Shown: piece after piece, positions 1-64,000 of the stretch
Layout of the letters: the number at the start of each line of letters is the position of its first letter
Numbering within the stretch: the first letter of the stretch is position 1
Virus record (IMG/VR): IMGVR_UViG_3300024262_004725
Reading direction: 5' to 3' (one strand)
DNA: 64,000 bases
Origin: an uncultured virus (IMG/VR IMGVR_UViG_3300024262_004725)
Lineage: Duplodnaviria; Heunggongvirae; Uroviricota; Caudoviricetes
The notes under the pieces: generated by a model
Database searches by the model: none
What the model was told of the DNA's origin: nothing
Seen by the model: the letters and a program-made list of their open reading frames with translations, nothing else
Position numbers and translations under genes: made by a program

Positions 1-5
1 GGAAA

Positions 6-63
6 GGCAGGGACATTGGGAACAATAGGTTAGAATCCTAGTTATTCCCAATATCCACTGCCT
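6..63. other. Long imperfect inverted repeat (hairpin)
   Basis: AGGCAG-GGACATTGGGAACAA-TAGG ... CCTAG-TTATTCCCAATATCC-A-CTGCCT pair across a short loop. It lies downstream of the minus-strand gene 202-495. Confidence 0.6.
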
Positions 64-201
64 TATGCTCTAATCAAAGATACTTGGCAAGTCAATTACT
101 GAAATTGGTTCCGAATTCATAATTCGATCAAATTCCAATTCTGCGCTATCGTAGGCGGTATCTAAAATCAATGCTGAATCGTTATCTTCCGGTGGCATCG
201 G

Positions 202-495
202 TTAGGCCTTTGGAGCTTTTACCGTTGACAAATTCACCTGAGCGGTGCGGCTGGAACGTCGTGAGCGCCCGTATGCTTCCACACCAATCTGTGTACATGC
301 TTCCTCGTATAAAGCCTTGAATTCTACGGGGTATCGGTCCTTCAATTCCGATAGCGCAAGATTGCGAGCGGAATTTCGCAGTCCCGTTTCCTCAGACGTT
401 GAAGCCTTAGATTGGAGTTCCGTAAGTTGCTCTAATGAAATTGCGACGTTACCGGATTCATCGACTGTTAGGGCAGAAAGATCAATCGTAGTCAT
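202..495 (-). CDS. Hypothetical protein, the only convincing minus-strand gene
   Basis: 97-aa ORF with AAGGA upstream on the minus strand and a good sigma70-like promoter at 627-655. Confidence 0.65.
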   Translation of the reverse strand: MTTIDLSALTVDESGNVAISLEQLTELQSKASTSEETGLRNSARNLALSELKDRYPVEFKALYEEACTQIGVEAYGRSRRSSRTAQVNLSTVKAPKA

Positions 496-626
496 TTTTG
501 AAAATCCTTTTTAGATTTTTCTAGTTACAATCGCAAAGTTTGCGACTGCTAATAATGTAACTGATTAGGTTTCCTAGTAGCTATTCAGTTGTAAAGGTGC
601 GGCAAGGTGTTCGCCTTACATCCTCT

Positions 627-670
627 ATTATGGGGTATAGCGGGTCTAGCGTCAATAGAAAATGGCCCCC
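627..670 (-). promoter_or_regulatory. Sigma70-type promoter (leftward)
   Basis: The minus strand reads GGGGGCCA-N7-TTGACG-17 nt-CATAAT. Confidence 0.7.
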
Positions 671-679
671 AATTTTGGA

Positions 680-859
680 TAGTGAAATTTTTCACAATAG
701 CCTATTGTGAAATTTCGCACAATCCAAAAAATCCGCTTGTGAAATTTCGCACAATCTAATATTGTGAAAAATCCCACAATCCAAAAAATCGGTTTGTGAA
801 AAATCGCACAATCCAAACTTGTGAAATTTTGCACAATCCATTAGTGAAATGTATCACAA
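680..859. repeat. Array of 7 imperfect 18-bp palindromes (TTGTGAAAwwTnnCACAA)
   Basis: Copies start at 680, 705, 737, 762, 794, 819 and 842 (spacings 25, 32, 25, 32, 25, 23). Confidence 0.9.
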
Positions 860-1191
860 TCCAACTATTAGGAACTACGCTATATACTAATAGATAGAGT
901 AACTACTAAGCTATGTATGTAAGTGCATAGTAGGCTATTAGTATATAGGCACCCTAGGTACTCACTGTTATATACAGTACCCTATGCAGTGAGTGCCATA
1001 TGCACTGGGGTATGCACAGACATGGGCAGTGCCATAGGCGAAATTTTAACGTTTTTTGACATAGTTGAAAGTGTATTTAGTTAAATTAGTAGTTACATTA
1101 ATTATAACATCGAAAGTTCGAGGCCCTTGCAGTCCGGTCGACGTCGACATTACTAAAACACTACTGTTGATGTTGACAGGAACGTTGACTA

Positions 1192-1221
1192 TTGACAAGA
1201 GGACTCCATAGCTAGTAGAAT
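1192..1221 (+). promoter_or_regulatory. Sigma70-type promoter (rightward)
   Basis: TTGACA-18 nt-TAGAAT, preceded by two further TTGAC copies. Confidence 0.5.
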
Positions 1222-1524
1222 GTACATAGTACTAACTGTATCTAAAATAGTTATTAGTTAGTGGAGTAGTTACTAATAAGTGAGGTAGTTATTAGTTGAA
1301 AAAAGTAGTTGTAGGTCTTACATTTAGGCAAGCGGAAGCAATCCTAATCTACCTTTGGAATACTAACGCTGATAAGAATAGTACAATAGCAAGAGGGATG
1401 GCTAGACTAAATGAAGCTGCTTATCTTGTTGCTAAAGATGCGGGAAAACTAAACAAGTAATCTCGTTTTTATTATAAATAGTTATTGAAGTTGTTACTAC
1501 AAAGTTATTGGAGTTTGTAACTAA

Positions 1525-2208
1525 ATGACTGATGAAGTATTGAAGTTTGATCCCAATAAAAAACTTCATGACCACAAGGTAAATCCACTTAGAATAAAGT
1601 CTGGTGAATCTATCTTGATAGGTAAAGTAATAGCTACCAAACAACGGGGTGGCAAGTTTGTTGTTACTGGTGACGCTAAAGAAGTAAAGCGTTTACAAGA
1701 ACAGAATAAGAAACTAAACCAAAAGATAAAGACTTCAACTTGTAAAGTATGTGGAACACAACTACACAAGTACAATCGTGTTAGGATACGGAAAGAAAAT
1801 GGTAGTCTTTCTTATCCTAATGTTTGTAAGCAAGACTTACCTTATCTAACTGATAGTGTAGAGAGGATGGTTAGTGGTGATCTTTCTACACAATCAAGAA
1901 TAGGTTTGATGATTGGGCCACAAGGTTCACCAAGTGGTAGAGCTTATGATGAGATTGCTAACGAAGTAAATGAACAAGGTGTTAGTAAAGCAGTTCAGAA
2001 TATAGTTCATATTTCACGTGACTATGCTAAATACTTAGCACGTTATGCTGAGCATGGTCATAGTGATGTAGACATTACATTTGGTAAGTCACATCGTGGG
2101 CCATCTACTAACGATTGTTTCACATGTCTGCGAATGAAAGAACATGATCCTAGTATCAATCAAGTTACTCTTTCTATTACGCATGACAGTAACCTCATGA
2201 CAGAATAA
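1525..2208 (+). CDS. Hypothetical protein with CxxC motifs
   Basis: 227-aa ORF, GGAG RBS, CKVC and CFTC motifs. Confidence 0.6.
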   Translation: MTDEVLKFDPNKKLHDHKVNPLRIKSGESILIGKVIATKQRGGKFVVTGDAKEVKRLQEQNKKLNQKIKTSTCKVCGTQLHKYNRVRIRKENGSLSYPNVCKQDLPYLTDSVERMVSGDLSTQSRIGLMIGPQGSPSGRAYDEIANEVNEQGVSKAVQNIVHISRDYAKYLARYAEHGHSDVDITFGKSHRGPSTNDCFTCLRMKEHDPSINQVTLSITHDSNLMTE

Positions 2209-2486
2209 ACAATATACTGTAAATACTTTGTTTCAGTACAAAGGTTTACAGCGTATTTGTTTACCATTTTTTAGTTGAAAATAAAATAATAGTTATTAGT
2301 TGTTACTAATGAAAGGGATGTAATGATGATTTGTAGATTTATTTTAGATGTCGAAGCTCCAAAAGATATTGATGATGTTGTAGATATTGATTGGGCATTT
2401 AGTTATTATAGTATGGCAATAGGTCTTGTTGGAGAAGACGCTACGAGTGATGAAATTATGAGTAAGTATATGGAGTTAGTTTAGTT

Positions 2487-2945
2487 ATGTGTATGTGTGG
2501 AAATAAGTGCGCTTACTGTGAAAAAGAAATGGGATTTCCTAATTTCCGTTGTGATGGTGAGTGTATGGAAGATATTTTTGAAACGAATGAAGTACCTAGT
2601 CGTTTCATGCATGCAGCATGTTTTCCTATTTGGGAAGCAGATGAAAGAATGGGGATGGAGGATGCAGTTGGTCATTATGATCCAAGTGTAAAATTTATGC
2701 GAGAAGTTTTGACAAAAGATCGTGATGTAAATGATCCAAATGCTATTGTAGTTGCAACAACAAACGATTCAAAAAGTTTGTACTGTTTGACTTGCAATAA
2801 TGAATTTGAAAGAGTTGATGACATTCAAATGTTCGGTTTTCCTGTTGGTCAACAAATAATTCATCCTGCATCAGATGAAGCATCTCATCGTATTTACTTT
2901 GATGGTATATTTTCTGCAAAAGCAAAAGATTGGAAATCTATTTAG
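2487..2945 (+). CDS. Hypothetical Cys-rich (Zn-binding?) protein
   Basis: CAYC, CDGEC and CLTC motifs; GGAG upstream. Confidence 0.55.
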   Translation: MCMCGNKCAYCEKEMGFPNFRCDGECMEDIFETNEVPSRFMHAACFPIWEADERMGMEDAVGHYDPSVKFMREVLTKDRDVNDPNAIVVATTNDSKSLYCLTCNNEFERVDDIQMFGFPVGQQIIHPASDEASHRIYFDGIFSAKAKDWKSI

Positions 2946-3671
2946 TTATTTTTTCCACGTCTGTAATAGGCTCTCCCCCGTGTCTATTATGGGCGTTCTT
3001 AAGTTATTAAATTAGTTATTAAATTAGTCCGTTGTATTAGGAGTTTATTGTGCCTTCTATGGTTTTGATTTCAATACCTGAAGCTGATACTTTAGATCAA
3101 AAAGTAGCTGTTGTTACTTTAATGAGTAGTGAAGAAAATAGATATATTACAGGTGTTTGGCGTGGTGGTATATTCTATCGTGTAGAACTTACTAAAGGAG
3201 AGCATGGTGCATTTGAAACTCATTATGATTGGAAAGATAAGTTAACATTTAATTGTGATGATGTTGTTTTAACTGATCTTGCATATACACCTTACAATAT
3301 GAATTGGCATGATTTTCATGTATGGCGAAAGTCTTTACTTAATGATCCACGGTATGTAGCAGTAGAAAAATGACTACATTAAATAGAGAAGAAGATAAAA
3401 TCTTCACTTATACTTATACAATAAGTAAACTTCCAGCAAGTTTGCGATACTTTGTATTAACTAAATTACGTACAGTTAATTCTATACGTGTGATGCATGC
3501 TTATATTTCAGATGGTTATTCTGAATTTGAAGTACGTGCTGACCCTAAAGAAATAGATTCTTTACGTTTACATGCATGGTTAAATGTTATATTGCCAAAC
3601 AATTTAAATAATATTGCAGAAGTAAGAGAAACTAATGCAGTATTTGATAGTGAAGAAGAGGAAGAAATTCC

Positions 3672-3938
3672 ATGGACACGTTAGATATTCATTCAAGAAA
3701 TCCTGAAACAAAATTACTTTCTAATTTTGCAATTACGCCTTTTAGTTTTGGTGGTTGGGATTGGAAAACTGCTGAAGGTTTTATTCAAGCATTGAAAACT
3801 GAAGATGAACTTGAAATCAAAATGTTGAGGAGTATGACTGGAATTCAAGCTAAAGTTTTTGGACGTACAATTACATTGTGGGATGGTAAACGTATTCATT
3901 GGTATAGTTCCTATTTGTCTACAAGTATATTCTTGTAG
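3672..3938 (+). CDS. NADAR-family protein, apparently C-terminally truncated
   Basis: LLSNFAITPF...WKTAEGFIQALK...GIQAK matches the NADAR N-terminal motif, but the ORF is only 88 aa. Confidence 0.6.
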   Translation: MDTLDIHSRNPETKLLSNFAITPFSFGGWDWKTAEGFIQALKTEDELEIKMLRSMTGIQAKVFGRTITLWDGKRIHWYSSYLSTSIFL

Positions 3939-4557
3939 GCAAACTGAAACGATTTAGTTTAAAGGGGAAGATTATAGAATGACAACACTACGTGAGCAAA
4001 TGAATGTAGATAATGAAAGAGCTAGTATTTCAGAAAAAGCTAATTTTGATAAGCTTTATTTACTAGAATATCTTGCATTAGAAACTGAAGCAGATATTCT
4101 TCAATCTATTTATAATTCTAATAGCGTTTATTTTTCTTATATGATTATAAATGAAGAAAAACAAACTTTTAGTCTCTATTTATTTGTAGATAGCACTATA
4201 ATGACAACTGAACAATTGATTTGGTGGATAAACTACCATACTGATGCTTCTTTTGGTGATTGGTGCTATACTGAATCCTCATGCCAGTAACAAGAATAAT
4301 GTATAAAGGTATTTCTTCTTATGGAATGGGATATCATATGCAGGATGGGAAATTTTTGCCTTGTGATATAAATGATGCACATTCACATATAAATGGTGGA
4401 CGCGTTGTTATAAATAAAGCTTTAGCAGAGTGTTTTGCAAGAAAAATTTCTATTGATAAAGCAATAGAGTTGATTGATGAAAATCCAATGACTGCAAGAG
4501 AATTAATTAAATTATTTATTGAAAAAGATGCTATTAAAGAGACTCTAGGAGCTTAAT

Positions 4558-6117
4558 ATGGTAGGTTTAAAAGGTGTTGATTTTTCTAAAGTAGGTTCAA
4601 CAGTTGAATTGTTAGGTAGACCAACATATCAACCTAATACTAAAGCTGGTTATCCAATTTTTGATACTAATTTTGATGAAGAAACCGATCTTTTCCCTTT
4701 CCAAAGAGATGATGTAGATTATTTGTCTAATGTTTTGGAAAGTGGTTCTGATGTTGCTCTTAATTTCAATGAAATGGGATTAGGTAAAACAAGAGAAGCA
4801 ATTGGTATTGCTAATCGAATGAAAAAGAGTCGTATTCTTGTTGTTTGTCCAAAATCTCTTATGTTAAATTGGAAAAAAGAGATTGAGATGTTAGATGGCA
4901 ATCCTGTTATGGTTGCAAAGCCACAAACATACAAGAAATTTCAAGATTTTCTAGAAAACTTCTATACAACACGTTGGTTTATAATCAATGTGGATGTATT
5001 ACGACGACGTGAATTTAATCAATTTATGTTTATGATGGGATTTGATTTAGTTATCTTTGATGAAGCTCATCATATGCGAAATATGGAAAAAGCAGCTAAA
5101 GCACGTGGGGCACGTGATTTCTTTAGAGTTTATTTCAATAAGTCTACTTCTTTTGAAGGAGAAGTACGTCAGAAGCATGCTTTGTTTATGACAGGATCTC
5201 CTGTAGTAAATGAAGCTACTGATATGTTTGCTTATTTCCAATTTCTTGAGCCTGAAAGATTTCCTAACTTTAAAACCTTTAAATATTCTTATTGTAGGGT
5301 AGTAAGAGGTTATAAGAGTGATAAGGCAAAAGGATTCCTTAATCCTGAACTTATTACTAGTCTTATAGCTGCTAAAGGTGTTCAGCATAAGAAATCAGAA
5401 GTTGCAAAAGAACTTCCACCTAAAATTGCTAATATTATTCCTTTGGAAATGGATGATGACCAAAGAGATATGTATAATATTATTGAAAATGAATTAGTGT
5501 ACGCATTAGATAACGGTGAGCCACTACATGCTCCTGAAGTGCTACAAAAACTAATTAGGTTGCGTCAGATATCTTCTGATCCAGCATTAGTAGGTAGTGC
5601 ATCTGTTTCTTCAGCAAAAACAGCATTTTTTGCAGATTTTGTTGAAGGAATTGGTGATGAACCTTTTGTAGTCTTTTCTGCATTTGAACAATACGTAACA
5701 ATCCTTTGTGAAGTGCTCAAAAAGAAAGGAGTTACTTATGCACGTATTACAGGAAAAGAAGATGGTTTTCAACGTGCTCGTAATGTAGATAAATTTCAAA
5801 ATGGACAAGTGCAAGCTATTATTGGAACAATTCAATCTGGTGGAGAAGGTATTACATTAACTAGAGCAAGTAATGTATTACTAATGGATCGTTGGTGGAC
5901 TCCTGCTGCTAATTCACAAGCAGTTGATAGATTGCATCGGTTTGGACAAGAAGCTGATCAAATAATGATTCATATTCCACAATGTATTGCTAGTGTAGAT
6001 CAGTATATGGATATAATTCTAGAAGAGAAGCAAAATCTTATTGATTCTGTTGTTGTATCTTCTGATGTACAAGCTGCAGTACTTGAAATGATGAAAAAGA
6101 ATGTTGGCAGGCGTTAA
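4558..6117 (+). CDS. SNF2-family (SF2) helicase/ATPase
   Basis: EMGLGKT (motif I), DEAH (II), MTGSP (III), GEGITLTRA (V), QAVDRLHRFGQ (VI). Confidence 0.93.
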   Translation: MVGLKGVDFSKVGSTVELLGRPTYQPNTKAGYPIFDTNFDEETDLFPFQRDDVDYLSNVLESGSDVALNFNEMGLGKTREAIGIANRMKKSRILVVCPKSLMLNWKKEIEMLDGNPVMVAKPQTYKKFQDFLENFYTTRWFIINVDVLRRREFNQFMFMMGFDLVIFDEAHHMRNMEKAAKARGARDFFRVYFNKSTSFEGEVRQKHALFMTGSPVVNEATDMFAYFQFLEPERFPNFKTFKYSYCRVVRGYKSDKAKGFLNPELITSLIAAKGVQHKKSEVAKELPPKIANIIPLEMDDDQRDMYNIIENELVYALDNGEPLHAPEVLQKLIRLRQISSDPALVGSASVSSAKTAFFADFVEGIGDEPFVVFSAFEQYVTILCEVLKKKGVTYARITGKEDGFQRARNVDKFQNGQVQAIIGTIQSGGEGITLTRASNVLLMDRWWTPAANSQAVDRLHRFGQEADQIMIHIPQCIASVDQYMDIILEEKQNLIDSVVVSSDVQAAVLEMMKKNVGRR

Positions 6118-6179
6118 TGTTATATCTTAAAGCGTGTCCACGTTGTCAAGGTGATGTAAAATATGAAAAAGATCCTTAA
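6117..6179 (+). pseudogene. Truncated CxxC zinc-ribbon microprotein
   Basis: MLYLKACPRCQGDVKYEKDP* has the same start as 10839-11036 but lacks the second CxxC. Confidence 0.45.
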
Positions 6180-8372
6180 TGAGAAAGCTGCAAAAGCACA
6201 TAAGAAGAAGTTAATTAAGGCCAAGAATGTTCAGAAGTCTAAGAATAAGAAAAGGAGGAATAAGAATAAGTAATGCAGGCGCATAGTAGTGATATTAAAC
6301 TAGCAAAAGAGCGTGCGATAACAGAATTTATTAATACTCATCCTAGAGCACAAAAATTTATACATGATAGTACTAGAACTATGTTTAATAGAAGGCGTAG
6401 TTATAAAGCTAAAAGAAAATTAGCTAGAACTAGTATTTATTTAGAATTTAAGAAACAAATTGATGATCTATGGAAGGAAGATCTAACGAATAAAGGTTTT
6501 TCATTAACAGTTTTCACACCTAAGGATATAAAATGACTAACAGTTACCTAGATGATTTGGATATTAAAGACGTTACACAAGAATTTGTAGAAGAATATGT
6601 AGCTTCTAATTTTATTGAGACAGAAGAAGAAAAGTTTCTTTCAAAGCTTGTTATAGGACAACCTATTTCTATTACTCATGTATGTGAAGAAGGTAGTAAT
6701 AATACAATAACTTGTAAGCTTCGTAATGATTTGCGTTCAGGTTTGCGTAGATTGGTTCCTGCAGAAAATCTACGACGTGCTTGGGAGTTTAAGCATGGGC
6801 CAGATCCTGAAGCACCAAAAGAACGTTCTATTTTATTGATTATGCGTCCTGCATAGTTAATTAATCTTTTCTCATAAGTATGAATTTAGTTACAATCTTT
6901 TTGTCTCTTTTTTCATACTTATCATGAAGTGTTTAATTGACACTTAGTTTTTAATTGGATGGAGTTTTAATTTTATGGCAGAACAAATTGCTAATATTGA
7001 TGGTAAGTTGTTGGATGATGGATCTTATATTGTAGTTGATCCAACAACATTTGCAATTAAGTATGTATTTTCAACTTTTAATGGTATGCAACGATATCTT
7101 GTTACTGTTGATCCTACGGAAGAACAGTATATTGTTGTTTATCCTGTTGCAGCTCGTACTGGGTCTCATCCTTTTTATGCAAACAGCAAGATACTTACAG
7201 CATTAGGTTTTGAAACTCCTAAGGAAAAGACAGCAGAATCAATTGCATTAGATAGAGTTCTTGGAAGTGCAATTGTTGAAGGAGATGATGGAGAATATTC
7301 AGTAAGAATTGATCTTGATGAATTTAGAAAAGCATTTGAAGTTACTGGTGTTATTCCTTTTGCTGGAATGATTGATGAAGAAGAAAAAAAGAATTAATTT
7401 GAGTAAATGTAATGTGACAATAGCTATTTTAGGTGCATTAGCTTTATTAACTGGTATAATTTCTTTAACAGTAGTAATAATGGAAAGTTAAAATGATTAT
7501 AGAATTAACTGATGCTCAAGGTAAGTTTTTGTTTATGACTCTTGTTGAAAATGCACAAGTACGTCATGCAATTAATACTGGAATTGCTGCGTATGGTAAA
7601 ACACTTTATGATGAAATTATTCCAATTTTAGGGTGTGCAGTTGTAGGTGTTCCTGAAACACATCCACAAGTTTTAGAAGCTGATACTATGACGAATCTTA
7701 CTAATTTACAAGGAAAAGATTTTAATGTCACTTAATACTCAATTATCTTCTCTTTGCGTTGATATGGGAATTCAACAAGCAGCAAAAGCAAATAAACATA
7801 TTTCTGAAAAGAATAGGCATTTAATGTGTCATAATGTTTTTGATGCAATAATTATGTATCAAGTGCATGCTGCAGATATAAAATGTAATTGTATTTGTCA
7901 TGAAAATGATGGAATTTTTGAAGGGAGATTTAAAAAATATGACAACACTAGATAGTATTACTAATGCGGAAAGATTAGAATTAACTATAAGAAGAAAAAT
8001 AAGTGAACTTAGTTCTCCTAATACACTTATTCAACCAATCGAAATTGATGTAATATCAATAGCACAACAAATGGATGATATTACTAGTAATGATATTATT
8101 GAAGCGATTGAAAGATTTGATATTTTTTTGCAGGTAAGATAAATGGCAACAACAAAAATAATAAGAAAAGCATGTAAAGCTTTTGGATGTCAACAACGTA
8201 TATCGGAACCTTCAGATTATTGTTATCGAGATTCTGCAGTATGCACAACATATGATTATGCTGCTCCTTATGGTACTATTAAATTACTTGCTCGTATTCA
8301 ACGTAAACCTAAAATAAAAACTTATTCACAACAGTAATTAAATGGCAACAATAAAAATAATTGGAGTTTAAT

Positions 8373-8705
8373 ATGTTTAAAATATTTGGAAGAACAATTT
8401 TAAATAAAAAAGATAGAGTGAAGATTGAATTACTTTTAGCTCAAGCATTAGATAGAGACAATCATGATATGAAATAATTTAAGTATGTTGGTCATGAATG
8501 TCAAGAACCCTATCATAGTTGTTCTTTAGGTTCAACAAATTGGGGATCTTATAGACCTAATTTAATTGCTGCAGTAAGAACCTTTGATGTAAATATACTT
8601 AAAAAGGTTTGGATGGAAGCAACTCCAGAACAACTTGGTATTAATATAGAAACGTATGCAGAAGAACTAAATAAAAGAATGAAAGTTTGGAAGGATATTA
8701 ATTAA
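8373..8705 (+). pseudogene. 110-codon ORF interrupted by an in-frame TAA
   Basis: GGAG RBS and ATG at 8373, TAA at 8475-8477, then the frame stays open to TAA at 8703-8705. Confidence 0.6.
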
Positions 8706-8770
8706 ATGGCTAAAACAATGAAGCGTTGTACTGTTTGCAAAGAAAAGCGTCGAGGTAAGGTTAATGGCAT

Positions 8771-9037
8771 TTGTGTACAGTGCACAAAAAAGAGAGCGTT
8801 GAAAAAGTAATGTCAACTGAAATAATTGATATTCCTCAATATGAATATTATCAAGAAACTTTTAACATGAGTATAAATGATGTAACTAATAGAAAAAGAT
8901 TTACACAATTAGGTACTATGGGTTGGAATTTAATTTCAATAAATAGTGAATATGATGGAAATATTTATACTTTTAAACGTCAATATGGAATAAAGCGAGC
9001 AGAAGTTAAAGTAGAATTAGTAGAAGTTAAAACTTAA
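8771..9037 (+). CDS. DUF4177-like small protein
   Basis: YEY...LGTMGWNLISI...YTFKR pattern. The true start is probably the later Met. Confidence 0.5.
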   Translation: MCTVHKKESVEKVMSTEIIDIPQYEYYQETFNMSINDVTNRKRFTQLGTMGWNLISINSEYDGNIYTFKRQYGIKRAEVKVELVEVKT

Positions 9038-9043
9038 TTTAAT

Positions 9044-9117
9044 TGCTCCATCGTCTAGTGGTAGGACGTCAGACTTTGAATCTGGAAACATTGGTTCGAA
9101 TCCATTTGGGGCAGCCA
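9044..9117 (+). tRNA. tRNA-Gln (anticodon TTG)
   Basis: Acceptor stem TGCTCCA/TGGGGCA, anticodon arm TCAGA-CTTTGAA-TCTGG, T-loop TTCGAAT, encoded 3' CCA. Confidence 0.93.
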
Positions 9118-9144
9118 AATTAAATAGAAAATTAAAAATATATT

Positions 9145-9471
9145 ATGAAACAATTTTGTCCTGAATGTGGAGAATTTGGAAATTTATCTTTAAATTTATC
9201 TTTAAATTATGATTTTAAAATAATTAAAACAAATATTAAAGTACCAAAAGAAAAATTAACATCACAACAATTAAAAGTAGCAAGTTTAATGTGTTTTGGT
9301 TTAACTAATACTAAAATAAGTGAAATATTAGTAATAGATATTCGTACAGTAGAATTTCATATAAATAATATATATAAAACATATAATTTATTTAAAACTA
9401 ATACAATTAATCTTCGAGTTACTTTTATTTTAAATTATATACAAGAATTAGGATTAAAAATTCATGATTGA
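9145..9471 (+). CDS. LuxR-type HTH regulator with N-terminal CxxC
   Basis: LTSQQLKVASLMCFGLTNTKISEILVIDIRTVEFHINNIYK. Confidence 0.85.
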   Translation: MKQFCPECGEFGNLSLNLSLNYDFKIIKTNIKVPKEKLTSQQLKVASLMCFGLTNTKISEILVIDIRTVEFHINNIYKTYNLFKTNTINLRVTFILNYIQELGLKIHD

Positions 9472-9763
9472 AATAACTAGAGATTTAGTTAATAAATGTA
9501 TACATAATAATGTATTATCAGTAAGAGAAAATCAAGTTCTTAATCTATTAATTAATGGATATAATAATATTACTATTGCAGAAAAATTATATATCCAACC
9601 TAGAACTGTTGAACATCATATGGCTAGTATAGTTTCTAAATTTAATATACCATATGAAATGAATGCTAGAAGTTATATTATATCTACAACTTTACGTTTA
9701 CTTTTTGAAAGAGAGAAATTGAATAATTTAGAAAGTAGTATAAAAGAAGAGAGGGGTACTTGA
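9464..9763 (+). CDS. LuxR-type HTH regulator
   Basis: LSVRENQVLNLLINGYNNITIAEKLYIQPRTVEHHMASIVSK. Confidence 0.88.
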   Translation: MIEITRDLVNKCIHNNVLSVRENQVLNLLINGYNNITIAEKLYIQPRTVEHHMASIVSKFNIPYEMNARSYIISTTLRLLFEREKLNNLESSIKEERGT

Positions 9764-10358
9764 ACAATAAAAAACAAATAGCTAATTATATAAGAAAAGA
9801 AGTTGCAAAAGGTAGAACAGAAATTCCAATGGAAGAGCTTGCAGCATTAAATTCTAATGCTACATTAATTGATTTTATTAATATCGCTCAATTGATTTCA
9901 GATCTTTTACCAAGAGCAACTATTAAAGATGAAGATGGGACATTTTTATATAATGAAAGTATGGTATTAAATGAGTGAGCCAATAACATGGGATGATTTT
10001 AATATTGAAGAATATAGTAAAGAAAGGCAAGAAGGTTTTGATTTAGCTTTTAAATGTGATCATACTGAAGGCTATCCTAAAGTAGTATGGGAATTCTCTT
10101 CAATACTAGATACTAAAAAAAGAGAAAGAGATGAAATTAAAGGAGATCCTGGAGATTTAATGGGTTACCCTTGTGGTTTAATTGTTATGCGAGCAGAAGT
10201 TTGGAACAATATTTTAGTTTGGGTAAATTGGCATGCTGAATTTCATAGAACTTTAAAATATTTAACAACTGAAAAAAATAATTCTAATGAACAAGTAAAA
10301 GTTACCTCTAGATATCGACCTATTCCATTAAGACAAAGAAAAGTTTGGTAATATAATT

Positions 10359-10820
10359 ATGAAAACAGCAATTTTTGTAGAACCTATGGGAACATTAATT
10401 CCTAGAAATATTATTGGAGATAGTGAGATTACTTTTGGTTTTCTTACTCCACAAATATTAGCAGAAAATATGAGAGGATTAAGATTTTTAAAAACATCAG
10501 TAGATATGGAAATGCCAACAGGAGATGCTACTTTTATTTTGATCTCTACTTGGTCAACTGATTCTTATTTAGTTGGATTAATTTCTCATGCTTGTTTAGA
10601 AAAGGAAATAGTTTTTAAAGATAATTTAAAAGCTAATTCATCTTCTTTTAAAGCTAGAATGCTTAATTGGCTAGCAATACATGAAGATTATGATGATTTT
10701 ATTATTGTAACAGGTGATATAGATAAGTTTTCTATGATTGATCATAAAAATTTATTTCTTGTAGATGATAAAATAGGAATTACAAGCGAAAGTGCTTTCA
10801 ATTTTATGAATCATAGATAA
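10359..10820 (+). CDS. Degenerate HAD-like protein (phage RNA-repair-associated type)
   Basis: AIFVEPMGTL in place of the DxDGxL motif, plus ILISTW and NWL...DFIIV; the catalytic Asp residues are not conserved. Confidence 0.4.
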   Translation: MKTAIFVEPMGTLIPRNIIGDSEITFGFLTPQILAENMRGLRFLKTSVDMEMPTGDATFILISTWSTDSYLVGLISHACLEKEIVFKDNLKANSSSFKARMLNWLAIHEDYDDFIIVTGDIDKFSMIDHKNLFLVDDKIGITSESAFNFMNHR

Positions 10821-10838
10821 TTAAAGAAAAGATATTAA

Positions 10839-11036
10839 ATGAAATTATATTTAAGAAGCTGTTCTAGATGTATTATTGGTGCAGTGCAATTAACTGAAGA
10901 TTTATATGGAGAATATTTATATTGTATAAATTGTGGATTTACTATTGATAAATTTAAGAAAACTATTGTTGTAGAAGATAAATTAAAACGAAATTCTACT
11001 ATTATTTATCGTAATTATTATGGTGCTAAAACTTAA
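10839..11036 (+). CDS. Zinc-ribbon small protein
   Basis: CSRC...DLYGEYLYCINCG. Confidence 0.7.
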   Translation: MKLYLRSCSRCIIGAVQLTEDLYGEYLYCINCGFTIDKFKKTIVVEDKLKRNSTIIYRNYYGAKT

Positions 11037-11470
11037 TGGAATTTGGAGTTGGTGAATCTGGTCTTGTTATTACTAAGCAGTTTCAAGATGCTTCTAATAT
11101 AATATGGACTAGAGAAGAACTTATTGATTTACATATAATGTGCTTACGTTTTGGTAAAATGAAAAAGAAATTTTGGCCAGAGTTAAGTTTTCGTGAATTT
11201 TTAGGTGGAAATGATTCTTCTGTTAATTATGAAGCTAATAGAATTATAATTAGAAGAAACATACCAATGGCAATAATACATGAAACAGCACATATGTTAG
11301 CTTTTCATTTTCATAAAGAAAGGTGGCATGCTTTTATTTTTAAATATTATTTACAGAATTTGATTTTATATTTCCAAGATCATGTTCTTGAATTTGATAC
11401 TAAGTCTGGAGATATTGTTAGTATTCCACAAGATGAATTATATGAACTTGTAAGAAAGGCTAAATTATGA
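11036..11470 (+). CDS. HExxH zinc-metalloprotease-like protein
   Basis: IIHETAHML followed by WHAFIF. Confidence 0.55.
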   Translation: MEFGVGESGLVITKQFQDASNIIWTREELIDLHIMCLRFGKMKKKFWPELSFREFLGGNDSSVNYEANRIIIRRNIPMAIIHETAHMLAFHFHKERWHAFIFKYYLQNLILYFQDHVLEFDTKSGDIVSIPQDELYELVRKAKL

Positions 11471-12536
11471 GTTATAAATTGAGAAAAGGTACAGTATTAA
11501 AAGCATTTGTAATAGGTACTTTTTATTCTCTAATTTCTATATTTGGAGATCTTCTTTTCTTTTCAGAAGATGGAGCTTCTATTATAGGTGCTTTAGTATT
11601 TAGAGCTACTGCAACGTTACTTTTGGTATTAGGTGTTCTAATTATTATGCTAGATATTTTAGATATAGAATTAGTTACTCCAGAAGAAGATGAGGAAGAT
11701 GAAGAAGAGGGATATTTAAATTAAAGATATTAATTAGGTTTTAAATATAAAAGGAATTTAATAATGACTATTGTCACAATTGATCTTAGTACATCGAAAG
11801 TTTATTCTAAAGAAAGAAAAGTAAATAAACAACCAAATTTAAAAGTTAAACACTATATTTCTCCAGAAAGATTAAAGCTTTCAAATGTAGCAAGTTCTTT
11901 TAGAGAATTTGAAGCTATGGAATTTACAGATGAAGAATTAGATGCTATGGCAGATATTTCAGCAGTATTTGAAAATGAGAGAAAGAAAACAAAAGGAAAA
12001 CAAATTGTAACAATTTCTGCTGAAAGTCATCCTGAAGAATACAAAATTTATATGCAGGAGAAAAAACGTAAAGAAAATAAGTTACGTGGTGGAGCAAGAC
12101 GAAAACCTCAAGATTCTAAAGTAAGGTATTAATTATGGCATTAAAATTACTTTCTTATGAACAATTAAAACAAGCAGAAACAGAAACTATTGAAGCTATA
12201 AATAATGGCTCTCTAGCATTTGAATTTACAGAAACAATTCCTTTAAGTAATGCAGACTTACGAAAAAGATATGGTAGTTCTGAACGTGGTAAAATTGCAT
12301 CTATTAAATATAAAAAATCAGATAAAGGAAGAGCTAATAAAAGACGTGAACTTGATAAAAGAATGCAAGATAGAGAAGTATTAAGAAAAATCAAGAATAG
12401 TTTAGTTGCTGGTGGATGTGTTTGTTTATCTCCTACTATTCATATTAATGATTCTGAACATGTAGAAAAATATAATATTTTTATTGGTATATTTAATGTT
12501 GATAGACCTAAGATTCCTATGCCATCGAGCTAAGAT

Positions 12537-12581
12537 GGGGGTCAGTAATTTTGTTGACTTTGCCATGTTCCCTGCTATAAT
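12537..12581 (+). promoter_or_regulatory. Sigma70-type promoter with upstream GGGGTCA element
   Basis: GGGGGTCA, TTGACT (12554-12559), 16-nt spacer, extended -10 TG-C-TATAAT (TATAAT at 12576-12581). Confidence 0.8.
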
Positions 12582-12762
12582 AGATTGATGGCCCAACAAC
12601 GATCAAAGTTAGAACAATTACAAAGTAATTTAGATAAATCACGTAAGAATTTTGTGAAAATTTTAGAAACTGGAGAAGTAAAAGATTCTATTGAAATGAA
12701 ATTAATTTTTAATGATTTTCTTAATTTAGTTTTGCGAGTTGATAAAATAAAAGAATAAATAA

Positions 12763-13581
12763 ATGACATATGAAAGTTTTGTATCTGAATTTCAAGTAGA
12801 TTATGATTCAAGATTAGAACTTGATTTAATTGATTTTTGTATTTATGGGCCTAATGGAATTGGAAAAACTCCAGTATGTGCAGGAGTTATTGATTATGAA
12901 GGAACTAATAAACCTGCATTTATTGATTTAGAAAGTGGAGCAGCTTCTGCAAAAAGAATGGGAATACCAGTAATTGATGTTCAAGCATATGCAGCAGCTA
13001 ATGATCTTTATTTAAAAAAACCAGCTAATAAAAATAAAATAGATATTTATAAAGCACTTCTTGCAATAATTGATAGATTAGAAAAGCAAAGAAAAAAATG
13101 TATTGAAGAAGATATTGAATTTCCTTTTAATGTAATTGTGCTTGATGGTTATACTAAATTAGCAGAAGTTACTATGGAATCTGTAATGGATTCTGATCCA
13201 AAAGCAAGAGAAGTTCCTGATATTCAACATTGGAATTATCTCTTACATAGAATTAGAAAAATAACAAATAGATTACGTCTATTTCCTACCCATCTAATTG
13301 CGACGGCAAACGAGTACACAAGGCAGGTGAGCGGTGTAGAGTTTACAGGACTTGATATAAATCCAAGAACTATGAATACTATTCTTAGTAACTTTGGATT
13401 AATCGGTCGTATGAAATTAGTTAATGGTGAACCCGTTTTAACTTTTAAACCTCTTTCTAGTTATATTTCGCGGGACCGTTTAAATTTAATGCCTAAGGAA
13501 ATGAAGAAACCTAGTATTAAAGAAATTTTTACTATGTATTTAGAAGAAAAAAACAAAGTAATTGGAGAAACTAAACAATGA
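12763..13581 (+). CDS. AAA_24/Sak4-like recombination ATPase
   Basis: Walker A YGPNGIGKT, IDLESG, Walker B VIVLDG; lies next to an SSB-like gene. Confidence 0.8.
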   Translation: MTYESFVSEFQVDYDSRLELDLIDFCIYGPNGIGKTPVCAGVIDYEGTNKPAFIDLESGAASAKRMGIPVIDVQAYAAANDLYLKKPANKNKIDIYKALLAIIDRLEKQRKKCIEEDIEFPFNVIVLDGYTKLAEVTMESVMDSDPKAREVPDIQHWNYLLHRIRKITNRLRLFPTHLIATANEYTRQVSGVEFTGLDINPRTMNTILSNFGLIGRMKLVNGEPVLTFKPLSSYISRDRLNLMPKEMKKPSIKEIFTMYLEEKNKVIGETKQ

Positions 13582-14021
13582 GTCCAGTAGTACGAGCAAA
13601 TCTTGGTGAGAAGTCTTCATTTGAGATGCTGCCAACAGGTATTGTAAGAGTTGCAGTTGTTAAGTATGACATCGGTAATTCAAAGAATGGTGATGAGATG
13701 CACACTGTTCGTTTTCAGATTAGTGAGCCAGAATCAGCAAAGGGACGAATTCTTTTTGGTAACTATGTGCAACTTCCGCAGTCAATGTGGAGTTGGGAAC
13801 AACTTCTTAATGCATGTGGTGTAGAAACTCCTGCAAAAGATGATATGGCTGCACGTGAAGCATTTGAGTTTGATACTGATGAAGTTAATGGTTCTGAGTT
13901 GAAGTTGCGAATTGGTCCTGGTAATGATGATCGTTACACGAGTAACAACATTAATGAGCACATGCCTCTTGACGATCCACGCGAAGTAGGTTTTGAAGAG
14001 ACTGAAGAAGCCGCAGCTTAA
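13578..14021 (+). CDS. DUF669-like single-stranded DNA-binding protein
   Basis: FEMLPTG...SKNGDEM...GRILF...LLNACG with an acidic tail; this is the usual position after Sak4. Confidence 0.75.
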   Translation: MSPVVRANLGEKSSFEMLPTGIVRVAVVKYDIGNSKNGDEMHTVRFQISEPESAKGRILFGNYVQLPQSMWSWEQLLNACGVETPAKDDMAAREAFEFDTDEVNGSELKLRIGPGNDDRYTSNNINEHMPLDDPREVGFEETEEAAA

Positions 14022-14090
14022 CTAAAGCTGTTTAATTAATAGTTTGAATTAAGTTTTTTTATTAAAAATTAATTAAAAGTTTAAAATTGA

Positions 14091-14305
14091 ATAATGTTTT
14101 CGTGATGAAGACTATAGACGCGAGAAGCGGTAGTTAAACAATCACGTTGCTGGAGAGAAAGCTTTCTAAAACGAATGTTGGTAATCCCAACCTCTAGTGA
14201 GAATTCTTTAGAAAGACACCTAGCTAGCTCTGTTGATGCCACGCAGTAATGAGACTTCGGTTTCTAGTGTGTCATCATCATCTATTAAGTTTCTCGAAAC
14301 ATTAT
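14091..14305 (+). ncRNA. Candidate structured RNA with pseudoknot
   Basis: Closing stem 14091-14102/14295-14305, internal hairpins including GAGAC-TTCG-GTTTC, and crossing helix 14162-14170/14207-14215. Strand is assumed from context. Confidence 0.6.
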
Positions 14306-14324
14306 CAAAAAGAAGGAAAAGAAA

Positions 14325-14495
14325 ATGCAATTTGAATTTATTGAAGTAGGCCTTGGAGTTGCAATGGTATTGATGGGAGTAGGTGTTTCTGCTCTTTACT
14401 TTACTGTAATTCGTTCAGGAAATGAAGGATATGATAGAAGATATAAAAAAGGTTTTAGTGATGGTGTAGCTAGTACTACAAAAGCTAATACTTAA
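14325..14495 (+). CDS. Small single-TM protein (56 aa)
   Basis: AAGGA RBS; MQFEFIEVGLGVAMVLMGVGVSALYFTVIRSG... Confidence 0.65.
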   Translation: MQFEFIEVGLGVAMVLMGVGVSALYFTVIRSGNEGYDRRYKKGFSDGVASTTKANT

Positions 14496-14645
14496 CTTAT
14501 TTATAAAGAGTGTAGAATAAATGACAACTGGAACATCAATTGACATTAAGTCCAGCGTTTGCATTCTCTACACTCTTTTATTTTGCAAGTAACTTTTTCT
14601 TAAAACTTTTGAGAATGTCTTAGGTTTTTTGAATTACTTGCTTTT

Positions 14646-14785
14646 GTGGGAACCATGATTTAACATGGTAAGGATAAGTGTACTGCATACGGTTGGATAC
14701 TTATTCAGGAAAGCCAAAGTTTCTTAGCAGCTGCTTCAGACGCACTTGTAACGAACCATAAACTTTGTGCCGCCATTCCTTCCAC
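14646..14785 (+). ncRNA. Second candidate structured RNA
   Basis: GTGGGA/TTCCAC closing stem, ACCATG/CATGGT and GGATAAGTGT/ATACTTATTC hairpins, CAAAGTT/AACTTTG long-range pair. Confidence 0.5.
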
Positions 14786-15122
14786 TTTATTTATATTTAA
14801 AGGAAAATTATAATGTATACTAGAAGTTATTGTGCTGCTAGAGGGGGTGCACCTCATGTTGATGTTAGAAATCAATCAGATGTAGAAAGTATTAGTATAT
14901 CAGGTAAAACTGTAACTAATATTGAACAAGGTGTAGGTTCTGAAATTGATGGGCCAGCATTAAGAATTAGATTTACTCTTTATGAAAATAAATTGAAAGA
15001 TGAAACTAATAAAATATCTTTTCCTTTTGGATTATGTCAAAATTGTGGATCTCTTTTTCTGAAAGCTACTGATACAGATAAAGAAAATAATGGTTGGTAA
15101 TTAAAGTTTAAATATATTTCAT

Positions 15123-15210
15123 ACCTCAGTGGCGGAATGGTAGACGCGACGGACTTAAAATCCGTTTCTCTTAATCGAGAGTGTAGGTTCAAGTCCTATC
15201 TGAGGTACCA
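15123..15210 (+). tRNA. tRNA-Leu (anticodon TAA)
   Basis: Acceptor stem ACCTCAG/CTGAGGT, D-arm GCGGAATGGTAGACGC, anticodon arm ACGGA-CTTAAAA-TCCGT, long variable arm, encoded CCA. Confidence 0.95.
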
Positions 15211-15904
15211 ATTTTAAATGAAAAAAATTATGTTTTATAAATGGTTTGGTTTTTGGGCTAGCATATGTATTATAATTATTGTTATAGGTTTTTATACAAC
15301 ACTTCTAATCTATTTAGATGCTATTAAAGATGAATCTATAGGCAGCAGTATACGATTAGGTATAATTTGTTTACTTATGTATGGAATGTTTAGTATGATT
15401 CCTTGGTTAATAATTGGTAGATATCTTGAACAACGAGAGGAAAAAGAAAAATTAACTGAAAAGAAAGAATATAATATTAAATTTATGAAAAATAAATTAG
15501 GTAAATAAAATGTGAAACAATTTTACAAAAGTATTTTAAAAATGATTGGGTTAGTATTTTAGAATTACGTTATTATATTTTTAATTGTATTTAATTAGGA
15601 AATTTATAAAATGATATATATATATTTGTTTTTTGGCTCACTGCATCTTCAGGACTTATAACGATTCCTTTTATGGCTTATAAATATCAACCTCAAAAAG
15701 TTATACTTATGTTTTCTGGTTTAGGTGTTTTATCTTTTATTGCAGCTACCATTTTTACAAGCATTTGGCTATTTAATAATACACCATTAGTTTCAATTAA
15801 TTGTAGTGAGATAGAAATTGCAGTTCAAACTACAGAACGAATTTCACAAAGTTCAAAAGATTTTTATTTATTTAATTGTATTGGAAATTAAAAAGATTTA
15901 AATT

Positions 15905-16267
15905 ATGATTATTAAAGCAACACAAGTAAAAGAAAAATCTATAGAACAAGTTTGGACTACTAGAACAGGAGCAAAAATTCCTGTATCTGAATTATCAGAT
16001 TCACATCTTTTAAATATTTTAAAAATGATACATAGACAATGTGTTTCACCTGCTTTTGGAAAAGTATTATATGAACTTGGTGCAGCATCTTCTTTAACTT
16101 CAGGATCTATGGCAGAATATGAAGCAAGCAAATAAATTAATTCTCAAGCTGAAAATGTAATTATGTATGTAGCTCCTGAGTATGAATATTTAATTATTGA
16201 GGCCCAAATACGAAATTTAGATCTTAAGTGTGTAGGAATTAGAAAGTGTTTGAAATATTATTTATAA
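15905..16267 (+). pseudogene. ORF with in-frame TAA at 16133-16135
   Basis: The frame continues after the stop as INSQAENVIMYVAPEYEYLIIEAQIRNL... to TAA at 16265-16267. Confidence 0.5.
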
Positions 16268-16677
16268 TAGGTTTAATTATTTCTGCTATTGTATTTTTGA
16301 TTACAACATTTAAATATTTTAGTACAGATGAAGGAGATATAGGATTGGCTATGTTATCTGCCTTATCGATTTCAGTTTGCACAGTTTTAGCTTTAGGTTT
16401 AATATTAGGATTAAATTTTTAAATATGAGTATAGAATATAAAAAGTATGATCCCGAAATAAAAAAGTTTGAAGTAGATGATATGGCTTTTGAAGTAACTG
16501 CTTTAGAAGATCATACTAAACGTAAAGATGCAAAAAATGATGTTATGCGAGGTATGGTAGATCCTAATTTTTGGGGTAAACATAATAGTAGAGCATTACT
16601 AGGAGCAAAAAATGATTTGATATAATTTTAATAAAAAATTAATAAGTTAGTTTTATTTTAATGAATGAGAAAAAGAG

Positions 16678-16875
16678 ATGCAACCAGAATATATAGATTT
16701 AATTAAAATTGAAAAAGATGGGCAGACTAGTTATATTGCAAGAGATGTAGCACATAATTTAACTGTAGTTGGTGCTAATCCAAGAGCTGCAATTACTAGA
16801 CTTGTTGAATCTTATAAAGATTCACTTAATACACTTTATGAAAATGATTTGCTTACTACTAAGAAAGGTTCTTAA
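16678..16875 (+). CDS. HicB-like small protein
   Basis: IEKDGQTSYIAR...VVGANPRAAITRL pattern. Confidence 0.4.
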   Translation: MQPEYIDLIKIEKDGQTSYIARDVAHNLTVVGANPRAAITRLVESYKDSLNTLYENDLLTTKKGS

Positions 16876-17901
16876 TTAATGTCTGAGAATATTGATAATG
16901 CTTGGGATATGGTTGAAAGTATTAATGAAAATGTTATTGGTAATCAGGCTTTTAAGTCTTTTACTTATACTGACTTAGTTAATCTAGGAATTTTTCATTT
17001 CCATTTGTCTGATCTTACTCTTGCATTGAAGCATAAGAATCTTGCTTTTTATCCTGAGATTAATGGTAATCTAGAACTTATTAAGACTAAGGGTACAAGA
17101 CTTTTTAGAACTCAAACTTATATTTATAGTGTAGCTCGCGCAGTAGATGGACCTGGACTTGCTTCAGATCAAATTCTTGCAGAACTTATGAAGAAAACTA
17201 AGGAAGTTACTGCAAAGAAAAAAGAAGAGGATGAAAAAGTACAACCTAATCCTGCTGCATAATGAAAAAATTAATATCAATACTAAAATTTATGTTTGAT
17301 CCTCGCGAACTCTTTAAACAAGAAAATTGGGTTCATGGGGAGCAATCAGGCTTAAAGATTAGACGTAAAGTATTTAATTCTAAATCTAAGTCTCAAAAGA
17401 AAAAAGAAAGACATGCTCGTAATAGAGCTAAAGGAAATAGGAGATAATATTTTATGTCATCTGAAAAAGCAAACAAAAATAGAATGCGAAGAGTTAGACG
17501 TACTCGTGCAGCTAAAGAAGATCAAAGAGATTTAACAGAAGTAGAAAATATTACACGTGGTCTTTATGGGGAACGTGATGCTAAAAAAGATTCTGAAGAT
17601 CCAGATGATTTCTATTATAATATGGAAGCTATTTGGTATGATGCAGATGGACCAATAGTTAAATTAGTAGCTGCAGTTGGAGCTTTATATTTAACATTAA
17701 TTTTTGCGTCTACTGCAACAACAGTAAATCTTCATGGTATTTTAGCTTCTATGTTCTTTCTTGCCACTTCTTTTCTCATCTTTTCAGGTTCTTTTGATAT
17801 GTGGAAACGTAGACCAGGAGGCACTGTTGCAGGATTAATCTTCCCTCTTGTTATAATTGCTTTAGCTTTATATAAATCTGTAAATTAAGAGTATAGTATA
17901 A

Positions 17902-18309
17902 ATGCAACCTTTAACATATCAACTTTCTGGTTGTCCTCGTTGTCAAGGGGCGATAAAAGTTACTGATGGAATTCCTACTTGCGCTAATTGTGGATATGAA
18001 AATTATGATAATTTAAATGAAAAAGCAGATGATACTAGAGGTCCTTTTCAAGATTATGTAGATCATGTAACTCATGAATGGGTAAAACAAGGTAGAAAGT
18101 ATAGAGGATCAAAACATATAGAACAAACAGGTTTTATAGGGGATCCAAAAGATGTATTATTAAAATTACTTGCTAGGATGGCATCTGTTACAGTTTATCT
18201 AAAACATGATGAAAGTTATATTGATGGTGATAATACATTAGATAGATTAGAAGATTTGCTTCCTGTAATATACAATCAAGTGGAAAGTAATGTAGAGGTA
18301 GTTGAATAA
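17902..18309 (+). CDS. Zinc-ribbon protein
   Basis: CPRCQG...CANCGY. Confidence 0.6.
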   Translation: MQPLTYQLSGCPRCQGAIKVTDGIPTCANCGYENYDNLNEKADDTRGPFQDYVDHVTHEWVKQGRKYRGSKHIEQTGFIGDPKDVLLKLLARMASVTVYLKHDESYIDGDNTLDRLEDLLPVIYNQVESNVEVVE

Positions 18310-19551
18310 ATGCCAACTGAAAATCCAGAACAATATAAACGTTATAATCCTTTTATAAGGAAAATTATTAGCGAATCTCCTAATTATATGAAATTTAAGA
18401 AACCTTATATTGGAATGTCCAATGTAGTTTCTATGTGTACAAGGGAATTTGCTTTACAATTTAAGCATAATACAACTATTAATTTTCCTTTACAAACTTT
18501 GTTTAATTTTCAGACTGGATTTTCTTCTGAACACATGTTAGAATTCTTCCTTAACGATATGGCTAAGGAAGTATTAATGAATGCAGAGTTTAGAATTCTT
18601 GCAGATCAAGTTCCTATTCGTGTTGATATGGATGTTTATACTTGGCATACAGGAAAAACTGATCAACTTTATTTAGTTGTAGATACTAAAGGAGTTGAAG
18701 GTACAGTATTACTTGAACTTAAGAAAATGGCATCAAGTCGTTATAATAAGTTTAAGAAGCATGGTTATCTTTCTGAAGAAGCTGCAACTTTTCAACTTCT
18801 TTCTTGTATGCGAGATTTTCCTACTGACAAAGGTTTACCAGTTCCAACTAAAGGAGCTATTGTAGGAATTTCGTTAGATCCACCTGATATTTGGGATTAT
18901 TATTTTGATTGGCCAGAAGAAAAACGAAATGAAATTTTGTCTCGTTTTGAAAGTAGACTTGCAGAAGTAGAAAAAGTAAGAGCAAGTACAAAAAAACTTA
19001 AAGACCCTGAAGATTTTGATAAGATTTATGTTCCAGAAGAAATGTATGATAAAAAATCTTTTCAATGTGCTAGTTGTTCTGTAATGGAGTATTGTCGTCC
19101 AGAATTCTTTAAGACTTTAAAGGGTATTGATTTAGAAGAAGATATAGAAACTGAATTAGTTTTAATTGGACAAGCATTAGCAGTAACTAGTCAACTTAAA
19201 AATCAATATGATGCAGTAAGAGATTTTCTTCGTTTACGTTCTGAACAAATATTAAATAAGTTAGAAGCTAAAAAAGTTATTGTTGGAGATAGAGATTTAA
19301 CATATACAATTTCTAGATCTGTTTCTGAAACTGATCATTTAGATATTGAAGATGTAAAAATGAGATATCCAGAAATAGCTGAAGAATTAATTTATACTAC
19401 TGCAGGTAATACTTTTAATTCAAGAGTTAGATTACGTAAAGGAGATGAGGAAGAAGTACTAAATGCTTTACATGAAAATACAATGCCTCAAATTCAACTT
19501 ATTTCAGATAAATTAAAACGACCTGGAACATATTTAGAACTTACGGATTAA
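18310..19551 (+). CDS. Cas4-like PD-(D/E)xK exonuclease
   Basis: N-terminal Cys (MCTRE), GKTD, ELK, QLLSC and C-terminal CxxCxxxxxC (Fe-S ligand pattern). Confidence 0.75.
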   Translation: MPTENPEQYKRYNPFIRKIISESPNYMKFKKPYIGMSNVVSMCTREFALQFKHNTTINFPLQTLFNFQTGFSSEHMLEFFLNDMAKEVLMNAEFRILADQVPIRVDMDVYTWHTGKTDQLYLVVDTKGVEGTVLLELKKMASSRYNKFKKHGYLSEEAATFQLLSCMRDFPTDKGLPVPTKGAIVGISLDPPDIWDYYFDWPEEKRNEILSRFESRLAEVEKVRASTKKLKDPEDFDKIYVPEEMYDKKSFQCASCSVMEYCRPEFFKTLKGIDLEEDIETELVLIGQALAVTSQLKNQYDAVRDFLRLRSEQILNKLEAKKVIVGDRDLTYTISRSVSETDHLDIEDVKMRYPEIAEELIYTTAGNTFNSRVRLRKGDEEEVLNALHENTMPQIQLISDKLKRPGTYLELTD

Positions 19552-19756
19552 AATGACTACTGAAATTCATTATCATACTATACATTGTGAAGGGCATGTT
19601 TTAGATGAAATATGTCCTACTCCTAGATATGGTTTATCTAATGATGCTATTGATTATATTATTGCTGTAGGTTTATGTGGAAAAACTCATAGATTAAATT
19701 ATGAAGATTTTCAAGCAGCGGAAGAAAAATATAAAGAATTAATAAAAGAAAATTAA

Positions 19757-20506
19757 ATGGATTTAATTGTTAACGCTCCGTTAAATATAATTGAAAAATA
19801 TACTGCTGAAAATAAATATCAATATCTTTTTGCTTGTTACTTAGATCGACCAGATTATCATGGATGGTTACGTGCATTAAATCGCATGGAATATCCAGTT
19901 GTTTTAGATTTACGTGGTGTAGATTTTGCAGAGATATATGCAGATCATAGATTACGCAAACTTCTTTGGTTTGGTGAATTTGAAGGTAGTATAAAATTTC
20001 AAAAGTTTTTAAAAGCTGTTGTAATATCTCCAGATCAAATTCAATCTTCTTTAGCTATTCTTTCTGGATTAGAAGCTGATATTGAATTATGGATTGTAGA
20101 GAATGGAGATAAAGAAGTTTCTATTCTTACAAAAAATCTTCCTAATATTAGACCTTTTATTGTACGTATTTTATTAGGAAAAAAATTAGAATCTCTTTAT
20201 AAATATGGCAGAACAGGTTTAGTAGATACTTTAGTTAAAATTACAGATTGGGATCATCCTATTGATTTTTCTGATGTAGAATTTCATTTACTTGGTGTAT
20301 GGGAAGGATATAAAGAAGTATTAGGTTATAAAAATTCTATCTTTAAAAGTTTAATTACTTCTTATCCTATTAAATTAGGTTTACAAGGTAGAAGATTAGC
20401 TGAAGATCGTCCATTCTTACCTCCATTAAATTTTCAATATTCACAAGAAACTTTTAATGAATGGACACATAAAAATGTAAGCGAGCTTAGGGAAGTATTA
20501 AAATAA
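19757..20506 (+). CDS. Degenerate TGT-like TIM-barrel protein (tentative)
   Basis: VVLD...FHLLG...KSLITSYPIKLG resembles the HLLG...SxDTS pattern of phage TGT-like proteins. Confidence 0.35.
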   Translation: MDLIVNAPLNIIEKYTAENKYQYLFACYLDRPDYHGWLRALNRMEYPVVLDLRGVDFAEIYADHRLRKLLWFGEFEGSIKFQKFLKAVVISPDQIQSSLAILSGLEADIELWIVENGDKEVSILTKNLPNIRPFIVRILLGKKLESLYKYGRTGLVDTLVKITDWDHPIDFSDVEFHLLGVWEGYKEVLGYKNSIFKSLITSYPIKLGLQGRRLAEDRPFLPPLNFQYSQETFNEWTHKNVSELREVLK

Positions 20507-20878
20507 AATTTTAAAATAAAATTTTAAAATAAAATATTAAAATAAATTTGTAATTTGAAAGTTGATTATTATGGAAGATTTTTTTTAGTTTTTTACCTTT
20601 TCATTATTATTGGTTGTGGTCGATATTAAGTTCTGTTGGTTTATTTTGTGGAATAGCTCTTTTTATTTGGTCGAATAATAATTTTAGGCAACAAATTTAT
20701 TCTGTAACAATGATTGTAATTGCTTCAATACTTTTATTTTTTAGTATAGTTTTATATCCTATATTTACAAAATCTTTTTACAATGTATATGTTTGCAGCA
20801 ATTTTAGTTATTATTATTGTTTATATACTTTGGATAAGAATGACAAGAACATCATTATTTGCAGAAAGATTTTATTAA

Positions 20879-21403
20879 ATGTCAAACGATTATCAAACAG
20901 TAGCAGAAGAAATGGCATATTCAACTTTTCAATTAATGGAAAGATTTAATGTTCCTAAAATTGATGCTAAAAATTATAATACAATTGAATTAAAAATTCG
21001 TAGAATGCTTGGAACTCTTGAAGAAGAAATTAATGAAGTCAAACAAATACTTCAATTGGGTGAATTAACTTCAGAAGATTTTCAAAGAATTTTTGAGGAA
21101 CTTGCTGATTGTTTAGTTGTTGCTAATAATTTTCCATACCTTTTTAGTGAAGATATGAGATTCCTTCAAGCAATGGATCAAGTAATTCGTAAGAATGATG
21201 CTAAGACTACTGAAACTCATGTGACTGAATTAATAGCAGTGCATAAAAATGGTAGAAATTATCATAAATTAAATTGTCCTTTTGTTATTGCAGCAGCTGA
21301 AAGTAAAGATCCTGATCAATATTATTGGATAGTAATTAAAAATGAATCAATTAAAGAAAGTATGCATGATCATTTATGCATCGTAGAGGAAGAAAAAAAT
21401 TGA
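20879..21403 (+). CDS. MazG-like NTP pyrophosphohydrolase
   Basis: LEEEINEV...EELADCLV...VIRKNDAK. Confidence 0.75.
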   Translation: MSNDYQTVAEEMAYSTFQLMERFNVPKIDAKNYNTIELKIRRMLGTLEEEINEVKQILQLGELTSEDFQRIFEELADCLVVANNFPYLFSEDMRFLQAMDQVIRKNDAKTTETHVTELIAVHKNGRNYHKLNCPFVIAAAESKDPDQYYWIVIKNESIKESMHDHLCIVEEEKN

Positions 21404-21840
21404 AAACTTTGCAAGAAGTAATGGATATTACAGATGGATTAGGAATTCATAATAGTATTCTTTATGATTTTTCTTCTTGTATTATTCATGGACAAAAAGG
21501 TTGTCCAGTAGGTGGAATTACTCATAGAGTACGTTCTTCAGATTTAATCTGTCAACCTATTCTTATTGCAAAAATTTTGAATAAGCATACTGCAACAAAA
21601 AAAGAATTAATAAATGCTATTGATATTACTAGACAAGGACCACATGGATTAGGTAACCCTTTTAAAATTGAAGAAGGTCAAAATAGAGAATGGGTAGTAA
21701 AAAAGTTTGATGATTTAATTAATACTAATCTTAAGTTAAAAGAAAAGATTAAAATATTAGTTAAAGGTAAAAATGTAGTTTGTGTATGTGCTCCTAAATT
21801 ATGTCATGGTAATCCTATGGTAATTCTTGCAAATAGTTGA
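21376..21840 (+). CDS. DUF4326-domain protein
   Basis: ITRQG...GNPF...KGKNVVCVCAPKLCHG. Confidence 0.8.
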   Translation: MHRRGRKKLKTLQEVMDITDGLGIHNSILYDFSSCIIHGQKGCPVGGITHRVRSSDLICQPILIAKILNKHTATKKELINAIDITRQGPHGLGNPFKIEEGQNREWVVKKFDDLINTNLKLKEKIKILVKGKNVVCVCAPKLCHGNPMVILANS

Positions 21841-21852
21841 GTAATCTTATTT

Positions 21853-22356
21853 ATGCCAATTGTAAAAGCTTCTTTCCCTGCAACGTTTAATGTATATACT
21901 GATGGATCTTCTTTAGGTAATCCAGGGCCTTCAGGTGGAGCTGCGATATTAGTAGTAAAAGAAAAATTTGTTGCTGTAAGATGTAAACATATAGAAGAAG
22001 CTACAAATTCAGTAGCAGAATTAACTGCAGCATATTTAGGTTTACAACTTATAAATGAATTTCCTTTAAAAGCAAAATTTAATCTTATAACTGATAGTCA
22101 GTATGTTATTGGAGTTCTTTATAAAAAACAAGTTGCAAGAGCTAATATACTATTAGTTGAAGAAATTAGAGATTTTATATCTATGTTAAAAGATAAAAAA
22201 ATTCTAATTCATTTTGATTGGGTTAAAGGACATAAAATAGGTACTCAACATCCTATTCATAGATTTAATCAAGTAGTAGATAAACTTGCAAGACAAGCTG
22301 CTGAAAGCAACGATAATCCTCAAATAATTGATATGGGAAATGGAATAGATATATAA
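21853..22356 (+). CDS. rnhA: Ribonuclease HI
   Basis: YTDGSSLGNPG, TNSVAEL, TDSQYV, WVKGH, NQVVDKLA. Confidence 0.93.
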   Translation: MPIVKASFPATFNVYTDGSSLGNPGPSGGAAILVVKEKFVAVRCKHIEEATNSVAELTAAYLGLQLINEFPLKAKFNLITDSQYVIGVLYKKQVARANILLVEEIRDFISMLKDKKILIHFDWVKGHKIGTQHPIHRFNQVVDKLARQAAESNDNPQIIDMGNGIDI

Positions 22357-22860
22357 TGTCTGAATATTTAACTAAAAAATTAACAGATAAAGAACAAGAA
22401 ATATTTAATGATATTAAAGAATGGACTCCAATTATATTATTGGAAGTTGATATAACATGTCATGCAGTATGTCATAGTCTAGAAAGACGACATTCACCAA
22501 ATTTAGTTCATCAACGTGGAACATTTGGTTCTTTTCATCAACATTCATGGTTATACTTTAAAGATAATCCTACATTAATAATAGATGCATATCCTGTAGC
22601 TGCAATAGGTGGACCTTTGTTATTAGATCTAGGTAATGATTTAATTCTTAAAACTCCATGGAAATATATGTATTTACCAAAAGAAGATATTTGTTCTCTA
22701 GATTTTGTAAATGAACATGATGGTAATTGGTATCCATGTCCTGGCAAATTAAAAAATAATATATGTCCTCATGCTATGAGACATATGAATGAACCCATTA
22801 GAGATCGTAGAATTATGAAATATGCTACAAGTAATCTTACTAAAACGAATGTAAATTAAT

Positions 22861-25551
22861 TTGCCCCTTAAATTAAAAGAAAACTTTACTGCTAAAACTC
22901 CTTATGCAGATTGTAATACTTGTCCTTTAAGAGACAATACATTTGTACCTCCTGATGTAACAGAAATAAGAACTAAAGATGGATATTCTACATGTAATGT
23001 TGCATGGGTAGGAAATTATCCAGATGAAGAAGAAGCAAAAGCTGGACAAGTATTTATTGGAGAAGCAGGTAAATTACTTAAGCAGGTTACTCAAGGATTA
23101 AAAAAATTAATTCCTTGGATGGATAAACAGATTTATTTAAATTCTGTTCTCTGTTCTCCACATTCAAATGAAGAAGTAAATGAAGATGCTAGAAATCATT
23201 GTTATAAAGGAGTATGGCATCTTCTTGAAACTTATAAACCAGAACTTATTATTGGAATGGGACCTGAAGGATTAAAAACTACAGATGTATATACAGGAAC
23301 TATTTTAGATAAGCATGGTAGTTATACTAAAGTAAATAGACGATCGGTATTAGATCATGGTAAGAAATTTATCTCGAATATTATTAGTTCTGTTCATCCT
23401 GCCTATGTTGTACGTCCTACTGGAACAAGTTTTTATCAGGAATATGTTGATGGACTTTTTCATGGGATTTCCAATTATTTAAAACCAATTCCAGAACCTG
23501 AATATGAAATTCTTAATACAGTTGAACAAATTACTGCATTAGAAGAATTAATACCAGATAATGTTCCTGTTGCTCTTGATATTGAAACAGCTAATTTGAA
23601 ATTATATGATGAAATTATTTGTATTCAAGTTAGTTCTAAAGCTTTAAATAATAATAAATCTTATATTATTGAATGGCCCGCTAATGTAAAAATGGATTAT
23701 AATTTCTCTACTTTAAAATGGGATATTATATTTCCTGCTGAGACATATGAAGAAACTAAAATATATTATGAAAGAATAAAATCTTTTTTAGAAAATCCTA
23801 AATTTAGATTTATACTTCAAAACGCTAATTTTGATAAACCCCAATTAGGTAGTTTTGGAATTGATATAGAAGTAGAATATGATACTCTTCTTGAAAGTCA
23901 TATTACAAATGAAAATGCAAGAAGTCATTCATTAAAATATCAAGCTAGATTACGTTTAGGATGGCCTGATTGGGATACTCCTATTATGGAGTTTATTAAT
24001 AGGTATGCTAAATCTAAAAAAGAAAAAGCTGTATTTAGATGGACACAAATACCACGTAAAGAATTATATAAATATGCTGCATTTGATTCTCCTGGAACAG
24101 AAGAACTTCATCATATATTTTATGATAAAGAAATGGATGAAGGAGATAAAAATGTTCATGATGTATTTTCTATTCCAGCTCTTAATATGTTCTCAGATAT
24201 TAGGACTAGAGGATTAAGAATAGATGCAGGAAAAACTATTGGATTAGTTGATGACACTAAAAAACTTGCAGCTAAAATATTTGAAGAACGTATAGATCAA
24301 ATAGCATATGATAATGGTTTTGAAACTTTTAATCCTAATAGTCCAAAACAAGTAGCTGAATTATTATATGATAAACTAGAAATATCTCTTCCTATTGAAA
24401 GAGGAAAGGAAGTAAGATCTACTAACAAAAAATTATTTGAACAACTTCCTCAATTAGATATTATTCAAGCTATTAAAGAATATAGAGAAGCTACACATGA
24501 TATTGATGCATATTATTTAAGTATAGCAGGAGATGCTTATGGTGATATTTGTATTCATCCACATTTTGATCTTACTTTACGCACAGGTAGAATTGCTACC
24601 TCCAATCCTGCGATACTTAATGTAAAGAAAAGTTCAAGAGTAGGGGAGATGTTTATCCCTTACTATCCAAATGATTATTGGATGTTAAAAATTGACCAAG
24701 CACAATTTGAATTAAGATTTTTTGCTGGAATAACAGGTGCAGAATCTATGATTGATGCCTTTATGAAAGGTGTTGATGTACATGGTTATTTCGGAGTATT
24801 AATGGATCCTAATTATGAAAAAGCTTATGCATTAAATCCAGATGTAAGAACACGAATTAAGAATGTAGTATTTGGTACTTTATTTAATGCTGGAGATTAT
24901 CAAAATGCAATTTCTGCTACTCCATCAGCTTTACAAGCATTAAGACTTTCAGATCTTTCTTATTATGAACAAGTAGTAACAGATAAGCAAGCTTATGAAT
25001 TTTGGTTCCAAAGTTTAATTCAGGAAATGAAGAAAGTTAGAGAAGCTTTTAATGAACTTTGTCCTGAAGCTGATGAATTTAAAGATACTATTAAAAATGA
25101 AATCTTTGATAAAGGATATATAGAAACTGTTACTGGACGTAAACGACATTGTCCTTTAGTTCCTAATGATAATAAAGCTTTCAAACACTTATTAAATCAA
25201 ATGATTAACTCGCCAGTACAGGGACCTGCGAGTGAAATTAATGTAGCAGCTGCAGTGGATGTGCATAATCATTATGAAAATTCTATGGACGCTTTTGTGG
25301 ATACAACATATCATGATGCAATCTTTGTTGAAGCGGATAAAAACAATTGGGAAGAAGTCTTAACAACAACTACGGAGTATATGACAAGTGCTCCAGCAAG
25401 ATACTTAGGAGATAAATATCCAATATTTAAAGAGGTGCCTTTTGCAGTAGAAGCAGAGATTGGAACTAATTGGAAAAATACAACCAAAGTTTCAAAAATT
25501 GATAACAAATGGGTAGTAGAAAATCCAGATAAGATTGGAATGAAAGTATAA
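22861..25551 (+). CDS. polA: Family A DNA polymerase with N-terminal family-4 UDG-like domain and 3'-5' exonuclease
   Basis: UDG4: CNTCPL, FIGEAG, HPAY. Exonuclease: LDIET, NANFD, YAAFD. Polymerase: TGRI, DQAQFELR, KNVVFG, NSPVQG, HDAI. Confidence 0.92.
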   Translation: MPLKLKENFTAKTPYADCNTCPLRDNTFVPPDVTEIRTKDGYSTCNVAWVGNYPDEEEAKAGQVFIGEAGKLLKQVTQGLKKLIPWMDKQIYLNSVLCSPHSNEEVNEDARNHCYKGVWHLLETYKPELIIGMGPEGLKTTDVYTGTILDKHGSYTKVNRRSVLDHGKKFISNIISSVHPAYVVRPTGTSFYQEYVDGLFHGISNYLKPIPEPEYEILNTVEQITALEELIPDNVPVALDIETANLKLYDEIICIQVSSKALNNNKSYIIEWPANVKMDYNFSTLKWDIIFPAETYEETKIYYERIKSFLENPKFRFILQNANFDKPQLGSFGIDIEVEYDTLLESHITNENARSHSLKYQARLRLGWPDWDTPIMEFINRYAKSKKEKAVFRWTQIPRKELYKYAAFDSPGTEELHHIFYDKEMDEGDKNVHDVFSIPALNMFSDIRTRGLRIDAGKTIGLVDDTKKLAAKIFEERIDQIAYDNGFETFNPNSPKQVAELLYDKLEISLPIERGKEVRSTNKKLFEQLPQLDIIQAIKEYREATHDIDAYYLSIAGDAYGDICIHPHFDLTLRTGRIATSNPAILNVKKSSRVGEMFIPYYPNDYWMLKIDQAQFELRFFAGITGAESMIDAFMKGVDVHGYFGVLMDPNYEKAYALNPDVRTRIKNVVFGTLFNAGDYQNAISATPSALQALRLSDLSYYEQVVTDKQAYEFWFQSLIQEMKKVREAFNELCPEADEFKDTIKNEIFDKGYIETVTGRKRHCPLVPNDNKAFKHLLNQMINSPVQGPASEINVAAAVDVHNHYENSMDAFVDTTYHDAIFVEADKNNWEEVLTTTTEYMTSAPARYLGDKYPIFKEVPFAVEAEIGTNWKNTTKVSKIDNKWVVENPDKIGMKV

Positions 25552-26243
25552 TGGAAGAAAACGAATCAATTATTCAAGATATTATAGAAGATGATGATGT
25601 ATCTCCTCTTGCTGATGTGCTAGGAACTACAGAAGAAGTTGAAGAAGTAGAAGAGTTATCAGAAGCAGAACAAATTCGAGTTACTCTTCGTAGTGTTCTA
25701 AAAACTGATGAAGCAGTTGATATAGATAATTTACCAGAACCTTTAATTAAATTTGAAAGTCAACGTGCAATTTATCAAGATGAAGTTTCAGAACGATTTG
25801 TTCCATGTAGTTTAGATGGAGCTTATATTCCTAATGATTTGTATTTGAATGATACATTTTTTGAGGAATATTTAAATCAATTAGCTAAATTACCTTTATC
25901 TGCTGAAACTTATATTAAAATTTTATTTTCAGATTTGTATCAAGTACTTCAACCAAATGCATTATCAATAACAATTTCATTCCATGATTTAGGAATGTCA
26001 ATTAAATCATTAAAACTTTCTTCTGAAGATATGGAAACTGGTGAAGAATATAATCCACAAGTTCCTGGTCCTCAACCTACTTCTAGTTATGCAGATACAG
26101 CAGAAAATGAAGAAGAAACTAATGTTGAAGAAAAAGCAACAAACGAAGATGATAATTTAGAAATTGTTCCTAATGTAAGTTTTAATGGTGGACCTGATTT
26201 TAGTAATGTTCCAAAAACAAGTGAAGATGCAGAAGAGTATTAA
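25551..26243 (+). CDS. Acidic protein with a degenerate QueF-like (T-fold) core
   Basis: YIPNDLYL...YL...SAETYIKILFSDLYQVLQPNALSITISF parallels the C-terminal half of QueF. Confidence 0.45.
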   Translation: MEENESIIQDIIEDDDVSPLADVLGTTEEVEEVEELSEAEQIRVTLRSVLKTDEAVDIDNLPEPLIKFESQRAIYQDEVSERFVPCSLDGAYIPNDLYLNDTFFEEYLNQLAKLPLSAETYIKILFSDLYQVLQPNALSITISFHDLGMSIKSLKLSSEDMETGEEYNPQVPGPQPTSSYADTAENEEETNVEEKATNEDDNLEIVPNVSFNGGPDFSNVPKTSEDAEEY

Positions 26244-26273
26244 GATTAATTAATTAAATAAATAATATAAATT

Positions 26274-26304
26274 GAGCGTATTTCTTTTGATCTACGCTCT
26301 TTTT
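26274..26304 (+). terminator. Rho-independent terminator ending the replication module
   Basis: GAGCGTA...TACGCTC followed by a T-tract. Confidence 0.7.
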
Positions 26305-26332
26305 ATGTCTAAATAAATAGAGTTACAAGGAA

Positions 26333-26378
26333 TAAGATGGGGGTGAAGCGTTCCTTGCTAATTTATCCCGTTTATAAT
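26333..26378 (+). promoter_or_regulatory. Probable promoter of the capsid gene
   Basis: TAAGATGGGGGT is identical to 12531-12542; TATAAT at 26373-26378; the -35 is weak. Confidence 0.55.
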
Positions 26379-26549
26379 AACATATGACTTGAGGAAGTTT
26401 TGTCATACTTACTAACAATAAACTTAGTTTAATCTATTAGAATTGTTTGGTGGATAAAACTTACTCACTAATGACGGCGTTAAATATTTTTAATTAAGTA
26501 TTTAACTTTCAAAGTTCTCTTGTAGAACGGGAAGGAGGAAAAAAGCAAC

Positions 26550-26756
26550 ATGGCAATGGTACCTTTACTTATCGGTGGCCTTATCGCGCTAGTTGTAGGT
26601 GTTTCTCTCGTTCCGACGATTGTGACTACCGTCAACAACTTGGACACTGGTACAACTCCACAGACTGTGCTTGACTTGGTTGATCTCTTACCGATCATCT
26701 TCGTTGCGTCACTTATCGTGGCCGCAGTGTCTCTGTTCTTCGCACGACGTTCTTAA
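26550..26756 (+). CDS. Putative major capsid protein, spindle-shaped virus (SSV1 VP1-like) two-helix hairpin
   Basis: Two hydrophobic helices flank PTIVTTVNNLDTGTTPQ, with a basic C-terminus. Perfect AAGGAGG RBS (26532-26538), own promoter and terminator, distinct codon usage. Confidence 0.8.
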   Translation: MAMVPLLIGGLIALVVGVSLVPTIVTTVNNLDTGTTPQTVLDLVDLLPIIFVASLIVAAVSLFFARRS

Positions 26757-26819
26757 TACGACAACGACACGTAAGAACGTAGTGTTTAATTACTAGAATT
26801 TATTAAAGAAATTTTATCT

Positions 26820-26866
26820 TAGGGTTGGGGAGGTTTTACTTATGAAGCTTTTCCAACCCTATTTTT
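26820..26866 (+). terminator. Rho-independent terminator after the capsid gene
   Basis: TAGGGTTGG...CCAACCCTA followed by TTTTT. Confidence 0.75.
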
Positions 26867-26894
26867 AAATCTAATTAAAGAGAATAAAAATTAC

Positions 26895-28472
26895 ATGGCT
26901 TTCTTTAAAAATAAAAGTGAAGAAGAGATTTCGGAAGAAGAACAAAAAGAATCTTCTTTAGAAATTGTTAAAGATAATTTTAGTAGTGCAAGAAAACTTG
27001 AGCCTATTCAAGGTCCACAAGTTGCACCTCAAGTAGAACCTGAAGAACCTGTAATTAAAAAAGGTTTTTCACAAATTCCTGATTTATCTACTCCTGAAGC
27101 TAATGTTTCATCAAAAGAAGAAGCAGATAAAATAGTTAATGATGGACTGCAAGTTGCTAAAGAATTAGATATTAAATATCCATCAAAGTCATCTGAACTG
27201 GTTGCTTCTACTTCTACTCCAGGATTACGAGAAACAACAAAACCTAAAACTCCGCTTACAGAAGAACAAGCAGGAGATATTGTTAGTGATAGACTTAAAG
27301 TAGCTAAAGAATTAGAAGTTCAATCTACTTCAGTTGCTATTCCACAATCCCGTAATCAAAGATTTAAAGATTTAGCAAAACGTACAGGAAGTAGTATTAA
27401 AAGATCTTCAAGTACAGCTGGTAGTTTAGCTTCTGATATTACTTCTGACGTTACTGGTCAAATTGTAGATGTTAGTAGAACTGTAGGATCTACAGGAAAA
27501 GCATTAGTTAGTTTAGAAAAACGAAGAATTGGTCAAGGAATTGAAAATCTTCGTACAAATCCTGAACTTCAACAAAATGTTAGAGAATTAGGAAATAACT
27601 CAGCTACAATTGGTAGATCATTAATTAAAGCTCCTATAGGAACCGCTAAAATTGGGGGCCGTAGTTTAGTTGGTGTTGGTAACTTAGGTATTTCTAGTAT
27701 TAATGTAGCAGCTCCTATTGGAAATAGGGGATTAAAAGGTGTTGGACGTTTTGCTAGAGGGGTAATTAAAGGCGATGATTTAAGTAAACTTTCTGATAGA
27801 GAGCGTGAATTAATTGCTATTTCATCAGGCCAAGGTCGCCCTTTAACTCAACAAGAACTTCAAGCTAATCAAGCAGAAATTACTCGATTAGAAGAACGAA
27901 ATGATCTTATTGGAAAAACTCTTCTTAAACCTCCTGATACATTAACAAATGAAGTAGCAAAAATTCTTGGAAGAGAATTTGAAACTAATAATAATAAAAT
28001 AGAAGCTTTAAAGAAACAAAAAACAAAAGCAGCTTCTACAACCGATATGGCAATAGCCTCTGAAGAAGCTAAAAGAGTTTCAGAAGCTAGAAAAAATAAA
28101 GCACAAGTACGTCAAAAGAAAGTTGATGCATTAAAGAAAGATTTTACTCAAACTAAAGCAAATGTTGCAGAAACTGCAAGTAGATTTGCTGATAATTTAG
28201 GTGAAAGTTTAATGTCTTTTGACAGACCTGAATTTGATTTTAGTGAACCAGAATTTGAAACTGACCCTTTTACTGATATGGATGAGTTAAGAATGCCTGC
28301 ACGTTCGCATTCTCGTTCTCGTTCTACAGGTGGTAGCAATGATATTTCAAAGTTAATTACTCAATTGCAATTAGATGGTCAGAATCCTAAAGTTAAACAA
28401 GACATTATAGATTTAAAACGAGGCAAACAAGAGGAAACCACAATTAAGTTTAGGCGCCCTCTTAAGCGATAA
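26895..28472 (+). CDS. Hypothetical low-complexity/coiled-coil protein (possible internal virion protein)
   Basis: 525-aa ORF right after the capsid gene, with an internal repeat (IVxDxLxVAKEL). Confidence 0.6.
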   Translation: MAFFKNKSEEEISEEEQKESSLEIVKDNFSSARKLEPIQGPQVAPQVEPEEPVIKKGFSQIPDLSTPEANVSSKEEADKIVNDGLQVAKELDIKYPSKSSELVASTSTPGLRETTKPKTPLTEEQAGDIVSDRLKVAKELEVQSTSVAIPQSRNQRFKDLAKRTGSSIKRSSSTAGSLASDITSDVTGQIVDVSRTVGSTGKALVSLEKRRIGQGIENLRTNPELQQNVRELGNNSATIGRSLIKAPIGTAKIGGRSLVGVGNLGISSINVAAPIGNRGLKGVGRFARGVIKGDDLSKLSDRERELIAISSGQGRPLTQQELQANQAEITRLEERNDLIGKTLLKPPDTLTNEVAKILGREFETNNNKIEALKKQKTKAASTTDMAIASEEAKRVSEARKNKAQVRQKKVDALKKDFTQTKANVAETASRFADNLGESLMSFDRPEFDFSEPEFETDPFTDMDELRMPARSHSRSRSTGGSNDISKLITQLQLDGQNPKVKQDIIDLKRGKQEETTIKFRRPLKR

Positions 28473-28475
28473 ATT

Positions 28476-28829
28476 ATGACAACTCCATCACAACTTAAAG
28501 AAAATTTATTAATGCCAGGAGATACGGTAAGAGTACCTGTTGGTAGAGGCTGGAAAAAAGCAAAAATAGTAAAGAAACTTGGCGATAGTATTGTTCGTAT
28601 AAAGTTTCGTTCTATGGGTTTAATTAAAGAAGTCGATATTGATATAAGTGCTATTATGACTGAAGAAGAAGTAAAAGCATTTTCAAAATCTGGAGGGAAT
28701 ACTCAAATTGTAAGACGTCAAGGTACTACTATGATGGGTAATACTTCTAATGAAGAATTAAACCCTACAGATGAAGAAATTATTGGAAAAAATAATGGAA
28801 AACGAAAACGTTTTCTTGGTGTTCTTTAA
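28476..28829 (+). CDS. SH3/Tudor-like beta-barrel protein
   Basis: PGDTVRVPVGRGWKKAKIVKKLGDSIVRIKF. Confidence 0.45.
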   Translation: MTTPSQLKENLLMPGDTVRVPVGRGWKKAKIVKKLGDSIVRIKFRSMGLIKEVDIDISAIMTEEEVKAFSKSGGNTQIVRRQGTTMMGNTSNEELNPTDEEIIGKNNGKRKRFLGVL

Positions 28830-29931
28830 AGAGGAAAAGCTAAAATGAGTAGTTACGATAACATGAGCATTATGGATCTCAGTGCTAAAATTGGGGAAAC
28901 AGAACGAAAAATTCGTGAAATTCAAGTTACTGATGATATGGGTGCAGGTTCTCAAGGTCGTATTCGTAAATTAAATGCTGAACTTGAAGCATTAAATAAA
29001 TCAGTAAAAGGCCGTAATAGTATTGACTCTCCTATGATGGGTAAGGGGGGATCTATGACTTTTGACAAGAGTGACTTTGGTTAAATTTCATGGCTAACCT
29101 TGATTCTTTATTAGGTGACATAGAACAACAAGTAAAAGTTCTTAATCATTTATCTAACACATTAAATGTTAGCCCTGAACGTTTAGCTAAATTATTAGAT
29201 TTTATTGATATGTCTCCACAAGATTTTAATGCATTAACTATAGATCAACAACGTGACCTGTTTAATCAATTTCGGAGACTTGAAAGGCAAGGAAAAATTT
29301 AATGTATTTAGAAAACAGAAATCTTTTAAATGATTATGATATTAATATTATAAAAAGAGCATCTGATAATCAACTTCTTAGATTGCAAAGACAAATTGAA
29401 GAACGTATATTTTCTTTCAAAAAACATGAAAATATAAAAGAAGGTTATGCAAAAGGTATTGTAGAAAAAGAATTAAATAAAGCTACTATGTTATTAAATG
29501 CAGTTGAAGAAGAATTAATTAGTCGCGGACTTTCCTCGGAGTTTAATTAAATGGCAAATAGACATTTTGAAGATGATTTAACTTTTGATGAATTAACTCC
29601 TGAAGAACAGGAAGATATTCGTTACGAAAACTTTTTAGTAGAAATTAAGTATAATGACTTTAATGCCAAGACAAAAAGAAGCAGTTACTAGGCTTCTTGC
29701 TATTTATAAGTTAATTAAACGTGGTGGCTTGCGAGATTTAAATACTTCGCAAGTAGATACATTACAGAATAAAGTTTTTGCTGATTTAGATACTCTCCCC
29801 GATATTAAAGTAGTGAATAATAAAATTGATATTGTTATTCATGATTTAGGGGTTGAATTAGAAAAACGTACAGGTAGAATTTCTGCTGGTGCACATATTT
29901 TTGATGATTCTTTAGATAGTTAGGAATTAAA

Positions 29932-30831
29932 ATGACAGAAGAAATTAAATTACCCTCAAATCTGCCTAGGAATCCTAATCCCCCAGAAGAAAGACCTACA
30001 ACATCACCTATAACTAGTGAGCCAACTACAGTAGGTGGTGGTGGACCAAATCCTATTGAAGAACAAAAACAATTCTTTAGAGATCCTCCTTCAGTAGGTG
30101 GTGGTGGACCAAATCCTATTGAAGAACAAAAACAATTCTTTAGAGATCCTCCTTCAGTAGGTGGTGGTGGACCAAATCCTATTGAAGAACAAAAACAATT
30201 CTTTAGAGATCCTCCTTCAGTAGGTGGTGGTGGACCAAATCCTATTGAAGAACAAAAACAATTCTTTAGAGATCCTCCTACACCTGATGGCGGGCCTTTA
30301 GAATTAAAGACATCAGATAGAAAACCTTTAGATAATAAATTTGTACCTATTCAATTAGATGCAGAAGAAATTCTGCAAATGAATAGTAATCCATTAGAAA
30401 CAACGGGTATTCCAAATGCTTTAGAAATTAATTCTGCAGATCTTCCTCAATTAGATCAAGATATGAATACTGATTTTGATGAAGAAGCAGATAGAGTTTT
30501 TAGATCTGCTAGAACTGAAGACTTTGAAGCATCTTTAACTTCTTTAGATGATAAAGCTCCAAAAGCAGATAAAAAATCTCCAATAATTAATATTGATGTT
30601 AGTGCTTTAACTGGAGATACAACTAAATTAGCAAAAACAGTTACTGAAAGTAAGAAATTAGAACGTTTTATAAAGAAAGCATCTCTCCCTTCTTTAGTAG
30701 ATGCAAAAAATAGATTAGATCAACTATTAGAATCTAATACTGATGAAAAAGATGATATAAGACATTACAAACTTAATTTGTTAAATGCATTAGCAGATGA
30801 AATTTCATCTAGAAGCCTGAGTGAATTTTAA
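29932..30831 (+). CDS. Pro/Gly-rich repeat protein with C-terminal helical domain
   Basis: Four copies of VGGGGPNPIEEQKQFFRDPP(S/T). Confidence 0.75.
   Translation: MTEEIKLPSNLPRNPNPPEERPTTSPITSEPTTVGGGGPNPIEEQKQFFRDPPSVGGGGPNPIEEQKQFFRDPPSVGGGGPNPIEEQKQFFRDPPSVGGGGPNPIEEQKQFFRDPPTPDGGPLELKTSDRKPLDNKFVPIQLDAEEILQMNSNPLETTGIPNALEINSADLPQLDQDMNTDFDEEADRVFRSARTEDFEASLTSLDDKAPKADKKSPIINIDVSALTGDTTKLAKTVTESKKLERFIKKASLPSLVDAKNRLDQLLESNTDEKDDIRHYKLNLLNALADEISSRSLSEF
30029..30279 (+). repeat. Perfect 63-bp coding tandem repeat, 4 copies
   Basis: Units start at 30029, 30092, 30155 and 30218. Confidence 0.95.
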
Positions 30832-31001
30832 TGGGACTCAATATACCTGATTTACTAGCTGACATTGGCGAAATTGAAAGATAAAGAGCAGATGAATTAA
30901 ATAAAGAATATCCCGATTCAGCTAAATTAGCTAAACTTAAAAGTAGAGAACGTTTAATTAATTTAGATATTAAAATACTTAAAAAAGTAGGGAAAATTTA
31001 A
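30831..31001 (+). pseudogene. Small ORF with in-frame TAA at 30882-30884
   Basis: MGLNIPDLLADIGEIER*RADELNKEYPDSAKLAKLKSRERLINLDIKILKKVGKI*. Confidence 0.5.
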
Positions 31002-31530
31002 TAGGATTTTATTATGCCAATTAAAGTATTAGCTGAAATGTTAGCTGTAGATATAAGAACCCCAGTCTTTGATGATGAGCGGCAGGATCAAACGCATTTT
31101 GTAATTGAACGTAAATCTGGAGAGGAAAGAATTCCTCAATTTATTATTAGATTTAGGGGAAATAGTTTAACTGATGAAGTTCTTTTATTTAGAAATCCTG
31201 AACGCGTGCATGGAACATTAAAAGTAGAATATCTTTCAGAAGAACAAGTTAAAAAAGCAGCTGCTAAATGGATGAATAACAAACTTGGTGGATTTCATTC
31301 ATGACCCAAAAAGAAGAGATGGAAAAAGAGTTAAAAAAACTTAATAAAAATATTATTCAACATGTAGTAGAACGTAAAGTTCCTATTATGACTAAAGTTA
31401 AAGCTTTAGAAAAAGTTGAATTTATATTAAATAATGAAATAACAGCACTTATTGACCCTAGTATTATTGACGATTTCAAAAATACTAAACAACGATTAGA
31501 ACATTCTATTCGCACTGGACGTTAAATTTT

Positions 31531-34500
31531 ATGACCACTGAAGCATCTTTAAGAAAAGAAGAACAACGTAGACATCGAGCAGCAGAGTTAGCTGCTAAAG
31601 ATGCACGTGATGCTAAGAAACATGCAGATGAAGCTAGAGTAGCAGCAGAAGCTATAGCTAAAAAAACAAAAGAAGATGCAGCACGTAAAGCAAGAGAAGA
31701 AGAAGCAAAAGCTCAAGCTAGACGCGATCGTATTGCTGCAGATAACCGTAGAGAATTAAAAGAACGTAAAGCACAAAAAGCAGCAGCAATAGCTGCAACT
31801 AATGCACGTAGAATTAGAGAAAAAAATAATCGCATTAAAGCTGCTAAAGAAGAACGTGAGCGGCAAGAACGAGAAAAACAAGCTAATTCAACTTCTGCAG
31901 ATACCAATCAAAAGCAAAATAGAGAAAACGAAACTCTAAAACAAATTATACATGGTGGCGCAGGTCAACCAGATGAAACTGTTAAAGAGTTATTAGAACG
32001 AACTACAACTCCCCCTAAAGAAAGAACTGCAAAAGAAATTAGAGATGATGCCTTAGCTAGTGCAGCTAAAGCTAAAGCAGAACGTACAGCTAAAGCCGAA
32101 ATAGAACGTAAAGAACGTTTTGAAAGAGATCAAAAGCGACGTGAAGAATTAGGTATAATTGCAGGAGTTCCCTTACTTGATTCAGATATTAAAGAAGAAG
32201 TTAACAGACAAATAAAAGCAGAGAAAGAATTAGATACTGCAAAAGAAGGATCTTTATCAGGTCTTGTTGATAAAGGTATAGATGAAGATATTACAAGTTC
32301 TTTAAAAGCAGAAACTAATATTGAATTACGTGAACAAGAAATAACTCTTAAGGATGCAGTAGCAGATGCAGTTGCTCAAGGTTTTGAAATTGGAGAAAAT
32401 GTAACTGCAGAAACTATTCGAGAAGTATTAAAAGAACATGCTCAAAGTAAAGCTTTTGGTAATTTAGGTGAAGGTGAGCTTGAAACATTAATTCATGCAG
32501 AAGCAGAACGTCAAGGTAAAGAACTTACTCAATCTAAAGCATTCAATAGAAATACTACAGGTCAAGGAGAAACTTCACCTGAGCAAGAAGCTTTAGAAGA
32601 TCAAATTCAAGGATTAGCAAAAGCTAAAAGAGATTTTGAACAAAACCTTGGACAATCTAAAGCATTAGTTGGAGAGGGTGAAATCTCTGCTTTTGATAAT
32701 GTTTTATTTGAAGGAGAAACTGCACCTCAAGTAACTGCATCTAGTGCAATTAGCGCTGGTGGATTTATTCCTTCAAAAGCTGGAGATAATAGTTCAGTTG
32801 ATACTTTAGTTTCAACATCAGCACAAGAAATTGATAGACCAGTTCTTAATGCTGCAGGCGAACAAGTATCAACTGAAAAAGGTTTAATGGTTCCTACATC
32901 TACTGGTGGTGTAATCTTTATTCCTGAAGGACAATATACAAAGTCAACAAAAGGTAAAGAACGTTTCTTTGTAAAACTTCCTGAATCTCAACAAAAAGCT
33001 TTTAAAGATGATCAAAGAAAAGTTATACAACAAGGTAATTTAGCAACTGCTCCAGGTAAAATAATTGGTGCAATTTCAGCAGCAGGTGAAACTACTGTTG
33101 GAGGTGCATTATTTGTTGGTTCTACAATTCCTGGTACACAAGAAAATATAAGTGCATTAAAGAATTTTAGAGAGAATTTTGATAAAGCTCGTGCAGAAGG
33201 TGGAAGTGTAGCAGGAGCATTAAGAAAAGCAGAACAAGAAACTCAATTACCTCGTGGTGTTAAGTTTGGTTTAGAAGCTGTATTAGATCCAACTGTTTTA
33301 CTTTCTGGTGGTACTATTGCATTAGTAAAGACTGGTGCAGCTGGAGGAATAAAAGCAGGTGTTTCTAAAGGCGTAAGAGTTACAGCCAAAAGTATTGCTT
33401 CTGATGCAATTCCTGAACGTCAAATTGGAGAAGTTTTTCAAGACTTAGGATCAGCTGCATTACGCAGAACTTCTAGTGGACTTTCTGGACTAAAAACTAC
33501 AGCGACTACAAGAGTAGGTACTACTGCTAAAAGTATTTCAGATAAAGCTGCTATAATTACAGGACGTCAACCTGGTAGTAGAAAATTAATTGCAAGAGAA
33601 ATTGAACCAGGAATTACGCAATTACAACCTGCATCAATAAGAGAAATAGTATTAGAAAAAATTGGTACTAGTTCTTCTCTTATTGGAAATAAGGGTGCTG
33701 CAGGTACTTTTAAAACAAGTAGAATTATAAAAGCTAGTGTAACTAAACCAACTATTGCGATTGGAAAAGGTATTGCAGATACTTTACCTGCTCAAGCAAT
33801 AAGTAAAACTGTTAAAGTTGGAATTAAAGGTGCACGTTCTACACCTAAATTAATTAGGCAAGCAAAACATGGTCTTACAGAAAAAACAATCCGACGAAAT
33901 GCTATTCTTGAAGCTAAAGCATTAGGTATAGATGCAGGTTCAGATTTACATGCCTCAGTAGTTTCAGAATTAGTCAGTAGTGCATTAGAAGCAGCAGGTC
34001 GTGGAGTTAAAGCTAAAGCAATTACTACTTCTCGTAAACTTAAATTAGGAACTAAATCTAAAGGATCATCTGTAGTAAGAAAAGGTATTGATCCTGTTAC
34101 TGGATTACGAAAAATAACTTCTCCAATAACATCACCTGCTAAGAAATTATTGGCTCTTACTAAATCAACTGCTAAGAAAACGTTAGATGTAGAAGCTAGA
34201 GTAAAGAACTTAGACGATTCTATTAAGAATTCTGAAAGTAAGTTAGCTGCTACTCGTAAACAATTAAGAGAATTTAAAGAAAAAGGAGTTACTGGGCCTA
34301 GAGCTGAAAGATTTGAAGCTACTGCAGTTAAAAGAATTGATAGTTTAGAAACTGATATTGCTAAATTTGCACAAAGACGTTCAGATGAATTAATTTCATT
34401 AGATGAACTCTCCTTTAGTCGTTCTTTATTAGATGATAAAGGAGATGACTTTATAAAAGAAGGCTTCTTAGATACTTCTACCTTTAAATCAGTTACTCCA

Positions 34501-35922
34501 CGTCAAAATATAACAGATGATTTAATTAGAAAAGCAGATGATGTATTAGCAAGACGACCTGCACGACCTTCAAAAGCAAGTAATATTGTTAATGCTCGCG
34601 GTATTTCTAAAATTAATGAAATGTTTGATGGTAGTTTAGCTCGTAAAGTAGATGATACTTTAGATGAAGCTGTAGGTAGTGTAACTAGTGTAACTCCTGC
34701 AAGAAGTGTATTACCTCCAGTAGGTGTATTAGCTCCAGAAAGAATTTTTGCTCCAGAAAGAAAATTACCTCCAGTAAGAACAATACCTAGGCCTAAAATT
34801 AAACCTGTTATTTTTCCAGAACCTTTTCCTATAAAATTACCTCCAGCAAAACCTGATCCTGAACCTTTCCTAATACCTATACCTGGGCCAGTTGAGCCAA
34901 GAATTAAAATTAAGCCTGGAGTTTTAGATAGATTAAAAACTAAGCATCCTCCTTTTCCTAAATTAATTTCTCAACCTATAACAAGTCCAATTAATCCTAG
35001 TCCTATTGGGGGAGATGTAACACCTCCAGATACTAAAGGTGCAACTACAGGTTTTCCTACAACTATTGTAAAAACTGATTTTGGAACTGGAACAATAACT
35101 ACAACAGGTAATGGAACTTCAGGACAAACAACTGGAGGTGGAGGAAGTACAGGAGATTCTGGAAGTTCAGGAAGTACTGGAACAGATACAGGAGTTGATA
35201 CAGATACAGGAATAGAAATAGATCCTCAACCAGGACCTGTTGTTATACCTCCTCCAGAAACTATACCTCCACCTGAAGTTGTTCCACCACCTATTGAAGA
35301 AGTTATTCCTCCACCTGAAACAATTCCACCTCCTGAAACAGTACCTCCACCAGTAGAAGAAGGAGATCCTCCACCACAAGAAGATCCACCACCAGTTGAA
35401 GAAATAGATAAAATAATTGAAGAAGATCCTCCTCCACCTCCTCAGGAAGATCCACCACCAGATGAAGGTATATTACCTGCTACAGGTGTATTACCTGAAA
35501 TTATACCTGAGATAATTCCAGAAACAGCAAAGAATAAAAATAAATCTTTACTTATTGATTTAGATGATGATGATAGTAATCATTCTAATCGTAGAAGAAG
35601 AATTACTAATTTACAAGCTGTAAAATTATTCCGTAATGTTACTGGAACTAAAGCTCAATGGACATTAGTAGAAAGAGTACGTCAAGGACCTCGTAGTGGA
35701 TTTAAGTTTATTGATAGTTGGGGATCTTTTAATAAAACTCAATTAATTAGTTCTGGTAATATAAATTCAAAAGCTAAAAATATTTTAAATAGCATTTTCT
35801 CAAAACAAGGAGATCATCCATCTAATGGTGAAGATTTAATCTTAGCATTAATTGCTACTGGTCAAATTCAACCTAATGAAATTGACATGGTTCTTCCTTG
35901 GCCAGTGAAAGTAAGTATATGA
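31531..35922 (+). CDS. Large (1463 aa) coiled-coil and Pro-rich protein, probably virion-associated
   Basis: E/K/R/A-rich N-terminal helix, Gly/Ala-rich middle, and PPPE/EDPPP repeats near the C-terminus. Confidence 0.75.
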   Translation: MTTEASLRKEEQRRHRAAELAAKDARDAKKHADEARVAAEAIAKKTKEDAARKAREEEAKAQARRDRIAADNRRELKERKAQKAAAIAATNARRIREKNNRIKAAKEERERQEREKQANSTSADTNQKQNRENETLKQIIHGGAGQPDETVKELLERTTTPPKERTAKEIRDDALASAAKAKAERTAKAEIERKERFERDQKRREELGIIAGVPLLDSDIKEEVNRQIKAEKELDTAKEGSLSGLVDKGIDEDITSSLKAETNIELREQEITLKDAVADAVAQGFEIGENVTAETIREVLKEHAQSKAFGNLGEGELETLIHAEAERQGKELTQSKAFNRNTTGQGETSPEQEALEDQIQGLAKAKRDFEQNLGQSKALVGEGEISAFDNVLFEGETAPQVTASSAISAGGFIPSKAGDNSSVDTLVSTSAQEIDRPVLNAAGEQVSTEKGLMVPTSTGGVIFIPEGQYTKSTKGKERFFVKLPESQQKAFKDDQRKVIQQGNLATAPGKIIGAISAAGETTVGGALFVGSTIPGTQENISALKNFRENFDKARAEGGSVAGALRKAEQETQLPRGVKFGLEAVLDPTVLLSGGTIALVKTGAAGGIKAGVSKGVRVTAKSIASDAIPERQIGEVFQDLGSAALRRTSSGLSGLKTTATTRVGTTAKSISDKAAIITGRQPGSRKLIAREIEPGITQLQPASIREIVLEKIGTSSSLIGNKGAAGTFKTSRIIKASVTKPTIAIGKGIADTLPAQAISKTVKVGIKGARSTPKLIRQAKHGLTEKTIRRNAILEAKALGIDAGSDLHASVVSELVSSALEAAGRGVKAKAITTSRKLKLGTKSKGSSVVRKGIDPVTGLRKITSPITSPAKKLLALTKSTAKKTLDVEARVKNLDDSIKNSESKLAATRKQLREFKEKGVTGPRAERFEATAVKRIDSLETDIAKFAQRRSDELISLDELSFSRSLLDDKGDDFIKEGFLDTSTFKSVTPRQNITDDLIRKADDVLARRPARPSKASNIVNARGISKINEMFDGSLARKVDDTLDEAVGSVTSVTPARSVLPPVGVLAPERIFAPERKLPPVRTIPRPKIKPVIFPEPFPIKLPPAKPDPEPFLIPIPGPVEPRIKIKPGVLDRLKTKHPPFPKLISQPITSPINPSPIGGDVTPPDTKGATTGFPTTIVKTDFGTGTITTTGNGTSGQTTGGGGSTGDSGSSGSTGTDTGVDTDTGIEIDPQPGPVVIPPPETIPPPEVVPPPIEEVIPPPETIPPPETVPPPVEEGDPPPQEDPPPVEEIDKIIEEDPPPPPQEDPPPDEGILPATGVLPEIIPEIIPETAKNKNKSLLIDLDDDDSNHSNRRRRITNLQAVKLFRNVTGTKAQWTLVERVRQGPRSGFKFIDSWGSFNKTQLISSGNINSKAKNILNSIFSKQGDHPSNGEDLILALIATGQIQPNEIDMVLPWPVKVSI

Positions 35923-36950
35923 AAAAAAGATTAACATTAATACTATTCATTATAGTATTTGCAATAATAACTTCTCCAGGAATGTTTCAACAACCCAAAG
36001 CGCATGCTGCAATAGCTTCAGTTCCAAGTAGTATGCTAGTAATTGGTACAGAAACATATGCTTTTAGACATATTCTAGAAACTGATGATGCACTATTTAT
36101 GGCTCCTTATTATATAAATAGTGATGATTGGGTAGGATATGATGGTATAGATATAATTGCTCAATTAGAAAATCATAGTGGAACAATAATAAAGCAAAAA
36201 ACATTAGAACATCTTGATGGTGGAATTATTGGATTTTATATTAATAATTCTGAATTTGCTGCAAATTTTACTTGGCCAGGAAGTGAAAATGCAAGAATAA
36301 TTCTTAGAGCTAATCCAGCAGTTTTTTTAGCTGATCCTTCAATAGATAATACAGGAGATCAAGGTTTAGTTGATGCAACAAAAGAAGGTACAGGATCTAA
36401 TGATGAATGGATAGGCACTGACAATCATTCAGATACTGTAGATGATATGAGATCTAGATTACCTGGAATGTTAAATGCATTAGGTAACGAAGATAGTATT
36501 GATTATTTAGAAGGAGATAAAATAAATCTTGCAGGTGGAGGCTTAATTGTAGAAGCTTTTACATGGATTGTAACTATTGCACCTGAAGCATTTATTCTTG
36601 GTAGTTTAACATTAAATCCTGACTTTAGTGCAACAGGAACAATTGCTTTACAACTTGAATTAGATAGTTTAGATAATACTGCTATAGATTCAGTTACTGG
36701 ACTAGCTACCGGTTTAGGATTTAATCCTTCTATATTTGGTTTAATTGTTATTATTTTAATTAGTGCTCCTGTTATTCTAATGTTAAGAAATATTACAGAG
36801 GATAATGCATTTGCTTTCGCTTCAATAAGCGGTTTACTTGTTTGGTGGACGTCATTAGGTTTACTTTCTGTAGCATTAATAATGACAATATCACTAATAC
36901 TATTTGCAATTCTCGGTATATGGTTATGGAATAGAATACCTACAGGTTAA
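35898..36950 (+). CDS. Secreted, membrane-anchored protein (signal peptide plus C-terminal TM helices)
   Basis: MKKRLTLILFIIVFAII...AHA signal peptide (likely start at the second Met), acidic ectodomain, about 3 C-terminal TM segments. Confidence 0.75.
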   Translation: MASESKYMKKRLTLILFIIVFAIITSPGMFQQPKAHAAIASVPSSMLVIGTETYAFRHILETDDALFMAPYYINSDDWVGYDGIDIIAQLENHSGTIIKQKTLEHLDGGIIGFYINNSEFAANFTWPGSENARIILRANPAVFLADPSIDNTGDQGLVDATKEGTGSNDEWIGTDNHSDTVDDMRSRLPGMLNALGNEDSIDYLEGDKINLAGGGLIVEAFTWIVTIAPEAFILGSLTLNPDFSATGTIALQLELDSLDNTAIDSVTGLATGLGFNPSIFGLIVIILISAPVILMLRNITEDNAFAFASISGLLVWWTSLGLLSVALIMTISLILFAILGIWLWNRIPTG

Positions 36951-36961
36951 AGGAATTTATT

Positions 36962-37207
36962 ATGCCAGAAATTTTTACAACTAAAAAATTAATAGGAATA
37001 GTAGAAAGTGATGAAAACTTTTCAGATTTTATTACTCGTTTATCTAAAATGTCAACAAAAGAATTAGGTAAGCTCGTAGGAGCTACTATGATGTTTGACT
37101 TACAATTAGGTATGCAAATACAAACACCAGTACAAAAAGAATTTGTTAGAAAAAATTTAATGTTAATGAAAGAAGCTAAAAATATTTTAGAAGAACGAAG
37201 GAGTTAA
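36962..37207 (+). CDS. Small helical protein, paralog of 37210-37458
   Basis: Shares RLSKMSTKELGKL with the next gene. Confidence 0.7.
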   Translation: MPEIFTTKKLIGIVESDENFSDFITRLSKMSTKELGKLVGATMMFDLQLGMQIQTPVQKEFVRKNLMLMKEAKNILEERRS

Positions 37208-37209
37208 TT

Positions 37210-37458
37210 ATGCCCGAAAATTTTAGTCAAGCTAAGATTTTTGACATCTTAGAAGATGAAAATAAATATGCAGATTTTGTTGATAGACTTTCAAAAATGT
37301 CAACAAAAGAATTAGGCAAATTACATCAAGAATTAAATAAATTCATTTTTGCTATTATTCAAGCATATCAATCACCTAAAATTATAGCTATGGATAAAAG
37401 ATTAAAAGAATTATTAGAAGAAGTTCGTAATTTATCAATAGAAAGAAATTCTAACTAA
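37210..37458 (+). CDS. Small helical protein, paralog of 36962-37207
   Basis: Shares RLSKMSTKELGKL with the previous gene. Confidence 0.7.
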   Translation: MPENFSQAKIFDILEDENKYADFVDRLSKMSTKELGKLHQELNKFIFAIIQAYQSPKIIAMDKRLKELLEEVRNLSIERNSN

Positions 37459-37970
37459 AAATGGCATTTAGCCCTCGTATGGTTTCTAGATTAGATAATG
37501 ATGAGCTATTAGATTTTCTTGAACTTTGGGTAAAAGAAAATAATAAAGCTAGAAATTCTAATCCTAATAGACTTTCACCTGTTTTGATGGTGGATATTGG
37601 TGAAGGTTTAAAAAAGGAAATTGCGAAAAGAATAAAACGGGGGTCATTACGTAGGGTTGACATTTCTAATAGATTAAAGTAAACTATCAGCGGAGCAGTT
37701 ATACTATTTTTGCAAATAGTTAAAGAGTAAAAATTAATGCAAAATCAAGGATCTAATTTTTTAATAACAATGATGCTAAATAAAGAAGCACCTGCTGGGA
37801 TCTCTCAAGAATCAATTGATCAATTAGCACATATATATACCACATCACCAATTGAAGAACTCCAAGCAGAAGAAACAAAATTAAACAATGAAAATCCTAA
37901 TAGTTTATCTGCAATATTATTAGGCCGTGCAATTAGAATTCGAAAAAATGATAGTCAGAGAGAATTTTAA

Positions 37971-40391
37971 ATGACGATTAGTACAAAACTTTGGGCAATA
38001 ACATTAATAGTTATAGCTTTAACATTAGGTTTATACTCTAGTGTTTTTGCAGACCCTGGAGACTATGATGTAGAAGGTCGTACTATCATTCTAGATGGCG
38101 ATGATGATACTTCTATTGGAGCTACTACAGATGATATAATTACATTTGATGTTAGCGGAACTACAATAGTTACTTTAAGTACAACAACGCTAACTGTAGG
38201 TGTTAATACTTTTCAATTAAATCCATCTACTAATCCAAGTATATTAGGTGCAGATGCAGATGGAGTATTAACTATTTCATCTAATTCTAGTACAACTGGT
38301 GGAAATATTAGATTATTTGGAAATACACATTCTACACAAGCCTATGATTTTGAATATAGAACAAATACTACAGTAAAATTTGATTTTGATGATAGCTCTA
38401 ATATCTTTTCATATGCCCCAGGAATAGCTTTAATTGTAGGATCTTCAAATCAAGATGAACCAGTTTCAGGAATAACTCCTAAGTTTCAATTTTTAGGCAC
38501 AGATAATAATACTAGTTGGGCAACAATGGGACGTTGGTCAGCAGATCCTAGAGGTCCATCTTTAGTATTTATAAAAGGTAGAGATCCTAATATTAGTGGT
38601 ATTGATAGTGTAGCAGATGGAGATATATTAGGTATTCAACGTTGGTATGCAGAAGATGGAGCAAATTTTCCAACTCCTGCAGCTACTTTTTTTGCAGTTG
38701 TAGACGATTCTACACCTTCTGATGGCTCAATAGGAACTTCTTTTATTTTTAATGTAGATAATGGTGCTGGAGGGGGTTTAAGTACAATATTAAAATTAAA
38801 ACCTAAAGGTACATTAGAAATAACAAATAATGATACGGATGGAGATGCATTAGCATTAGCTCTACAAAATGAACAATCAGTAGGATCTGATAATGATAAT
38901 TTAGAACTTCGTTTTGAAATGCAAGATAATGATGGAGGTGTAATTGATTTTGTAGGTTCTCTTGAATATTTATGGAGATCAGCTGGTGCAGGTTCTGAAG
39001 ATTCAACAGGTAGAGTATATTACAGAAGATCAGGTGCGCAAGAACTTGCATTAGATTTTGGAACAATTGATAGTTCAGGAAATCGTGCTTTTAAAGTTAA
39101 TCCATCATCTCTAGATAATGATTTTATTGTTAATACTTCTGGTGGTGTAGCATTTGATATTACAGGAAATACTGGAATTGCTAATTTTAATGCTAATGCA
39201 GTAAATAATATAGGAAGTGTAAATACTGATATTGATAGTGATGATTTTGATTTAGATCAGAATCTTTATCAAACTATTCAACATGAAATTATTCAGCCTA
39301 TTGGGGCTGAAATGTATACAGAATCTAATGCTGCAAATGCCAGTTCTGAAACAAATTCAACAGGTAGCTGGACTACAAATGTTGACGCACTCTTATCTTC
39401 AGATAATACTATATTCTATGATGGTTCTTATTCAATTAAAATGCAGGCTACAGGAAATAACGGACGTACTAACTGGGGTTTTTCTGTAACAAGTGGTTAT
39501 GAATATCATATTTCTTTTTGGCTGTATGTTACAATTAATAATGCACGTCTAGGTATTTATGAATCGCCTACTTCAGTTGGTAGTCTATTTAATTTTGGAG
39601 ATGAAAGCGGTACAGTAGTAGCAGAATCAGTTTGGAAATATTATTCGGGAGTAGTTACTGCACATGAAACAGGAACAAGGTATGTAAGATTTGAAGAATA
39701 TAGTCCTAGCGACAATACTATTCTATACATTGATGATTTCAATATTGAACAAGTAAGTACTGTAGAAATTGGGGATCTTGAAGTTGATGGTAATATAAGA
39801 CTCCAACAAGGAGATCTTCGTCTAGATGAAGATGGATCAAATATCTGGTTTGGAGAATATGGTAACGCTGCTATTTATTATACTGATGATTTAGATGCTT
39901 TAGTAATTGATGTAACAACAGGTGATTTAGATGTAGAATCTGATAACGTCACTATGAATGCTAATCAAGTAGCTTTCAATGTTGATACTCATTTAAATAT
40001 GGATGATTCAGATATTGTTAATAATTTCTATTCTTATGATGAAGTATCTACATTAGCTGGATCAGAATCAGTATCTCAATATTTCAGTACTACAGATGGT
40101 ATGAATTTTTATACTGTTTGGGTTTTAACTGTAGACCAAGGTAATGTAAATGGCGCTAGTTTTAAACATGGATGGGTAGGTGGATTTAATAATGGAGGTA
40201 GTTTAACATCTGCATTAAGTGGAACTTATGCTAGTGGAGGAACTGAAGCTGCTGATATTGGAATAACCCTTTTTGCAGTTGATAGTGATACTTTAAGAGT
40301 TACCATAACAAATAATGGATCGGATCCATGGGCTACTACTGCTGTTTATTATGAAGCCCGTGCAACTCGTACAGCTCCACTTCTCGATTAA
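37971..40391 (+). CDS. Secreted beta-rich fibre/adhesin-like protein with carbohydrate-binding-like domain
   Basis: Signal peptide ending VFA; D/T/S/G-rich; segment YDGSYSIKM...YHISFW...LYIDDF. Confidence 0.65.
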   Translation: MTISTKLWAITLIVIALTLGLYSSVFADPGDYDVEGRTIILDGDDDTSIGATTDDIITFDVSGTTIVTLSTTTLTVGVNTFQLNPSTNPSILGADADGVLTISSNSSTTGGNIRLFGNTHSTQAYDFEYRTNTTVKFDFDDSSNIFSYAPGIALIVGSSNQDEPVSGITPKFQFLGTDNNTSWATMGRWSADPRGPSLVFIKGRDPNISGIDSVADGDILGIQRWYAEDGANFPTPAATFFAVVDDSTPSDGSIGTSFIFNVDNGAGGGLSTILKLKPKGTLEITNNDTDGDALALALQNEQSVGSDNDNLELRFEMQDNDGGVIDFVGSLEYLWRSAGAGSEDSTGRVYYRRSGAQELALDFGTIDSSGNRAFKVNPSSLDNDFIVNTSGGVAFDITGNTGIANFNANAVNNIGSVNTDIDSDDFDLDQNLYQTIQHEIIQPIGAEMYTESNAANASSETNSTGSWTTNVDALLSSDNTIFYDGSYSIKMQATGNNGRTNWGFSVTSGYEYHISFWLYVTINNARLGIYESPTSVGSLFNFGDESGTVVAESVWKYYSGVVTAHETGTRYVRFEEYSPSDNTILYIDDFNIEQVSTVEIGDLEVDGNIRLQQGDLRLDEDGSNIWFGEYGNAAIYYTDDLDALVIDVTTGDLDVESDNVTMNANQVAFNVDTHLNMDDSDIVNNFYSYDEVSTLAGSESVSQYFSTTDGMNFYTVWVLTVDQGNVNGASFKHGWVGGFNNGGSLTSALSGTYASGGTEAADIGITLFAVDSDTLRVTITNNGSDPWATTAVYYEARATRTAPLLD

Positions 40392-40427
40392 TTCATAATA
40401 TAGTATTTTAGCTTGGAGGCTAACTAA

Positions 40428-41078
40428 ATGACAAAAGATTTTCACATTCAACTTAATTTTAGATATTTTTTAATATTAGGCATTATTGGAGTATTATTAA
40501 TTGCAGTTACTTCACTTGCATTAGCTGGTTCAAGTCCAGCAACACAAGATGAAATAATTACAGTAAATATTAATCCAGTTCCTCAATCTGATATTAATTC
40601 AGAAATAGTTGCAGAAATTTTACCTGCACCAGTAACACTTAAAATTGACACTGCTAGCATTCAATCCACAAGAGAAGCAGCATCATTAGGTCAATTAGCT
40701 TTTAGAGAAATATTAACTAATCTTGAAATTTTTCAAGAAGGTCAGATAGAAGGGATTGTATTAAATAGCGAACAAATTTTAAATATTAGAAATAATGTAT
40801 TTAAAAATATTAATATTGTAGAGCAACGTCTTATTGATTTAAAAACTAATTTAGATGTTTCTCCAGAACAATTAAGTACTGCAGCAATAAATTTTCCAGT
40901 AGATGATATTCTTTATAAAAATGAAATAGAAGCTACTGCAATTGTTATAGAAGCTACTGAAACAGCTATAGCAGCTACTCAACAAGCAGAATTAGACGCA
41001 ACAGCTACAGCATTAGCATTAATACCAACAGAAATACACCCAGCTACTAGTACACAAAAATCTACGTTAAGTCCATAA
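40428..41078 (+). CDS. Membrane-anchored/secreted hypothetical protein
   Basis: N-terminal TM/signal segment and AT-repeat-like tail (ATETAIAAT, ATATALA). Confidence 0.6.
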   Translation: MTKDFHIQLNFRYFLILGIIGVLLIAVTSLALAGSSPATQDEIITVNINPVPQSDINSEIVAEILPAPVTLKIDTASIQSTREAASLGQLAFREILTNLEIFQEGQIEGIVLNSEQILNIRNNVFKNINIVEQRLIDLKTNLDVSPEQLSTAAINFPVDDILYKNEIEATAIVIEATETAIAATQQAELDATATALALIPTEIHPATSTQKSTLSP

Positions 41079-41099
41079 TAAAAAAAATAGGTATATAAA

Positions 41100-41393
41100 T
41101 TGAAAAATATTTTATCAATAATCATTCTTAGTATTATAACTATTATAACTTTTACATTATTAACTCTTAAAGGTGGATTCCCATTAGTAAGAGCAGACGT
41201 AATAGAAGGATCAGCTACTGGAGAAGATGGAGTAGCCCAGGAAGTTAGTATAATTGCATTTAATGGATTTCATGTATTAAATATAGTATACAGTTCCTTA
41301 ATTGCAATTTTCATTGGATTAGTTTCCAATTTTGGCCTTAAAGAAATTTATGCAGCAATTCTTAAAGATGTTGCAAATAGGAGAAAAGATTAA
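41100..41393 (+). CDS. Small two-TM protein (possible minor virion protein)
   Basis: Two hydrophobic segments and a basic C-terminus. Confidence 0.5.
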   Translation: MKNILSIIILSIITIITFTLLTLKGGFPLVRADVIEGSATGEDGVAQEVSIIAFNGFHVLNIVYSSLIAIFIGLVSNFGLKEIYAAILKDVANRRKD

Positions 41394-41660
41394 ATGCCTA
41401 CAGTACAAGTAGCAATGTCAAATGAAGCTTTAGATAATGTTCAGGAATCTGCTAATCGTTTAAATGGATCAGAGATTCAATCATTTCCTCTTGCTGAGGA
41501 TAAAGGAATTGAAGTAGATTTTAGTTTTGAAGATACAGTAATAGCTTCTAGATTTAGAATGTCAGTTTCAAGAATTCCAGGCGTTATTAATGCTGATTTT
41601 GTTCGACCTGAAAATATTGGCGGCTTCAACGCTTAATTAAATAACTCTTTAGGAGTTAAT

Positions 41661-44612
41661 GTGACTACTTTTCAAAAAACATTAGTACCTATTTTTGTAG
41701 TAATAGGTATTGTACTTAGTATACTTGCAGTTAAAGCCAATGAATTTGGAGTAGTAGACCCAGATATTACACCGGACTATTTTTGGTCTTTTAACTATGA
41801 ATATTTTAATCCTACAGGAGATGGTATCCCTGAATTAATAGCAGGGGATAATAATCTTACAGCATTAGGTCCAAATATTCAAGTAATTCCAGAAACAGAG
41901 TCACAAACTTATGGGACCATATTAACTCATGATGGAGGTTCATTTATAAATGAATTTCAAACTGAAGGGTCTTTTAGTACAGAATACTCACCTGGGTTTT
42001 CATTTATAATACCTTTATACTTTAATACATTACCTACTAGTGATTATACTATTATAGGTCATGGAGAAACAGTAGCACCTAAATTAGGATGGAGATTAAG
42101 ATATTCTGCAGCATCTTCTACAGTATATTTTGAAAGTTCACCAAATGGCTCAATAGCAGTAGCCACTGATGTAGTTAGTTCTGCAACCTTTACTACAGGT
42201 ACATGGTATTCTATTGGATTTGCTTCAGATGGATCAACAGGAGTAACTTTAACTGTAAATAATTTAATAGACACAGGTACAACTCAAGCAGGAGGTCCTT
42301 ATACAAATCCAACTTCACCAGTACCTTTATTTGTATTTGGAGATATCCCATCAACTTTTGTAGATGTTTTAATTTCTTATATTGCATTTTATAATTCAAC
42401 ATTAACATCTGGACAGTTAACTGCAGCAGTAAATGATATTGCTCCTGATAATACTTTAGATTACTCTTTTGAAATCGATGTAGAAGTTGTAAATTCAAGT
42501 ACTACTGCTAAAACTAATTTCCAATTACCTATTGAAATTAGTACTCAAAATTTAATTAATTATAGTTATATGGAAGCGGATTTAAATGATGTAGTTATTA
42601 TTGATCTTTCTGGAGAAGACTATGATAACTTAATTACATTAGAAGGAGTTTCAACAACATCCCCTGTAAATACTTCAGAATATGCATTTGCATTAATTCC
42701 TAATTTGCAGGGTAGTTCAACATTATCTTTAGATATTAGATCAGGATTATCATCTAGTACACTACCTTACTCTAATGCTCGAGGATTTAGTGTAACCAAT
42801 GGTAATGATTGGATTGCAGGAGAAGATAATACAACTATCCAATTTGAACAAACTAATTTAGGTTTAAGTGTAAATGCAGAAGTAATAGAATTCCCTGATC
42901 AAATATTCCCCACAAATAAATCAGGATTAATAGCTGCATATACTTTTGAAGGGTCAACTTCAACAGAAGCATTAGAAGATAAAGCTATAAATGGTTTAGA
43001 TATTACTACTTGTAATGCTACAGTGGGTACTATTGATAATGCAGCACCTCCAACAGGTTACTCACAACAAAATCTAAAAGCTTTTATAGGCACTAATACT
43101 TGTCATACTTCAGATATAACTTATGGAATTTGGCCAGATATTTCTACTAGTCCATTGGCTACAGCAGGTACTGAAGTTTCAATAGTTATGGAATTAGGCG
43201 ACAATATAATTTCCAATTTACCTACAGGAGATTATACTGTTCTTTACTTAGCTTTAGATAATGCTTTTTCAGGATATAGTCGCTGGGCAGTTGGTTTTAC
43301 AGGCACGTCAGGAACTTCAAGACCTTGGTTTGAATATACTGATAATTCATATGTAATAAATAGATATGAAGCATCTAATTGTTTTATGAGTGGTGTAAAT
43401 ACTGAATCTTTTTATTTTTATAGAAATCAAGCTACAAATGAAACAGAAATATGGTGGGGATCAACTCTTTGTACAGCTAGTTGGGTAAGTGGTAATGGAA
43501 CTGGGCCTGCTGTAGAAGATACATTTTCAGATCATGCTTTATGGTTTTTTGGAGATGATCTAGGTGGGCAAATTGCAACATCGTCATTAACTGTAGATGA
43601 AATTTCAATATGGAATAGAGAACTAACTACAGATGAACATGCTCAGGTTATGCATAATCCAGTACCAGGAGATACATATTCTTGGTTTCTAAGAAAAAGT
43701 ACAAAAAGTTTAGAAAGAAATAATTTTCTTTTTGGAGTTAATAGTGCAGAAGAATTAGTAATTGGGATTAATGATAGCCCTTACATAACAGCTGCAATTG
43801 AACAACCTAATCAAAAAAATACATATAGTGCAATATTATTAGGGAATAATATACAATTATGGGAAGGTAGTGGGCAATTAATTAGCACAACTACTTCTCC
43901 TTCTTGGTTTCTTACATCTGATGATTTAATTTATTTAGGTGGGGGAGATACTTTAACATTTTCAGATAGTACAATAGGTAATATTTATGGAGGGGATTCC
44001 GCAGTTAATATTTTCCACTCTGCTGAAATAAGAGATGATCAAGGATTATCTACAGAAGCAACTGCTTTTGAATTAGATTTAGCACCTGGAAATTGGACTC
44101 AAACACAAGAAGGGTCTGCAGCTAATAATTGGACATGGACAGGTACTTCATCTGAATTATCTATTGAAAATCAAGCATTAACTTACCAAATTCAAACAGA
44201 TCAAACAGATATAACAGTAATTACATCTGGAATTATTCCATTAGATGCATTTGAAATTATACCTACACCAGATACTTCAGTAAGTATTATTGGAGATATT
44301 GCTGCAATACCAGTAACAGTAACTCCAAATCCAAATGTACCATTATCATTATTTATTACAGATGCTGCAACAAGTATAGGAGTTGAACCTGCTGCAATAT
44401 GGTTTATTGTAGTATATGCAATTGCTATTGTATTTGCAACAGCATTTATGAAAACGATTCAAGGAGCTTTATTCGCAATCCTCTTAATGGACTTAATAGT
44501 TCTTGCAGGTAGTATGTCAGGATTATATGCATACTGGATGACAGGATTAACGATTGTAATGACAATGGGCATCTATGCAACAGGTGTACTTAGAAAAGGC
44601 GGATTAATATGA
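41661..44612 (+). CDS. Large adhesin-like protein with LamG/ConA-like domains and C-terminal TM anchor
   Basis: Signal peptide; TWYSIGF, IAFYNSTLT and VDEISIWNRELT (LamG-type motifs); about 3 C-terminal TM helices. Confidence 0.75.
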   Translation: MTTFQKTLVPIFVVIGIVLSILAVKANEFGVVDPDITPDYFWSFNYEYFNPTGDGIPELIAGDNNLTALGPNIQVIPETESQTYGTILTHDGGSFINEFQTEGSFSTEYSPGFSFIIPLYFNTLPTSDYTIIGHGETVAPKLGWRLRYSAASSTVYFESSPNGSIAVATDVVSSATFTTGTWYSIGFASDGSTGVTLTVNNLIDTGTTQAGGPYTNPTSPVPLFVFGDIPSTFVDVLISYIAFYNSTLTSGQLTAAVNDIAPDNTLDYSFEIDVEVVNSSTTAKTNFQLPIEISTQNLINYSYMEADLNDVVIIDLSGEDYDNLITLEGVSTTSPVNTSEYAFALIPNLQGSSTLSLDIRSGLSSSTLPYSNARGFSVTNGNDWIAGEDNTTIQFEQTNLGLSVNAEVIEFPDQIFPTNKSGLIAAYTFEGSTSTEALEDKAINGLDITTCNATVGTIDNAAPPTGYSQQNLKAFIGTNTCHTSDITYGIWPDISTSPLATAGTEVSIVMELGDNIISNLPTGDYTVLYLALDNAFSGYSRWAVGFTGTSGTSRPWFEYTDNSYVINRYEASNCFMSGVNTESFYFYRNQATNETEIWWGSTLCTASWVSGNGTGPAVEDTFSDHALWFFGDDLGGQIATSSLTVDEISIWNRELTTDEHAQVMHNPVPGDTYSWFLRKSTKSLERNNFLFGVNSAEELVIGINDSPYITAAIEQPNQKNTYSAILLGNNIQLWEGSGQLISTTTSPSWFLTSDDLIYLGGGDTLTFSDSTIGNIYGGDSAVNIFHSAEIRDDQGLSTEATAFELDLAPGNWTQTQEGSAANNWTWTGTSSELSIENQALTYQIQTDQTDITVITSGIIPLDAFEIIPTPDTSVSIIGDIAAIPVTVTPNPNVPLSLFITDAATSIGVEPAAIWFIVVYAIAIVFATAFMKTIQGALFAILLMDLIVLAGSMSGLYAYWMTGLTIVMTMGIYATGVLRKGGLI

Positions 44613-44674
44613 TCAGAATAATTAATGAAGGAGAATCAAGAGGTCAGTTATTATTTACTATAGAAGAATTTTAA

Positions 44675-45076
44675 ATGCCAATTAGATTTTATCTTTGGTT
44701 ATCTTTTCTTTGGTTAGGAATGATAATTCTTTTCAATCTTGTGAATTTCAACTTTGCAACTAGCGGTACAATTACAGCTACTGCAAATGCTGATATTGAT
44801 ACATTATTTTTAATGAATCAATTCAGTACATTTACAATTCCTATTATTGATATTGGATTACCAATACCTCACCCTAGTTTATTTTCTACATTAGCTAAAA
44901 TGTTAATTTGGGAATACCCTTTCTTTGCTGGCCATTGGAATTTAGTTAGAATTTTCTTCTTACTTCCAATTACTTTCGCAGCTACTTTCGTATTCATTCA
45001 AGCTTTAGCACCAGTTATTACTTCAATTGTTTCCGCAGTTGGAGACTTTATAGGAAGGTTAATAAACATTTTCTAA
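44675..45076 (+). CDS. Membrane protein
   Basis: Hydrophobic N- and C-terminal segments. Confidence 0.65.
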   Translation: MPIRFYLWLSFLWLGMIILFNLVNFNFATSGTITATANADIDTLFLMNQFSTFTIPIIDIGLPIPHPSLFSTLAKMLIWEYPFFAGHWNLVRIFFLLPITFAATFVFIQALAPVITSIVSAVGDFIGRLINIF

Positions 45077-45359
45077 TGCCATCACTTGCAGGTAAAATAT
45101 TAAGTAATGATGTAAATGGATTAACTACAGTAGTAGCACAAGTAGATAGAGAAGTTGGGAGAGTTCGTCACGGAGAAAATACAGGATTAAAAATTGGACG
45201 CCCACGTTCAGATGAATTATTATTCGTAATTCAAGATTTAGATTCCATAACTCTTTATAAAAAACTAGAAGCTTTAGAAGATTATTATGGACAAGATAAT
45301 GTAATAGTACTTGAATCTACTTAATTTTATTATATTATAAATAGCAAAAGAGGTATAAA

Positions 45360-45866
45360 TTGGACCCAGTCGCACTTGTTTATGTAATGTTTTCTATGCT
45401 ACTTCTCGGAGGTGGTGTAGTAGTTACTGCTCTATATTATAAAAGAAATTTCTTTAAAAAGAAAATTAAATGTTATTTTTATACAAGAGAAAATGCTGTA
45501 GAAGAACAATTACTTAAACCAAATTCAGATAACCAATTTGAATGGAATGGTGGTAACTACATGTTTGTTCGAGATGCTGTTAAATTAGGTAAAACAGTAA
45601 TTGGAGAAGGTGTACCAACTCTAACTTTCATTGAAGATAATCCGTATCCTATTCTTTTTGTACAAAATTTTGCTGCTGATATTGGAGAAATTACAGCTAG
45701 ACAAATTGCAGCTGATTTTGATGACAAAATGGCAAGAGAATTAGGTGCAGTAACTACAATTGAAGAAGATTCTGAAGATTTAAAACAATTAAAGACTTAT
45801 ATTGTTACAATTGGATTACTTCTTGCTATGATTATGTTAATTGGCTTCTGGGTTATTGGTTCCTAA
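45360..45866 (+). CDS. Membrane protein with TM helices at both ends
   Basis: GAGG RBS, TTG start, two TM segments; close upstream of the ATPase. Confidence 0.65.
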   Translation: MDPVALVYVMFSMLLLGGGVVVTALYYKRNFFKKKIKCYFYTRENAVEEQLLKPNSDNQFEWNGGNYMFVRDAVKLGKTVIGEGVPTLTFIEDNPYPILFVQNFAADIGEITARQIAADFDDKMARELGAVTTIEEDSEDLKQLKTYIVTIGLLLAMIMLIGFWVIGS

Positions 45867-46360
45867 TGGCTAAAAAAGAATTATCATTTGGAAAAGTTAC
45901 TCCACTAAGTTCAAACGAACAAATTAGTCAAAGAGAATCTCCTACTGAATTTGCATCTGATGAAGATAATATTTTTGGAGGTACTGGATCAATACCAGAA
46001 GATAATCGAGATGATGAACAAGGAGATAGCTTTGGTACTTTTCAAGATGGTTCATTAAATTCAGATCAAGGAATCTTATCTACTTTATTAGATTCTGGAA
46101 GTGGTAATGATGGCCAAAGTGAATGGATAAAACAACTTTTAACTGATGAAAATTTACTGTTAAAAACAGATGTTCCAGAAAGAGCAATTCCAGCAATTGC
46201 AAAAGCAATTGTACTAGCTAATAAATATAGATCAAAAAGATTATGGGATTATATTATTTATTATTTAAAGTTAAGAATTTCACGTGAACGTGAAGGTAGA
46301 AAAGAATTAGTTGCAATGGCTTTAAGAACGAAAGGCCATGACGAATTAGACGACTTTTAA
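45866..46360 (+). CDS. Hypothetical protein adjacent to the ATPase
   Basis: Acidic N-terminus, then LKLRISREREGRKELV; abuts the ATPase start. Confidence 0.6.
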   Translation: MAKKELSFGKVTPLSSNEQISQRESPTEFASDEDNIFGGTGSIPEDNRDDEQGDSFGTFQDGSLNSDQGILSTLLDSGSGNDGQSEWIKQLLTDENLLLKTDVPERAIPAIAKAIVLANKYRSKRLWDYIIYYLKLRISREREGRKELVAMALRTKGHDELDDF

Positions 46361-47044
46361 ATGATAATATCAATTGAAGGTAAAATGGGTTCAGGAAAAA
46401 CCCTTACCACTACAATGCTAGGTTTTGATGCATTTAAGCAAAATCGAAAAGTACTTGCAAATTATAAATTAAATTTTCCTTATGAAGTATTTGGACCTGA
46501 AGATTTTTATAGAATTAATGACCAAGATTTAGAACTTAATAATTGTATGGTACTTGCTGATGAAGGTTATTTAATGATGGACTCTAGAAATAGTATGTCT
46601 ATTATGAATAGATTAGTAAACTACTGGTCAGTACAAACAAGAAAAAGAAATGTAGATTTAGTAATTGCTACACATGAATTTACTAGATTAGATAAAAGGA
46701 TTAGATCTGCAGTTGATTTAAGAATTGGTTGTAGATATGAATTAAGAGGTTCAGAAATTGCATATAAGCAAAATAAAGCTGGACATCTTATTATGGATCC
46801 AGAAACAGGGAACCCTAAAAAAGCTAGAGATAAATATGGAAATCCAATATTTATTAAAAAGGCTTTAGATGAAATGGGTAAAGTAGTTACGTTAAGAGGA
46901 GAACCAAAATTAAGATTAATGTTTAGAAATATGATGAAAGGTACTGTTAATCTTCAATATATTAACCCAATTCCTTTCATGAAATATTATGATACAGAAG
47001 AAATTATTTCAATTCCTGAAGGAGTAATGAACAGAGGTTTATAA
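46361..47044 (+). CDS. Zot-like P-loop ATPase (virion assembly/extrusion)
   Basis: Walker A GKMGSGKT, VLANY, Walker B VLADEG, DSR, QTRK and LDKRIR. Confidence 0.82.
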   Translation: MIISIEGKMGSGKTLTTTMLGFDAFKQNRKVLANYKLNFPYEVFGPEDFYRINDQDLELNNCMVLADEGYLMMDSRNSMSIMNRLVNYWSVQTRKRNVDLVIATHEFTRLDKRIRSAVDLRIGCRYELRGSEIAYKQNKAGHLIMDPETGNPKKARDKYGNPIFIKKALDEMGKVVTLRGEPKLRLMFRNMMKGTVNLQYINPIPFMKYYDTEEIISIPEGVMNRGL

Positions 47045-47090
47045 TGACAATTTTTACAATGATTTACATAAAATTTAAGGGGTATTAATT

Positions 47091-47267
47091 TTGGCACGAA
47101 AAAATAAGCAATCACAATTTATTATAAAGATTAAACAAAATGGTAAAACTCGATTAATGCATATTCATGCAAGATCTCCAGAGCAAGCAACTAAGAAAGT
47201 GAAAGAACGTCAGCCAAGCGCAGATATATTATTCGTAAGAAAAAATAAAATTAATTACTCTATGTAA
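47091..47267 (+). CDS. Small basic protein (58 aa)
   Basis: AAGGGG RBS, TTG start; ARKNKQSQFIIKIKQNGKTRLMHIHARSPEQATKKV... Confidence 0.5.
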   Translation: MARKNKQSQFIIKIKQNGKTRLMHIHARSPEQATKKVKERQPSADILFVRKNKINYSM

Positions 47268-47271
47268 AATA

Positions 47272-47315
47272 GGGGTCATAAAACACTTGAAGTGTTGAGA
47301 GTTTTCTGCTATAAT
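47272..47315 (+). promoter_or_regulatory. Sigma70-type promoter with GGGGTCA element
   Basis: GGGGTCA, TTGAAG (47287-47292), 17-nt spacer, extended -10 TG-C-TATAAT (TATAAT at 47310-47315). Confidence 0.8.
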
Positions 47316-47356
47316 TAGTAAGAACACTTATATATACTTCTAAAATAATTAAAAAT

Positions 47357-48286
47357 ATGAAATACTTTGAAAAGATCATAAAGCATAGACTTGAAAAAGA
47401 ATCAGGTAAGTTTTTAGTAGCTCAAAGAAATAAAAGAGAGCATTACTTTTTACTTACACGTAATCTTTTAAAATCAGATGATACAAGATTTAAAGATGTA
47501 TGGGAAGATTCAGAAGAAGAAATTAACAAATTAATATTTGTTAAAGCTAGATTAAAATTATTTGATGAATTAAATCCACATAAAGCAGCTCAAGGTATTC
47601 CTAATAATGAAACTCTTAAATTAATAGAATTACTAGAAGAAATACCTAAAGACGTTATAAAAAGTGAGCCAATTCTTTTTAATAGTTTATATTCTTTATA
47701 TTGTGCAATATATGAGAAAGCAAATTTAGCTAGAAAAAGATTAGGATCTACTAGAGGTACAACTTTTATTAATCAAAATCCTAATTTAATTGATTTTGCA
47801 ATTAAAAATGGAGATAGATCAATACAATATACAGGTTGTGTTCCTGATGAGCCAAAAAATGAAGAACAACCTAATGTAAAAAAACATAAAGAAGAAAACT
47901 ATTTATTAGTTTATGCTCCTCAATTTGTAATTGAATCTCTTTTTTATAGAGCATTAGCTGCAGGAAAACAAAGAGCCTCTAAACAAAAAGTTCATGATCA
48001 AAGATTATTAAGAGCATCTCAACAAAGAGCAATAAATTGGAAAATAGCAACTGACTTTTTAGATAAGCACTCAGAAATAGAACAAGAATTTACTAAATTT
48101 GCATTAGGATTAAGAGGGCCTTTTACTTTCAAACCGCCTAAAGAAATTACACACAAGCAATTACTTAATGTTTTATATACAAGAGTTAACACAAATATAA
48201 AGAAAGTTAAAAATGGCAAGTCGATCAACCTCAGTAAGGTACCCACAACGTCTTCAGAGGTTACCGAGAGGGCAAACGCAAGCTGA
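47357..48286 (+). CDS. Hypothetical basic protein
   Basis: 309-aa ORF, first gene after the promoter. Confidence 0.6.
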   Translation: MKYFEKIIKHRLEKESGKFLVAQRNKREHYFLLTRNLLKSDDTRFKDVWEDSEEEINKLIFVKARLKLFDELNPHKAAQGIPNNETLKLIELLEEIPKDVIKSEPILFNSLYSLYCAIYEKANLARKRLGSTRGTTFINQNPNLIDFAIKNGDRSIQYTGCVPDEPKNEEQPNVKKHKEENYLLVYAPQFVIESLFYRALAAGKQRASKQKVHDQRLLRASQQRAINWKIATDFLDKHSEIEQEFTKFALGLRGPFTFKPPKEITHKQLLNVLYTRVNTNIKKVKNGKSINLSKVPTTSSEVTERANAS

Positions 48287-48752
48287 ACAAAGAAGAGCAC
48301 AATCATATGAAGCATGGATAAGAAGAGGATTTTTACCACAAGAGGCATGGTATTTAGCTAATCATGGATTTCGTGTAACAAGTAAAAATCTTAGAACTCA
48401 TACTTTTGTTAGAAGACTAACATCAGTAAGAAAAAAGCTAATAACAAAATGGGTAGATTTTGGTTTTTCAAGTAGACAAATATTTAATTTTCTTTATGAC
48501 TTAATTGAAAATCCTTTGGTGGGAGACAATTTAGAAGATCAATTAAGATCTGTAGGTAGTGATCCAGATGAACCTATAAATGAAGCATTAAAACCTTATA
48601 GCGCACTCTTAAGATCTAAAAAAGATGTAGAAGATCATTTTGAATTTTCACTTGGTTTAACAGTTCAAACATTTAGTAAAGATATGTACGATTTATCTAT
48701 TGAGGACGCAAAGTATTGGGAAGAACTAGCAACGAAATTATTAAGGAAATAG
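48213..48752 (+). CDS. Hypothetical protein upstream of PolB (terminal-protein candidate)
   Basis: Arg-rich N-terminus, helical, overlaps the PolB start. Function is inferred from position only. Confidence 0.45.
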   Translation: MASRSTSVRYPQRLQRLPRGQTQAEQRRAQSYEAWIRRGFLPQEAWYLANHGFRVTSKNLRTHTFVRRLTSVRKKLITKWVDFGFSSRQIFNFLYDLIENPLVGDNLEDQLRSVGSDPDEPINEALKPYSALLRSKKDVEDHFEFSLGLTVQTFSKDMYDLSIEDAKYWEELATKLLRK

Positions 48753-50521
48753 TTCCAGATACTGATTTATTTGTAGAAGATTTCTACGAATCCCCACCTT
48801 TTAATAATATTAATTTTGATAGAACAAATAAAAGATATAAGTTTAAGAAAAGAACAGCAGAAAATGTTGAAGGATTAATAGTAAAAACAGATAGAGATGG
48901 AAATTTAATATACATTGAAACTAAAATGGGTAAAATTAGTAATTTAGATATATTCTTAGTATATATTTTAGATAGACCTGATACCCTTTTTGTTACTTTC
49001 TACCCTTATGAACTCGATATTATATTGAAAAAATTTGGAGAACGAGTTTGTTCAAGATTAATTTATAGAGGACAAGCTACAGATTATGATAGAGGTGTTA
49101 CCATGTGGTATGCACCTAATAAAAATATTACTATACAAAGAATGCGAAGAGTTGTAAGAATTCAATCAATAAAAGATTGGTTTAAAAACTTAACTCTTGA
49201 AGATGCTTTAACAGATAACGATATAAAAGATCAAGGGGTTACAGGTTTAACAATATTAGCAAATGATCTTAATAAAGAATGTATGCTAGTATTAGGATCT
49301 AAAAATGGAGATTTATCTGCACCAACTACATTAACAAATTCAATATTGGAAAATGCAAATTACAGACCTGATTTTAATAAAATTCCAATGGAAGCAATTG
49401 AATTAGCATATACAAGTTTTCATGCCCCTTGGATTGAAATGTTTAGAATGGGTCATTTTGAAGAAATTCATGATTATGATTTAAATTCAGCATATCCAAC
49501 AGAAGTTGCAGATTTAATTTCAATAGATACTGGAGAATGGGTTGAATCAGATACCTTTCAAGCAGGTGCTTATTATGGATTTTGCTATGCAGTAATTCAA
49601 ATATATCCTACATATATTTCACCTATTTTAATGAGATCTGAAGGTAAACTATTTTCAACTGAAGGTACTTGGGTAGGAACAATAACAAAAGATGAAATTG
49701 ATTTTATTCAAAGACATGAATTAGGTAATGTTGTTGTATTAAATGGTTGGTGGTATTTTCCATCTGCTTATGATAGACCATTCAAGAAAGAAGTTACTAG
49801 ATTATTAAAGCTTAGAAGTTGGGCAAAACTTAAAGGATATAATCTTTTAGAGTATGCAATTAAAACTTCAACAGCAAGATTAGCAGGTAAATTTTTACAG
49901 AAGTCTATTAATTTAGATGATTTACAAACTTATAATGCAGGAAGACATTTTAATCCAATCTATGCAACTATAGTAATGACTAGAGTTAAATTATCATTAG
50001 CTGAACAACTATTCAGAGATAAAGAAAAAATACTAGCTATTGTTATTGATGGAGCTTTATTAGATGGAAAATCAACAGTATCAACATCTAAAGATCCTGG
50101 AGATTTAAAATTAAGTGAAAAAGGTGATGGAGTAATATTTTCGCCTTTTACAACTTTCTTAACAGAAAATAGAAATCCATTTTTAGTGAAAGATATTATA
50201 CAAAAAGATCCCATGAAAACTTGGTATCCATTACCTTCATTTGGGCCAGACAGATTAAGGTTATGTCAAGCTATATTAGATAATAAATTTGAATGGACAG
50301 GTCGAATAGTTGAATCAGAAGCTATAGTGGAGGTAGGAAATACAAACGATAGATTCTGGGAAGATAAACCTCAATACGGTTTGGACTTATTATTAAAAAA
50401 ATATTCTAGTTTTCCACATATGATTGAACATTTTAGTTATACATATGGTGTAGCAGATCTTACAAAACAAATCAGAGAAGATATGTTAAAAGAAATTAAT
50501 CCACAGGAAGTAACAATATGA
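48716..50521 (+). CDS. polB: Divergent family B DNA polymerase, protein-primed type
   Basis: Motif A YDLNSAYP; motif B-like IKTSTARLAGKF; FNPIYATIVMTRVK; motif C-like IVIDG; insert containing GTWVG after motif A. Confidence 0.72.
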   Translation: MGRTSNEIIKEIVPDTDLFVEDFYESPPFNNINFDRTNKRYKFKKRTAENVEGLIVKTDRDGNLIYIETKMGKISNLDIFLVYILDRPDTLFVTFYPYELDIILKKFGERVCSRLIYRGQATDYDRGVTMWYAPNKNITIQRMRRVVRIQSIKDWFKNLTLEDALTDNDIKDQGVTGLTILANDLNKECMLVLGSKNGDLSAPTTLTNSILENANYRPDFNKIPMEAIELAYTSFHAPWIEMFRMGHFEEIHDYDLNSAYPTEVADLISIDTGEWVESDTFQAGAYYGFCYAVIQIYPTYISPILMRSEGKLFSTEGTWVGTITKDEIDFIQRHELGNVVVLNGWWYFPSAYDRPFKKEVTRLLKLRSWAKLKGYNLLEYAIKTSTARLAGKFLQKSINLDDLQTYNAGRHFNPIYATIVMTRVKLSLAEQLFRDKEKILAIVIDGALLDGKSTVSTSKDPGDLKLSEKGDGVIFSPFTTFLTENRNPFLVKDIIQKDPMKTWYPLPSFGPDRLRLCQAILDNKFEWTGRIVESEAIVEVGNTNDRFWEDKPQYGLDLLLKKYSSFPHMIEHFSYTYGVADLTKQIREDMLKEINPQEVTI

Positions 50522-51546
50522 TGCAAGAAGCATTAAAGTTTTATTGGATTGGCTTAAAAGTAGTTAGGGCGGAAGGAGATGCTATCTTCTTAAAAGGCCC
50601 TTACAATACTGAAAGAGGCCGCAATAAAGAATTACTAAATAATCAGGATCAATGGGTTGCTTCTAAAGTAGAATTTAGACCTTTTGAAACAATGGGAAAG
50701 CACCGTGCTGATGCTAATGAAACTGCGCGTCAAGTTCTTAATCAAGCAGATACTCCACAAGAAAGAAATGGTGGACATGCTACACCTCAAGTATTAGCAC
50801 AAAGATTTGAAGGTGGAGCAACAGTGCCTTCATATATTCCTAATTCAGGAACACCAAATGCGTCTAATCAAGTTTCAAATGAAATAATTGCACAAAATCC
50901 TAGTATTGATGATGCAGAAAATGTATTAGGTAATACAGCTGGGCTAGTAGAAATTGCTAATCTTGAAAGACAAAAAGCAATTGGAGATACAATTGGACCT
51001 GAAGATGCAAATGCTGCACCCAATACAAATCCTGAAGCAATTATTGGAGAAATAAGTTTACAAGACGTCTCTAGAAATGCACATGATGAAGCTTTTAATG
51101 ATTTAGAATCTGAATATCATGATGCTTTTGCAGAAGAAACAAATGATAGAGAAGAAGCTACTCAAGAAGGAATATAATAATGACGCATACTTATGATGAC
51201 GAAATATCAGATGAAATGTTAGCAAGTTATAAAGAACAATTAATTGGTAGAGCAGGAATGCAAGAAGCAAGTCGGGGATACCATGATAATCAAACAATTC
51301 AAAAGATAATGGCACAAGGAACAGCTTCAGTTTCTATTTTTGGAGAATCTAATAAAGATACTGCATTAATTCTTATTGATAAATCACCAGATCTAGACAT
51401 TGTAGGATTAAATGAGTTAACTCATGGGGATGAAGAATATATTATTTCCGTTAAAAATAACCCACGATCTGAAACAACGCTTAGACAATTAGTTGCATTA
51501 AATGCAGTTAGTGTATTAGTATCTAGAGGAAACAGGAGAAGTTAAA

Positions 51547-51714
51547 ATGGTAGCAAAAGCAAAGAAAAGCAAAAAGAAGATTAAGAAAAAGAGCAAGAAG
51601 AAGTCGTCATCTGAAAGTGGATTAGCAGGCGCAATTCAAAGTGATGCAGCAGCATTAAATAAATCATACGGAGACGCCCACCGTAGTGCTAAGAGTAAGT
51701 CATTTAAATTCTAA
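51547..51714 (+). CDS. Lys-rich microprotein (55 aa)
   Basis: AGGAG RBS; MVAKAKKSKKKIKKKSKKKSSS... Confidence 0.6.
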   Translation: MVAKAKKSKKKIKKKSKKKSSSESGLAGAIQSDAAALNKSYGDAHRSAKSKSFKF

Positions 51715-51875
51715 TGCCAAGAAGAAGAAAAAAGAAAACATACAAACCTCGTAAGCATCCTTTAGAGAGTTTAATAGAAAAAGAAGCTAAAAAATTAGGT
51801 AAATCTATATTAAACCCTAAGAAAAAGATTGCTGCTCCTAAAAAGAGTAAAATCTATAGAAGAGGAATTCTCTAG
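51714..51875 (+). CDS. Arg/Lys-rich microprotein (53 aa)
   Basis: TAATG coupling to the previous gene; MPRRRKKKTYKPRKHP... Confidence 0.55.
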   Translation: MPRRRKKKTYKPRKHPLESLIEKEAKKLGKSILNPKKKIAAPKKSKIYRRGIL

Positions 51876-51878
51876 TAA

Positions 51879-54185
51879 ATGACCCTTAAAACTGAAATAA
51901 AAATTGGGCAACACGCAGAAACAATTCTTGAAAAAAGATATATAAAAAAGAATGCAACAGGGGAACCTTTAGAAGATATTGAAGGAATGTTTAGACGCGT
52001 AGCAAAAGCAATTGCTGCAGCAGAAGAAACTACTACAAAAAAGAAAAAATTCGAAAAACTGTTTTTTGAACAATTAACAGAAGGTAAATTTCTACCTAAT
52101 TCACCTACAATGATGAACGCAGGTGTTGATGAAGGTACATTATCTGCATGTTTTGTTATAGGTGTAGAAGATACTATGGAAGGTATTTTAAACGCATCTA
52201 GAATTGCAGGTTTAGTATTAAAGTATGGTGGAGGTACAGGATATGGATTAAGTCATTTAAGATCTAAAGGTACCACAATTAGATCTACACATGGAAAAGC
52301 ATGTGGACCTGTTTCAGTATTAAATCATTATGATTCATTATCTAAAATGATAACGCAAGGTGGAAAACGTGATGGTGCTAATATGGCAGTACTATCAATA
52401 AATCATCCAGATATACAAGAATTTATTCATTCTAAAGATGAATGGGCAGAAACTGGTGGTTTTACAGGCCCATTATCTGATTTTAATATTTCTATTGGTA
52501 TAGATGATAAATTTATGCATGCAGTTAAGAATAATAAAGAACACACTTTTATTGAACCTTCAACAGGACAAGCAGTTGGTAGCATTAAAGCTAAAGATTT
52601 ATTTGAAGAAATTGTGGAATCTGCTTGGAAAACTGGAGATCCTGGATTAATTTTCTTAGATGAAATTAATCGAACTAATCCCACACCACATTTAGGTTTA
52701 TTAGAATCTACTAATCCATGTGGAGAAGTACCCTTATATGCAAATGAAGCATGTAATTTAGCATCAATTAACTTAGGGACTTTTTGGGATGTTGAAAAAG
52801 AAGAAATTAATAAAGAAGAATTAATAAAAACAGCAGAAATTGCAACTCGTTTTCTTGATAATGTAGTAACAGTAAATCACTTTCCCGTAGAAGAAATTAC
52901 AGAAGCTGTTGCTAAAACAAGAAAAATCGGTTTAGGCGTAATGGGTTGGGCTGATTTATTAGTATTCGCAGGAATCCCTTATCAATCAGAAAAAGCTTTA
53001 GAGCTTTTAGATGAAGTAATGGAAATTATTAGTGGAACTGCTAATAAAGTAAGTTTAGAATTAGGAAAAGAAAGAGGTCCATACCCTGCATTTAATGCAG
53101 AGTATGATAAGCCATATAGAAATGCTACACGAACTTGCATGGCTCCTACAGGAACTATTTCAAGAATTGCAGGTGCATCATCTGGAATAGAACCTCTATA
53201 TGCATTAGCATTTACTTCAAAAATTTTAGATGGATCTATACTTAATGATGTATCAGAATCTTTCTTAGTTTACGCCATGAAAAAAGGTTTTTATACAGAA
53301 GATTTAATTCAAAGAATAATTGATAATCAATTAAGTGGTTCAATAAAAGGTCTTGTTAGTGAGCAACATGAAGAAGTTCTTACTACTGCATTAGAAGTAA
53401 GTCCTGAATGGCATATTAGACATCAAGCAAGATTTCAAAAATTTACAGATTTAGCAGTAAGTAAAACAATAAACTTACCTAAAGATGCGGATAAAGAAAC
53501 TGTTAAAAATGCATATTTTCAAGCTTTTGATTCCAAGTGTAAAGGAATCACAATTTACAGGCAAGGAAGTAGAAATTTTGAAGTACTAACTACTAAATCT
53601 TCTACAGAATCTGCAGACAAAGAATTAGAAAACTTTTCATTAATTCCTGAACAAATTCCTTGGGGAGCAGAAGCTCAAAGATACAGAGTTCCAACACCTG
53701 ATGGATTAAGTGCACATATCAATGTAACTAAAGGAGCTAGTGGAAATCCCTTAGAAGTATTCATTCAAGTAGGTAAGAGTGGATATGATCTTCAAGCTGA
53801 TATGGAAGCTATTGGCAGATTAATTAGTCTTGCATTACGTTCTGGAATTTCTATACATGCAATCCATGAACAAATAGTTGGAATTAATTCTGGAAGAACA
53901 GCATATCATGATAATAGAATAATCAAAAGTTATCCTGATGGTATTGCTTTAGTTCTTGAAGAGTTTCTAACTATTAATACTACTGCAGAAGTAATAGCAG
54001 AAACACCTGTAGAATCTGGATTACTTAGTACATTACTTGCAGGTAAAACAAATGGAACAATGGAACAAGATAAATTAGAGCATCAAAGTAATCATGCCAT
54101 TTGTCCTTCATGCAAAAATCCCTTAGTTTATGAAGAGGGATGTCAAAAATGTCAAAGCACTTATTGTGACTTTAGTAGATGTTAA
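51879..54185 (+). CDS. nrdJ: Class II (B12-dependent) ribonucleotide reductase with C-terminal TSCPD-like and Zn-ribbon domains
   Basis: FLPNSPT, LSACF, GGGTG, TNPCGE, APTGT, SKTIN, and C-terminal CPSC...EGCQKC...C...SRC. No small subunit gene is seen. Confidence 0.92.
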   Translation: MTLKTEIKIGQHAETILEKRYIKKNATGEPLEDIEGMFRRVAKAIAAAEETTTKKKKFEKLFFEQLTEGKFLPNSPTMMNAGVDEGTLSACFVIGVEDTMEGILNASRIAGLVLKYGGGTGYGLSHLRSKGTTIRSTHGKACGPVSVLNHYDSLSKMITQGGKRDGANMAVLSINHPDIQEFIHSKDEWAETGGFTGPLSDFNISIGIDDKFMHAVKNNKEHTFIEPSTGQAVGSIKAKDLFEEIVESAWKTGDPGLIFLDEINRTNPTPHLGLLESTNPCGEVPLYANEACNLASINLGTFWDVEKEEINKEELIKTAEIATRFLDNVVTVNHFPVEEITEAVAKTRKIGLGVMGWADLLVFAGIPYQSEKALELLDEVMEIISGTANKVSLELGKERGPYPAFNAEYDKPYRNATRTCMAPTGTISRIAGASSGIEPLYALAFTSKILDGSILNDVSESFLVYAMKKGFYTEDLIQRIIDNQLSGSIKGLVSEQHEEVLTTALEVSPEWHIRHQARFQKFTDLAVSKTINLPKDADKETVKNAYFQAFDSKCKGITIYRQGSRNFEVLTTKSSTESADKELENFSLIPEQIPWGAEAQRYRVPTPDGLSAHINVTKGASGNPLEVFIQVGKSGYDLQADMEAIGRLISLALRSGISIHAIHEQIVGINSGRTAYHDNRIIKSYPDGIALVLEEFLTINTTAEVIAETPVESGLLSTLLAGKTNGTMEQDKLEHQSNHAICPSCKNPLVYEEGCQKCQSTYCDFSRC

Positions 54186-55055
54186 AAGGAGATTAATAAA
54201 ATGAATATAACTTTTGAATCTGGCAAAATTACAAATATTAATAAGGGAACTCAAGAAGCTTTCACTATATTAGATGCATCTACTACAAACCCAATAGGAA
54301 AAGCTTTAATAGAAACATACCCTGAAGGAGAAAGAATAAGAACTCAATGGTATATTTCTGCAAACTCAATAAATAGTGGTAGACCTGTTCAAGGATCTGC
54401 CATAAATGAAGAACATGCAAAAGAAATAATACAAGAAAAATTCAATCAAGCTAATAGAGCTTCAAAAATATTCAAAAATTTTAAATTATAATGCTACAAG
54501 CTTTAAAATATTTAGTAATCTATGCAGTATTTAATTTTTCATTAAAAACATCTATTTTTATATTTCTTATTCATTTATCAATGGGGAGTATAGCAGTTTC
54601 TACAAATATTGAAATAGGCCTTGGTTATTTTGTTATTCAAATATTTGCTAGCATATTTTGGTTAGCTGTAATAATGAACAAAATTAGGATGGGAATTTAA
54701 GATGACATCACCAGTAGACGGAATTTTATCAGTAGCGGCTCCAGTAGTTGCTGGTGCAGCAGTTATTGGATTAACTAATGCAGCAATGAAAACTACAACT
54801 CCTAGATCAGATGGAACACGTAGATCAGGAATTGTATTAAGTAAAACAGTTACTAAAGCATCTAATGATCAAATTAGTACATTAGTTAATAAAGCAGAAG
54901 ATCTTGGAGTACAAGATGTAGTTATTGAAGATAGTGTTGATGGTACATTTATTTTATTCCAATTTCCTGCAGGAACTAAACTTCCTGGTTTTAGAAAAGC
55001 TTTTGGTCGATTACATTAAATCATAAACAATAAATTAAAGTCTATAAAATAACAA

Positions 55056-56858
55056 ATGACAAAAATTCTAAATTATAAATATTCTCCATACATTTTAGCA
55101 ATAGTGATCTTCTTCTGGTACTTACCTAATATAACTCCTGGTTATACTTGGGTAAGTGCTGGAGTAGATCATTTTGATTTTATATTTGCAGCAAGATTTC
55201 ATTTAGTACCACATTCTACTGGATTTCCTGCATATATGATACCTGCTAATTTAGTATTAATGGCATCACCTAATACTCATATTGCATGGACAATGGCAAT
55301 TACATTATCTATGATTCCTATGGTAATTACAGGTGTACTAGTACATTTATCAGTTAAAAAACTAATTGAAAATTGGGGCTCTTCATTAAACAAAGAATTT
55401 GAAACTACTCCAATTGACAAAACATTTCAACTTATTGATTACAAAATATGGACACCTTATGTAGCACAGCTAATTACTTACGGCGCAGTATTATTAATCG
55501 CACAAACATTCATAGTAGAAGTATATCTTTTTTCTATTATGATTGCGATGACAGCAATCACTTTTCATATATACGGAAAACACAATTGGGCATCAGTTTT
55601 TATAGGACTTGCATTTGCTTCGCACGGACTAACTTGGACAATGATGGGATTATTATTACTCATCAATTGGAAGACGTATATATCTAAATGGTGGATTCTT
55701 TCAATATTTGCAATAACACCTTATGCATATTTACCAATTGCAATGTCAATGACAGAATTTGGCGAAGAAAATACATTAAGAAATAATCAAATATCTGAAT
55801 ATTATAGATTTTTTAAATTTGGTTCTTCAAGTTTTTGGTGGGGAACATTACCAATATGGAAAGTACCTGAACGCATATGGGATTCACTCATCTTAATTTC
55901 GGTAACCCTAGGACTAGGAAGTCTCTCTTTAATTCTATTTATAAAACACGATATGAAAAAATATTGGTGGCTAATTCTGATAATAGCCCCAACACTATAT
56001 TACTGGTTCGGAACTGCAGTGAACATCGTTCATGTACACTTTGCATTAGCAGTACCTGTAATAATAATTCTAGCAAGCCTAGGATTAAAATACAGCACAA
56101 TTCATCCAAAGTATTACGCATTAGTAGCCCTAGCTATAATTTTAACAATCCCATTTTATTGGGATCTAGGGAGAACTTTAGATAAAAATCAAGCATCACA
56201 ATCCTATTATGATTTCTTTGATACATTAGAAAATGATGATCATGTCATTATTAATGTAGCAATAACTACAGTAGAAAAAGAAAATGAAACAGTAACAGCA
56301 TTAACAGATGGAGTAGCTATTTGGTGGGGTACTTTATTATATAACAGATTAAATAATAGAAAAATTACACCAATTTCACCTAATAAATATTTAGATGTAA
56401 ATAATAGTTTTGATCCAGCAAGAAACGAAGGAAGAAAACAAACATCATTAAATTATCAAAATAGTTTAATTCAGTATGGATTAAATCCAGTTGATGCTTT
56501 ATTATTAAAAGAACAAGAAGGAACTGGATGGTATGTAGAACTCAATGGAAAAGAGATTAATATACCAGATAACATCTACGATCCTTGTGATCCATCTTGT
56601 ATAGATCCAGAAAGAAATATTTTTCAAATTCAACAATGGTGGTTAATAGACAGAATTTTCCTTGCTAATCCTAATCAAACAATTCATTTAACAGAAAATA
56701 TAGGAAGAGAAGAAAAAGATATTATAGATAGGATATATACACGTGACTTATTACCTACAAACATTGCAATTGCATTTGAACAAATTTACAATGAAGCAGG
56801 GATTAGCATTACTACTAGGGGTAATACTAGGAACAACTTTTATAACATCGACAGTTAG
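55056..56858 (+). CDS. DUF2723/TMEM260-like GT-C glycosyltransferase
   Basis: GVDHFDF...VPHSTGFPAY (compare the HPPGYP motif), IVEVY, multiple TM helices. Confidence 0.72.
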   Translation: MTKILNYKYSPYILAIVIFFWYLPNITPGYTWVSAGVDHFDFIFAARFHLVPHSTGFPAYMIPANLVLMASPNTHIAWTMAITLSMIPMVITGVLVHLSVKKLIENWGSSLNKEFETTPIDKTFQLIDYKIWTPYVAQLITYGAVLLIAQTFIVEVYLFSIMIAMTAITFHIYGKHNWASVFIGLAFASHGLTWTMMGLLLLINWKTYISKWWILSIFAITPYAYLPIAMSMTEFGEENTLRNNQISEYYRFFKFGSSSFWWGTLPIWKVPERIWDSLILISVTLGLGSLSLILFIKHDMKKYWWLILIIAPTLYYWFGTAVNIVHVHFALAVPVIIILASLGLKYSTIHPKYYALVALAIILTIPFYWDLGRTLDKNQASQSYYDFFDTLENDDHVIINVAITTVEKENETVTALTDGVAIWWGTLLYNRLNNRKITPISPNKYLDVNNSFDPARNEGRKQTSLNYQNSLIQYGLNPVDALLLKEQEGTGWYVELNGKEINIPDNIYDPCDPSCIDPERNIFQIQQWWLIDRIFLANPNQTIHLTENIGREEKDIIDRIYTRDLLPTNIAIAFEQIYNEAGISITTRGNTRNNFYNIDS

Positions 56859-57969
56859 CTCAGTTACTTTTGACGGATTTTCAGGTAGTAATGTAATTTC
56901 TTATTATATAGGATGGAGAATTCATACTGCAGAAATATTAATATTACCAATAATTTTTTATTTGTTAATAATAAAGCCTAAAATTTCAGATTTCAAACAA
57001 ATAAATATAATAATATTCTTTGGTTTATATTTTAGTATACTAATTTCTATATTTTTTTCACAAAATAGTTCAAATTCAATACTCCATATTACTAGATTTC
57101 TTTTATATATGTATTTTGGTATGTATATTGTTAAGTTAATAAATATAAAATGGGTAGCTTGGGGTTTATTTTCTTTTACTCATTTTGCAATTATCTGGGG
57201 AACATTAGAATTTAACATACATAATACATTATTAAATGGCCCATTAGGTAATCCAGCAATAATGGCAGGATTAATAATTGTAAGTAGTGTATTTTTATAT
57301 GAAGTTTATAATAAAAATTATTTATTATTAACTTATATTTCTTTTGTTGGATTAACAGGAAGTAGAACAGGAATATTAACTGCATTAATTATACTAACTA
57401 TTGCAGCTATTATAGATTTTAAAGAATATAAAGGAAAAACAGTAAAAAAGTATTTAGCTGATATATTACTTTTAAGCTGTCTTACTTTTATAGCAATCAC
57501 TCAAACAACAACAGGGCCTAATAGATTTGATGTAGTAGCAGATTTTATACAACAAGAACGTACATTAGAACAATTTAGTAGCCATAGATCAGAAGATATT
57601 AAAGACTCATGGAAAGTAATAAAAGAGAACTTCCCTCTAGGGGTAGGCTTCCACAACATAGGATTAACACAAGAAAACATTCCTCACAACATTCCAATAA
57701 TTCTATTAACAGAACTTGGAATTTTAGCAGTGATTTTCTTAATGCTATATTTGGTACTATTATTATTATCACGCTCATTATTATTATTAGCTATGGGATT
57801 GATAGGATTAGGTGATTACTACTTATATCAAGGTACTTGGGCAGTATTTGTTTTTACATCTATTATAATTGGAATACACATAGGACAACTTAATGAAGAA
57901 TCTGTTAAGAGATTACTGGCAACATGGAAGCGCAGTACTAATATTAATTTTTATTTCAATAAACTTTGA
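56743..57969 (+). CDS. O-antigen ligase/polymerase-like (Wzy_C) membrane protein
   Basis: GPLGNPAIMAG, LTGSRTG, PLGVGFHN, PHNIPIILLTELG. Confidence 0.8.
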   Translation: MTYYLQTLQLHLNKFTMKQGLALLLGVILGTTFITSTVSSVTFDGFSGSNVISYYIGWRIHTAEILILPIIFYLLIIKPKISDFKQINIIIFFGLYFSILISIFFSQNSSNSILHITRFLLYMYFGMYIVKLINIKWVAWGLFSFTHFAIIWGTLEFNIHNTLLNGPLGNPAIMAGLIIVSSVFLYEVYNKNYLLLTYISFVGLTGSRTGILTALIILTIAAIIDFKEYKGKTVKKYLADILLLSCLTFIAITQTTTGPNRFDVVADFIQQERTLEQFSSHRSEDIKDSWKVIKENFPLGVGFHNIGLTQENIPHNIPIILLTELGILAVIFLMLYLVLLLLSRSLLLLAMGLIGLGDYYLYQGTWAVFVFTSIIIGIHIGQLNEESVKRLLATWKRSTNINFYFNKL

Positions 57970-58525
57970 ATTTGCAAGAGATTATGTATCAGGAAGATTA
58001 GAATATAAATGGTTATTTGCAGAATTATCTAATAAAGATGTAAAACTCTTTACAATCTTAATAACAATTGGAGCGGGTGCAGGTTTTTTGGTAAACGCAA
58101 TTATTCAAAATATAAGAACTAAAACAAAAGAAGCTACTAATGTTGCCCTAGAAGAACGTAATCGTTTTATTAAATTTGGTATAGTTGGATTAATGGGAGT
58201 GGGTTGGAAAACATTACTTCTTTGGCAAGGAGTCGAAAAATATGGAATTTCAGAATATATTGTTATTATTCCCATCTTCTTTATTATCTTTTTTCATAAT
58301 TATATACTTAATACGATCTGGAGTTTTAGAGGACTCACTACTACTGAAAATAGTCTTTTTAAGTATTTGGGTATTAACATCTTTTCTGGGTTGGTATATT
58401 TCTCCTGTTATTACTCATTTTTACTTCTTCATACTCATTATATTTTTGCCTCATTACTCGGTGTTGGAGCAGCAGCGTTTATAAATTTTGCAGGTAGTAG
58501 ATTAGGTGTTTGGAAAACAGTTTAA
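57893..58525 (+). CDS. GtrA-family protein
   Basis: RFIKFGIVG...HNYILNTIWSF...INFAGSRLGVW. Confidence 0.8.
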   Translation: MKNLLRDYWQHGSAVLILIFISINFEFARDYVSGRLEYKWLFAELSNKDVKLFTILITIGAGAGFLVNAIIQNIRTKTKEATNVALEERNRFIKFGIVGLMGVGWKTLLLWQGVEKYGISEYIVIIPIFFIIFFHNYILNTIWSFRGLTTTENSLFKYLGINIFSGLVYFSCYYSFLLLHTHYIFASLLGVGAAAFINFAGSRLGVWKTV

Positions 58526-58540
58526 CTAAAGGAATTTAAT

Positions 58541-58813
58541 ATGCCAAGTACTAAACACGCTATATTAAAAGCAGTATCAGAATATCCTTTTAGAGAAGGA
58601 ATAGATGTAAATAGTTTATATAGTGATGCAAAAGAATTAAAACCAGAATTAGAAATTAGAGATTTTGATAGAACATTAATTCATCTAGTTAAAAATAATT
58701 TTTTAGATGCAGATAACATAAAAATGGACACCGATAATGTTGATATAGGAATACCTGCAAGAATTAAAAGAGGATTCTTTATCCTTACTATGAAAGGTGA
58801 TTTAGAAATATAA
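58541..58813 (+). CDS. Winged-helix-like small protein
   Basis: ILKAV...FDRTLIHLVKNNFL...FILTMKG. Confidence 0.5.
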   Translation: MPSTKHAILKAVSEYPFREGIDVNSLYSDAKELKPELEIRDFDRTLIHLVKNNFLDADNIKMDTDNVDIGIPARIKRGFFILTMKGDLEI

Positions 58814-59122
58814 TGTCAGGATTAATTGCAACTTTTAGAACAGAAACTGGAAATGTACTTGTAATTAAAGTACAACAAGCAGCTAGAGAAATACAAAGTG
58901 AATTTTCAGGAAATCCTCAAGTTTCATTAGAACGCGATGATGAAAATGATTTACAATTAATAGTATATAATATGAAATTTTCAGATGTTGAAAAAGTACA
59001 TCAAAGATTTACAGGTAAAGCTGGAATAAAAAATATAGAAATATTAGATACAATTAAAGTAATGGACAGAGGACTAACAGAAATTTAAAAATGTTTTATT
59101 CTCTATTTAATCTAAATAAAGA

Positions 59123-59167
59123 GGGGTCAAAAAAGGCTGGACAAAACACAACAATTAATGATATAAT
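59123..59167 (+). promoter_or_regulatory. Sigma70-type promoter with GGGGTCA element
   Basis: GGGGTCA, TGGACA (59138-59143), 18-nt spacer, extended -10 TG-A-TATAAT (TATAAT at 59162-59167). Confidence 0.75.
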
Positions 59168-60721
59168 TAACTTACTACCGCTAATAATACCTATAACATT
59201 AATTTTACTTATTTTAGGTATAATAAAACCAGATAGAAGTAATATAGATTTAAGAAAAGGATAATAATATGGCTACTAGAATAGATAAAAAGCAATATAA
59301 AAATGCAAAAGAAGATAGCCCCTCAGTTATTATTGCATTTAGTTCTAACCAAAAATTATCAAAATATGATTTAGCAGATTTAGCTTACCAATTAAAATTT
59401 CACATACCCAATAATGAAGCTATAAGTATACTAAGAGAATTAAAAAAGAAAAGAAGTAAAGAAGAAATAGTAGCAATTAAAGCTAATTTTTTAAAGTCAT
59501 TAGATTATAACTTACAATCTTCAGATATAAAGCATATAAAGAATTTACGAAAAGTAATTTAAGAAAAGGATAATAATATGGTTATGGAAGATCTACCAAT
59601 ACCTGAAAATGAAGAAAGACGTAAAGCTGTACGTTCTATATCAAACAGACATTCAGGTCTTATATTTAAATTAAAAGGAGATCAATTTTCTGAAGCTAAA
59701 AAAATTTTACAAATACTTCGTAATGATATAAGAGCAGATAATCCAGGAATAAAAACAGAATTTGATATTGATGATAGAGGAAATACAACTGTTGCTGTTT
59801 TAGATATTAGACAACAAGATGCAAGAAAACTTTTGCAAAAAGTAAAAGATAATAATGTTGGTTTTGATCACGACATACTCGAATTTAGATAGGAACTATT
59901 ATGAGTGTAGTAGATAGACATTTAGAAAATTTAAAAGATACAGGACATAAAACATTTGATGTTAAATTTTCTGTAAGATCTGGACAAGATTTAGTTCAAT
60001 TAGATGAAGCAGCACGTAGTTCACAAACCTTAATGGTTGAACGTGCAGGATCAAATCAAATTAGAATAGTAGGTATTTCTGATGAATTCGATTTAATTCA
60101 AGGAATTCCAGGCACTACATTAGTTGAGATGTAACAATGAGTAGAATTATTGTTCAGATTCCGAATACTGCTAACCCTACTATTACTAGAAATTTAGAAT
60201 TTTCAATTGAAAGAGAACAATTACAAGGTAAGTCTGTAAATATTACTAATATTATTAATCAAAATAATAATATAATTTATTTTATAGATACAGAAGAAAG
60301 TGCAGATTATACCTTCACATTAAATAGAAAAATTGAAAATCAAATACGAGGAATTGGAAAAACTAATTTAGATGTTAATTATACAGAAACAGAAGTAAAT
60401 GAAGAATTAATCAGACATGATAATGCAATACAAAAAATGAGGTTAAGAGATGAAAAATCTAGTCCTAGTGAAAGATTAAAAAGAGAAAAAAATAGACTAC
60501 GTGGGCACATCTTTAGACTGCAAGATAATAAAGCTCGCGCAAAAAGAATATTTAGAATGACAGGAGAAGAACAACATAAAAATGAAATGGAAAAAATAGA
60601 AAAAAATATTGAAAGATTAGAAAAACGTAGATCAGAATTAACATTAAATGGAATAGAAAGTAAAACAAACGTTAATTTATCTGATGATGATATAAATAGT
60701 TTATTAAATTAAAGGTTTAAA

Positions 60722-61651
60722 ATGATAAAAACAATTGCAGTTATCGGGTCTAGTGGATATATAGCATCAGCTCTTTGCCCTAGACTTGAACAATATGGTT
60801 TTAAAGTAATTCAAATTGAAAGTATTCAATTCGCAAATCAGCATACAACATATGTTAATAATTTATTAGATTCAAATACAAATACTTTATTTGAAATACT
60901 TAGTGAAGCTGATTTAGTTATTTATGCAGCAGCAATAAATGGACAACCTGCAACAGAAAAAGAACCTGAAATTGCAGTTTGGTTAAATGGTAATTTACCT
61001 TCTAAAATTTCAGAAAACTTCTCTACTCTTTATTTAGGAGCAGAAAGTTCATATGGAGATGTTAAGCCTAAAGATCATAAATTAGGTATTCAAGAAACTG
61101 ATAAACCTAATGCAAAAGTTGCATATGCAGTATCTAAATTATATGGAGAAGAATGTGTAATTCTTAATAAAGGTACGGTTCTTAGATTAGCTACAGTATT
61201 TGGACCATCTTCTAATATTAGAACAGAAAATTTAATTCATGGATTAGCTGTAGAACTTTTACAAGAAAATAAATTAGAAATTTATCAACCAGATACTTTT
61301 AGAAATATATTATACATTGAAGACTTACTTCAAGTACTTATAAACTTAATATCAACTTTTAATAAAACAGATCAAGGACAAATATATAATATTGCAACTA
61401 GAGCTACAACTAAAAGAACTATAGTCGAAACCTTTTTAGATTTAATTTACTTTGAAAAAGGTAGAGATGAATATTTAAAAATAAAATTTGTAGATAAAAA
61501 AGATATTGAAAATAGACAATTTATACTAGCAACAAACAAAATAAAACAAAGATTACCTAATATTAAAATTCAAACAGAAATGAAAAATTTTATACAGGAA
61601 TTAAATTTCACTTTAAACGCTTTAAAATTAGAAGGAAAGCATCTACAATAA
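60722..61651 (+). CDS. NAD-dependent epimerase/dehydratase (extended SDR)
   Basis: GSSGYIA, YAVSK, LRLATVFG. Confidence 0.88.
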   Translation: MIKTIAVIGSSGYIASALCPRLEQYGFKVIQIESIQFANQHTTYVNNLLDSNTNTLFEILSEADLVIYAAAINGQPATEKEPEIAVWLNGNLPSKISENFSTLYLGAESSYGDVKPKDHKLGIQETDKPNAKVAYAVSKLYGEECVILNKGTVLRLATVFGPSSNIRTENLIHGLAVELLQENKLEIYQPDTFRNILYIEDLLQVLINLISTFNKTDQGQIYNIATRATTKRTIVETFLDLIYFEKGRDEYLKIKFVDKKDIENRQFILATNKIKQRLPNIKIQTEMKNFIQELNFTLNALKLEGKHLQ

Positions 61652-61652
61652 A

Positions 61653-62885
61653 ATGACAATTGCAAAACCTTTCATCCCAGTAGCAAATCCTGTTTTTGAT
61701 GAAGACGAAAAAACATTTTTATTAGAATGTATAGAAACTGGATGGATTTCATCTAAAGGACATTTTGTAAAAGATTTTGAAGAAAAATTTGCAGCGACAG
61801 TAGATACAAAATTTGCATTAGCAACATCTTCAGGCACAACAGCATTATCTGCCGCATTAATTGGATTAGATATTCGACCTGGAGATAAAGTAATTATACC
61901 TAATTACACTTTCCATGCTACTGCAACAGCTATTATATTTGCAGGAGCTATTCCAATTGTTGTAGATGTAGATCCTTCTAGTTGGGCAATTAATGCTTTT
62001 AAAATTCAAGATCTTATTGAACGTCAAAAGTCAATAGAAAAATCCAAAATAAAAGCTATTATGCCAGTTGCAATTAGTGGATTCCCTTGGGATTTACAAG
62101 CAATAGAATTTCTAGCTAAAACTTATAATTTAAAAATTATAGGTGATAATTGTCAAGCTCTTGGCACTTTAATGCAAGATAAATTTAGTCAAATATCTTT
62201 AGCCAAAGCTTGTGATGCAGCTGCATATTCTTTCTTTGCAAACAAAATTATTACCACCGGAGAAGGTGGAATAATGACTACTAGCAATAAAGAAACATAC
62301 AAAAGAGCTAAAGCATTTATAAATCAAGGTATTTTTGAAGAAGATTCAAATCTTTTTATTGCAAAAATACTTGGATTCAATGCTAGAATGACAAATTTAC
62401 AAGCTGCTATTGGATTTGCCCAATTAGATAAATTAGAACCTTTATTAGAGCAAAAGCAAATAGTATCTGCTTGGTATGAAAAATATTTAACATCTGCTAC
62501 AATTATTCAAAATAGAGAGAATTCTGATCTAAATATTCCTGCAATGTTTACTCAAAGTGAACATGAGCAATTAGGGGGCTCTTCTATAAGAATATCTCGT
62601 TGGATGTTTAGATTAGCTTTCTCAGATATAATTTCTATACAAGATATTAATAAAACAAGAACTGCATTAAGAGAACAAGGATATGAAACTAAACCTCTAT
62701 ATCCACCAATATCTCAACAACCTTTTATTAAAGAGTTAGTAAAAGAAGGAAGAGTAATTTTAGATAGAGATTTAAGTTTCTCAGAATCTCTTAAAGGTTT
62801 TTATTTACCTACACATGGAGAAATCACAGAAAAACAAGTAGAAGAAATGTCTAGCATTATTAAGAAACATCTTCATTTTTCATGA
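61653..62885 (+). CDS. DegT/DnrJ/EryC1/StrS sugar aminotransferase (perosamine synthase-like)
   Basis: GWISSKG, SSGTTAL, SFFANKIITTGEGG, GFNARMTNLQAAIG. Confidence 0.92.
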   Translation: MTIAKPFIPVANPVFDEDEKTFLLECIETGWISSKGHFVKDFEEKFAATVDTKFALATSSGTTALSAALIGLDIRPGDKVIIPNYTFHATATAIIFAGAIPIVVDVDPSSWAINAFKIQDLIERQKSIEKSKIKAIMPVAISGFPWDLQAIEFLAKTYNLKIIGDNCQALGTLMQDKFSQISLAKACDAAAYSFFANKIITTGEGGIMTTSNKETYKRAKAFINQGIFEEDSNLFIAKILGFNARMTNLQAAIGFAQLDKLEPLLEQKQIVSAWYEKYLTSATIIQNRENSDLNIPAMFTQSEHEQLGGSSIRISRWMFRLAFSDIISIQDINKTRTALREQGYETKPLYPPISQQPFIKELVKEGRVILDRDLSFSESLKGFYLPTHGEITEKQVEEMSSIIKKHLHFS

Positions 62886-63041
62886 TAGGTATTTTAAAAT
62901 TTGTTTTAATAAATTTTCTTGGTTTCATTTTTTTACGTACTCTTCTTAGAATATTAATTTTAGGAGCAATAGCAATTGGAGGTATCGCTATGCTCCGTAA
63001 AATAATTGATCCATTAGGTTAAAACATAAAAGGAATATTAA

Positions 63042-63401
63042 ATGACACAAGTAACTCCAGAATTAATACAAAGAATATTAGATGATTTAGAAACAACTAA
63101 TCCATTAACTAAACATTATGCTGAATTTGTATTAAATACAATACAAACTTTTGATAAAAAGCAACATGATTATGGGCCAGGAAATATACGTGATACTATT
63201 GCAGAATTTGGTATAAGATCTATAATCATTAGAAATAGAGATAAAGAAGCAAGAATTAAAAATTTAGTAGGACAAGAAAAAGAAGCTGTTAATGAACCTT
63301 TAATTGACGCTCCAATTGACGCTGGAGTATATTTCTTTATTTTAGCTATGGTTATTGCAGGACACTGGCCTGGATTAGATCCAAAAGAAATAAAATGGTA
63401 A
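63042..63401 (+). CDS. DUF1599-like nucleotide-modification-associated protein
   Basis: KKQHDYG...RNRDKEARIKNL...EPLIDAPIDAGVY. Confidence 0.65.
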   Translation: MTQVTPELIQRILDDLETTNPLTKHYAEFVLNTIQTFDKKQHDYGPGNIRDTIAEFGIRSIIIRNRDKEARIKNLVGQEKEAVNEPLIDAPIDAGVYFFILAMVIAGHWPGLDPKEIKW

Positions 63402-63659
63402 AATTTTTATTAAATCCAATTAAATTAACTATGGCATATATAATAATCGCTATCTATACTATAGGCGCACTTCATACATATAATTATATGTTAGATCATA
63501 ATAAACTTAATTATATTGGCAGACTTGTTATAGCTATGTTAATTCCAATGGGTCAAATATATTTAATAACAAAAATATTTTTAATTGAAGTTAAACAATT
63601 TATTAATTCATTAAAATGGATTAAAAATAAAATTATCAACACAGGAGAACTAGTTTAAA

Positions 63660-64000
63660 ATGACAATTACAGCAACACTCATGTTTCCGCATTCCCTAGA
63701 AGCTGGACAACGAATGGAAGATATTGCAATCTTCGCAGCACGTCGATGTAGAACAATTAAAACTCATGATGAACTTTGGGATGAAGTTAATGGATATTCA
63801 TTAGAAAAGAAAGCCAAGTATCTAAATGCAGTTGTGCATGAAGATTGGGCATTGGACGTATTAGAAATGCTCCCAATTCATTTTGACATTGAAAGTGCAC
63901 CAGTTTGGTTAACAGTTGAATTACTTCGACATCGTTTAGTATGGCGAGATTTTTCAATGGAGCAAATGTCGCAACGTGCAATTAAAGCAGACCGTTTACA
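63660..64000 (+). CDS. thyX: Flavin-dependent thymidylate synthase, truncated by the window edge
   Basis: GGAG RBS; the open frame from ATG 63660 reads AARRC...ELLRHR...FSMEQMSQR, the ThyX RHR...S...SxR motif. Confidence 0.75.
   Translation, partial: MTITATLMFPHSLEAGQRMEDIAIFAARRCRTIKTHDELWDEVNGYSLEKKAKYLNAVVHEDWALDVLEMLPIHFDIESAPVWLTVELLRHRLVWRDFSMEQMSQRAIKADRL

Follow-up and report, generated by a model that had tools for sequence, protein, structure and literature searches.

We read the DNA analysed here (the window, a stretch of 64,000 nucleotides from an uncultured virus) as part of a large (> 64 kb) non-tailed dsDNA virus with a major capsid protein of the VP1 type and most probably a bacterial host, and we give this reading a probability of about 60%. 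The window encodes a homologue of a capsid protein of spindle-shaped viruses, the linkage of its gene to other genes is conserved, and no hallmark genes of tailed phages were detectable. Spindle-shaped viruses are a textbook case of an archaea-specific virus group.

The candidate major capsid gene (26550..26756, plus strand) is an ORF encoding a protein of 68 aa (MAMVPLLIGG...FFARRS), which forms a hairpin of two helices and has VP1 of fuselloviruses as its homologue. A preliminary description of this DNA had located a real ORF and quoted its product without the first five residues. The two hydrophobic helices it described agree with hydrophobic segments predicted from residues 1 and 38, and among the prolines it called conserved-looking, the aligned P22 and P48 are nearly invariant across the family. 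The ORF is not a product of chance, since 127 cluster representatives among 1.84 billion match it at E <= 1e-3; a word-based homologue search retrieved a single cluster with 99% identity. The resemblance to VP1 noted in the preliminary description held up. SSV19 VP1 (PDB 7xdi_A) was matched by the single capsid sequence with an E value of 2.3e-4 (phmmer), by a profile of 4 sequences with 8e-7 and by the family profile of 40 sequences with 1.8e-10. The PHROGs family phrog_11172 was matched by the window protein (E 4.5e-5) and by 34 of the 40 capsid-family members. When the AF2 model of the protein (pLDDT 91.9; helices 3-29 and 38-67), i.e. a predicted structure, was compared with solved structures in Foldseek, the solved VP1 7xdi_A was the top PDB match (TM 0.79, rmsd 2.2 A, 32% identity, probability 1.00, E 1.6e-2), far ahead of the runner-up (E 5.7, TM < 0.6). 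In BFVD a fusellovirus VP3-like protein ranked third. The protein is therefore homologous by sequence, profile and predicted structure to a spindle-virus capsid protein, and the homology to VP1 spans its entire length. It has the two-helix hydrophobic hairpin and the conserved prolines in common with VP1 of Fuselloviridae (SSV1; SSV19, 7xdi) but differs in having no N-terminal extension before the first helix, and the solved chain is matched from residue 14-16 onwards. A second match of the capsid profile at 59058-59261 was weak (E 8e-4) and limited to the second helix, and it was not counted as a paralogue.

The capsid gene forms a monocistronic island with flanking gaps of 306 nt and 138 nt in an otherwise tightly packed genome. 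A terminator of hairpin and U-run (26274..26305, plus strand; -17.9 kcal/mol, z -7.6) closes the upstream replication operon, and a second one follows the capsid gene (26820..26868, plus strand; 19-bp stem, -25.8 kcal/mol, z -5.8). Both the latter terminator and the AAGGAGG ribosome-binding site (26532..26538, plus strand; 11 nt ahead of the capsid ATG) had been predicted correctly in the preliminary description. Its claim that the gene has its own promoter failed: within 210 nt upstream of the gene the best sigma-70-like match scored 8.5/12, a score equalled by 70% of random windows from the same locus. The element (G/A)AAGGAGGTAA is kept ahead of the capsid genes of relatives, and in an alignment of 11 capsid-gene upstream regions only the ribosome-binding site was conserved. 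Taken together with the isolation of its transcription unit and the strength of its ribosome-binding site, the homology suggests that the protein would be the main protein of the virion shell. Terminator-like sites were in excess over the window (17 vs 6.9 expected); we do not use this excess as an argument because the majority of the sites lie on the gene-free strand.

In five relatives (L001, L006, L011, L013 and L015) the gene immediately before the capsid gene encodes a DNA polymerase, in the window a family A enzyme fused to UDG and 3'-5' exonuclease domains (22861..25551, plus strand; Pfam). Because this order of polymerase and capsid gene recurs in five independent contigs, the window is not a misassembly. 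Further downstream, the window encodes a soluble Zot/pI-like morphogenesis ATPase of 227 aa with no TM segment (46361..47044, plus strand; Pfam Zot 6.2e-6, phrog_20922 4.7e-12). Its best named relatives are those of the WyrdV1 and Muninn viruses, and the WyrdV1 ATPase matched it with E values of 2e-15 (tblastn) and 6e-20 (phmmer) at 31% identity. The ATPase is conserved in L004, L006, L008, L014 and L049-L051, and in L004, L006, L008, L014 and L051 a Zot-like ATPase is encoded at most about 2.5 kb from the capsid gene.

Besides the ATPase, six window proteins from the block at 35.9-46.4 kb have homologues in relatives. One is a 350-aa protein with five TM segments that is conserved in the lineage (35898..36950, plus strand; 9.7e-9 to L008:1406-2653). 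Another is an 806-aa protein with an N-terminal TM segment (37971..40391, plus strand), which had no match in the phage collection and is homologous to L004:3143-4669 (1.5e-14); the latter and L014:2568-4400 bear a tail-fibre-type domain, and we regard the window protein as a candidate virion or host-recognition protein. A 983-aa protein with one N-terminal and two C-terminal predicted TM segments (41661..44612, plus strand) is a candidate adhesin, judged from its WyrdV1-like position and from a homologue, L008:97-1068, bearing a ConA-like lectin domain. Between this gene and the ATPase gene lie four small genes (44675..46360, plus strand; 133, 82, 168 and 164 aa) that include two for membrane proteins. 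Three of the four products have homologues in L004, L006, L008, L012 or L051, and the layout of this small-gene block parallels that of the wyrdvirus morphogenetic block.

Members of this metagenomic lineage are rare in IMG/VR. Its 2.9 million contigs yielded only L001 and L051 as members with a capsid gene, besides the 109.6-kb record G002, and two scans of IMG/VR with the capsid protein gave one true locus, L001. In G002 capsid gene and ATPase occur together; it also encodes RusA, Rad52-type and TROVE proteins and has a CheckV completeness of 82%. Two further candidates were dropped: L002 was a spurious match in an overlapping frame of a tailed phage, and L003 encodes a distant polymerase and no capsid homologue. 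When the ATPase and the polymerase were each used as a single query against viral contigs, nothing was found, nor did PDB sequence searches with the ATPase and the 1463-, 601- and 309-aa proteins give a match. An Atlas search with the 1463-aa protein gave nothing above 0.82. In the literature searched, no lineage that unites a PolA gene with a VP1-like capsid gene was described.

The preliminary description had proposed a scan for terminase, portal and HK97 capsid genes. Sequence profiles, the sole means of this search, detected none in the 64 kb of the window (Pfam, 42 + 67 ORFs; PHROGs, 42; NCBIfam, 33) and none in G002 (Pfam, 113 ORFs; PHROGs, the 86 without a Pfam match). The set that characterizes Caudoviricetes (HK97-fold capsid, large terminase subunit, portal) was thus found in neither. 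Since the window breaks off within thyX, the genome must exceed 64 kb, and head and tail genes might lie beyond the window. The small protein would then be a membrane protein of a tailed phage, e.g. a holin or exclusion factor. The replication module, typical of tailed phages, and the tail-fibre-type domains in relatives would fit such a phage, which we nevertheless hold to be highly improbable, because the hallmark genes were not detected in the 109.6 kb of an 82% complete relative either, because the capsid gene is linked to the module of ATPase and membrane proteins in at least five contigs, and because the lineage is almost absent from IMG/VR. Very unlikely, too, is an icosahedral shell with an internal membrane, in which a double-jelly-roll or other capsid protein went undetected, the ATPase packages DNA and the VP1-like protein is an abundant membrane protein. 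Sequence profiles often miss double-jelly-roll capsid proteins, small membrane proteins are numerous, and 64 to 110 kb is large compared with known spindle-virus genomes. The top PDB match of the ATPase model was moreover the STIV packaging ATPase B204 (E 3.8e-7). This model is of low confidence (pLDDT 62; TM < 0.55 to PDB matches) and Zot matched it equally well, so that a role of the ATPase in extrusion is not established by it; in sequence the enzyme is nearer to the Zot, pI and wyrdvirus ATPases. Among the proteins conserved across the lineage, none is a non-membrane protein of 250-450 aa, and the 309-aa protein encoded after the ATPase is a charged, lysine- and glutamate-rich sequence that has no homologue in the relatives. 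The full-length homology to VP1 also argues against such a shell.

A VP1-type capsid could also be that of one more large spindle-shaped virus of archaea, e.g. of low-GC Asgard, DPANN or Bathyarchaeia hosts, that acquired its phage-like replication module and tRNAs. The preliminary description had derived a bacterium-infecting virus from bacterial expression signals. These grounds failed, while the bacterial host itself gained better support from tRNAs, regulators, phage-type genes and relatives. The expression signals do not separate the domains: no sigma-70 promoter was found, and in two archaeal viruses, WyrdV1 of Lokiarchaea and Muninn virus of Odinarchaea, the use of Shine-Dalgarno sites is at least as strong as in the window. 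Since both use AAGGAGG-type sites, the site is not domain-specific. The sole difference from the two archaeal genomes in this comparison was a lack of GGTG/GTGA enrichment in both the window and G002. A Shine-Dalgarno sequence shifted to AAGG/TAAG was dropped as a bacterial marker because it was seen in Muninn virus too.

The genes around the capsid gene suggest, rather than prove, a bacterial host, which we consider likely. Rfam found two tRNAs and nothing else in the window. The first, tRNA-Gln(UUG) (9044..9117, plus strand), has U1-A72, G2-C71, G10, G73 and U34-U35-G36-A37, in agreement with the identity set of bacteria. The pair U1-A72 is recognised by GatCAB of bacteria; GatDE of archaea recognises A1-U72 instead. 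In a blastn search of the phage collection it matched 153 records, and all organism or host names were bacterial among the matches listed. For tRNA-Leu(UAA) (15123..15210, plus strand; Rfam, blastn) 42 records matched, again with bacterial names and with no archaeon or archaeal virus among the matches listed. The host check by tRNA proposed in the preliminary description thus returned only bacterial-named records among the matches listed; it is a biased test, because the phage collection holds few archaeal viruses. The window also has two neighbouring genes for LuxR/GerE-type HTH regulators (9145-9471 and 9464-9763, within 9145..9763, plus strand; Pfam GerE 1.5e-8 and 6.7e-14). The replication module (PolA, SNF2 helicase, Sak4, DUF669 and a Cas4-type nuclease) is phage-like, the polymerase had matches in 1154 records, those listed being all of bacteriophages, and a T4 gp30.3-like protein is present. 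In the relatives, group I introns split the capsid gene of L010 and L014, and a NUMOD3 endonuclease adjoins that of L012. The virion protein of L014 contains a domain with 34-48% identity to tail fibres, and all 38 of the 38 matching records were cyanophages. The Atlas neighbours of DegT were all bacterial, in a library dominated by bacteria.

An archaeal host draws support from the two hallmark genes themselves: for capsid protein and ATPase alike, archaeal viruses provide the only named relatives, the former being nearest to SSVs and the latter to the WyrdV1 and Muninn viruses. The order of adhesin, small genes and ATPase is that of wyrdviruses, the GC content of about 30% is close to that of WyrdV1 (28.3%), and large spindle viruses of archaea in which "enzymatic arms" are set apart have been reported (PMC9894754). 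Among 185,579 species genomes the only match, L016, is a contig binned in a Bathyarchaeia MAG (G001). With 42% identity, the capsid protein of L016 falls into a different subgroup of the family, the assignment of L016 is by binning alone, and G001 yielded neither a Zot-family match nor a spacer-like match to L016. We consider an archaeal host unlikely, since the tRNA-Gln does not have the A1-U72 read by GatDE, no archaeal-virus tRNA was among the matches listed for either tRNA, GerE regulators are present, and neither TFB, MCM, PCNA nor a family B polymerase was detected with Pfam among the window proteins. The fibre domain common to L014 and cyanophages also speaks against it. An encoded CCA end was abandoned as a bacterial marker, being common among the tRNAs of this archaeal MAG (20 of 27). 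No tRNA-Gln was found among 30 of the 31 tRNA matches of G001, and identity of the window tRNAs to any G001 tRNA was at most 69% (Gln) and 60% (Leu), which is a weak test.

From Fuselloviridae the putative bacterial virus differs in size (matching SSV records are 15.1-15.5 kb, the window virus at least 64 kb), in its family A polymerase and in its probably bacterial host. The window showed no recognisable gene for VP2, VP3, an integrase or a B251-type protein, and PHROGs found no fusellovirus family among the window ORFs besides the capsid protein, so the genome does not have the make-up of a fusellovirus. With wyrdviruses and Muninn virus it has the soluble pI-like ATPase in common; as in the former, this AAA+ ATPase has no TM segment and stands in a module with an adhesin, here a candidate one, and window and wyrdviruses are alike in low GC and in the order of capsid gene(s), large adhesin, small-gene block and ATPase. 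At E <= 1 none of the WyrdV1 and Muninn proteins matched the capsid-family profile A2, i.e. a His1-like capsid was not recovered. Those genomes measure 12.7 and 15.6 kb, against at least 64 kb here, and encode either a protein-primed family B polymerase or no polymerase, along with numerous Zn-finger proteins and a TFB, whereas the window has PolA, tRNAs and GerE regulators. Inovirus genomes are single-stranded. Inoviruses (Tubulavirales) resemble the window in an ATPase of the Zot/pI family and in small hydrophobic coat proteins, but matching records are about 5-7 kb and their pI has a transmembrane domain, in contrast to the soluble ATPase and the genome of at least 64 kb found here. Neither Pfam nor PHROGs detected a rolling-circle Rep in the window.

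The IME1 elements of Dehalococcoides provide a parallel in a bacterial setting. According to their description (bioRxiv 10.64898/2026.09.15.751708), they encode a pI-like ATPase and small hydrophobic proteins best matching SSV1 VP1/phrog_11172, are without tailed-phage hallmarks, have a size of 21-28 kb, integrate via a tyrosine recombinase, encode a primase-helicase and are restricted to Chloroflexota. Judged from this description, the window has the pI-like ATPase and the VP1/phrog_11172-like protein in common with IME1 and differs in its size of at least 64 kb, its own PolA replisome, its tRNAs and its nucleotide-metabolism genes; no integrase or primase-helicase family was found in it (Pfam, PHROGs, NCBIfam). 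The large archaeal spindle viruses, to judge by PMC9894754, include the 72.6-kb tepeuvirus and viruses with ThyX, QueCDEF and Nrd, use RNA-primed family B polymerases and have been linked to archaeal hosts via CRISPR spacers. On that description, a division of the genome into structural and enzymatic parts is common to them and the window, and ThyX, Nrd and Que genes occur in them and in the window or its relatives alike.

By analogy with fuselloviruses and wyrdviruses, the capsid hairpin of the proposed virus would be made abundantly from its own transcription unit and would insert into the cell membrane. Helped by the soluble pI/Zot-like ATPase and also by the conserved membrane proteins and the large candidate adhesin, it would assemble around the DNA into a helical-strand capsid. 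Such a capsid could be spindle-shaped, rod-shaped or pleomorphic; judged by homology only, the virion may be a spindle or rod. Virions would leave the cell by budding or extrusion and not by lysis. An "archaeal" morphogenetic module would have been joined to a replication and expression module of bacteriophage type.

We slightly favour the view that the window and its relatives represent a hitherto overlooked lineage of non-tailed dsDNA viruses that infect bacteria and have large genomes (64 to over 110 kb), a spindle-type capsid protein and a pI-like ATPase, the last two having up to now counted as a signature of spindle-shaped viruses confined to archaea. If so, spindle-type capsid architecture spans both prokaryotic domains, and an entire class of large bacterial viruses escapes recognition for lack of the usual hallmark genes. 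Confirmation of a bacterial host would change the picture of spindle-shaped viruses as specific to archaea, and would raise the question whether capsids of this type are older than the divergence of bacteria and archaea. The capsid family may include archaeal members, e.g. the virus of the Bathyarchaeia-MAG contig, in which case it would be older than the separation of the two domains or would have passed from one to the other. Genomes of > 100 kb would also exceed the 72.6 kb of the largest spindle-virus genome named in the part of PMC9894754 consulted. As for the origin of the material, no RNA run was listed among the matching sequencing runs, and the single DNA run, which may be that of the source sample, carried the label subsurface metagenome.

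The 68-aa protein encoded at 26550-26756 (+), with hydrophobic segments beginning at residues 1 and 38, matched chain 7xdi_A, the VP1 protein of SSV19, at E = 2.3e-4 in a phmmer search of all PDB chains, with the runner-up at E = 2.6. The match grew as relatives were added, to 8e-7 with 4 sequences and 1.8e-10 with 40 sequences. The protein also matched phrog_11172 (E 4.5e-5), annotated as 'virion structural protein', as did 34 of 40 capsid-family members, and the available text of a preprint places SSV1 VP1 in this group (bioRxiv 10.64898/2026.09.15.751708). An AlphaFold2 model built from the 40-sequence alignment was a kinked helical hairpin (pLDDT 91.9), whose top PDB match was again 7xdi_A (TM 0.79/0.78, rmsd 2.2 A over 68 columns, 32% identity, probability 1.00, Foldseek E = 1.6e-2); the remaining PDB matches had E values of at least 5.7 and TM < 0.6. 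In BFVD the two best matches were unnamed (35% identity), the third was a fusellovirus VP3-like protein, and no tailed-phage protein was near. Profile and predicted structure agree on the VP1 likeness that the preliminary description had proposed. In the phage collection, tblastn gave only weak matches, to VP1 genes of four SSVs and to one unrelated phage (E 0.4-5). We infer, in the same way as virion shape and assembly route, a capsid role for this protein.

HMMER, run exhaustively against 1.84 billion cluster representatives, yielded 127 capsid-family members at E <= 1e-3 (19 of these <= 1e-10), and none of the ten representatives looked up had an informative name. A second capsid paralogue (L051:1372-1773 on an IMG/VR contig; also the family representative P0128) carries a threonine/valine-rich insertion of ~65 residues between the two hydrophobic helices, and 10 of the 127 representatives share instead a YxNNLD-containing extension at the C-terminus.

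The capsid gene is isolated by gaps of 306 nt and 138 nt in a genome otherwise tightly packed on one strand. The Shine-Dalgarno sequence AAGGAGG is present at 26532-26538 (+), 11 nt 5' of the ATG, and hairpins with U-runs lie on one side (26274-26305, z -7.6) and on the other (26820-26868, z -5.8), the latter being the terminator described before. The promoter once ascribed to the gene was not recovered: the best upstream sigma-70 match scored 8.5/12, equalled by 70% of random locus windows, and in an 11-sequence alignment of regions 5' of capsid genes conservation was limited to the ribosome-binding site, (G/A)AAGGAGGTAA. A slightly longer antisense ORF of 72 aa (26480-26698, -) overlaps the capsid gene and is chosen over it by naive longest-ORF calling, in the window and in relatives.

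All called genes of the window lie on the + strand, at a GC content of 26-38%. A replication and expression module (1-26 kb) encodes an SNF2 helicase, a Sak4-like AAA_24 protein, a DUF669 single-strand-binding protein, a Cas4-type nuclease, MazG, DUF4326, RNase H and a UDG-exonuclease-PolA fusion, together with two tRNAs, two LuxR/GerE regulators and a T4 gp30.3-like protein. The region from 26.5 to 47 kb, which includes the capsid gene, is nearly without database matches and encodes large proteins of 1463, 806 and 983 aa, many membrane proteins and, at 46361-47044 (+), a soluble Zot/pI-like ATPase. The stretch from 51 to 64 kb encodes a TSCPD-domain ribonucleotide reductase and a surface-glycan cluster and closes with the first part of thyX; the right end of the window falls inside this gene, so that the genome continues beyond it. 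The glycan cluster (55056-62885) comprises a 600-aa protein with six predicted TM segments, a Wzy_C protein of the O-antigen-ligase family, GtrA, an NAD-dependent epimerase and a DegT aminotransferase, and could serve host-surface modification or virion glycosylation. Searches with sequence profiles detected no terminase, portal or HK97 capsid in the window (Pfam on 42 + 67 ORFs, PHROGs on the 42 larger ones, NCBIfam on 33).

Several repeats were also found. Near the left end (682-864), a partly palindromic 21-nt motif (GTGAAAnnTnnCACAATCCAA) recurs about seven times at a spacing of 23-32 nt and may form a replication origin or operator array; more TAGTTATTA-type repeats stand ahead of early genes (1245-3030). 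Within ORF 29932-30831, a 63-bp unit stands four times in tandem without a mismatch (30029-30279, 100% identical) and translates to a recurring PPSVGGGGPNPIEEQKQFFRD segment in a 299-aa protein without assigned function. Two small paralogues (81 and 82 aa) are encoded side by side (36962-37207 and 37210-37458), and an identical 20-nt stretch lies just 5' of the start codons of the genes starting at 59269 and 59578 (region 59249-59577). A conserved phrog_19058 protein (~250-270 aa) is encoded in the window (19757-20506) and in relatives (L001:5055-5861, L006:6048-6851, L054:19039-19773), where its gene immediately precedes that of the polymerase. Because the gene sits amid 7-deazaguanine synthesis genes in those relatives, its product might be a DNA-modifying transglycosylase; no Que genes were detected in the window.

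The best match of the ATPase in the phage collection was the ATPase of Lokiarchaeota virus WyrdV1 (E 2e-15, 31% identity, 81% of the query), annotated 'AAA+ ATPase related to morphogenesis (pI) proteins', followed by a region of the Odinarchaeal Muninn virus (2e-13); inovirus Zot/pI proteins matched at 6e-5 or weaker, among eight matching records in total. With phmmer, WyrdV1 and Muninn virus matched at 6e-20 and 8.5e-19. Gene order agrees as well: WyrdV1 has two capsid genes, an adhesin, small genes and the ATPase, and a preprint describes in wyrdviruses a conserved five-gene block between adhesin and TM-less ATPase, from which study an extrusion-like assembly was also proposed. In the window a TM-anchored 983-aa protein, whose homologue in the metagenome contig L008 bears a lectin domain, is followed by four small genes and the TM-less ATPase. 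The His1-like capsid proteins of wyrdviruses were not detected with the window's capsid-family profile. The fold does not decide between extrusion and DNA packaging, because the poor AF2 model (pLDDT 62) resembles Neisseria Zot about as much as the STIV packaging ATPase B204 (TM < 0.55).

Locus scans yielded one IMG/VR contig (L001) and 12 metagenome contigs (L004-L015), the latter with capsid proteins 54-68% identical to the window's; three further IMG/VR contigs (L049-L051) were found via the ATPase. In L001, L006, L011, L013 and L015 the capsid gene is immediately preceded by the UDG-PolA gene, two tandem capsid genes each occur in L001 and L006, and the ATPase lies at most about 2.5 kb from the capsid gene in L004, L006, L008, L014 and L051. 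Homologues of six more window proteins occur in these contigs: the five-TM protein of 350 aa, those of 806 and 983 aa, and the ATPase-adjacent ones of 133, 168 and 164 aa. Judged by this recurring linkage, the association of the capsid gene is a conserved module and not an assembly artefact. L049 is part of G002, a 109,607-bp IMG/VR record (82% complete by CheckV) in which a gene resembling VP1 was likewise detected (E 3.7e-17). Among the 113 ORFs of G002 that reach 110 aa or more are those for UDG-PolA, a protein-primed-type family B polymerase, SNF2 and UvrD helicases, RusA and Rad52-type proteins, the complete QueC/D/E/F and FolE set, an ATP-dependent ligase and glycosyltransferases. Here too, a terminase, portal or HK97 capsid was looked for and not found (Pfam on 113 ORFs; PHROGs on the 86 without a Pfam match). 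In G002 the family B polymerase (L056:11604-13271) lies ~1 kb downstream of the UDG-fused family A polymerase (L056:8294-10624), and a radical-SAM gene contains an intein-like insertion (L055:18071-19915).

Archaeal spindle-shaped viruses of large size, up to 72.6 kb, that carry an 'enzymatic arm' and family B polymerases are described in the available text of PMC9894754. The integrative IME1 elements of Dehalococcoides, as portrayed in the accessible part of an October 2026 preprint, share with the window a pI-like ATPase and SSV1-VP1-like proteins and are proposed to be budding, probably filamentous, bacterial viruses, but measure 21-28 kb against 64 kb for the window (bioRxiv 10.64898/2026.09.15.751708). 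In the literature we found no lineage described as uniting a VP1-like capsid gene with PolA, and no description of such genomes at 64-110 kb. The parts are of known kind, while their combination, the genome size and the probable host are new.

For the host domain we infer a bacterium, with a probability of roughly 75%. Expression signals, on which the preliminary description had based a bacterial host, do not discriminate: WyrdV1 and Muninn virus use Shine-Dalgarno sites just as strongly as the window does, a sigma-70 promoter was not recovered, and AAGG and TAAG enrichment occurs in Muninn virus too. Nor does an encoded CCA end, present in 20 of the 27 tRNAs of an archaeal MAG. The single point of difference was enrichment of GGTG/GTGA, which was 5.8-6.7 fold in both archaeal viruses versus 0.7-1.7 fold in the window and G002 (GGTG 0.9 fold in each), a weak host signal resting on two archaeal genomes. 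An archaeal host, which we regard as unlikely, would fit both hallmark genes, since capsid and ATPase point toward archaeal viruses, and L016, a contig in a Bathyarchaeia MAG and the only match among 185,579 species (one genome each). This link rests on binning, and the MAG has neither a spacer-like match to L016 nor a Zot-family match; the L016 capsid protein shares 42% identity with the window's and falls into another subgroup. Both bacteria and archaea may well be represented among the hosts of the wider capsid family.

The case for a bacterial host draws on the tRNA-Gln of the window, which reads U1-A72, G2-C71, G10, G73 and U34-U35-G36-A37, all of them elements of the bacterial glutamine identity set as tabulated in PMC9976931; it departs from that set at two sites, with C3-G70 for G3-C70 and A38 for U38. 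In the available text of PMC2811023 and PMC2943598, U1-A72 is recognised by bacterial GatCAB, and Methanothermobacter tRNA-Gln has A1-U72, the pair recognised by GatDE. Full-length blastn matches to the tRNAs (153 records for Gln and 42 for Leu, up to 78-80% identity) were bacterial in every case among the commonest organism and host names listed, in a phage collection with few archaeal viruses. The polymerase matched 1154 records, all at < 60% identity, with bacteriophages only among the names listed. The LuxR/GerE regulators and T4 gp30.3-like protein of the window, and the RusA, Rad52-type and TROVE proteins of G002, were also counted toward a bacterial host, for which the DegT neighbours in the Atlas, all bacterial, are weak support. 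A 611-aa virion protein of the metagenome contig L014 has a domain common to tail-fibre genes (34-48% identity), all 38 matching records being cyanophage; the window's 806-aa protein is a homologue of this family and had no tail-fibre-type match of its own in the phage collection. Group I introns (Rfam RF00028) lie within capsid genes of two metagenome contigs (L010:286-481, 86.6 bits; L014:8265-8550, 76.4 bits), and a NUMOD3 homing-endonuclease-like gene adjoins the capsid gene of another (L012:101-583). By a rough pattern, 7 of the 127 capsid-family representatives resemble read-through of such insertions.

Follow-up and report, generated by a model that had tools for sequence, protein, structure and literature searches.

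A probable spindle-virus-type virion module on a large virus genome

The window analysed here is a 64,000-nt stretch with a GC content of about 30%, taken from a source contig of 73,046 bp, of which 9 kb lie outside the analysis. Its 87 open reading frames (ORFs) formed the set for the Pfam and PHROGs HMM scans, and a Kyte-Doolittle scan together with visual inspection served to identify signal peptides and membrane helices. The initial annotation had placed a membrane-extrusion morphogenesis module at 35898..47044, and the ORF calls agree with its coordinates and plus-strand orientation. The module reaches further upstream, to the capsid gene at 26550 (Table 1). This gene kit looks like the particle-building set of archaeal lemon-shaped viruses, placed on a much larger virus genome.

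Table 1. Genes and features of the module and its surroundings in the window
Feature	Position	Strand	Remarks
tRNA-Gln(UUG)	9044..9117	+	U1:A72 and G73; host clue
UDG-fused family A DNA polymerase	22861..25551	+	Directly upstream of capsid region; Pfam
Major capsid protein, 68 aa	26550..26756	+	SSV/His1 VP1-like hydrophobic two-helix hairpin, without pro-peptide
Terminator-like hairpin	26820..26861	+	Directly after capsid gene; 19-pair stem and T tail; consensus match only
Giant soluble protein, 1463 aa	31531..35922	+	Basic N-part, Pro-rich C-part
Exported protein with Ig-like sandwich and three C-terminal hydrophobic helices	35919..36950	+	
Exported 806-aa Ser/Thr-rich protein	37971..40391	+	Leader; no anchor
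Three small ORFs (216, 97, 80 aa)	40428..41636	+	First two hydrophobic; not conserved
Exported 983-aa protein with C-terminal hydrophobic helices	41661..44612	+	Two helices above threshold: 912-930, 937-955
Conserved hydrophobic 133-aa protein	44675..45076	+	Family of 9 rows
Conserved 168-aa protein	45360..45866	+	N- and C-terminal membrane helices; family of 13 rows
Conserved soluble pre-ATPase protein, 164 aa	45866..46360	+	Homologues in the archaeal viruses Muninn and WyrdV1
pI/Zot-family assembly ATPase, no membrane anchor	46361..47044	+	Walker A GKMGSGKT, Walker B DE, conserved RK..D.R.R
Divergent protein-primed-type family B polymerase	48716..50521	+	Motif A present, motif C degenerate
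Glycosylation cluster	55056..62885	+	TMEM260-like membrane transferase homologue, O-antigen-ligase-like protein, GtrA flippase, epimerase, DegT aminotransferase

The capsid protein matches phrog_11172 (E 4.5e-5), which the capsid of a relative, G001, missed (E 0.001). The profile of its family finds PDB 7xdi_A, the VP1 of SSV19 (E 4e-9), and also matches SSV1 VP1 (31 bits) and His1 (29 bits), with shuffle maxima of 9.0 and 7.5 bits. Two inovirus coats of the pVIII type scored 2.6 and 0.9 bits against this profile, inside the shuffle range, and the WyrdV1 and Muninn capsids (-3.7 and 1.3 bits) have no detectable similarity to it. The predicted structure (pLDDT 92) has 7xdi_A as its best Foldseek row (TM 0.76, E 0.015), and its best VIA row (Z 8.3) is level with unrelated hairpins. 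The gene is preceded by GGAGG, and its GC3 is 0.49 versus 0.06-0.21 in 12 other genes; a sigma-70 promoter scan was uninformative, with 84 sites versus 87 in shuffles. One capsid pattern yielded 129 metagenome matches, and 284 protein clusters were counted for the family.

The ATPase had been described as Zot-like, and it passes Pfam Zot with 26.3 bits (cut-off 20.3) and matches pI/Zot families of PHROGs, with no membrane segment in the Kyte-Doolittle scan. Its best annotated match is WyrdV1 (E 2e-15 over 81%). Profile scores are 85 bits for WyrdV1, 70 for Muninn and 22-43 for inovirus-type ATPases; His1 follows at E 0.013, and SSV1 B251 was not among the matches listed. In the phylogeny, the window ATPase falls in a clade (support 97/85) with 11 of 12 module-bearing loci, and the tree leaves wyrdviruses and inoviruses unresolved as its sister group. 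Grouping with conjugation or terminase ATPases would have spoken against the proposed module; neither was matched in the family searches, and the tree was built without either. The single sequence as query matched no viral contig, and the alignment as query had no match in the genome collection. A profile of the pre-ATPase family, built from neither virus, matches the gene that precedes the ATPase in both Muninn (E 4e-7) and WyrdV1 (E 2e-5), and has no match in four inovirus-type records. Complex prediction for the ATPase and the pre-ATPase domain gave a score of 0.00, the fold of the partner being uncertain, and so speaks neither for binding nor against it.

Three large proteins with signal peptides, two of them anchored at the C-terminus, had been proposed. 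Each of 35898, 37971 and 41661 does have a leader of basic, hydrophobic and small residues, and C-terminal hydrophobic helices are found in 35898 and 41661 and not in 37971. The word large fits 37971 (806 aa) and 41661 (983 aa) but not 35898 (343-350 aa), whose start is probably ATG 35919; the collection has the protein at 343 aa. Likewise, among the small proteins described as membrane proteins, 40428, 41100, 44675 and 45360 are hydrophobic, but 36962, 37210, 37461, 37737, 41394, 45076 and 45866 are not. Membrane ORFs are enriched across the region, at 7 of 15 in 35.8-47.1 kb versus 5 of 49 in 1-26.5 kb.

Architecture and position guided the assignment of adaptor, nozzle and tether roles. The model of the 343-aa protein (pLDDT 75.6) comprises a signal helix, an Ig-like sandwich and helices 270-293, 296-312 and 316-339, and the family has 14 rows among the compared ORFs and 17 proteins in the collection. 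SSV19 VP4 and B210 are described as seating VP1 through C-terminal three-helix bundles (PMC9351363), and the 343-aa protein is a candidate tip adaptor of B210-like architecture. SSV19 tip chains are absent from its top structure-search rows, and its fold matches are generic, with tied Ig-like rows that include N4 tail and phiKZ baseplate chains; it does not model as an ordinary tailed-phage tail part. The 983-aa protein, whose C-terminal family has 7 rows among the compared ORFs, is a candidate VP4-like tailspike or adhesin. WyrdV1 has a 973-aa adhesin in the matching position, a relative in L077 passes Laminin_G_2, and Atlas neighbours of LamG/ConA-lectin type at 0.91 provide a lead only. The 806-aa protein has a single homologue (in L043) and no family, and may be a variable accessory spike or adhesin. 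N-glycosylation of these last two proteins is not supported, as NxS/T sequons are not enriched (11 versus 12.7 expected in 37971; 13 versus 13.6 in 41661). From its size and position only, the 133-aa protein is a candidate nozzle; it has no match to its WyrdV1, Muninn and SSV1 counterparts, and neither its family profile nor that of the 343-aa protein matches a solved structure. The 168-aa protein, a candidate membrane tether of the assembly site, shows no significant similarity to its positional counterparts in wyrdviruses and Muninn. The giant protein has no Pfam or PHROG family and no homologue among the compared ORFs of related loci, and is a candidate for a role in an internal core, in DNA organisation or in ejection; in 9 of the 11 metagenome loci that extend at least 4 kb downstream, the capsid gene is followed by an ORF of 669-1470 aa.

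Many contigs from sediments and the subsurface share one gene order, as the expectation of conserved synteny had it, and three of them are viral records of 88-110 kb. The order runs from the capsid through the giant protein, the 340-aa exported protein, the adhesin and three small genes to the ATPase. It is complete within 10.7 kb of L099 and present in parts in G001, G003, G007, L003, L038, L046 and L077, while G002 has no capsid match and ends within the module. Between adhesin and ATPase, sequence homology to archaeal spindle viruses is established only for the pre-ATPase gene. A family A polymerase also lies just upstream of the capsid gene in G007, L027/L044 and L048, and this linkage, together with even depth, makes a chimeric contig unlikely. 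End repeats occur in G001 and not in G002, G003 or G007.

The 87 window ORFs contain no match to terminase, portal, HK97 capsid, tail or endolysin families, in line with the initial annotation. There are two weak exceptions: the charged ORF 60137 matches a scaffolding-protein PHROG (E 5e-5), and ORF 20879 matches a tape-measure Pfam with a score far under the cut-off. Terminase, portal and HK97 families were also absent from G001 (145 ORFs; 96% complete) and G003 (123 ORFs), so that the HMM scans recovered none of these Caudoviricetes traits in the 64 kb or in either relative. G001 has one tail-category PHROG match, which covers 125 residues of an exported protein (E 2e-9); a "tail protein" match in G003 was rejected, the protein being a ComEC-like metallo-hydrolase. 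The missing hallmarks and the grouping of the ATPase with pI/Zot and wyrdvirus proteins support membrane-coupled assembly. Of the two assembly kinships suggested earlier, the module fits that with spindle-shaped viruses better than that with inoviruses. Because the C-terminal helices probably double as a virion tip assembly, "non-tailed" applies only in the sense of lacking a Caudoviricetes tail.

Outside the module, PolA and two LuxR domains score above the Pfam cut-off, Sak4 and SSB match PHROGs, ribonucleotide reductase (RNR) and ThyX are encoded, and the best model for RNase HI is PRK00203. The PolB-like protein matches phrog_11768 (E 6e-7), His1 PolB (E 5e-5) and a G007 homologue (E 2e-58), with no match in Pfam or among phage records. 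The 55056 product matches a G001 protein (E 3e-8) that passes PF11028.

The closest known systems are the wyrdviruses and Muninn of Asgard archaea (WyrdV1, MZ666939; Muninn, OM716000). Wyrdvirus ATPases are described as pI-like without a membrane domain, with five conserved genes lying between adhesin and ATPase (10.1101/2021.07.29.453957). Both groups share with the window virus the anchor-less ATPase, the homologous pre-ATPase gene, the order of adhesin, small membrane genes and ATPase, and an SSV/His1-class capsid; Muninn also has a protein-primed PolB. However, the WyrdV1 and Muninn records span 13-16 kb, and wyrdviruses are given as up to about 20 kb, whereas the window virus has at least 73 kb, an extra giant protein and a second anchored exported protein. 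WyrdV1 encodes TFB and Zn fingers; the window virus encodes PolA, LuxR, RNR and tRNAs. Fuselloviridae and Halspiviridae (SSV1, SSV19, His1) share VP1 homology and exported proteins with C-terminal hydrophobic helices, and His1 has terminal repeats, a PolB and a glycosyltransferase, but their genomes are about 15 kb, their hosts archaeal and their ATPases distant; no VP2 or VP3 match was found, and the tip proteins are not detectably homologous. Bicaudaviridae (ATV, 62.7 kb), compared by description (ICTV profile), likewise have a large spindle-virus genome, but ATV is circular, with an integrase, no DNA polymerase and a different capsid sequence. Inoviruses (Tubulavirales: M13, OH3) share the ATPase family and extrusion logic, but have ssDNA genomes of 4-11 kb, an unrelated coat, an anchored pI and a rolling-circle initiator; their ATPases score lower, and they lack the pre-ATPase gene. 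A 73-kb genome, two DNA polymerases and an unanchored ATPase set the window virus apart from that order. The preprint on IME1 of Dehalococcoidia (bioRxiv 10.64898/2026.09.15.751708) describes a small integrating bacterial element of uncertain shape, with a pI-like ATPase, exported adhesin-like proteins and no tailed-phage hallmarks. By that description, its capsid candidates are like phrog_11172 and SSV1 VP1, a match at family level only. IME1 is given as about 23 kb (21-28 kb), with a tyrosine recombinase as its first gene, integration at a tRNA, a primase-helicase and capsid genes after the ATPase, whereas the window virus has at least 73 kb, two polymerases, RNR, ThyX and the glycosylation cluster. 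Integrase, tyrosine recombinase and primase-helicase families were absent from the 87 ORFs of the 64 kb.

The analysis shows the identities of the capsid and ATPase genes, the conserved gene order and the absence of head-tail hallmarks from the ORFs scanned. The module probably builds the virion of a large dsDNA virus whose capsid is of the spindle-virus type, and the host is most likely a bacterium. By analogy, this would imply a spindle-shaped virion and non-lytic release, although one spindle virus family can lyse its hosts (ICTV Bicaudaviridae profile). To judge from sequence features, the LuxR regulators and the U1:A72 tRNA-Gln suggest a bacterial host, as bacterial tRNA-Gln is described with U1-A72 (PMC1635274) and archaeal tRNA-Gln with A1-U72 (PMC2811023). 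PolA, Sak4, SSB and the RNase HI model point in the same direction, and IME1 is a bacterial precedent. The RNR, at best 39% against plasmids, gave no host clue. Release without an endolysin would need a host without a rigid wall, so that Dehalococcoidia, reported to have lost peptidoglycan (PMC10284905), are our best guess, with an even chance of being right. No Chloroflexota genome in the collection matched the narrow patterns, and the window GC of ~30%, versus 44-45% given for Dehalococcoides IME1, counts against this explanation.

An identical module in an archaeal host (e.g. Bathyarchaeia), making this a large new archaeal spindle-virus family with acquired bacteriophage replication genes, is unlikely. 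The nearest named relatives of capsid and ATPase are archaeal viruses, and the spindle shape is described as archaea-specific (10.1101/2021.07.29.453957; PMC9351363; ICTV Bicaudaviridae profile). In the genome collection, the sole match lies on a contig of 15 kb binned with Bathyarchaeia, but only module-type genes were seen over the 10.8 kb examined, which makes mis-binning possible, and a strong match occurs in just 1 of 301 genomes of the class, the other three rows being weak and in longer ORFs. LuxR, PolA, Sak4/SSB and the U1:A72 tRNA-Gln also speak against an archaeal host, as does the absence of TFB, PCNA and MCM families among the 87 window ORFs.

For the bacterial spindle-type virus, SSV19 and wyrdviruses suggest by analogy an assembly route in which the 68-aa capsid protein would accumulate in the host membrane. 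The 343-aa and 983-aa proteins would be exported through the Sec pathway, stay anchored by their C-terminal helices and receive glycans from virus enzymes; together with the 133-aa protein they may make up a short tip on which helical capsid strands nucleate. The soluble ATPase, which the 168-aa and 164-aa proteins would position at the membrane, may feed the genome into the particle during budding or extrusion. The same membrane assembly could instead give a filamentous, rod-like or pleomorphic bacterial particle, as proposed for IME1, whose fractions are described as containing filaments and vesicles without a resolved shape (bioRxiv 10.64898/2026.09.15.751708). The ATPase is of the pI family, and rod-shaped APBV1 is described as built from the same hairpin fold (PMC9351363); however, the capsid matches SSV/His1 and not inovirus coats, the tip architecture is SSV-like, and a genome of at least 73 kb favours a widened spindle over a thin filament, leaving this outcome somewhat less probable still than an archaeal host. 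That the locus holds no virion module, but encodes the pilus-like or secretion apparatus of a large linear plasmid or mobile element, is very improbable: most proteins of the module lack a named family, two-helix hydrophobic proteins also include VirB2-type pilins and two IMG/VR records are classed as proviruses, but the capsid matches VP1 specifically, relaxase, VirB4, coupling-protein and partition families are absent from the window, the nucleotide-metabolism genes are phage-like, and the seven plasmid matches of the ATPase are weak (E 3e-5 to 4e-4) and on plasmids of 6-15 kb.

We consider it an evenly balanced proposition that the window represents a widespread virus family that has yet to be described. 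Its members would be self-replicating dsDNA viruses with large genomes (73 to about 110 kb) that are probably linear. They would build glycosylated spindle-shaped particles at the membranes of bacteria that lack a wall (e.g. Dehalococcoidia), and would combine an archaeal-virus architecture with a bacteriophage replication module (PolA, protein-primed PolB, RNR). The literature searched, which covered subscription journals thinly, contained no paper describing such a large virus, and IME1-like elements (Table S11 of the IME1 preprint) could bear on novelty. If true, the archaea-only rule for spindle-shaped viruses would be broken, by genomes that exceed those of the spindle viruses compared, and the spindle architecture would be an established route for infecting bacteria. 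Virion type would then be set by the host envelope and not by domain, and abundant sediment viruses would have been missed by surveys that rely on head-tail markers. The capsid motif and the ATPase with its pre-ATPase gene provide markers for host linking, and the finding offers a test of the scaling limit of spindle capsids.

The genes running from the capsid ORF (26550) to the assembly ATPase (46361) form a module conserved in related viruses. Scanning recovered six viral loci via the ATPase and six via the capsid, three of them common to both, and a capsid scan of metagenomes gave 129 matches, of which 80 were kept. Profiles iterated over the 2,807 ORFs of these loci, a procedure that inflates E-values, gathered families of 14 rows for the 343-aa exported protein (35919), 7 for the C-terminus of the 983-aa exported protein (41661), 9 for the 133-aa protein (44675), 13 for the 168-aa protein (45360) and 14 for the 164-aa pre-ATPase protein (45866); the same search found one relative of 37971 and none of 40428, 41100, 41394, 45076 or the giant protein 31531. 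Conserved synteny, one of the checks proposed in the initial annotation, is complete within 10.7 kb of locus L099 and partial in the related genomes G001, G003 and G007, in loci L003, L038, L046 and L077 and in others; the module is rearranged in L043, L046 and L029. Family recovery and gene order together define a core of capsid, giant protein, 340-aa exported protein, adhesin, 133-aa protein, 168-aa protein, pre-ATPase protein and ATPase, with the giant protein included by position and all remaining module genes variable.

The initial annotation had read 35898..47044 as a membrane-assembly module, and its ORFs are real and lie on a single strand. Judged by hydropathy rather than SignalP, signal-like leaders are present in all three proposed exported proteins (35898/35919, 37971 and 41661). 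The C-terminal helices hold for 35898/35919, where the 343-aa model agrees, and for 41661, but 37971 has none, and 35898/35919, described as large, measures just 343-350 aa. Membrane ORFs are enriched around the small membrane proteins noted there (7 of 15 in the module region versus 5 of 49 in 1-26.5 kb), and the Zot-like ATPase passes the Pfam Zot threshold, with no membrane segment by hydropathy. The reported lack of terminase, portal, tail and endolysin holds at the level of families across 87 window ORFs, which also matched no HK97 capsid; the exceptions are a weak scaffolding match on a charged ORF and a tape-measure match below threshold. The window scans cover 64,000 bp of a 73,046 bp contig, all but 9 kb. 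PHROG scans of 145 G001 ORFs (65 aa or more) and 123 G003 ORFs (95 aa or more, lying within 20 kb pieces) found no terminase, portal or HK97 capsid, and tail-category matches were limited to 125 residues of an exported protein in G001 and to a metallo-hydrolase in G003. Two unitigs of one sequencing run span 1-30,058 (depth 16) and 30,250-73,046 (depth 15), so the window begins where a unitig begins. A 63-nt tandem repeat within the 299-aa ORF 29932 breaks Logan unitigs. Close to the contig start lie six near-palindromic 21-nt repeats (GTGAAA..TCGCACAA type), 23-32 nt apart, a possible operator array or origin.

The 68-aa capsid ORF matches phrog_11172. Against the PDB, a profile of 31 relatives had VP1 of the archaeal spindle virus SSV19 as its sole significant row (E 4e-9), and the capsid model, a two-helix hairpin (pLDDT 92), again had this chain as its best structural match (TM 0.76, E 0.015), with a VIA Z of 8.3 that unrelated hairpins tie. 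A 16-row profile scored SSV1 VP1 at 31 bits and His1 gp21 at 29 bits (shuffle maxima 9.0 and 7.5), the inovirus coats of M13 and OH3 at 2.6 and 0.9 bits, and gave no score to the capsids of the Asgard spindle viruses WyrdV1 and Muninn. A strong ribosome site, a hairpin 3' of the gene and distinct codon use fit a gene that is strongly expressed. The window gene is intact. Group I introns (RF00028) occur in or beside the capsid gene of G003 and of 13 of 19 loci motif-picked from the 80, at two recurring sites and sometimes in pairs; in G003 a 249-aa ORF upstream may be a homing endonuclease. Capsid paralogues occur in tandem in some relatives, as two or three copies.

The ATPase had eight matches in a set of 50,697 phage records, with WyrdV1 the best (E 2e-15, 81% cover), Muninn second and inoviruses after them. 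Under its family profile WyrdV1 scored 85 bits, Muninn 70 and His1 10, and the four inovirus-type records scored 22-43. A pre-ATPase profile, built from 12 family rows with references excluded, recognises in both Muninn and WyrdV1 the gene that precedes the ATPase; the six other reference records yielded no significant match (455 ORFs over all references). A 37-row tree, drawn without terminase or conjugation ATPases and uncertain in its deeper branching, groups the window with 11 of the 12 module-bearing loci in a clade with 97/85 support. The wyrdvirus ATPase is also described as anchor-less and pI-like, and a five-gene block is described 3' of the adhesin (10.1101/2021.07.29.453957). ATPase paralogues occur in several loci, and those checked lack the Walker A motif. 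The compact L029 (6.1 kb, GC 29%), with a pre-ATPase gene, an ATPase outside the main clade and two capsid-like genes, may be a small low-GC relative.

For SSV19, a beta-sandwich with a three-helix bundle is described at the end of both the tailspike VP4 and the adaptor B210; these bundles surround a 131-aa nozzle and seat the first VP1 subunits (PMC9351363). The window encodes two exported proteins with terminal hydrophobic helices, the 343-aa one modelled as an Ig-like sandwich with three terminal helices. The 133-aa protein, conserved and hydrophobic, adjoins the larger of the two. Profiles of the 343-aa and 133-aa families and structure comparison of the 343-aa protein detected no homology to SSV19 parts, so it is by analogy that we infer adaptor, tailspike and nozzle roles, and the 343-, 983- and 133-aa proteins may be SSV19-like tip parts. 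Capsid and tip proteins would insert into the membrane, and a virus-encoded cluster at 55-63 kb would glycosylate proteins, more likely O-linked because sequons are not enriched. The particle would nucleate at the tip, with the ATPase driving DNA feeding during budding; because the ATPase lacks an anchor, its conserved 168-aa and 164-aa neighbours are its likely predicted tether. Flotillin/SPFH-type scaffold genes in G001 and G003 fit membrane-based assembly.

The relatives are large: G003 has 109.6 kb, G007 88.2 kb, G001 87.8 kb (96% complete) and G002, where the module is cut, 54 kb; two capsid-bearing metagenome contigs, read over 10-11 kb only, reach 99 and 119 kb. Two IMG/VR records carry a provirus classification; the parent contig of L099 has 48,157 bp. 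PolA is common to the window and all four genomes; RNR, SNF2 helicase, LuxR and membrane glycosyltransferase occur in varying sets. A PF03175 protein-primed PolB stands beside PolA in G001 and G003, and the window and G007 have a divergent protein-primed-type PolB, with motif C degenerate in the window's copy. The first 96 bases of G001 match, inverted, 112 bases within the opposite end, the pattern of a linear genome with terminal repeats; G002, G003 and G007 have no end repeats. Relatives carry QueC, QueD, QueE and GTP cyclohydrolase (queuosine/7-deazaguanine) genes (L014, L022-L024 of G001 and G003, L027, L034), which suggest modified DNA; window ORF 19757, without a family match, may be related to these. 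The window's two tRNAs fit AT-rich codon use.

Feature coordinates in the window and in related loci
Feature	Sequence	Position
Six 21-nt repeats	window	682-864
tRNA-Gln(UUG)	window	9044-9117
tRNA-Leu(UAA)	window	15123-15210
Family A and protein-primed-type family B polymerases, together (also G001, G003, G007)	window	22861-25551, 48716-50521
63-nt tandem repeat	window	30015-30329
Group I intron	L009 (G003)	1696-1893
Group I introns, other loci	L052-L054, L082, L083, L098, L101-L104, L106, L116, L120
Tandem capsid paralogues	L108	480-1253
Tandem capsid paralogues	L099	240-686
ATPase paralogue	L015 (G001)	17155-17718
ATPase paralogue	L017 (G001)	6728-7354
ATPase paralogues, other loci	L019, L023, L060, L072, L080
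Flotillin/SPFH-type gene	L013 (G001)	13071-14597
Flotillin/SPFH-type gene	L024 (G003)	2379-4373

The host is probably a bacterium. Two LuxR domains, family A polymerase, Sak4, SSB and bacterial-type RNase HI argue for this, as does a tRNA-Gln with U1:A72, described as bacterial in this tRNA (PMC1635274) and having A1-U72 as its archaeal counterpart (PMC2811023). Purine-rich ribosome sites, counted for bacteria though not domain-specific, precede 35 of 80 genes versus a 6% background. The relatives' capsid introns were also counted, group I introns being mainly bacterial and phage features. Against a bacterium stands the sole genome-collection match, one among 29 pattern matches, which lies on a 15 kb contig binned with Bathyarchaeia. 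This clue is tempered, since strong matches in that class are confined to one genome among 301; a reported spindle provirus of Bathyarchaeia (PMC10541130) is different from the window virus. For a bacterial host, Dehalococcoidia are tentatively suggested by the precedent of IME1, their small integrating element, by their described loss of peptidoglycan (PMC10284905) and by the subsurface origin of the sequencing run, although their GC differs from the window's.

Identity as a tailed phage, inovirus, IME1 or wyrdvirus was rejected by the tested features. A 2026 preprint describes a pI-like ATPase with an SSV-like capsid in bacteria, on small integrating elements (10.64898/2026.09.15.751708), so the module itself is of a known kind; in the literature searched, of limited coverage and with the IME1 supplements outside it, we found no report of a large, polymerase-encoding, probably linear family. 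Judged by its genes, the window module would work like that of wyrdviruses and fuselloviruses, in a virus family that is large, polymerase-encoding and probably linear.

Follow-up and report, generated by a model that had tools for sequence, protein, structure and literature searches.

Protein-primed viruses typically have genomes of less than 50 kb, and one enzyme both primes and elongates (accessible part of PMC11348598). Among the closest described systems are those of phi29 and His1, with their protein-primed family B DNA polymerases (pPolBs). In Streptomyces, the proposed logic is that a dedicated enzyme charges the terminal protein (TP) and another polymerase extends the primer; Tap makes a 13-nt TP primer, which is extended, inefficiently, by Klenow in vitro (accessible part of PMC4513846). 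The pPolBs of mavirus, PLVs and transpovirons are eukaryotic and serve as sole polymerases. They have lost the exonuclease domain outright, together with the first Asp of motif C, keep motif B and are predicted to be active; with a helicase, such exonuclease-less pPolBs are predicted to be the replicative enzymes of mavirus and PLVs (accessible part of PMC11161782). Some tailed phages likewise carry a second polymerase without exonuclease next to the regular one; these, divPolA1 and divPolA2, belong to family A, occur in HK97-type phages and have no link to a TP in the accessible part of the article (PMC11348598). Finally, the IME1 viruses of Dehalococcoidia are bacterial viruses of 21-28 kb, integrated or circular, which encode a phrog_11172 (SSV1 VP1-like) capsid protein and a pI/Zot ATPase; the main text of that report does not contain the word 'polymerase' (bioRxiv 10.64898/2026.09.15.751708).

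We analysed a window of 64,000 nucleotides from an uncultured virus (IMGVR_UViG_3300024262_004725), in which a pPolB occurs alongside a family A polymerase (PolA). The features considered are listed in the table.

Table. Features of the window considered in the analysis (strand is given where assigned).
Feature	Coordinates	Strand	Remarks
Strong imperfect hairpin, probable left genome end	4..63	.	Independent assembly begins at the same point
Short palindromic repeat array where gene orientation diverges	673..864	.	May be an origin or an array for protein binding
SNF2 helicase	4558-6117		Likely replication accessory
AAA_24 ATPase and DUF669 pair	12763..14021	+	Common to relatives; likely replication accessories with the SNF2 helicase
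Intact PolA with N-terminal UDG and 3'-5' exonuclease domains	22861..25551	+	Domain and motif matches
Two-helix hydrophobic capsid protein, spindle/His1 type	26550..26756	+	PHROG and His1 gp21 matches
pI/Zot-like morphogenesis ATPase, directly upstream of polymerase unit	46361..47044	+	Domain matches
Candidate sigma70-type promoter, extended -10 (TTGAAG-17-TG-TATAAT)	47287..47315	+	Best of 46 matches
Orphan ORF (ORF309), 309 aa, first gene of putative operon	47357..48286	+	No homolog found
Candidate terminal protein (ORF179), 179 aa, all-helical	48213..48752	+	Conserved family upstream of exonuclease-dead polymerase; putative function
Protein-primed PolB, 601 aa	48716..50521	+	Motifs, PHROG and profile matches, structure model

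The pPolB gene starts with TTG preceded by GAGGA. The motif strings reported in the first-pass annotation were all found where it had placed them: motif A, DYDLNSAYP, at residues 253-261, and the motif B and motif C positions, KTSTARLAGKF and IVIDG, at residues 383-393 and 442-446. Alignment to phi29 shows that the one Asp said to be kept in motif C, D445, corresponds to the catalytic second Asp of YxDTDS, the first being replaced by V443. D255 and D445 align with phi29 D249 and D458 and are invariant in 131/131 rows. Within the motif B pattern Kx3NSxYG, K383 and G391 are retained and N, S and Y are replaced by A, R and A. The enzyme thus has no equivalents of N387 and Y390, a loss that could be crippling. 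In the same alignment the columns of the ExoI and ExoII carboxylates are occupied by I55, K57 and E99, in line with the earlier remark that exonuclease motifs are not recognisable, and the YxGG motif has become HAPW. Pfam has no match for this polymerase itself. It matches PHROG 11768 (5.7e-7), and its family profile matches the phi29 polymerase (1.3e-4). Searches of PDB sequences with the single sequence and a 7-row profile gave no match, and NSV1 was not among the matches in the phage searches.

Modelling of the structure, with comparison to the phi29 polymerase, bore out the assignment to the protein-primed type. The model (pLDDT 92.9, pTM 0.91) superimposes on phi29 with Z 21.8 and rmsd 3.7 A over 451 residues, spanning residues 47-539, whereas RNA-primed PolBs give Z of 11.3 or less; the best BFVD match is His1 (TM 0.78). 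The palm, fingers, thumb, TPR1 and TPR2 hairpin are all predicted to be present. The spacer between motifs A and B, covering TPR1 and the fingers, has 128 residues as against 134 in phi29, and it is beta-rich in the model. The TPR2 beta-hairpin after motif B is short (residues 396-408), with a spacer of 22 residues compared to 32 in phi29, 53 in His1 and a median of 19 in 30 canonical kin. The loss of TPR2 was considered as a mark of specialisation and dropped, as TPR2 of canonical kin is just as short. At the level of the model, the fold match to the phi29/His1-type pPolB is unambiguous, and the protein is predicted to be a full-fold pPolB.

This polymerase is not a one-off but a member of a large family. 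Clustered at 50% identity, the sequences with the exonuclease-dead pattern form at least 120 groups, most of them poorly recognised by Pfam. All three Exo motifs are found in none of the 115 full-length exonuclease-dead rows, compared to 25/28 canonical rows. Equivalents of D255, G391 and D445 are present in 120/120 exonuclease-dead rows. The rest of motif B is heavily altered in the window's clade: the Asn is found in 0/20 rows and the Tyr in 4/20, and the Lys is replaced by Arg in 3/20. The dN/dS ratio, which had been proposed as a check, is 0.05-0.13 in nine partly overlapping pairs of other family members with 82-96% identity, the relatives of the window gene itself all being too distant. 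Since the catalytic residues are invariant and dN/dS is low, the enzyme does not appear to be decaying, and, judging from the sequences, 'specialised' describes it better than 'degenerate', the term of the first-pass annotation. Repurposing was also suggested there; a non-catalytic role is disfavoured. The proposed descent from an ancestral replicase has fared better: derivation from His1-like intact enzymes is supported, His1 being the top BFVD match. As for motif C, the first Asp is indeed lost, but its loss is tolerated in pPolBs with predicted activity (accessible part of PMC11161782) and thus is a poor sign of degeneration.

Two ORFs precede the polymerase gene, as initially annotated. 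They overlap each other by 74 nt, and the second overlaps the polymerase ORF by 37 nt. The gene had also been given its own promoter. The best-scoring site is the sole 10/12 match among 46 in 10 kb; however, the number of matches does not exceed that in shuffled sequences (51 on average), and the site is a plausible promoter candidate. A search with ORF309 retrieved only itself, and two local profiles of its positional neighbours did not match it. ORF179 has a basic N-terminal half (+15) and an acidic C-terminal half (-9), the latter not being general across its family; its Y98 hardly varies. The family co-occurs with the exonuclease-dead polymerase as the upstream gene: it was found in 18/23 exonuclease-dead and 0/24 exonuclease-intact loci, many of the 18 having been part of the search profile. 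In relatives G004 and G005 the same slot is occupied by an unrelated ORF whose charge is basic and then acidic, like that of the phi29 TP. A weak likeness over 28 columns (P 0.044) connects the ORF179 family to the upstream proteins of canonical small elements. No sequence or fold match to known TPs was observed; the BFVD fold search gave no match at E 0.001 or better, Pfam none for the family, and Atlas searches none that was usable for either ORF179 or ORF309. The predicted complex of ORF179 with the polymerase scored 0.00, which is informative neither way. ORF179 is a fair, although unproven, candidate for the TP.

The co-occurrence with PolA, noted at first in the window alone, extends to all six IMG/VR records with this polymerase type. 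The window PolA has intact motifs A, B, C and ExoI. PolA is absent from a 16-kb record with a canonical pPolB, and none was seen in a short clade of about 90 members, in flanks of at most 10 kb that also missed PolA in known PolA loci. No Toprim primase, DnaB or Prim-Pol was found in the five records tested or in the 87 ORFs of G005 (78.8 kb); the host may supply the primase. The DUF669 protein is a putative single-strand binding protein.

The window resembles phi29 and His1 in the pPolB subdomains, the catalytic Asp pair and the small gene directly upstream. Its capsid protein matches phrog_11172 (E 4.5e-5), as in IME1, and the His1 capsid protein gp21 (pairwise E 4e-7), and has homologs in 5/6 relatives. 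A scan based on the ATPase found no additional complete genome. Unlike phi29 and His1, the window's group has genomes of 50-90 kb, a second, intact polymerase, a dismantled pPolB exonuclease and regulators of bacterial type. Two LuxR/GerE genes, along with a gene for sigma70 region 4 that G005 carries, make the host look bacterial rather than archaeal, although the capsid gene is of the spindle/His1 type; Chloroflexota are the predicted hosts.

A Logan contig from a run that may be the source of the window begins exactly at its first base, with no flanking contig, so this is probably the left genome end. The window excludes the right 9 kb or so, including the right end, and an exact search of IMG/VR with 27 nt gave no copy. 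In both the window and G001, the first 110 nt show stronger folding than any of the background windows (159 and 121, respectively). The G005 terminus has no strong hairpin; its final 116 bp repeat positions 1623-1738 perfectly in inverted orientation, which is the pattern of a collapsed inverted repeat of about 1.7 kb. An inverted terminal repeat, the check suggested earlier, was seen in only one of six relatives. Genes run inward from both ends in G005, whereas in the window and G001 the terminal ORFs face outward. G002 has an internal repeat array (22085-22311) at which gene orientation diverges, and G004 is classed as a provirus by IMG/VR; neither agrees with simple initiation at the ends.

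The reading we prefer, whose chances seem to us evenly balanced, is that the pPolB charges the TP and makes a short primer, and PolA copies the genome. The pPolB would bind the ORF179 protein via its retained TPR1 region on a linear genome, attach the first nucleotide and lay down a short primer at both ends; the proofreading PolA, aided by the SNF2 helicase and the single-strand binding protein, would then copy the genome of about 70-80 kb. Relieved of bulk synthesis, the pPolB would have lost proofreading and the selectivity residues of motif B and kept catalysis. Catalytic activity, the hand-off, the identity of the TP and PolA as the elongating enzyme are what we infer here, and the dedicated-initiator reading draws on the analogy with the Tap primer extended by Klenow. 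Unlike in Streptomyces, the virus encodes both polymerases and a reduced pPolB would do the priming; no homology to Tap or Tpg was seen, as judged by Pfam matches alone. Unlike the mavirus, PLV and transpoviron enzymes, this one retains a dead exonuclease domain and stands beside PolA. More tentatively, and with chances slightly short of even, we propose that there are large linear bacterial viruses of 50-90 kb, equipped with spindle-type capsid proteins and forming a hitherto undescribed group, in which phi29-style replication is shared out between two enzymes: members of a widespread family of proofreading-dead pPolBs would serve purely as protein primases, together with a new TP family, and elongation would fall to a PolA acquired by capture or to the host replisome. 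This would be how protein-primed genomes outgrow their usual small size. In the literature searched, largely outside subscription journals, we found no account of viruses with both pPolB and PolA, of such a division of labour between them, or of the exonuclease-dead family.

Alternatively, the pPolB may itself be the main replicase, of low fidelity and helicase-assisted, with the PolA-UDG serving in repair, gap filling or trans proofreading. In favour of this, the enzyme has the full set of polymerase subdomains, with a TPR2 no shorter than that of canonical kin that are sole replicases, and an SNF2 helicase is encoded in the window, G001, G002 and G005, recalling the exonuclease-less pPolBs with helicase proposed as replicases in mavirus and PLVs. 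However, those enzymes conserve motifs A and B (accessible part of PMC11161782), the loss of proofreading and of the motif B Asn and Tyr would be ill-suited to copying 50-90 kb, and PolA is intact and present in every record; we consider this reading unlikely.

Rather unlikely, in our view, is patching of the ends, in which PolA or the host replisome would start from an internal origin and the pPolB and TP would fill telomere gaps in the Streptomyces manner. The palindromic arrays at points of gene divergence in the window and G002 could be such origins, and the strongly folding termini of the window and G001 recall palindromic telomeres (accessible part of PMC4513846). A phage replisome organiser beside the exonuclease-dead polymerase in locus L039, weak beta-clamp matches in L026 and L031 and the RNase H of the window point the same way. 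On the other hand, no viral primase or DnaB was found in the five records, the window array lies just 700 bp or so from the end, and the hairpin-poor G005 terminus and its inward genes fit badly.

A translesion, repair or modified-base polymerase with no role at the genome ends is very unlikely. A loose nucleotide pocket without proofreading would suit bypass synthesis, a repair role is suggested for the second, exonuclease-less PolAs of tailed phages (accessible part of PMC11348598), and G005 carries 7-deazaguanine pathway genes (QueC, FolE, QueD and a radical SAM enzyme). However, Pfam found no such modification genes in the window, and the linked small basic protein, the retention of TPR1 and the terminal repeat would be left unexplained. 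Least credible is a protein that has lost catalysis and, as a scaffold or a relic in decay, holds only the TP or the DNA end. This would agree with the badly altered motif B and the missing Pfam match but not with the universal Asp pair beside decayed exonuclease carboxylates, the low dN/dS and the active kin predicted despite the same motif C loss.

If the preferred division of labour between pPolB and PolA is true, it would amount to a polymerase replacement frozen half-way and stabilised by selection. It would parallel the cellular split between primase and replicase as well as the Streptomyces Tap/Pol I logic, and the three-protein system could be reconstituted in vitro. With these carriers, the range of spindle-type capsid proteins also takes in large viruses that are probably bacterial. 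Around the split gene of L031/L032, Rfam matched no intron model. Two other family members, P0102 and P0125, contain intein-like insertions within motif A, with Pfam scores below the cut-off.

The window polymerase was not recognised by Pfam. It matches PHROG 11768 (5.7e-7), and a 131-row family profile matched phi29 polymerase (1.3e-4). The AlphaFold model (pLDDT 92.9) aligns with phi29 polymerase at Z 21.8 and rmsd 3.7 Å over 451 residues, RNA-primed PolBs scoring far lower (Z 11.3 or less), and with His1 polymerase at TM 0.78. TPR1 has its usual length, and TPR2 forms a short hairpin like that of canonical kin. Thus the PolB palm and TPR regions by which the first-pass annotation proposed to judge its assignment are present, and the protein is a protein-primed PolB (pPolB) by fold and descent. 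As motif B and the exonuclease do not fit, it is a variant of this kind. D445 is the counterpart of phi29 Asp458, described as one of two catalytic carboxylates (PMC4974454); active enzymes without the first motif-C Asp are reported in PMC11161782. The three ORFs and every motif string named in the initial annotation were all found.

The polymerase had been called degenerate. Of the 2,737 clusters reached by a profile search with an E cut-off of 0.001, the best 150 were examined. With proteins under 380 aa left out and earlier hits added, 153 rows remained: a 30-row canonical clade and 123 rows with the window's pattern (exo-dead), or 120 once three near-duplicates were removed. D255, G391 and D445 are kept in all 120 rows of this sample. 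Among rows with a full N-terminus, all three exonuclease motifs occur in 0/115 exo-dead vs 25/28 canonical rows. In the window's 20-row clade the motif-B Asn is absent from every row and the Tyr is present in four; the K383 position holds Lys (17) or Arg (3). Among 43 sequences, dN/dS is 0.05-0.13 (Nei-Gojobori; nine partly overlapping pairs of 82-96% identity), more distant pairs being saturated and the window gene having no close partner. The window polymerase belongs to a family which, judged by the conserved catalytic residues and by selection in relatives, is not decaying. In a phi29-rooted tree of the polymerase domain (61 selected rows), the 35 exo-dead rows nest inside His1-like intact enzymes; a single origin is permitted, with weak support (55). 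Two representatives, P0102 and P0125, carry intein-like inserts at the same position within motif A (scores under Pfam cut-offs). Five others (P0062, P0121, P0131, P0134, P0166) end close to the point where the L031 gene is split; no Rfam intron matched there.

PolA is present in all six IMG/VR records with the exo-dead polymerase type (in G006 the contig stops within the polymerase) and absent from a seventh, 16-kb record with a canonical enzyme. Its catalytic and ExoI residues are kept across seven aligned copies; in G001 ExoI reads CDIETD, D and E unchanged. Toprim primase, DnaB and Prim-Pol were found in 0/5 records, in none of 87 G005 ORFs of at least 85 aa (one long ORF part-scanned, one skipped), and in none of 49 scanned window ORFs, including every ORF of at least 190 aa. 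Replication genes in three short-clade elements (L039, L026, L031) hint at use of the host replisome in place of PolA.

Inverted terminal repeats (TIRs), which the first-pass annotation suggested seeking, were found in one relative, but not in the other five, which are probably fragments. The last 116 bp of G005 repeat 1623-1738 perfectly in inverted orientation, and genes at both ends are directed inward; the pattern can be read as an approximately 80-kb linear genome whose 1.7-kb TIR has collapsed. A Logan contig of 30,058 bp begins exactly at window base 1, with nothing flanking it. A circle would be expected to assemble through this point; the sequencing run is possibly the source of the window itself, and so counts as one data set. 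Together with the 42,797-bp contig bearing the polymerase, the Logan contig roughly accounts for the 73,046-bp record, the tandem repeat lying between. On the other hand, G002 genes diverge at an internal repeat array, IMG/VR lists G004 as a provirus, and the terminal ORFs of the window and G001 point outward. The contig-start hairpins could be telomere structures, terminators or the reason assembly stopped. C(C)GGGGGT is a possible shared terminal motif, in two cases only. TIRs were flagged in 3/42 whole-contig loci, all 9-11 kb with intact enzymes. In the small linear elements L047, L048, L063 and L089 (9-13 kb), pPolB is intact and TIRs are present; a conserved protein family of their own is encoded upstream.

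With PolA intact, no primase found and the ends apparently linear, the simplest reading, to which we give an even chance, is that pPolB would act as a dedicated initiator and then hand over to PolA. It has lost proofreading and the motif-B selectivity residues, which would serve long faithful synthesis; it retains the catalytic Asp pair, TPR1, and what we take to be the steric-gate Tyr and dNTP-binding Lys, which would serve priming. pPolB as the sole replicase and end patching are each unlikely; a repair role and a dead scaffold are both less likely still. A dedicated initiator would operate like the phi29-type enzyme, in which TPR1 is described as the main terminal protein contact (PMC4974454). 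The same logic is proposed as for Streptomyces Tap, whose 13-nt primer is reported to be extended inefficiently by Klenow (PMC4513846). Second, exonuclease-less polymerases are described in tailed phages (PMC11348598); however, those belong to family A. In full-text searches of main texts, neither the exo-dead pPolB family nor viruses with both pPolB and PolA were found described.

ORF179, earlier suggested to be a terminal protein, belongs to a polymerase-linked family, but matches no known terminal protein. Its members share a GFxxxEA motif; E44 and R73 are invariant, and Y98 is nearly so. It lies upstream of the polymerase in 18/23 exo-dead loci with at least 500 bp of upstream sequence (the five loci lacking it offer 518-1,350 bp, and many of the 18 had contributed to the search profile) vs 0/24 exo-intact loci. 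In L028, with an exo-intact enzyme, a member lies downstream instead. The family was not detected in G003-G006; in G004 and G005 another small ORF is present, likewise basic-then-acidic in charge. A weak likeness to upstream proteins of small canonical elements spans 28 columns. ORF179 is no more than a reasonable terminal protein candidate. The neighbouring ORF309 is an orphan without homologs found. As to the promoter assigned to the polymerase gene, the unit does have the best consensus site within 10 kb, but the number of sites is at chance level (46 vs 51).

Features of the window and of related loci
Locus	Position	Feature	Remark
Window	4-63	contig-start hairpin	strongest among 159 sampled windows
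L110 (start of G001)	6-106	contig-start hairpin	strongest among 121 sampled windows
Window; L110	202-495 (-); 693-989 (-)	outward-pointing terminal ORFs, best or near-best mutual local matches	E about 0.3 only
Window; L114 (piece of G002)	673-864; 2085-2311	short palindromic repeat arrays	at gene-orientation divergence; sequences differ
Window	9145-9763	two LuxR/GerE regulators
Window	22861-25551 (+)	PolA	UDG and exonuclease domains (Pfam)
Window	26550-26756	spindle/His1-type capsid gene
Window	29932-30831	ORF with 63-nt tandem repeat	repeat at 30,015-30,282, 97% identity
Window	46361-47044	pI/Zot-like ATPase (Pfam)
Window	47357-48286 (+)	ORF309
Window	48213-48752 (+)	ORF179
Window	48716-50521 (+)	pPolB
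Window	55056-62885	sugar-modifying and membrane gene cluster	O-antigen ligase-like, GtrA, epimerase, DegT aminotransferase
Window		SNF2 helicase, AAA_24, DUF669, RNase H, class II ribonucleotide reductase, glycosylation genes	Pfam
L039	5544-6308	phage replisome organiser	short-clade element
L026; L031	4500-5027; 4000-4566	weak beta-clamp-like genes	short-clade elements
L031	9578-12074	NUMOD3 gene splitting polymerase gene after motif C	C-terminal piece with own start
L124; L031	1-9; right end	C(C)GGGGGT	reading inward
L124; L125; L127 (G005)	18339-19951; 146-823; 10381-10794	QueC, radical SAM enzyme, FolE, QueD

The window is virus-like, and almost all of its genes lie on the + strand; a 68-aa two-helix protein matches phrog_11172. 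Capsid homologs occur in five of six related records (G002-G006; tandemly duplicated in G003, G005 and G006) and the ATPase in four. The capsid and ATPase pair resembles that described for IME1 viruses of Dehalococcoidia (bioRxiv 10.64898/2026.09.15.751708). This pair and the LuxR genes suggest a bacterial, possibly Chloroflexota, host, and the virus, of about 73 kb, is probably a large bacterial virus bearing an archaeal-type capsid protein. The sugar-modifying cluster suggests virion or cell-surface glycosylation. The G005 genes likely form a 7-deazaguanine DNA modification pathway, and similar genes are found in G002 and L024.
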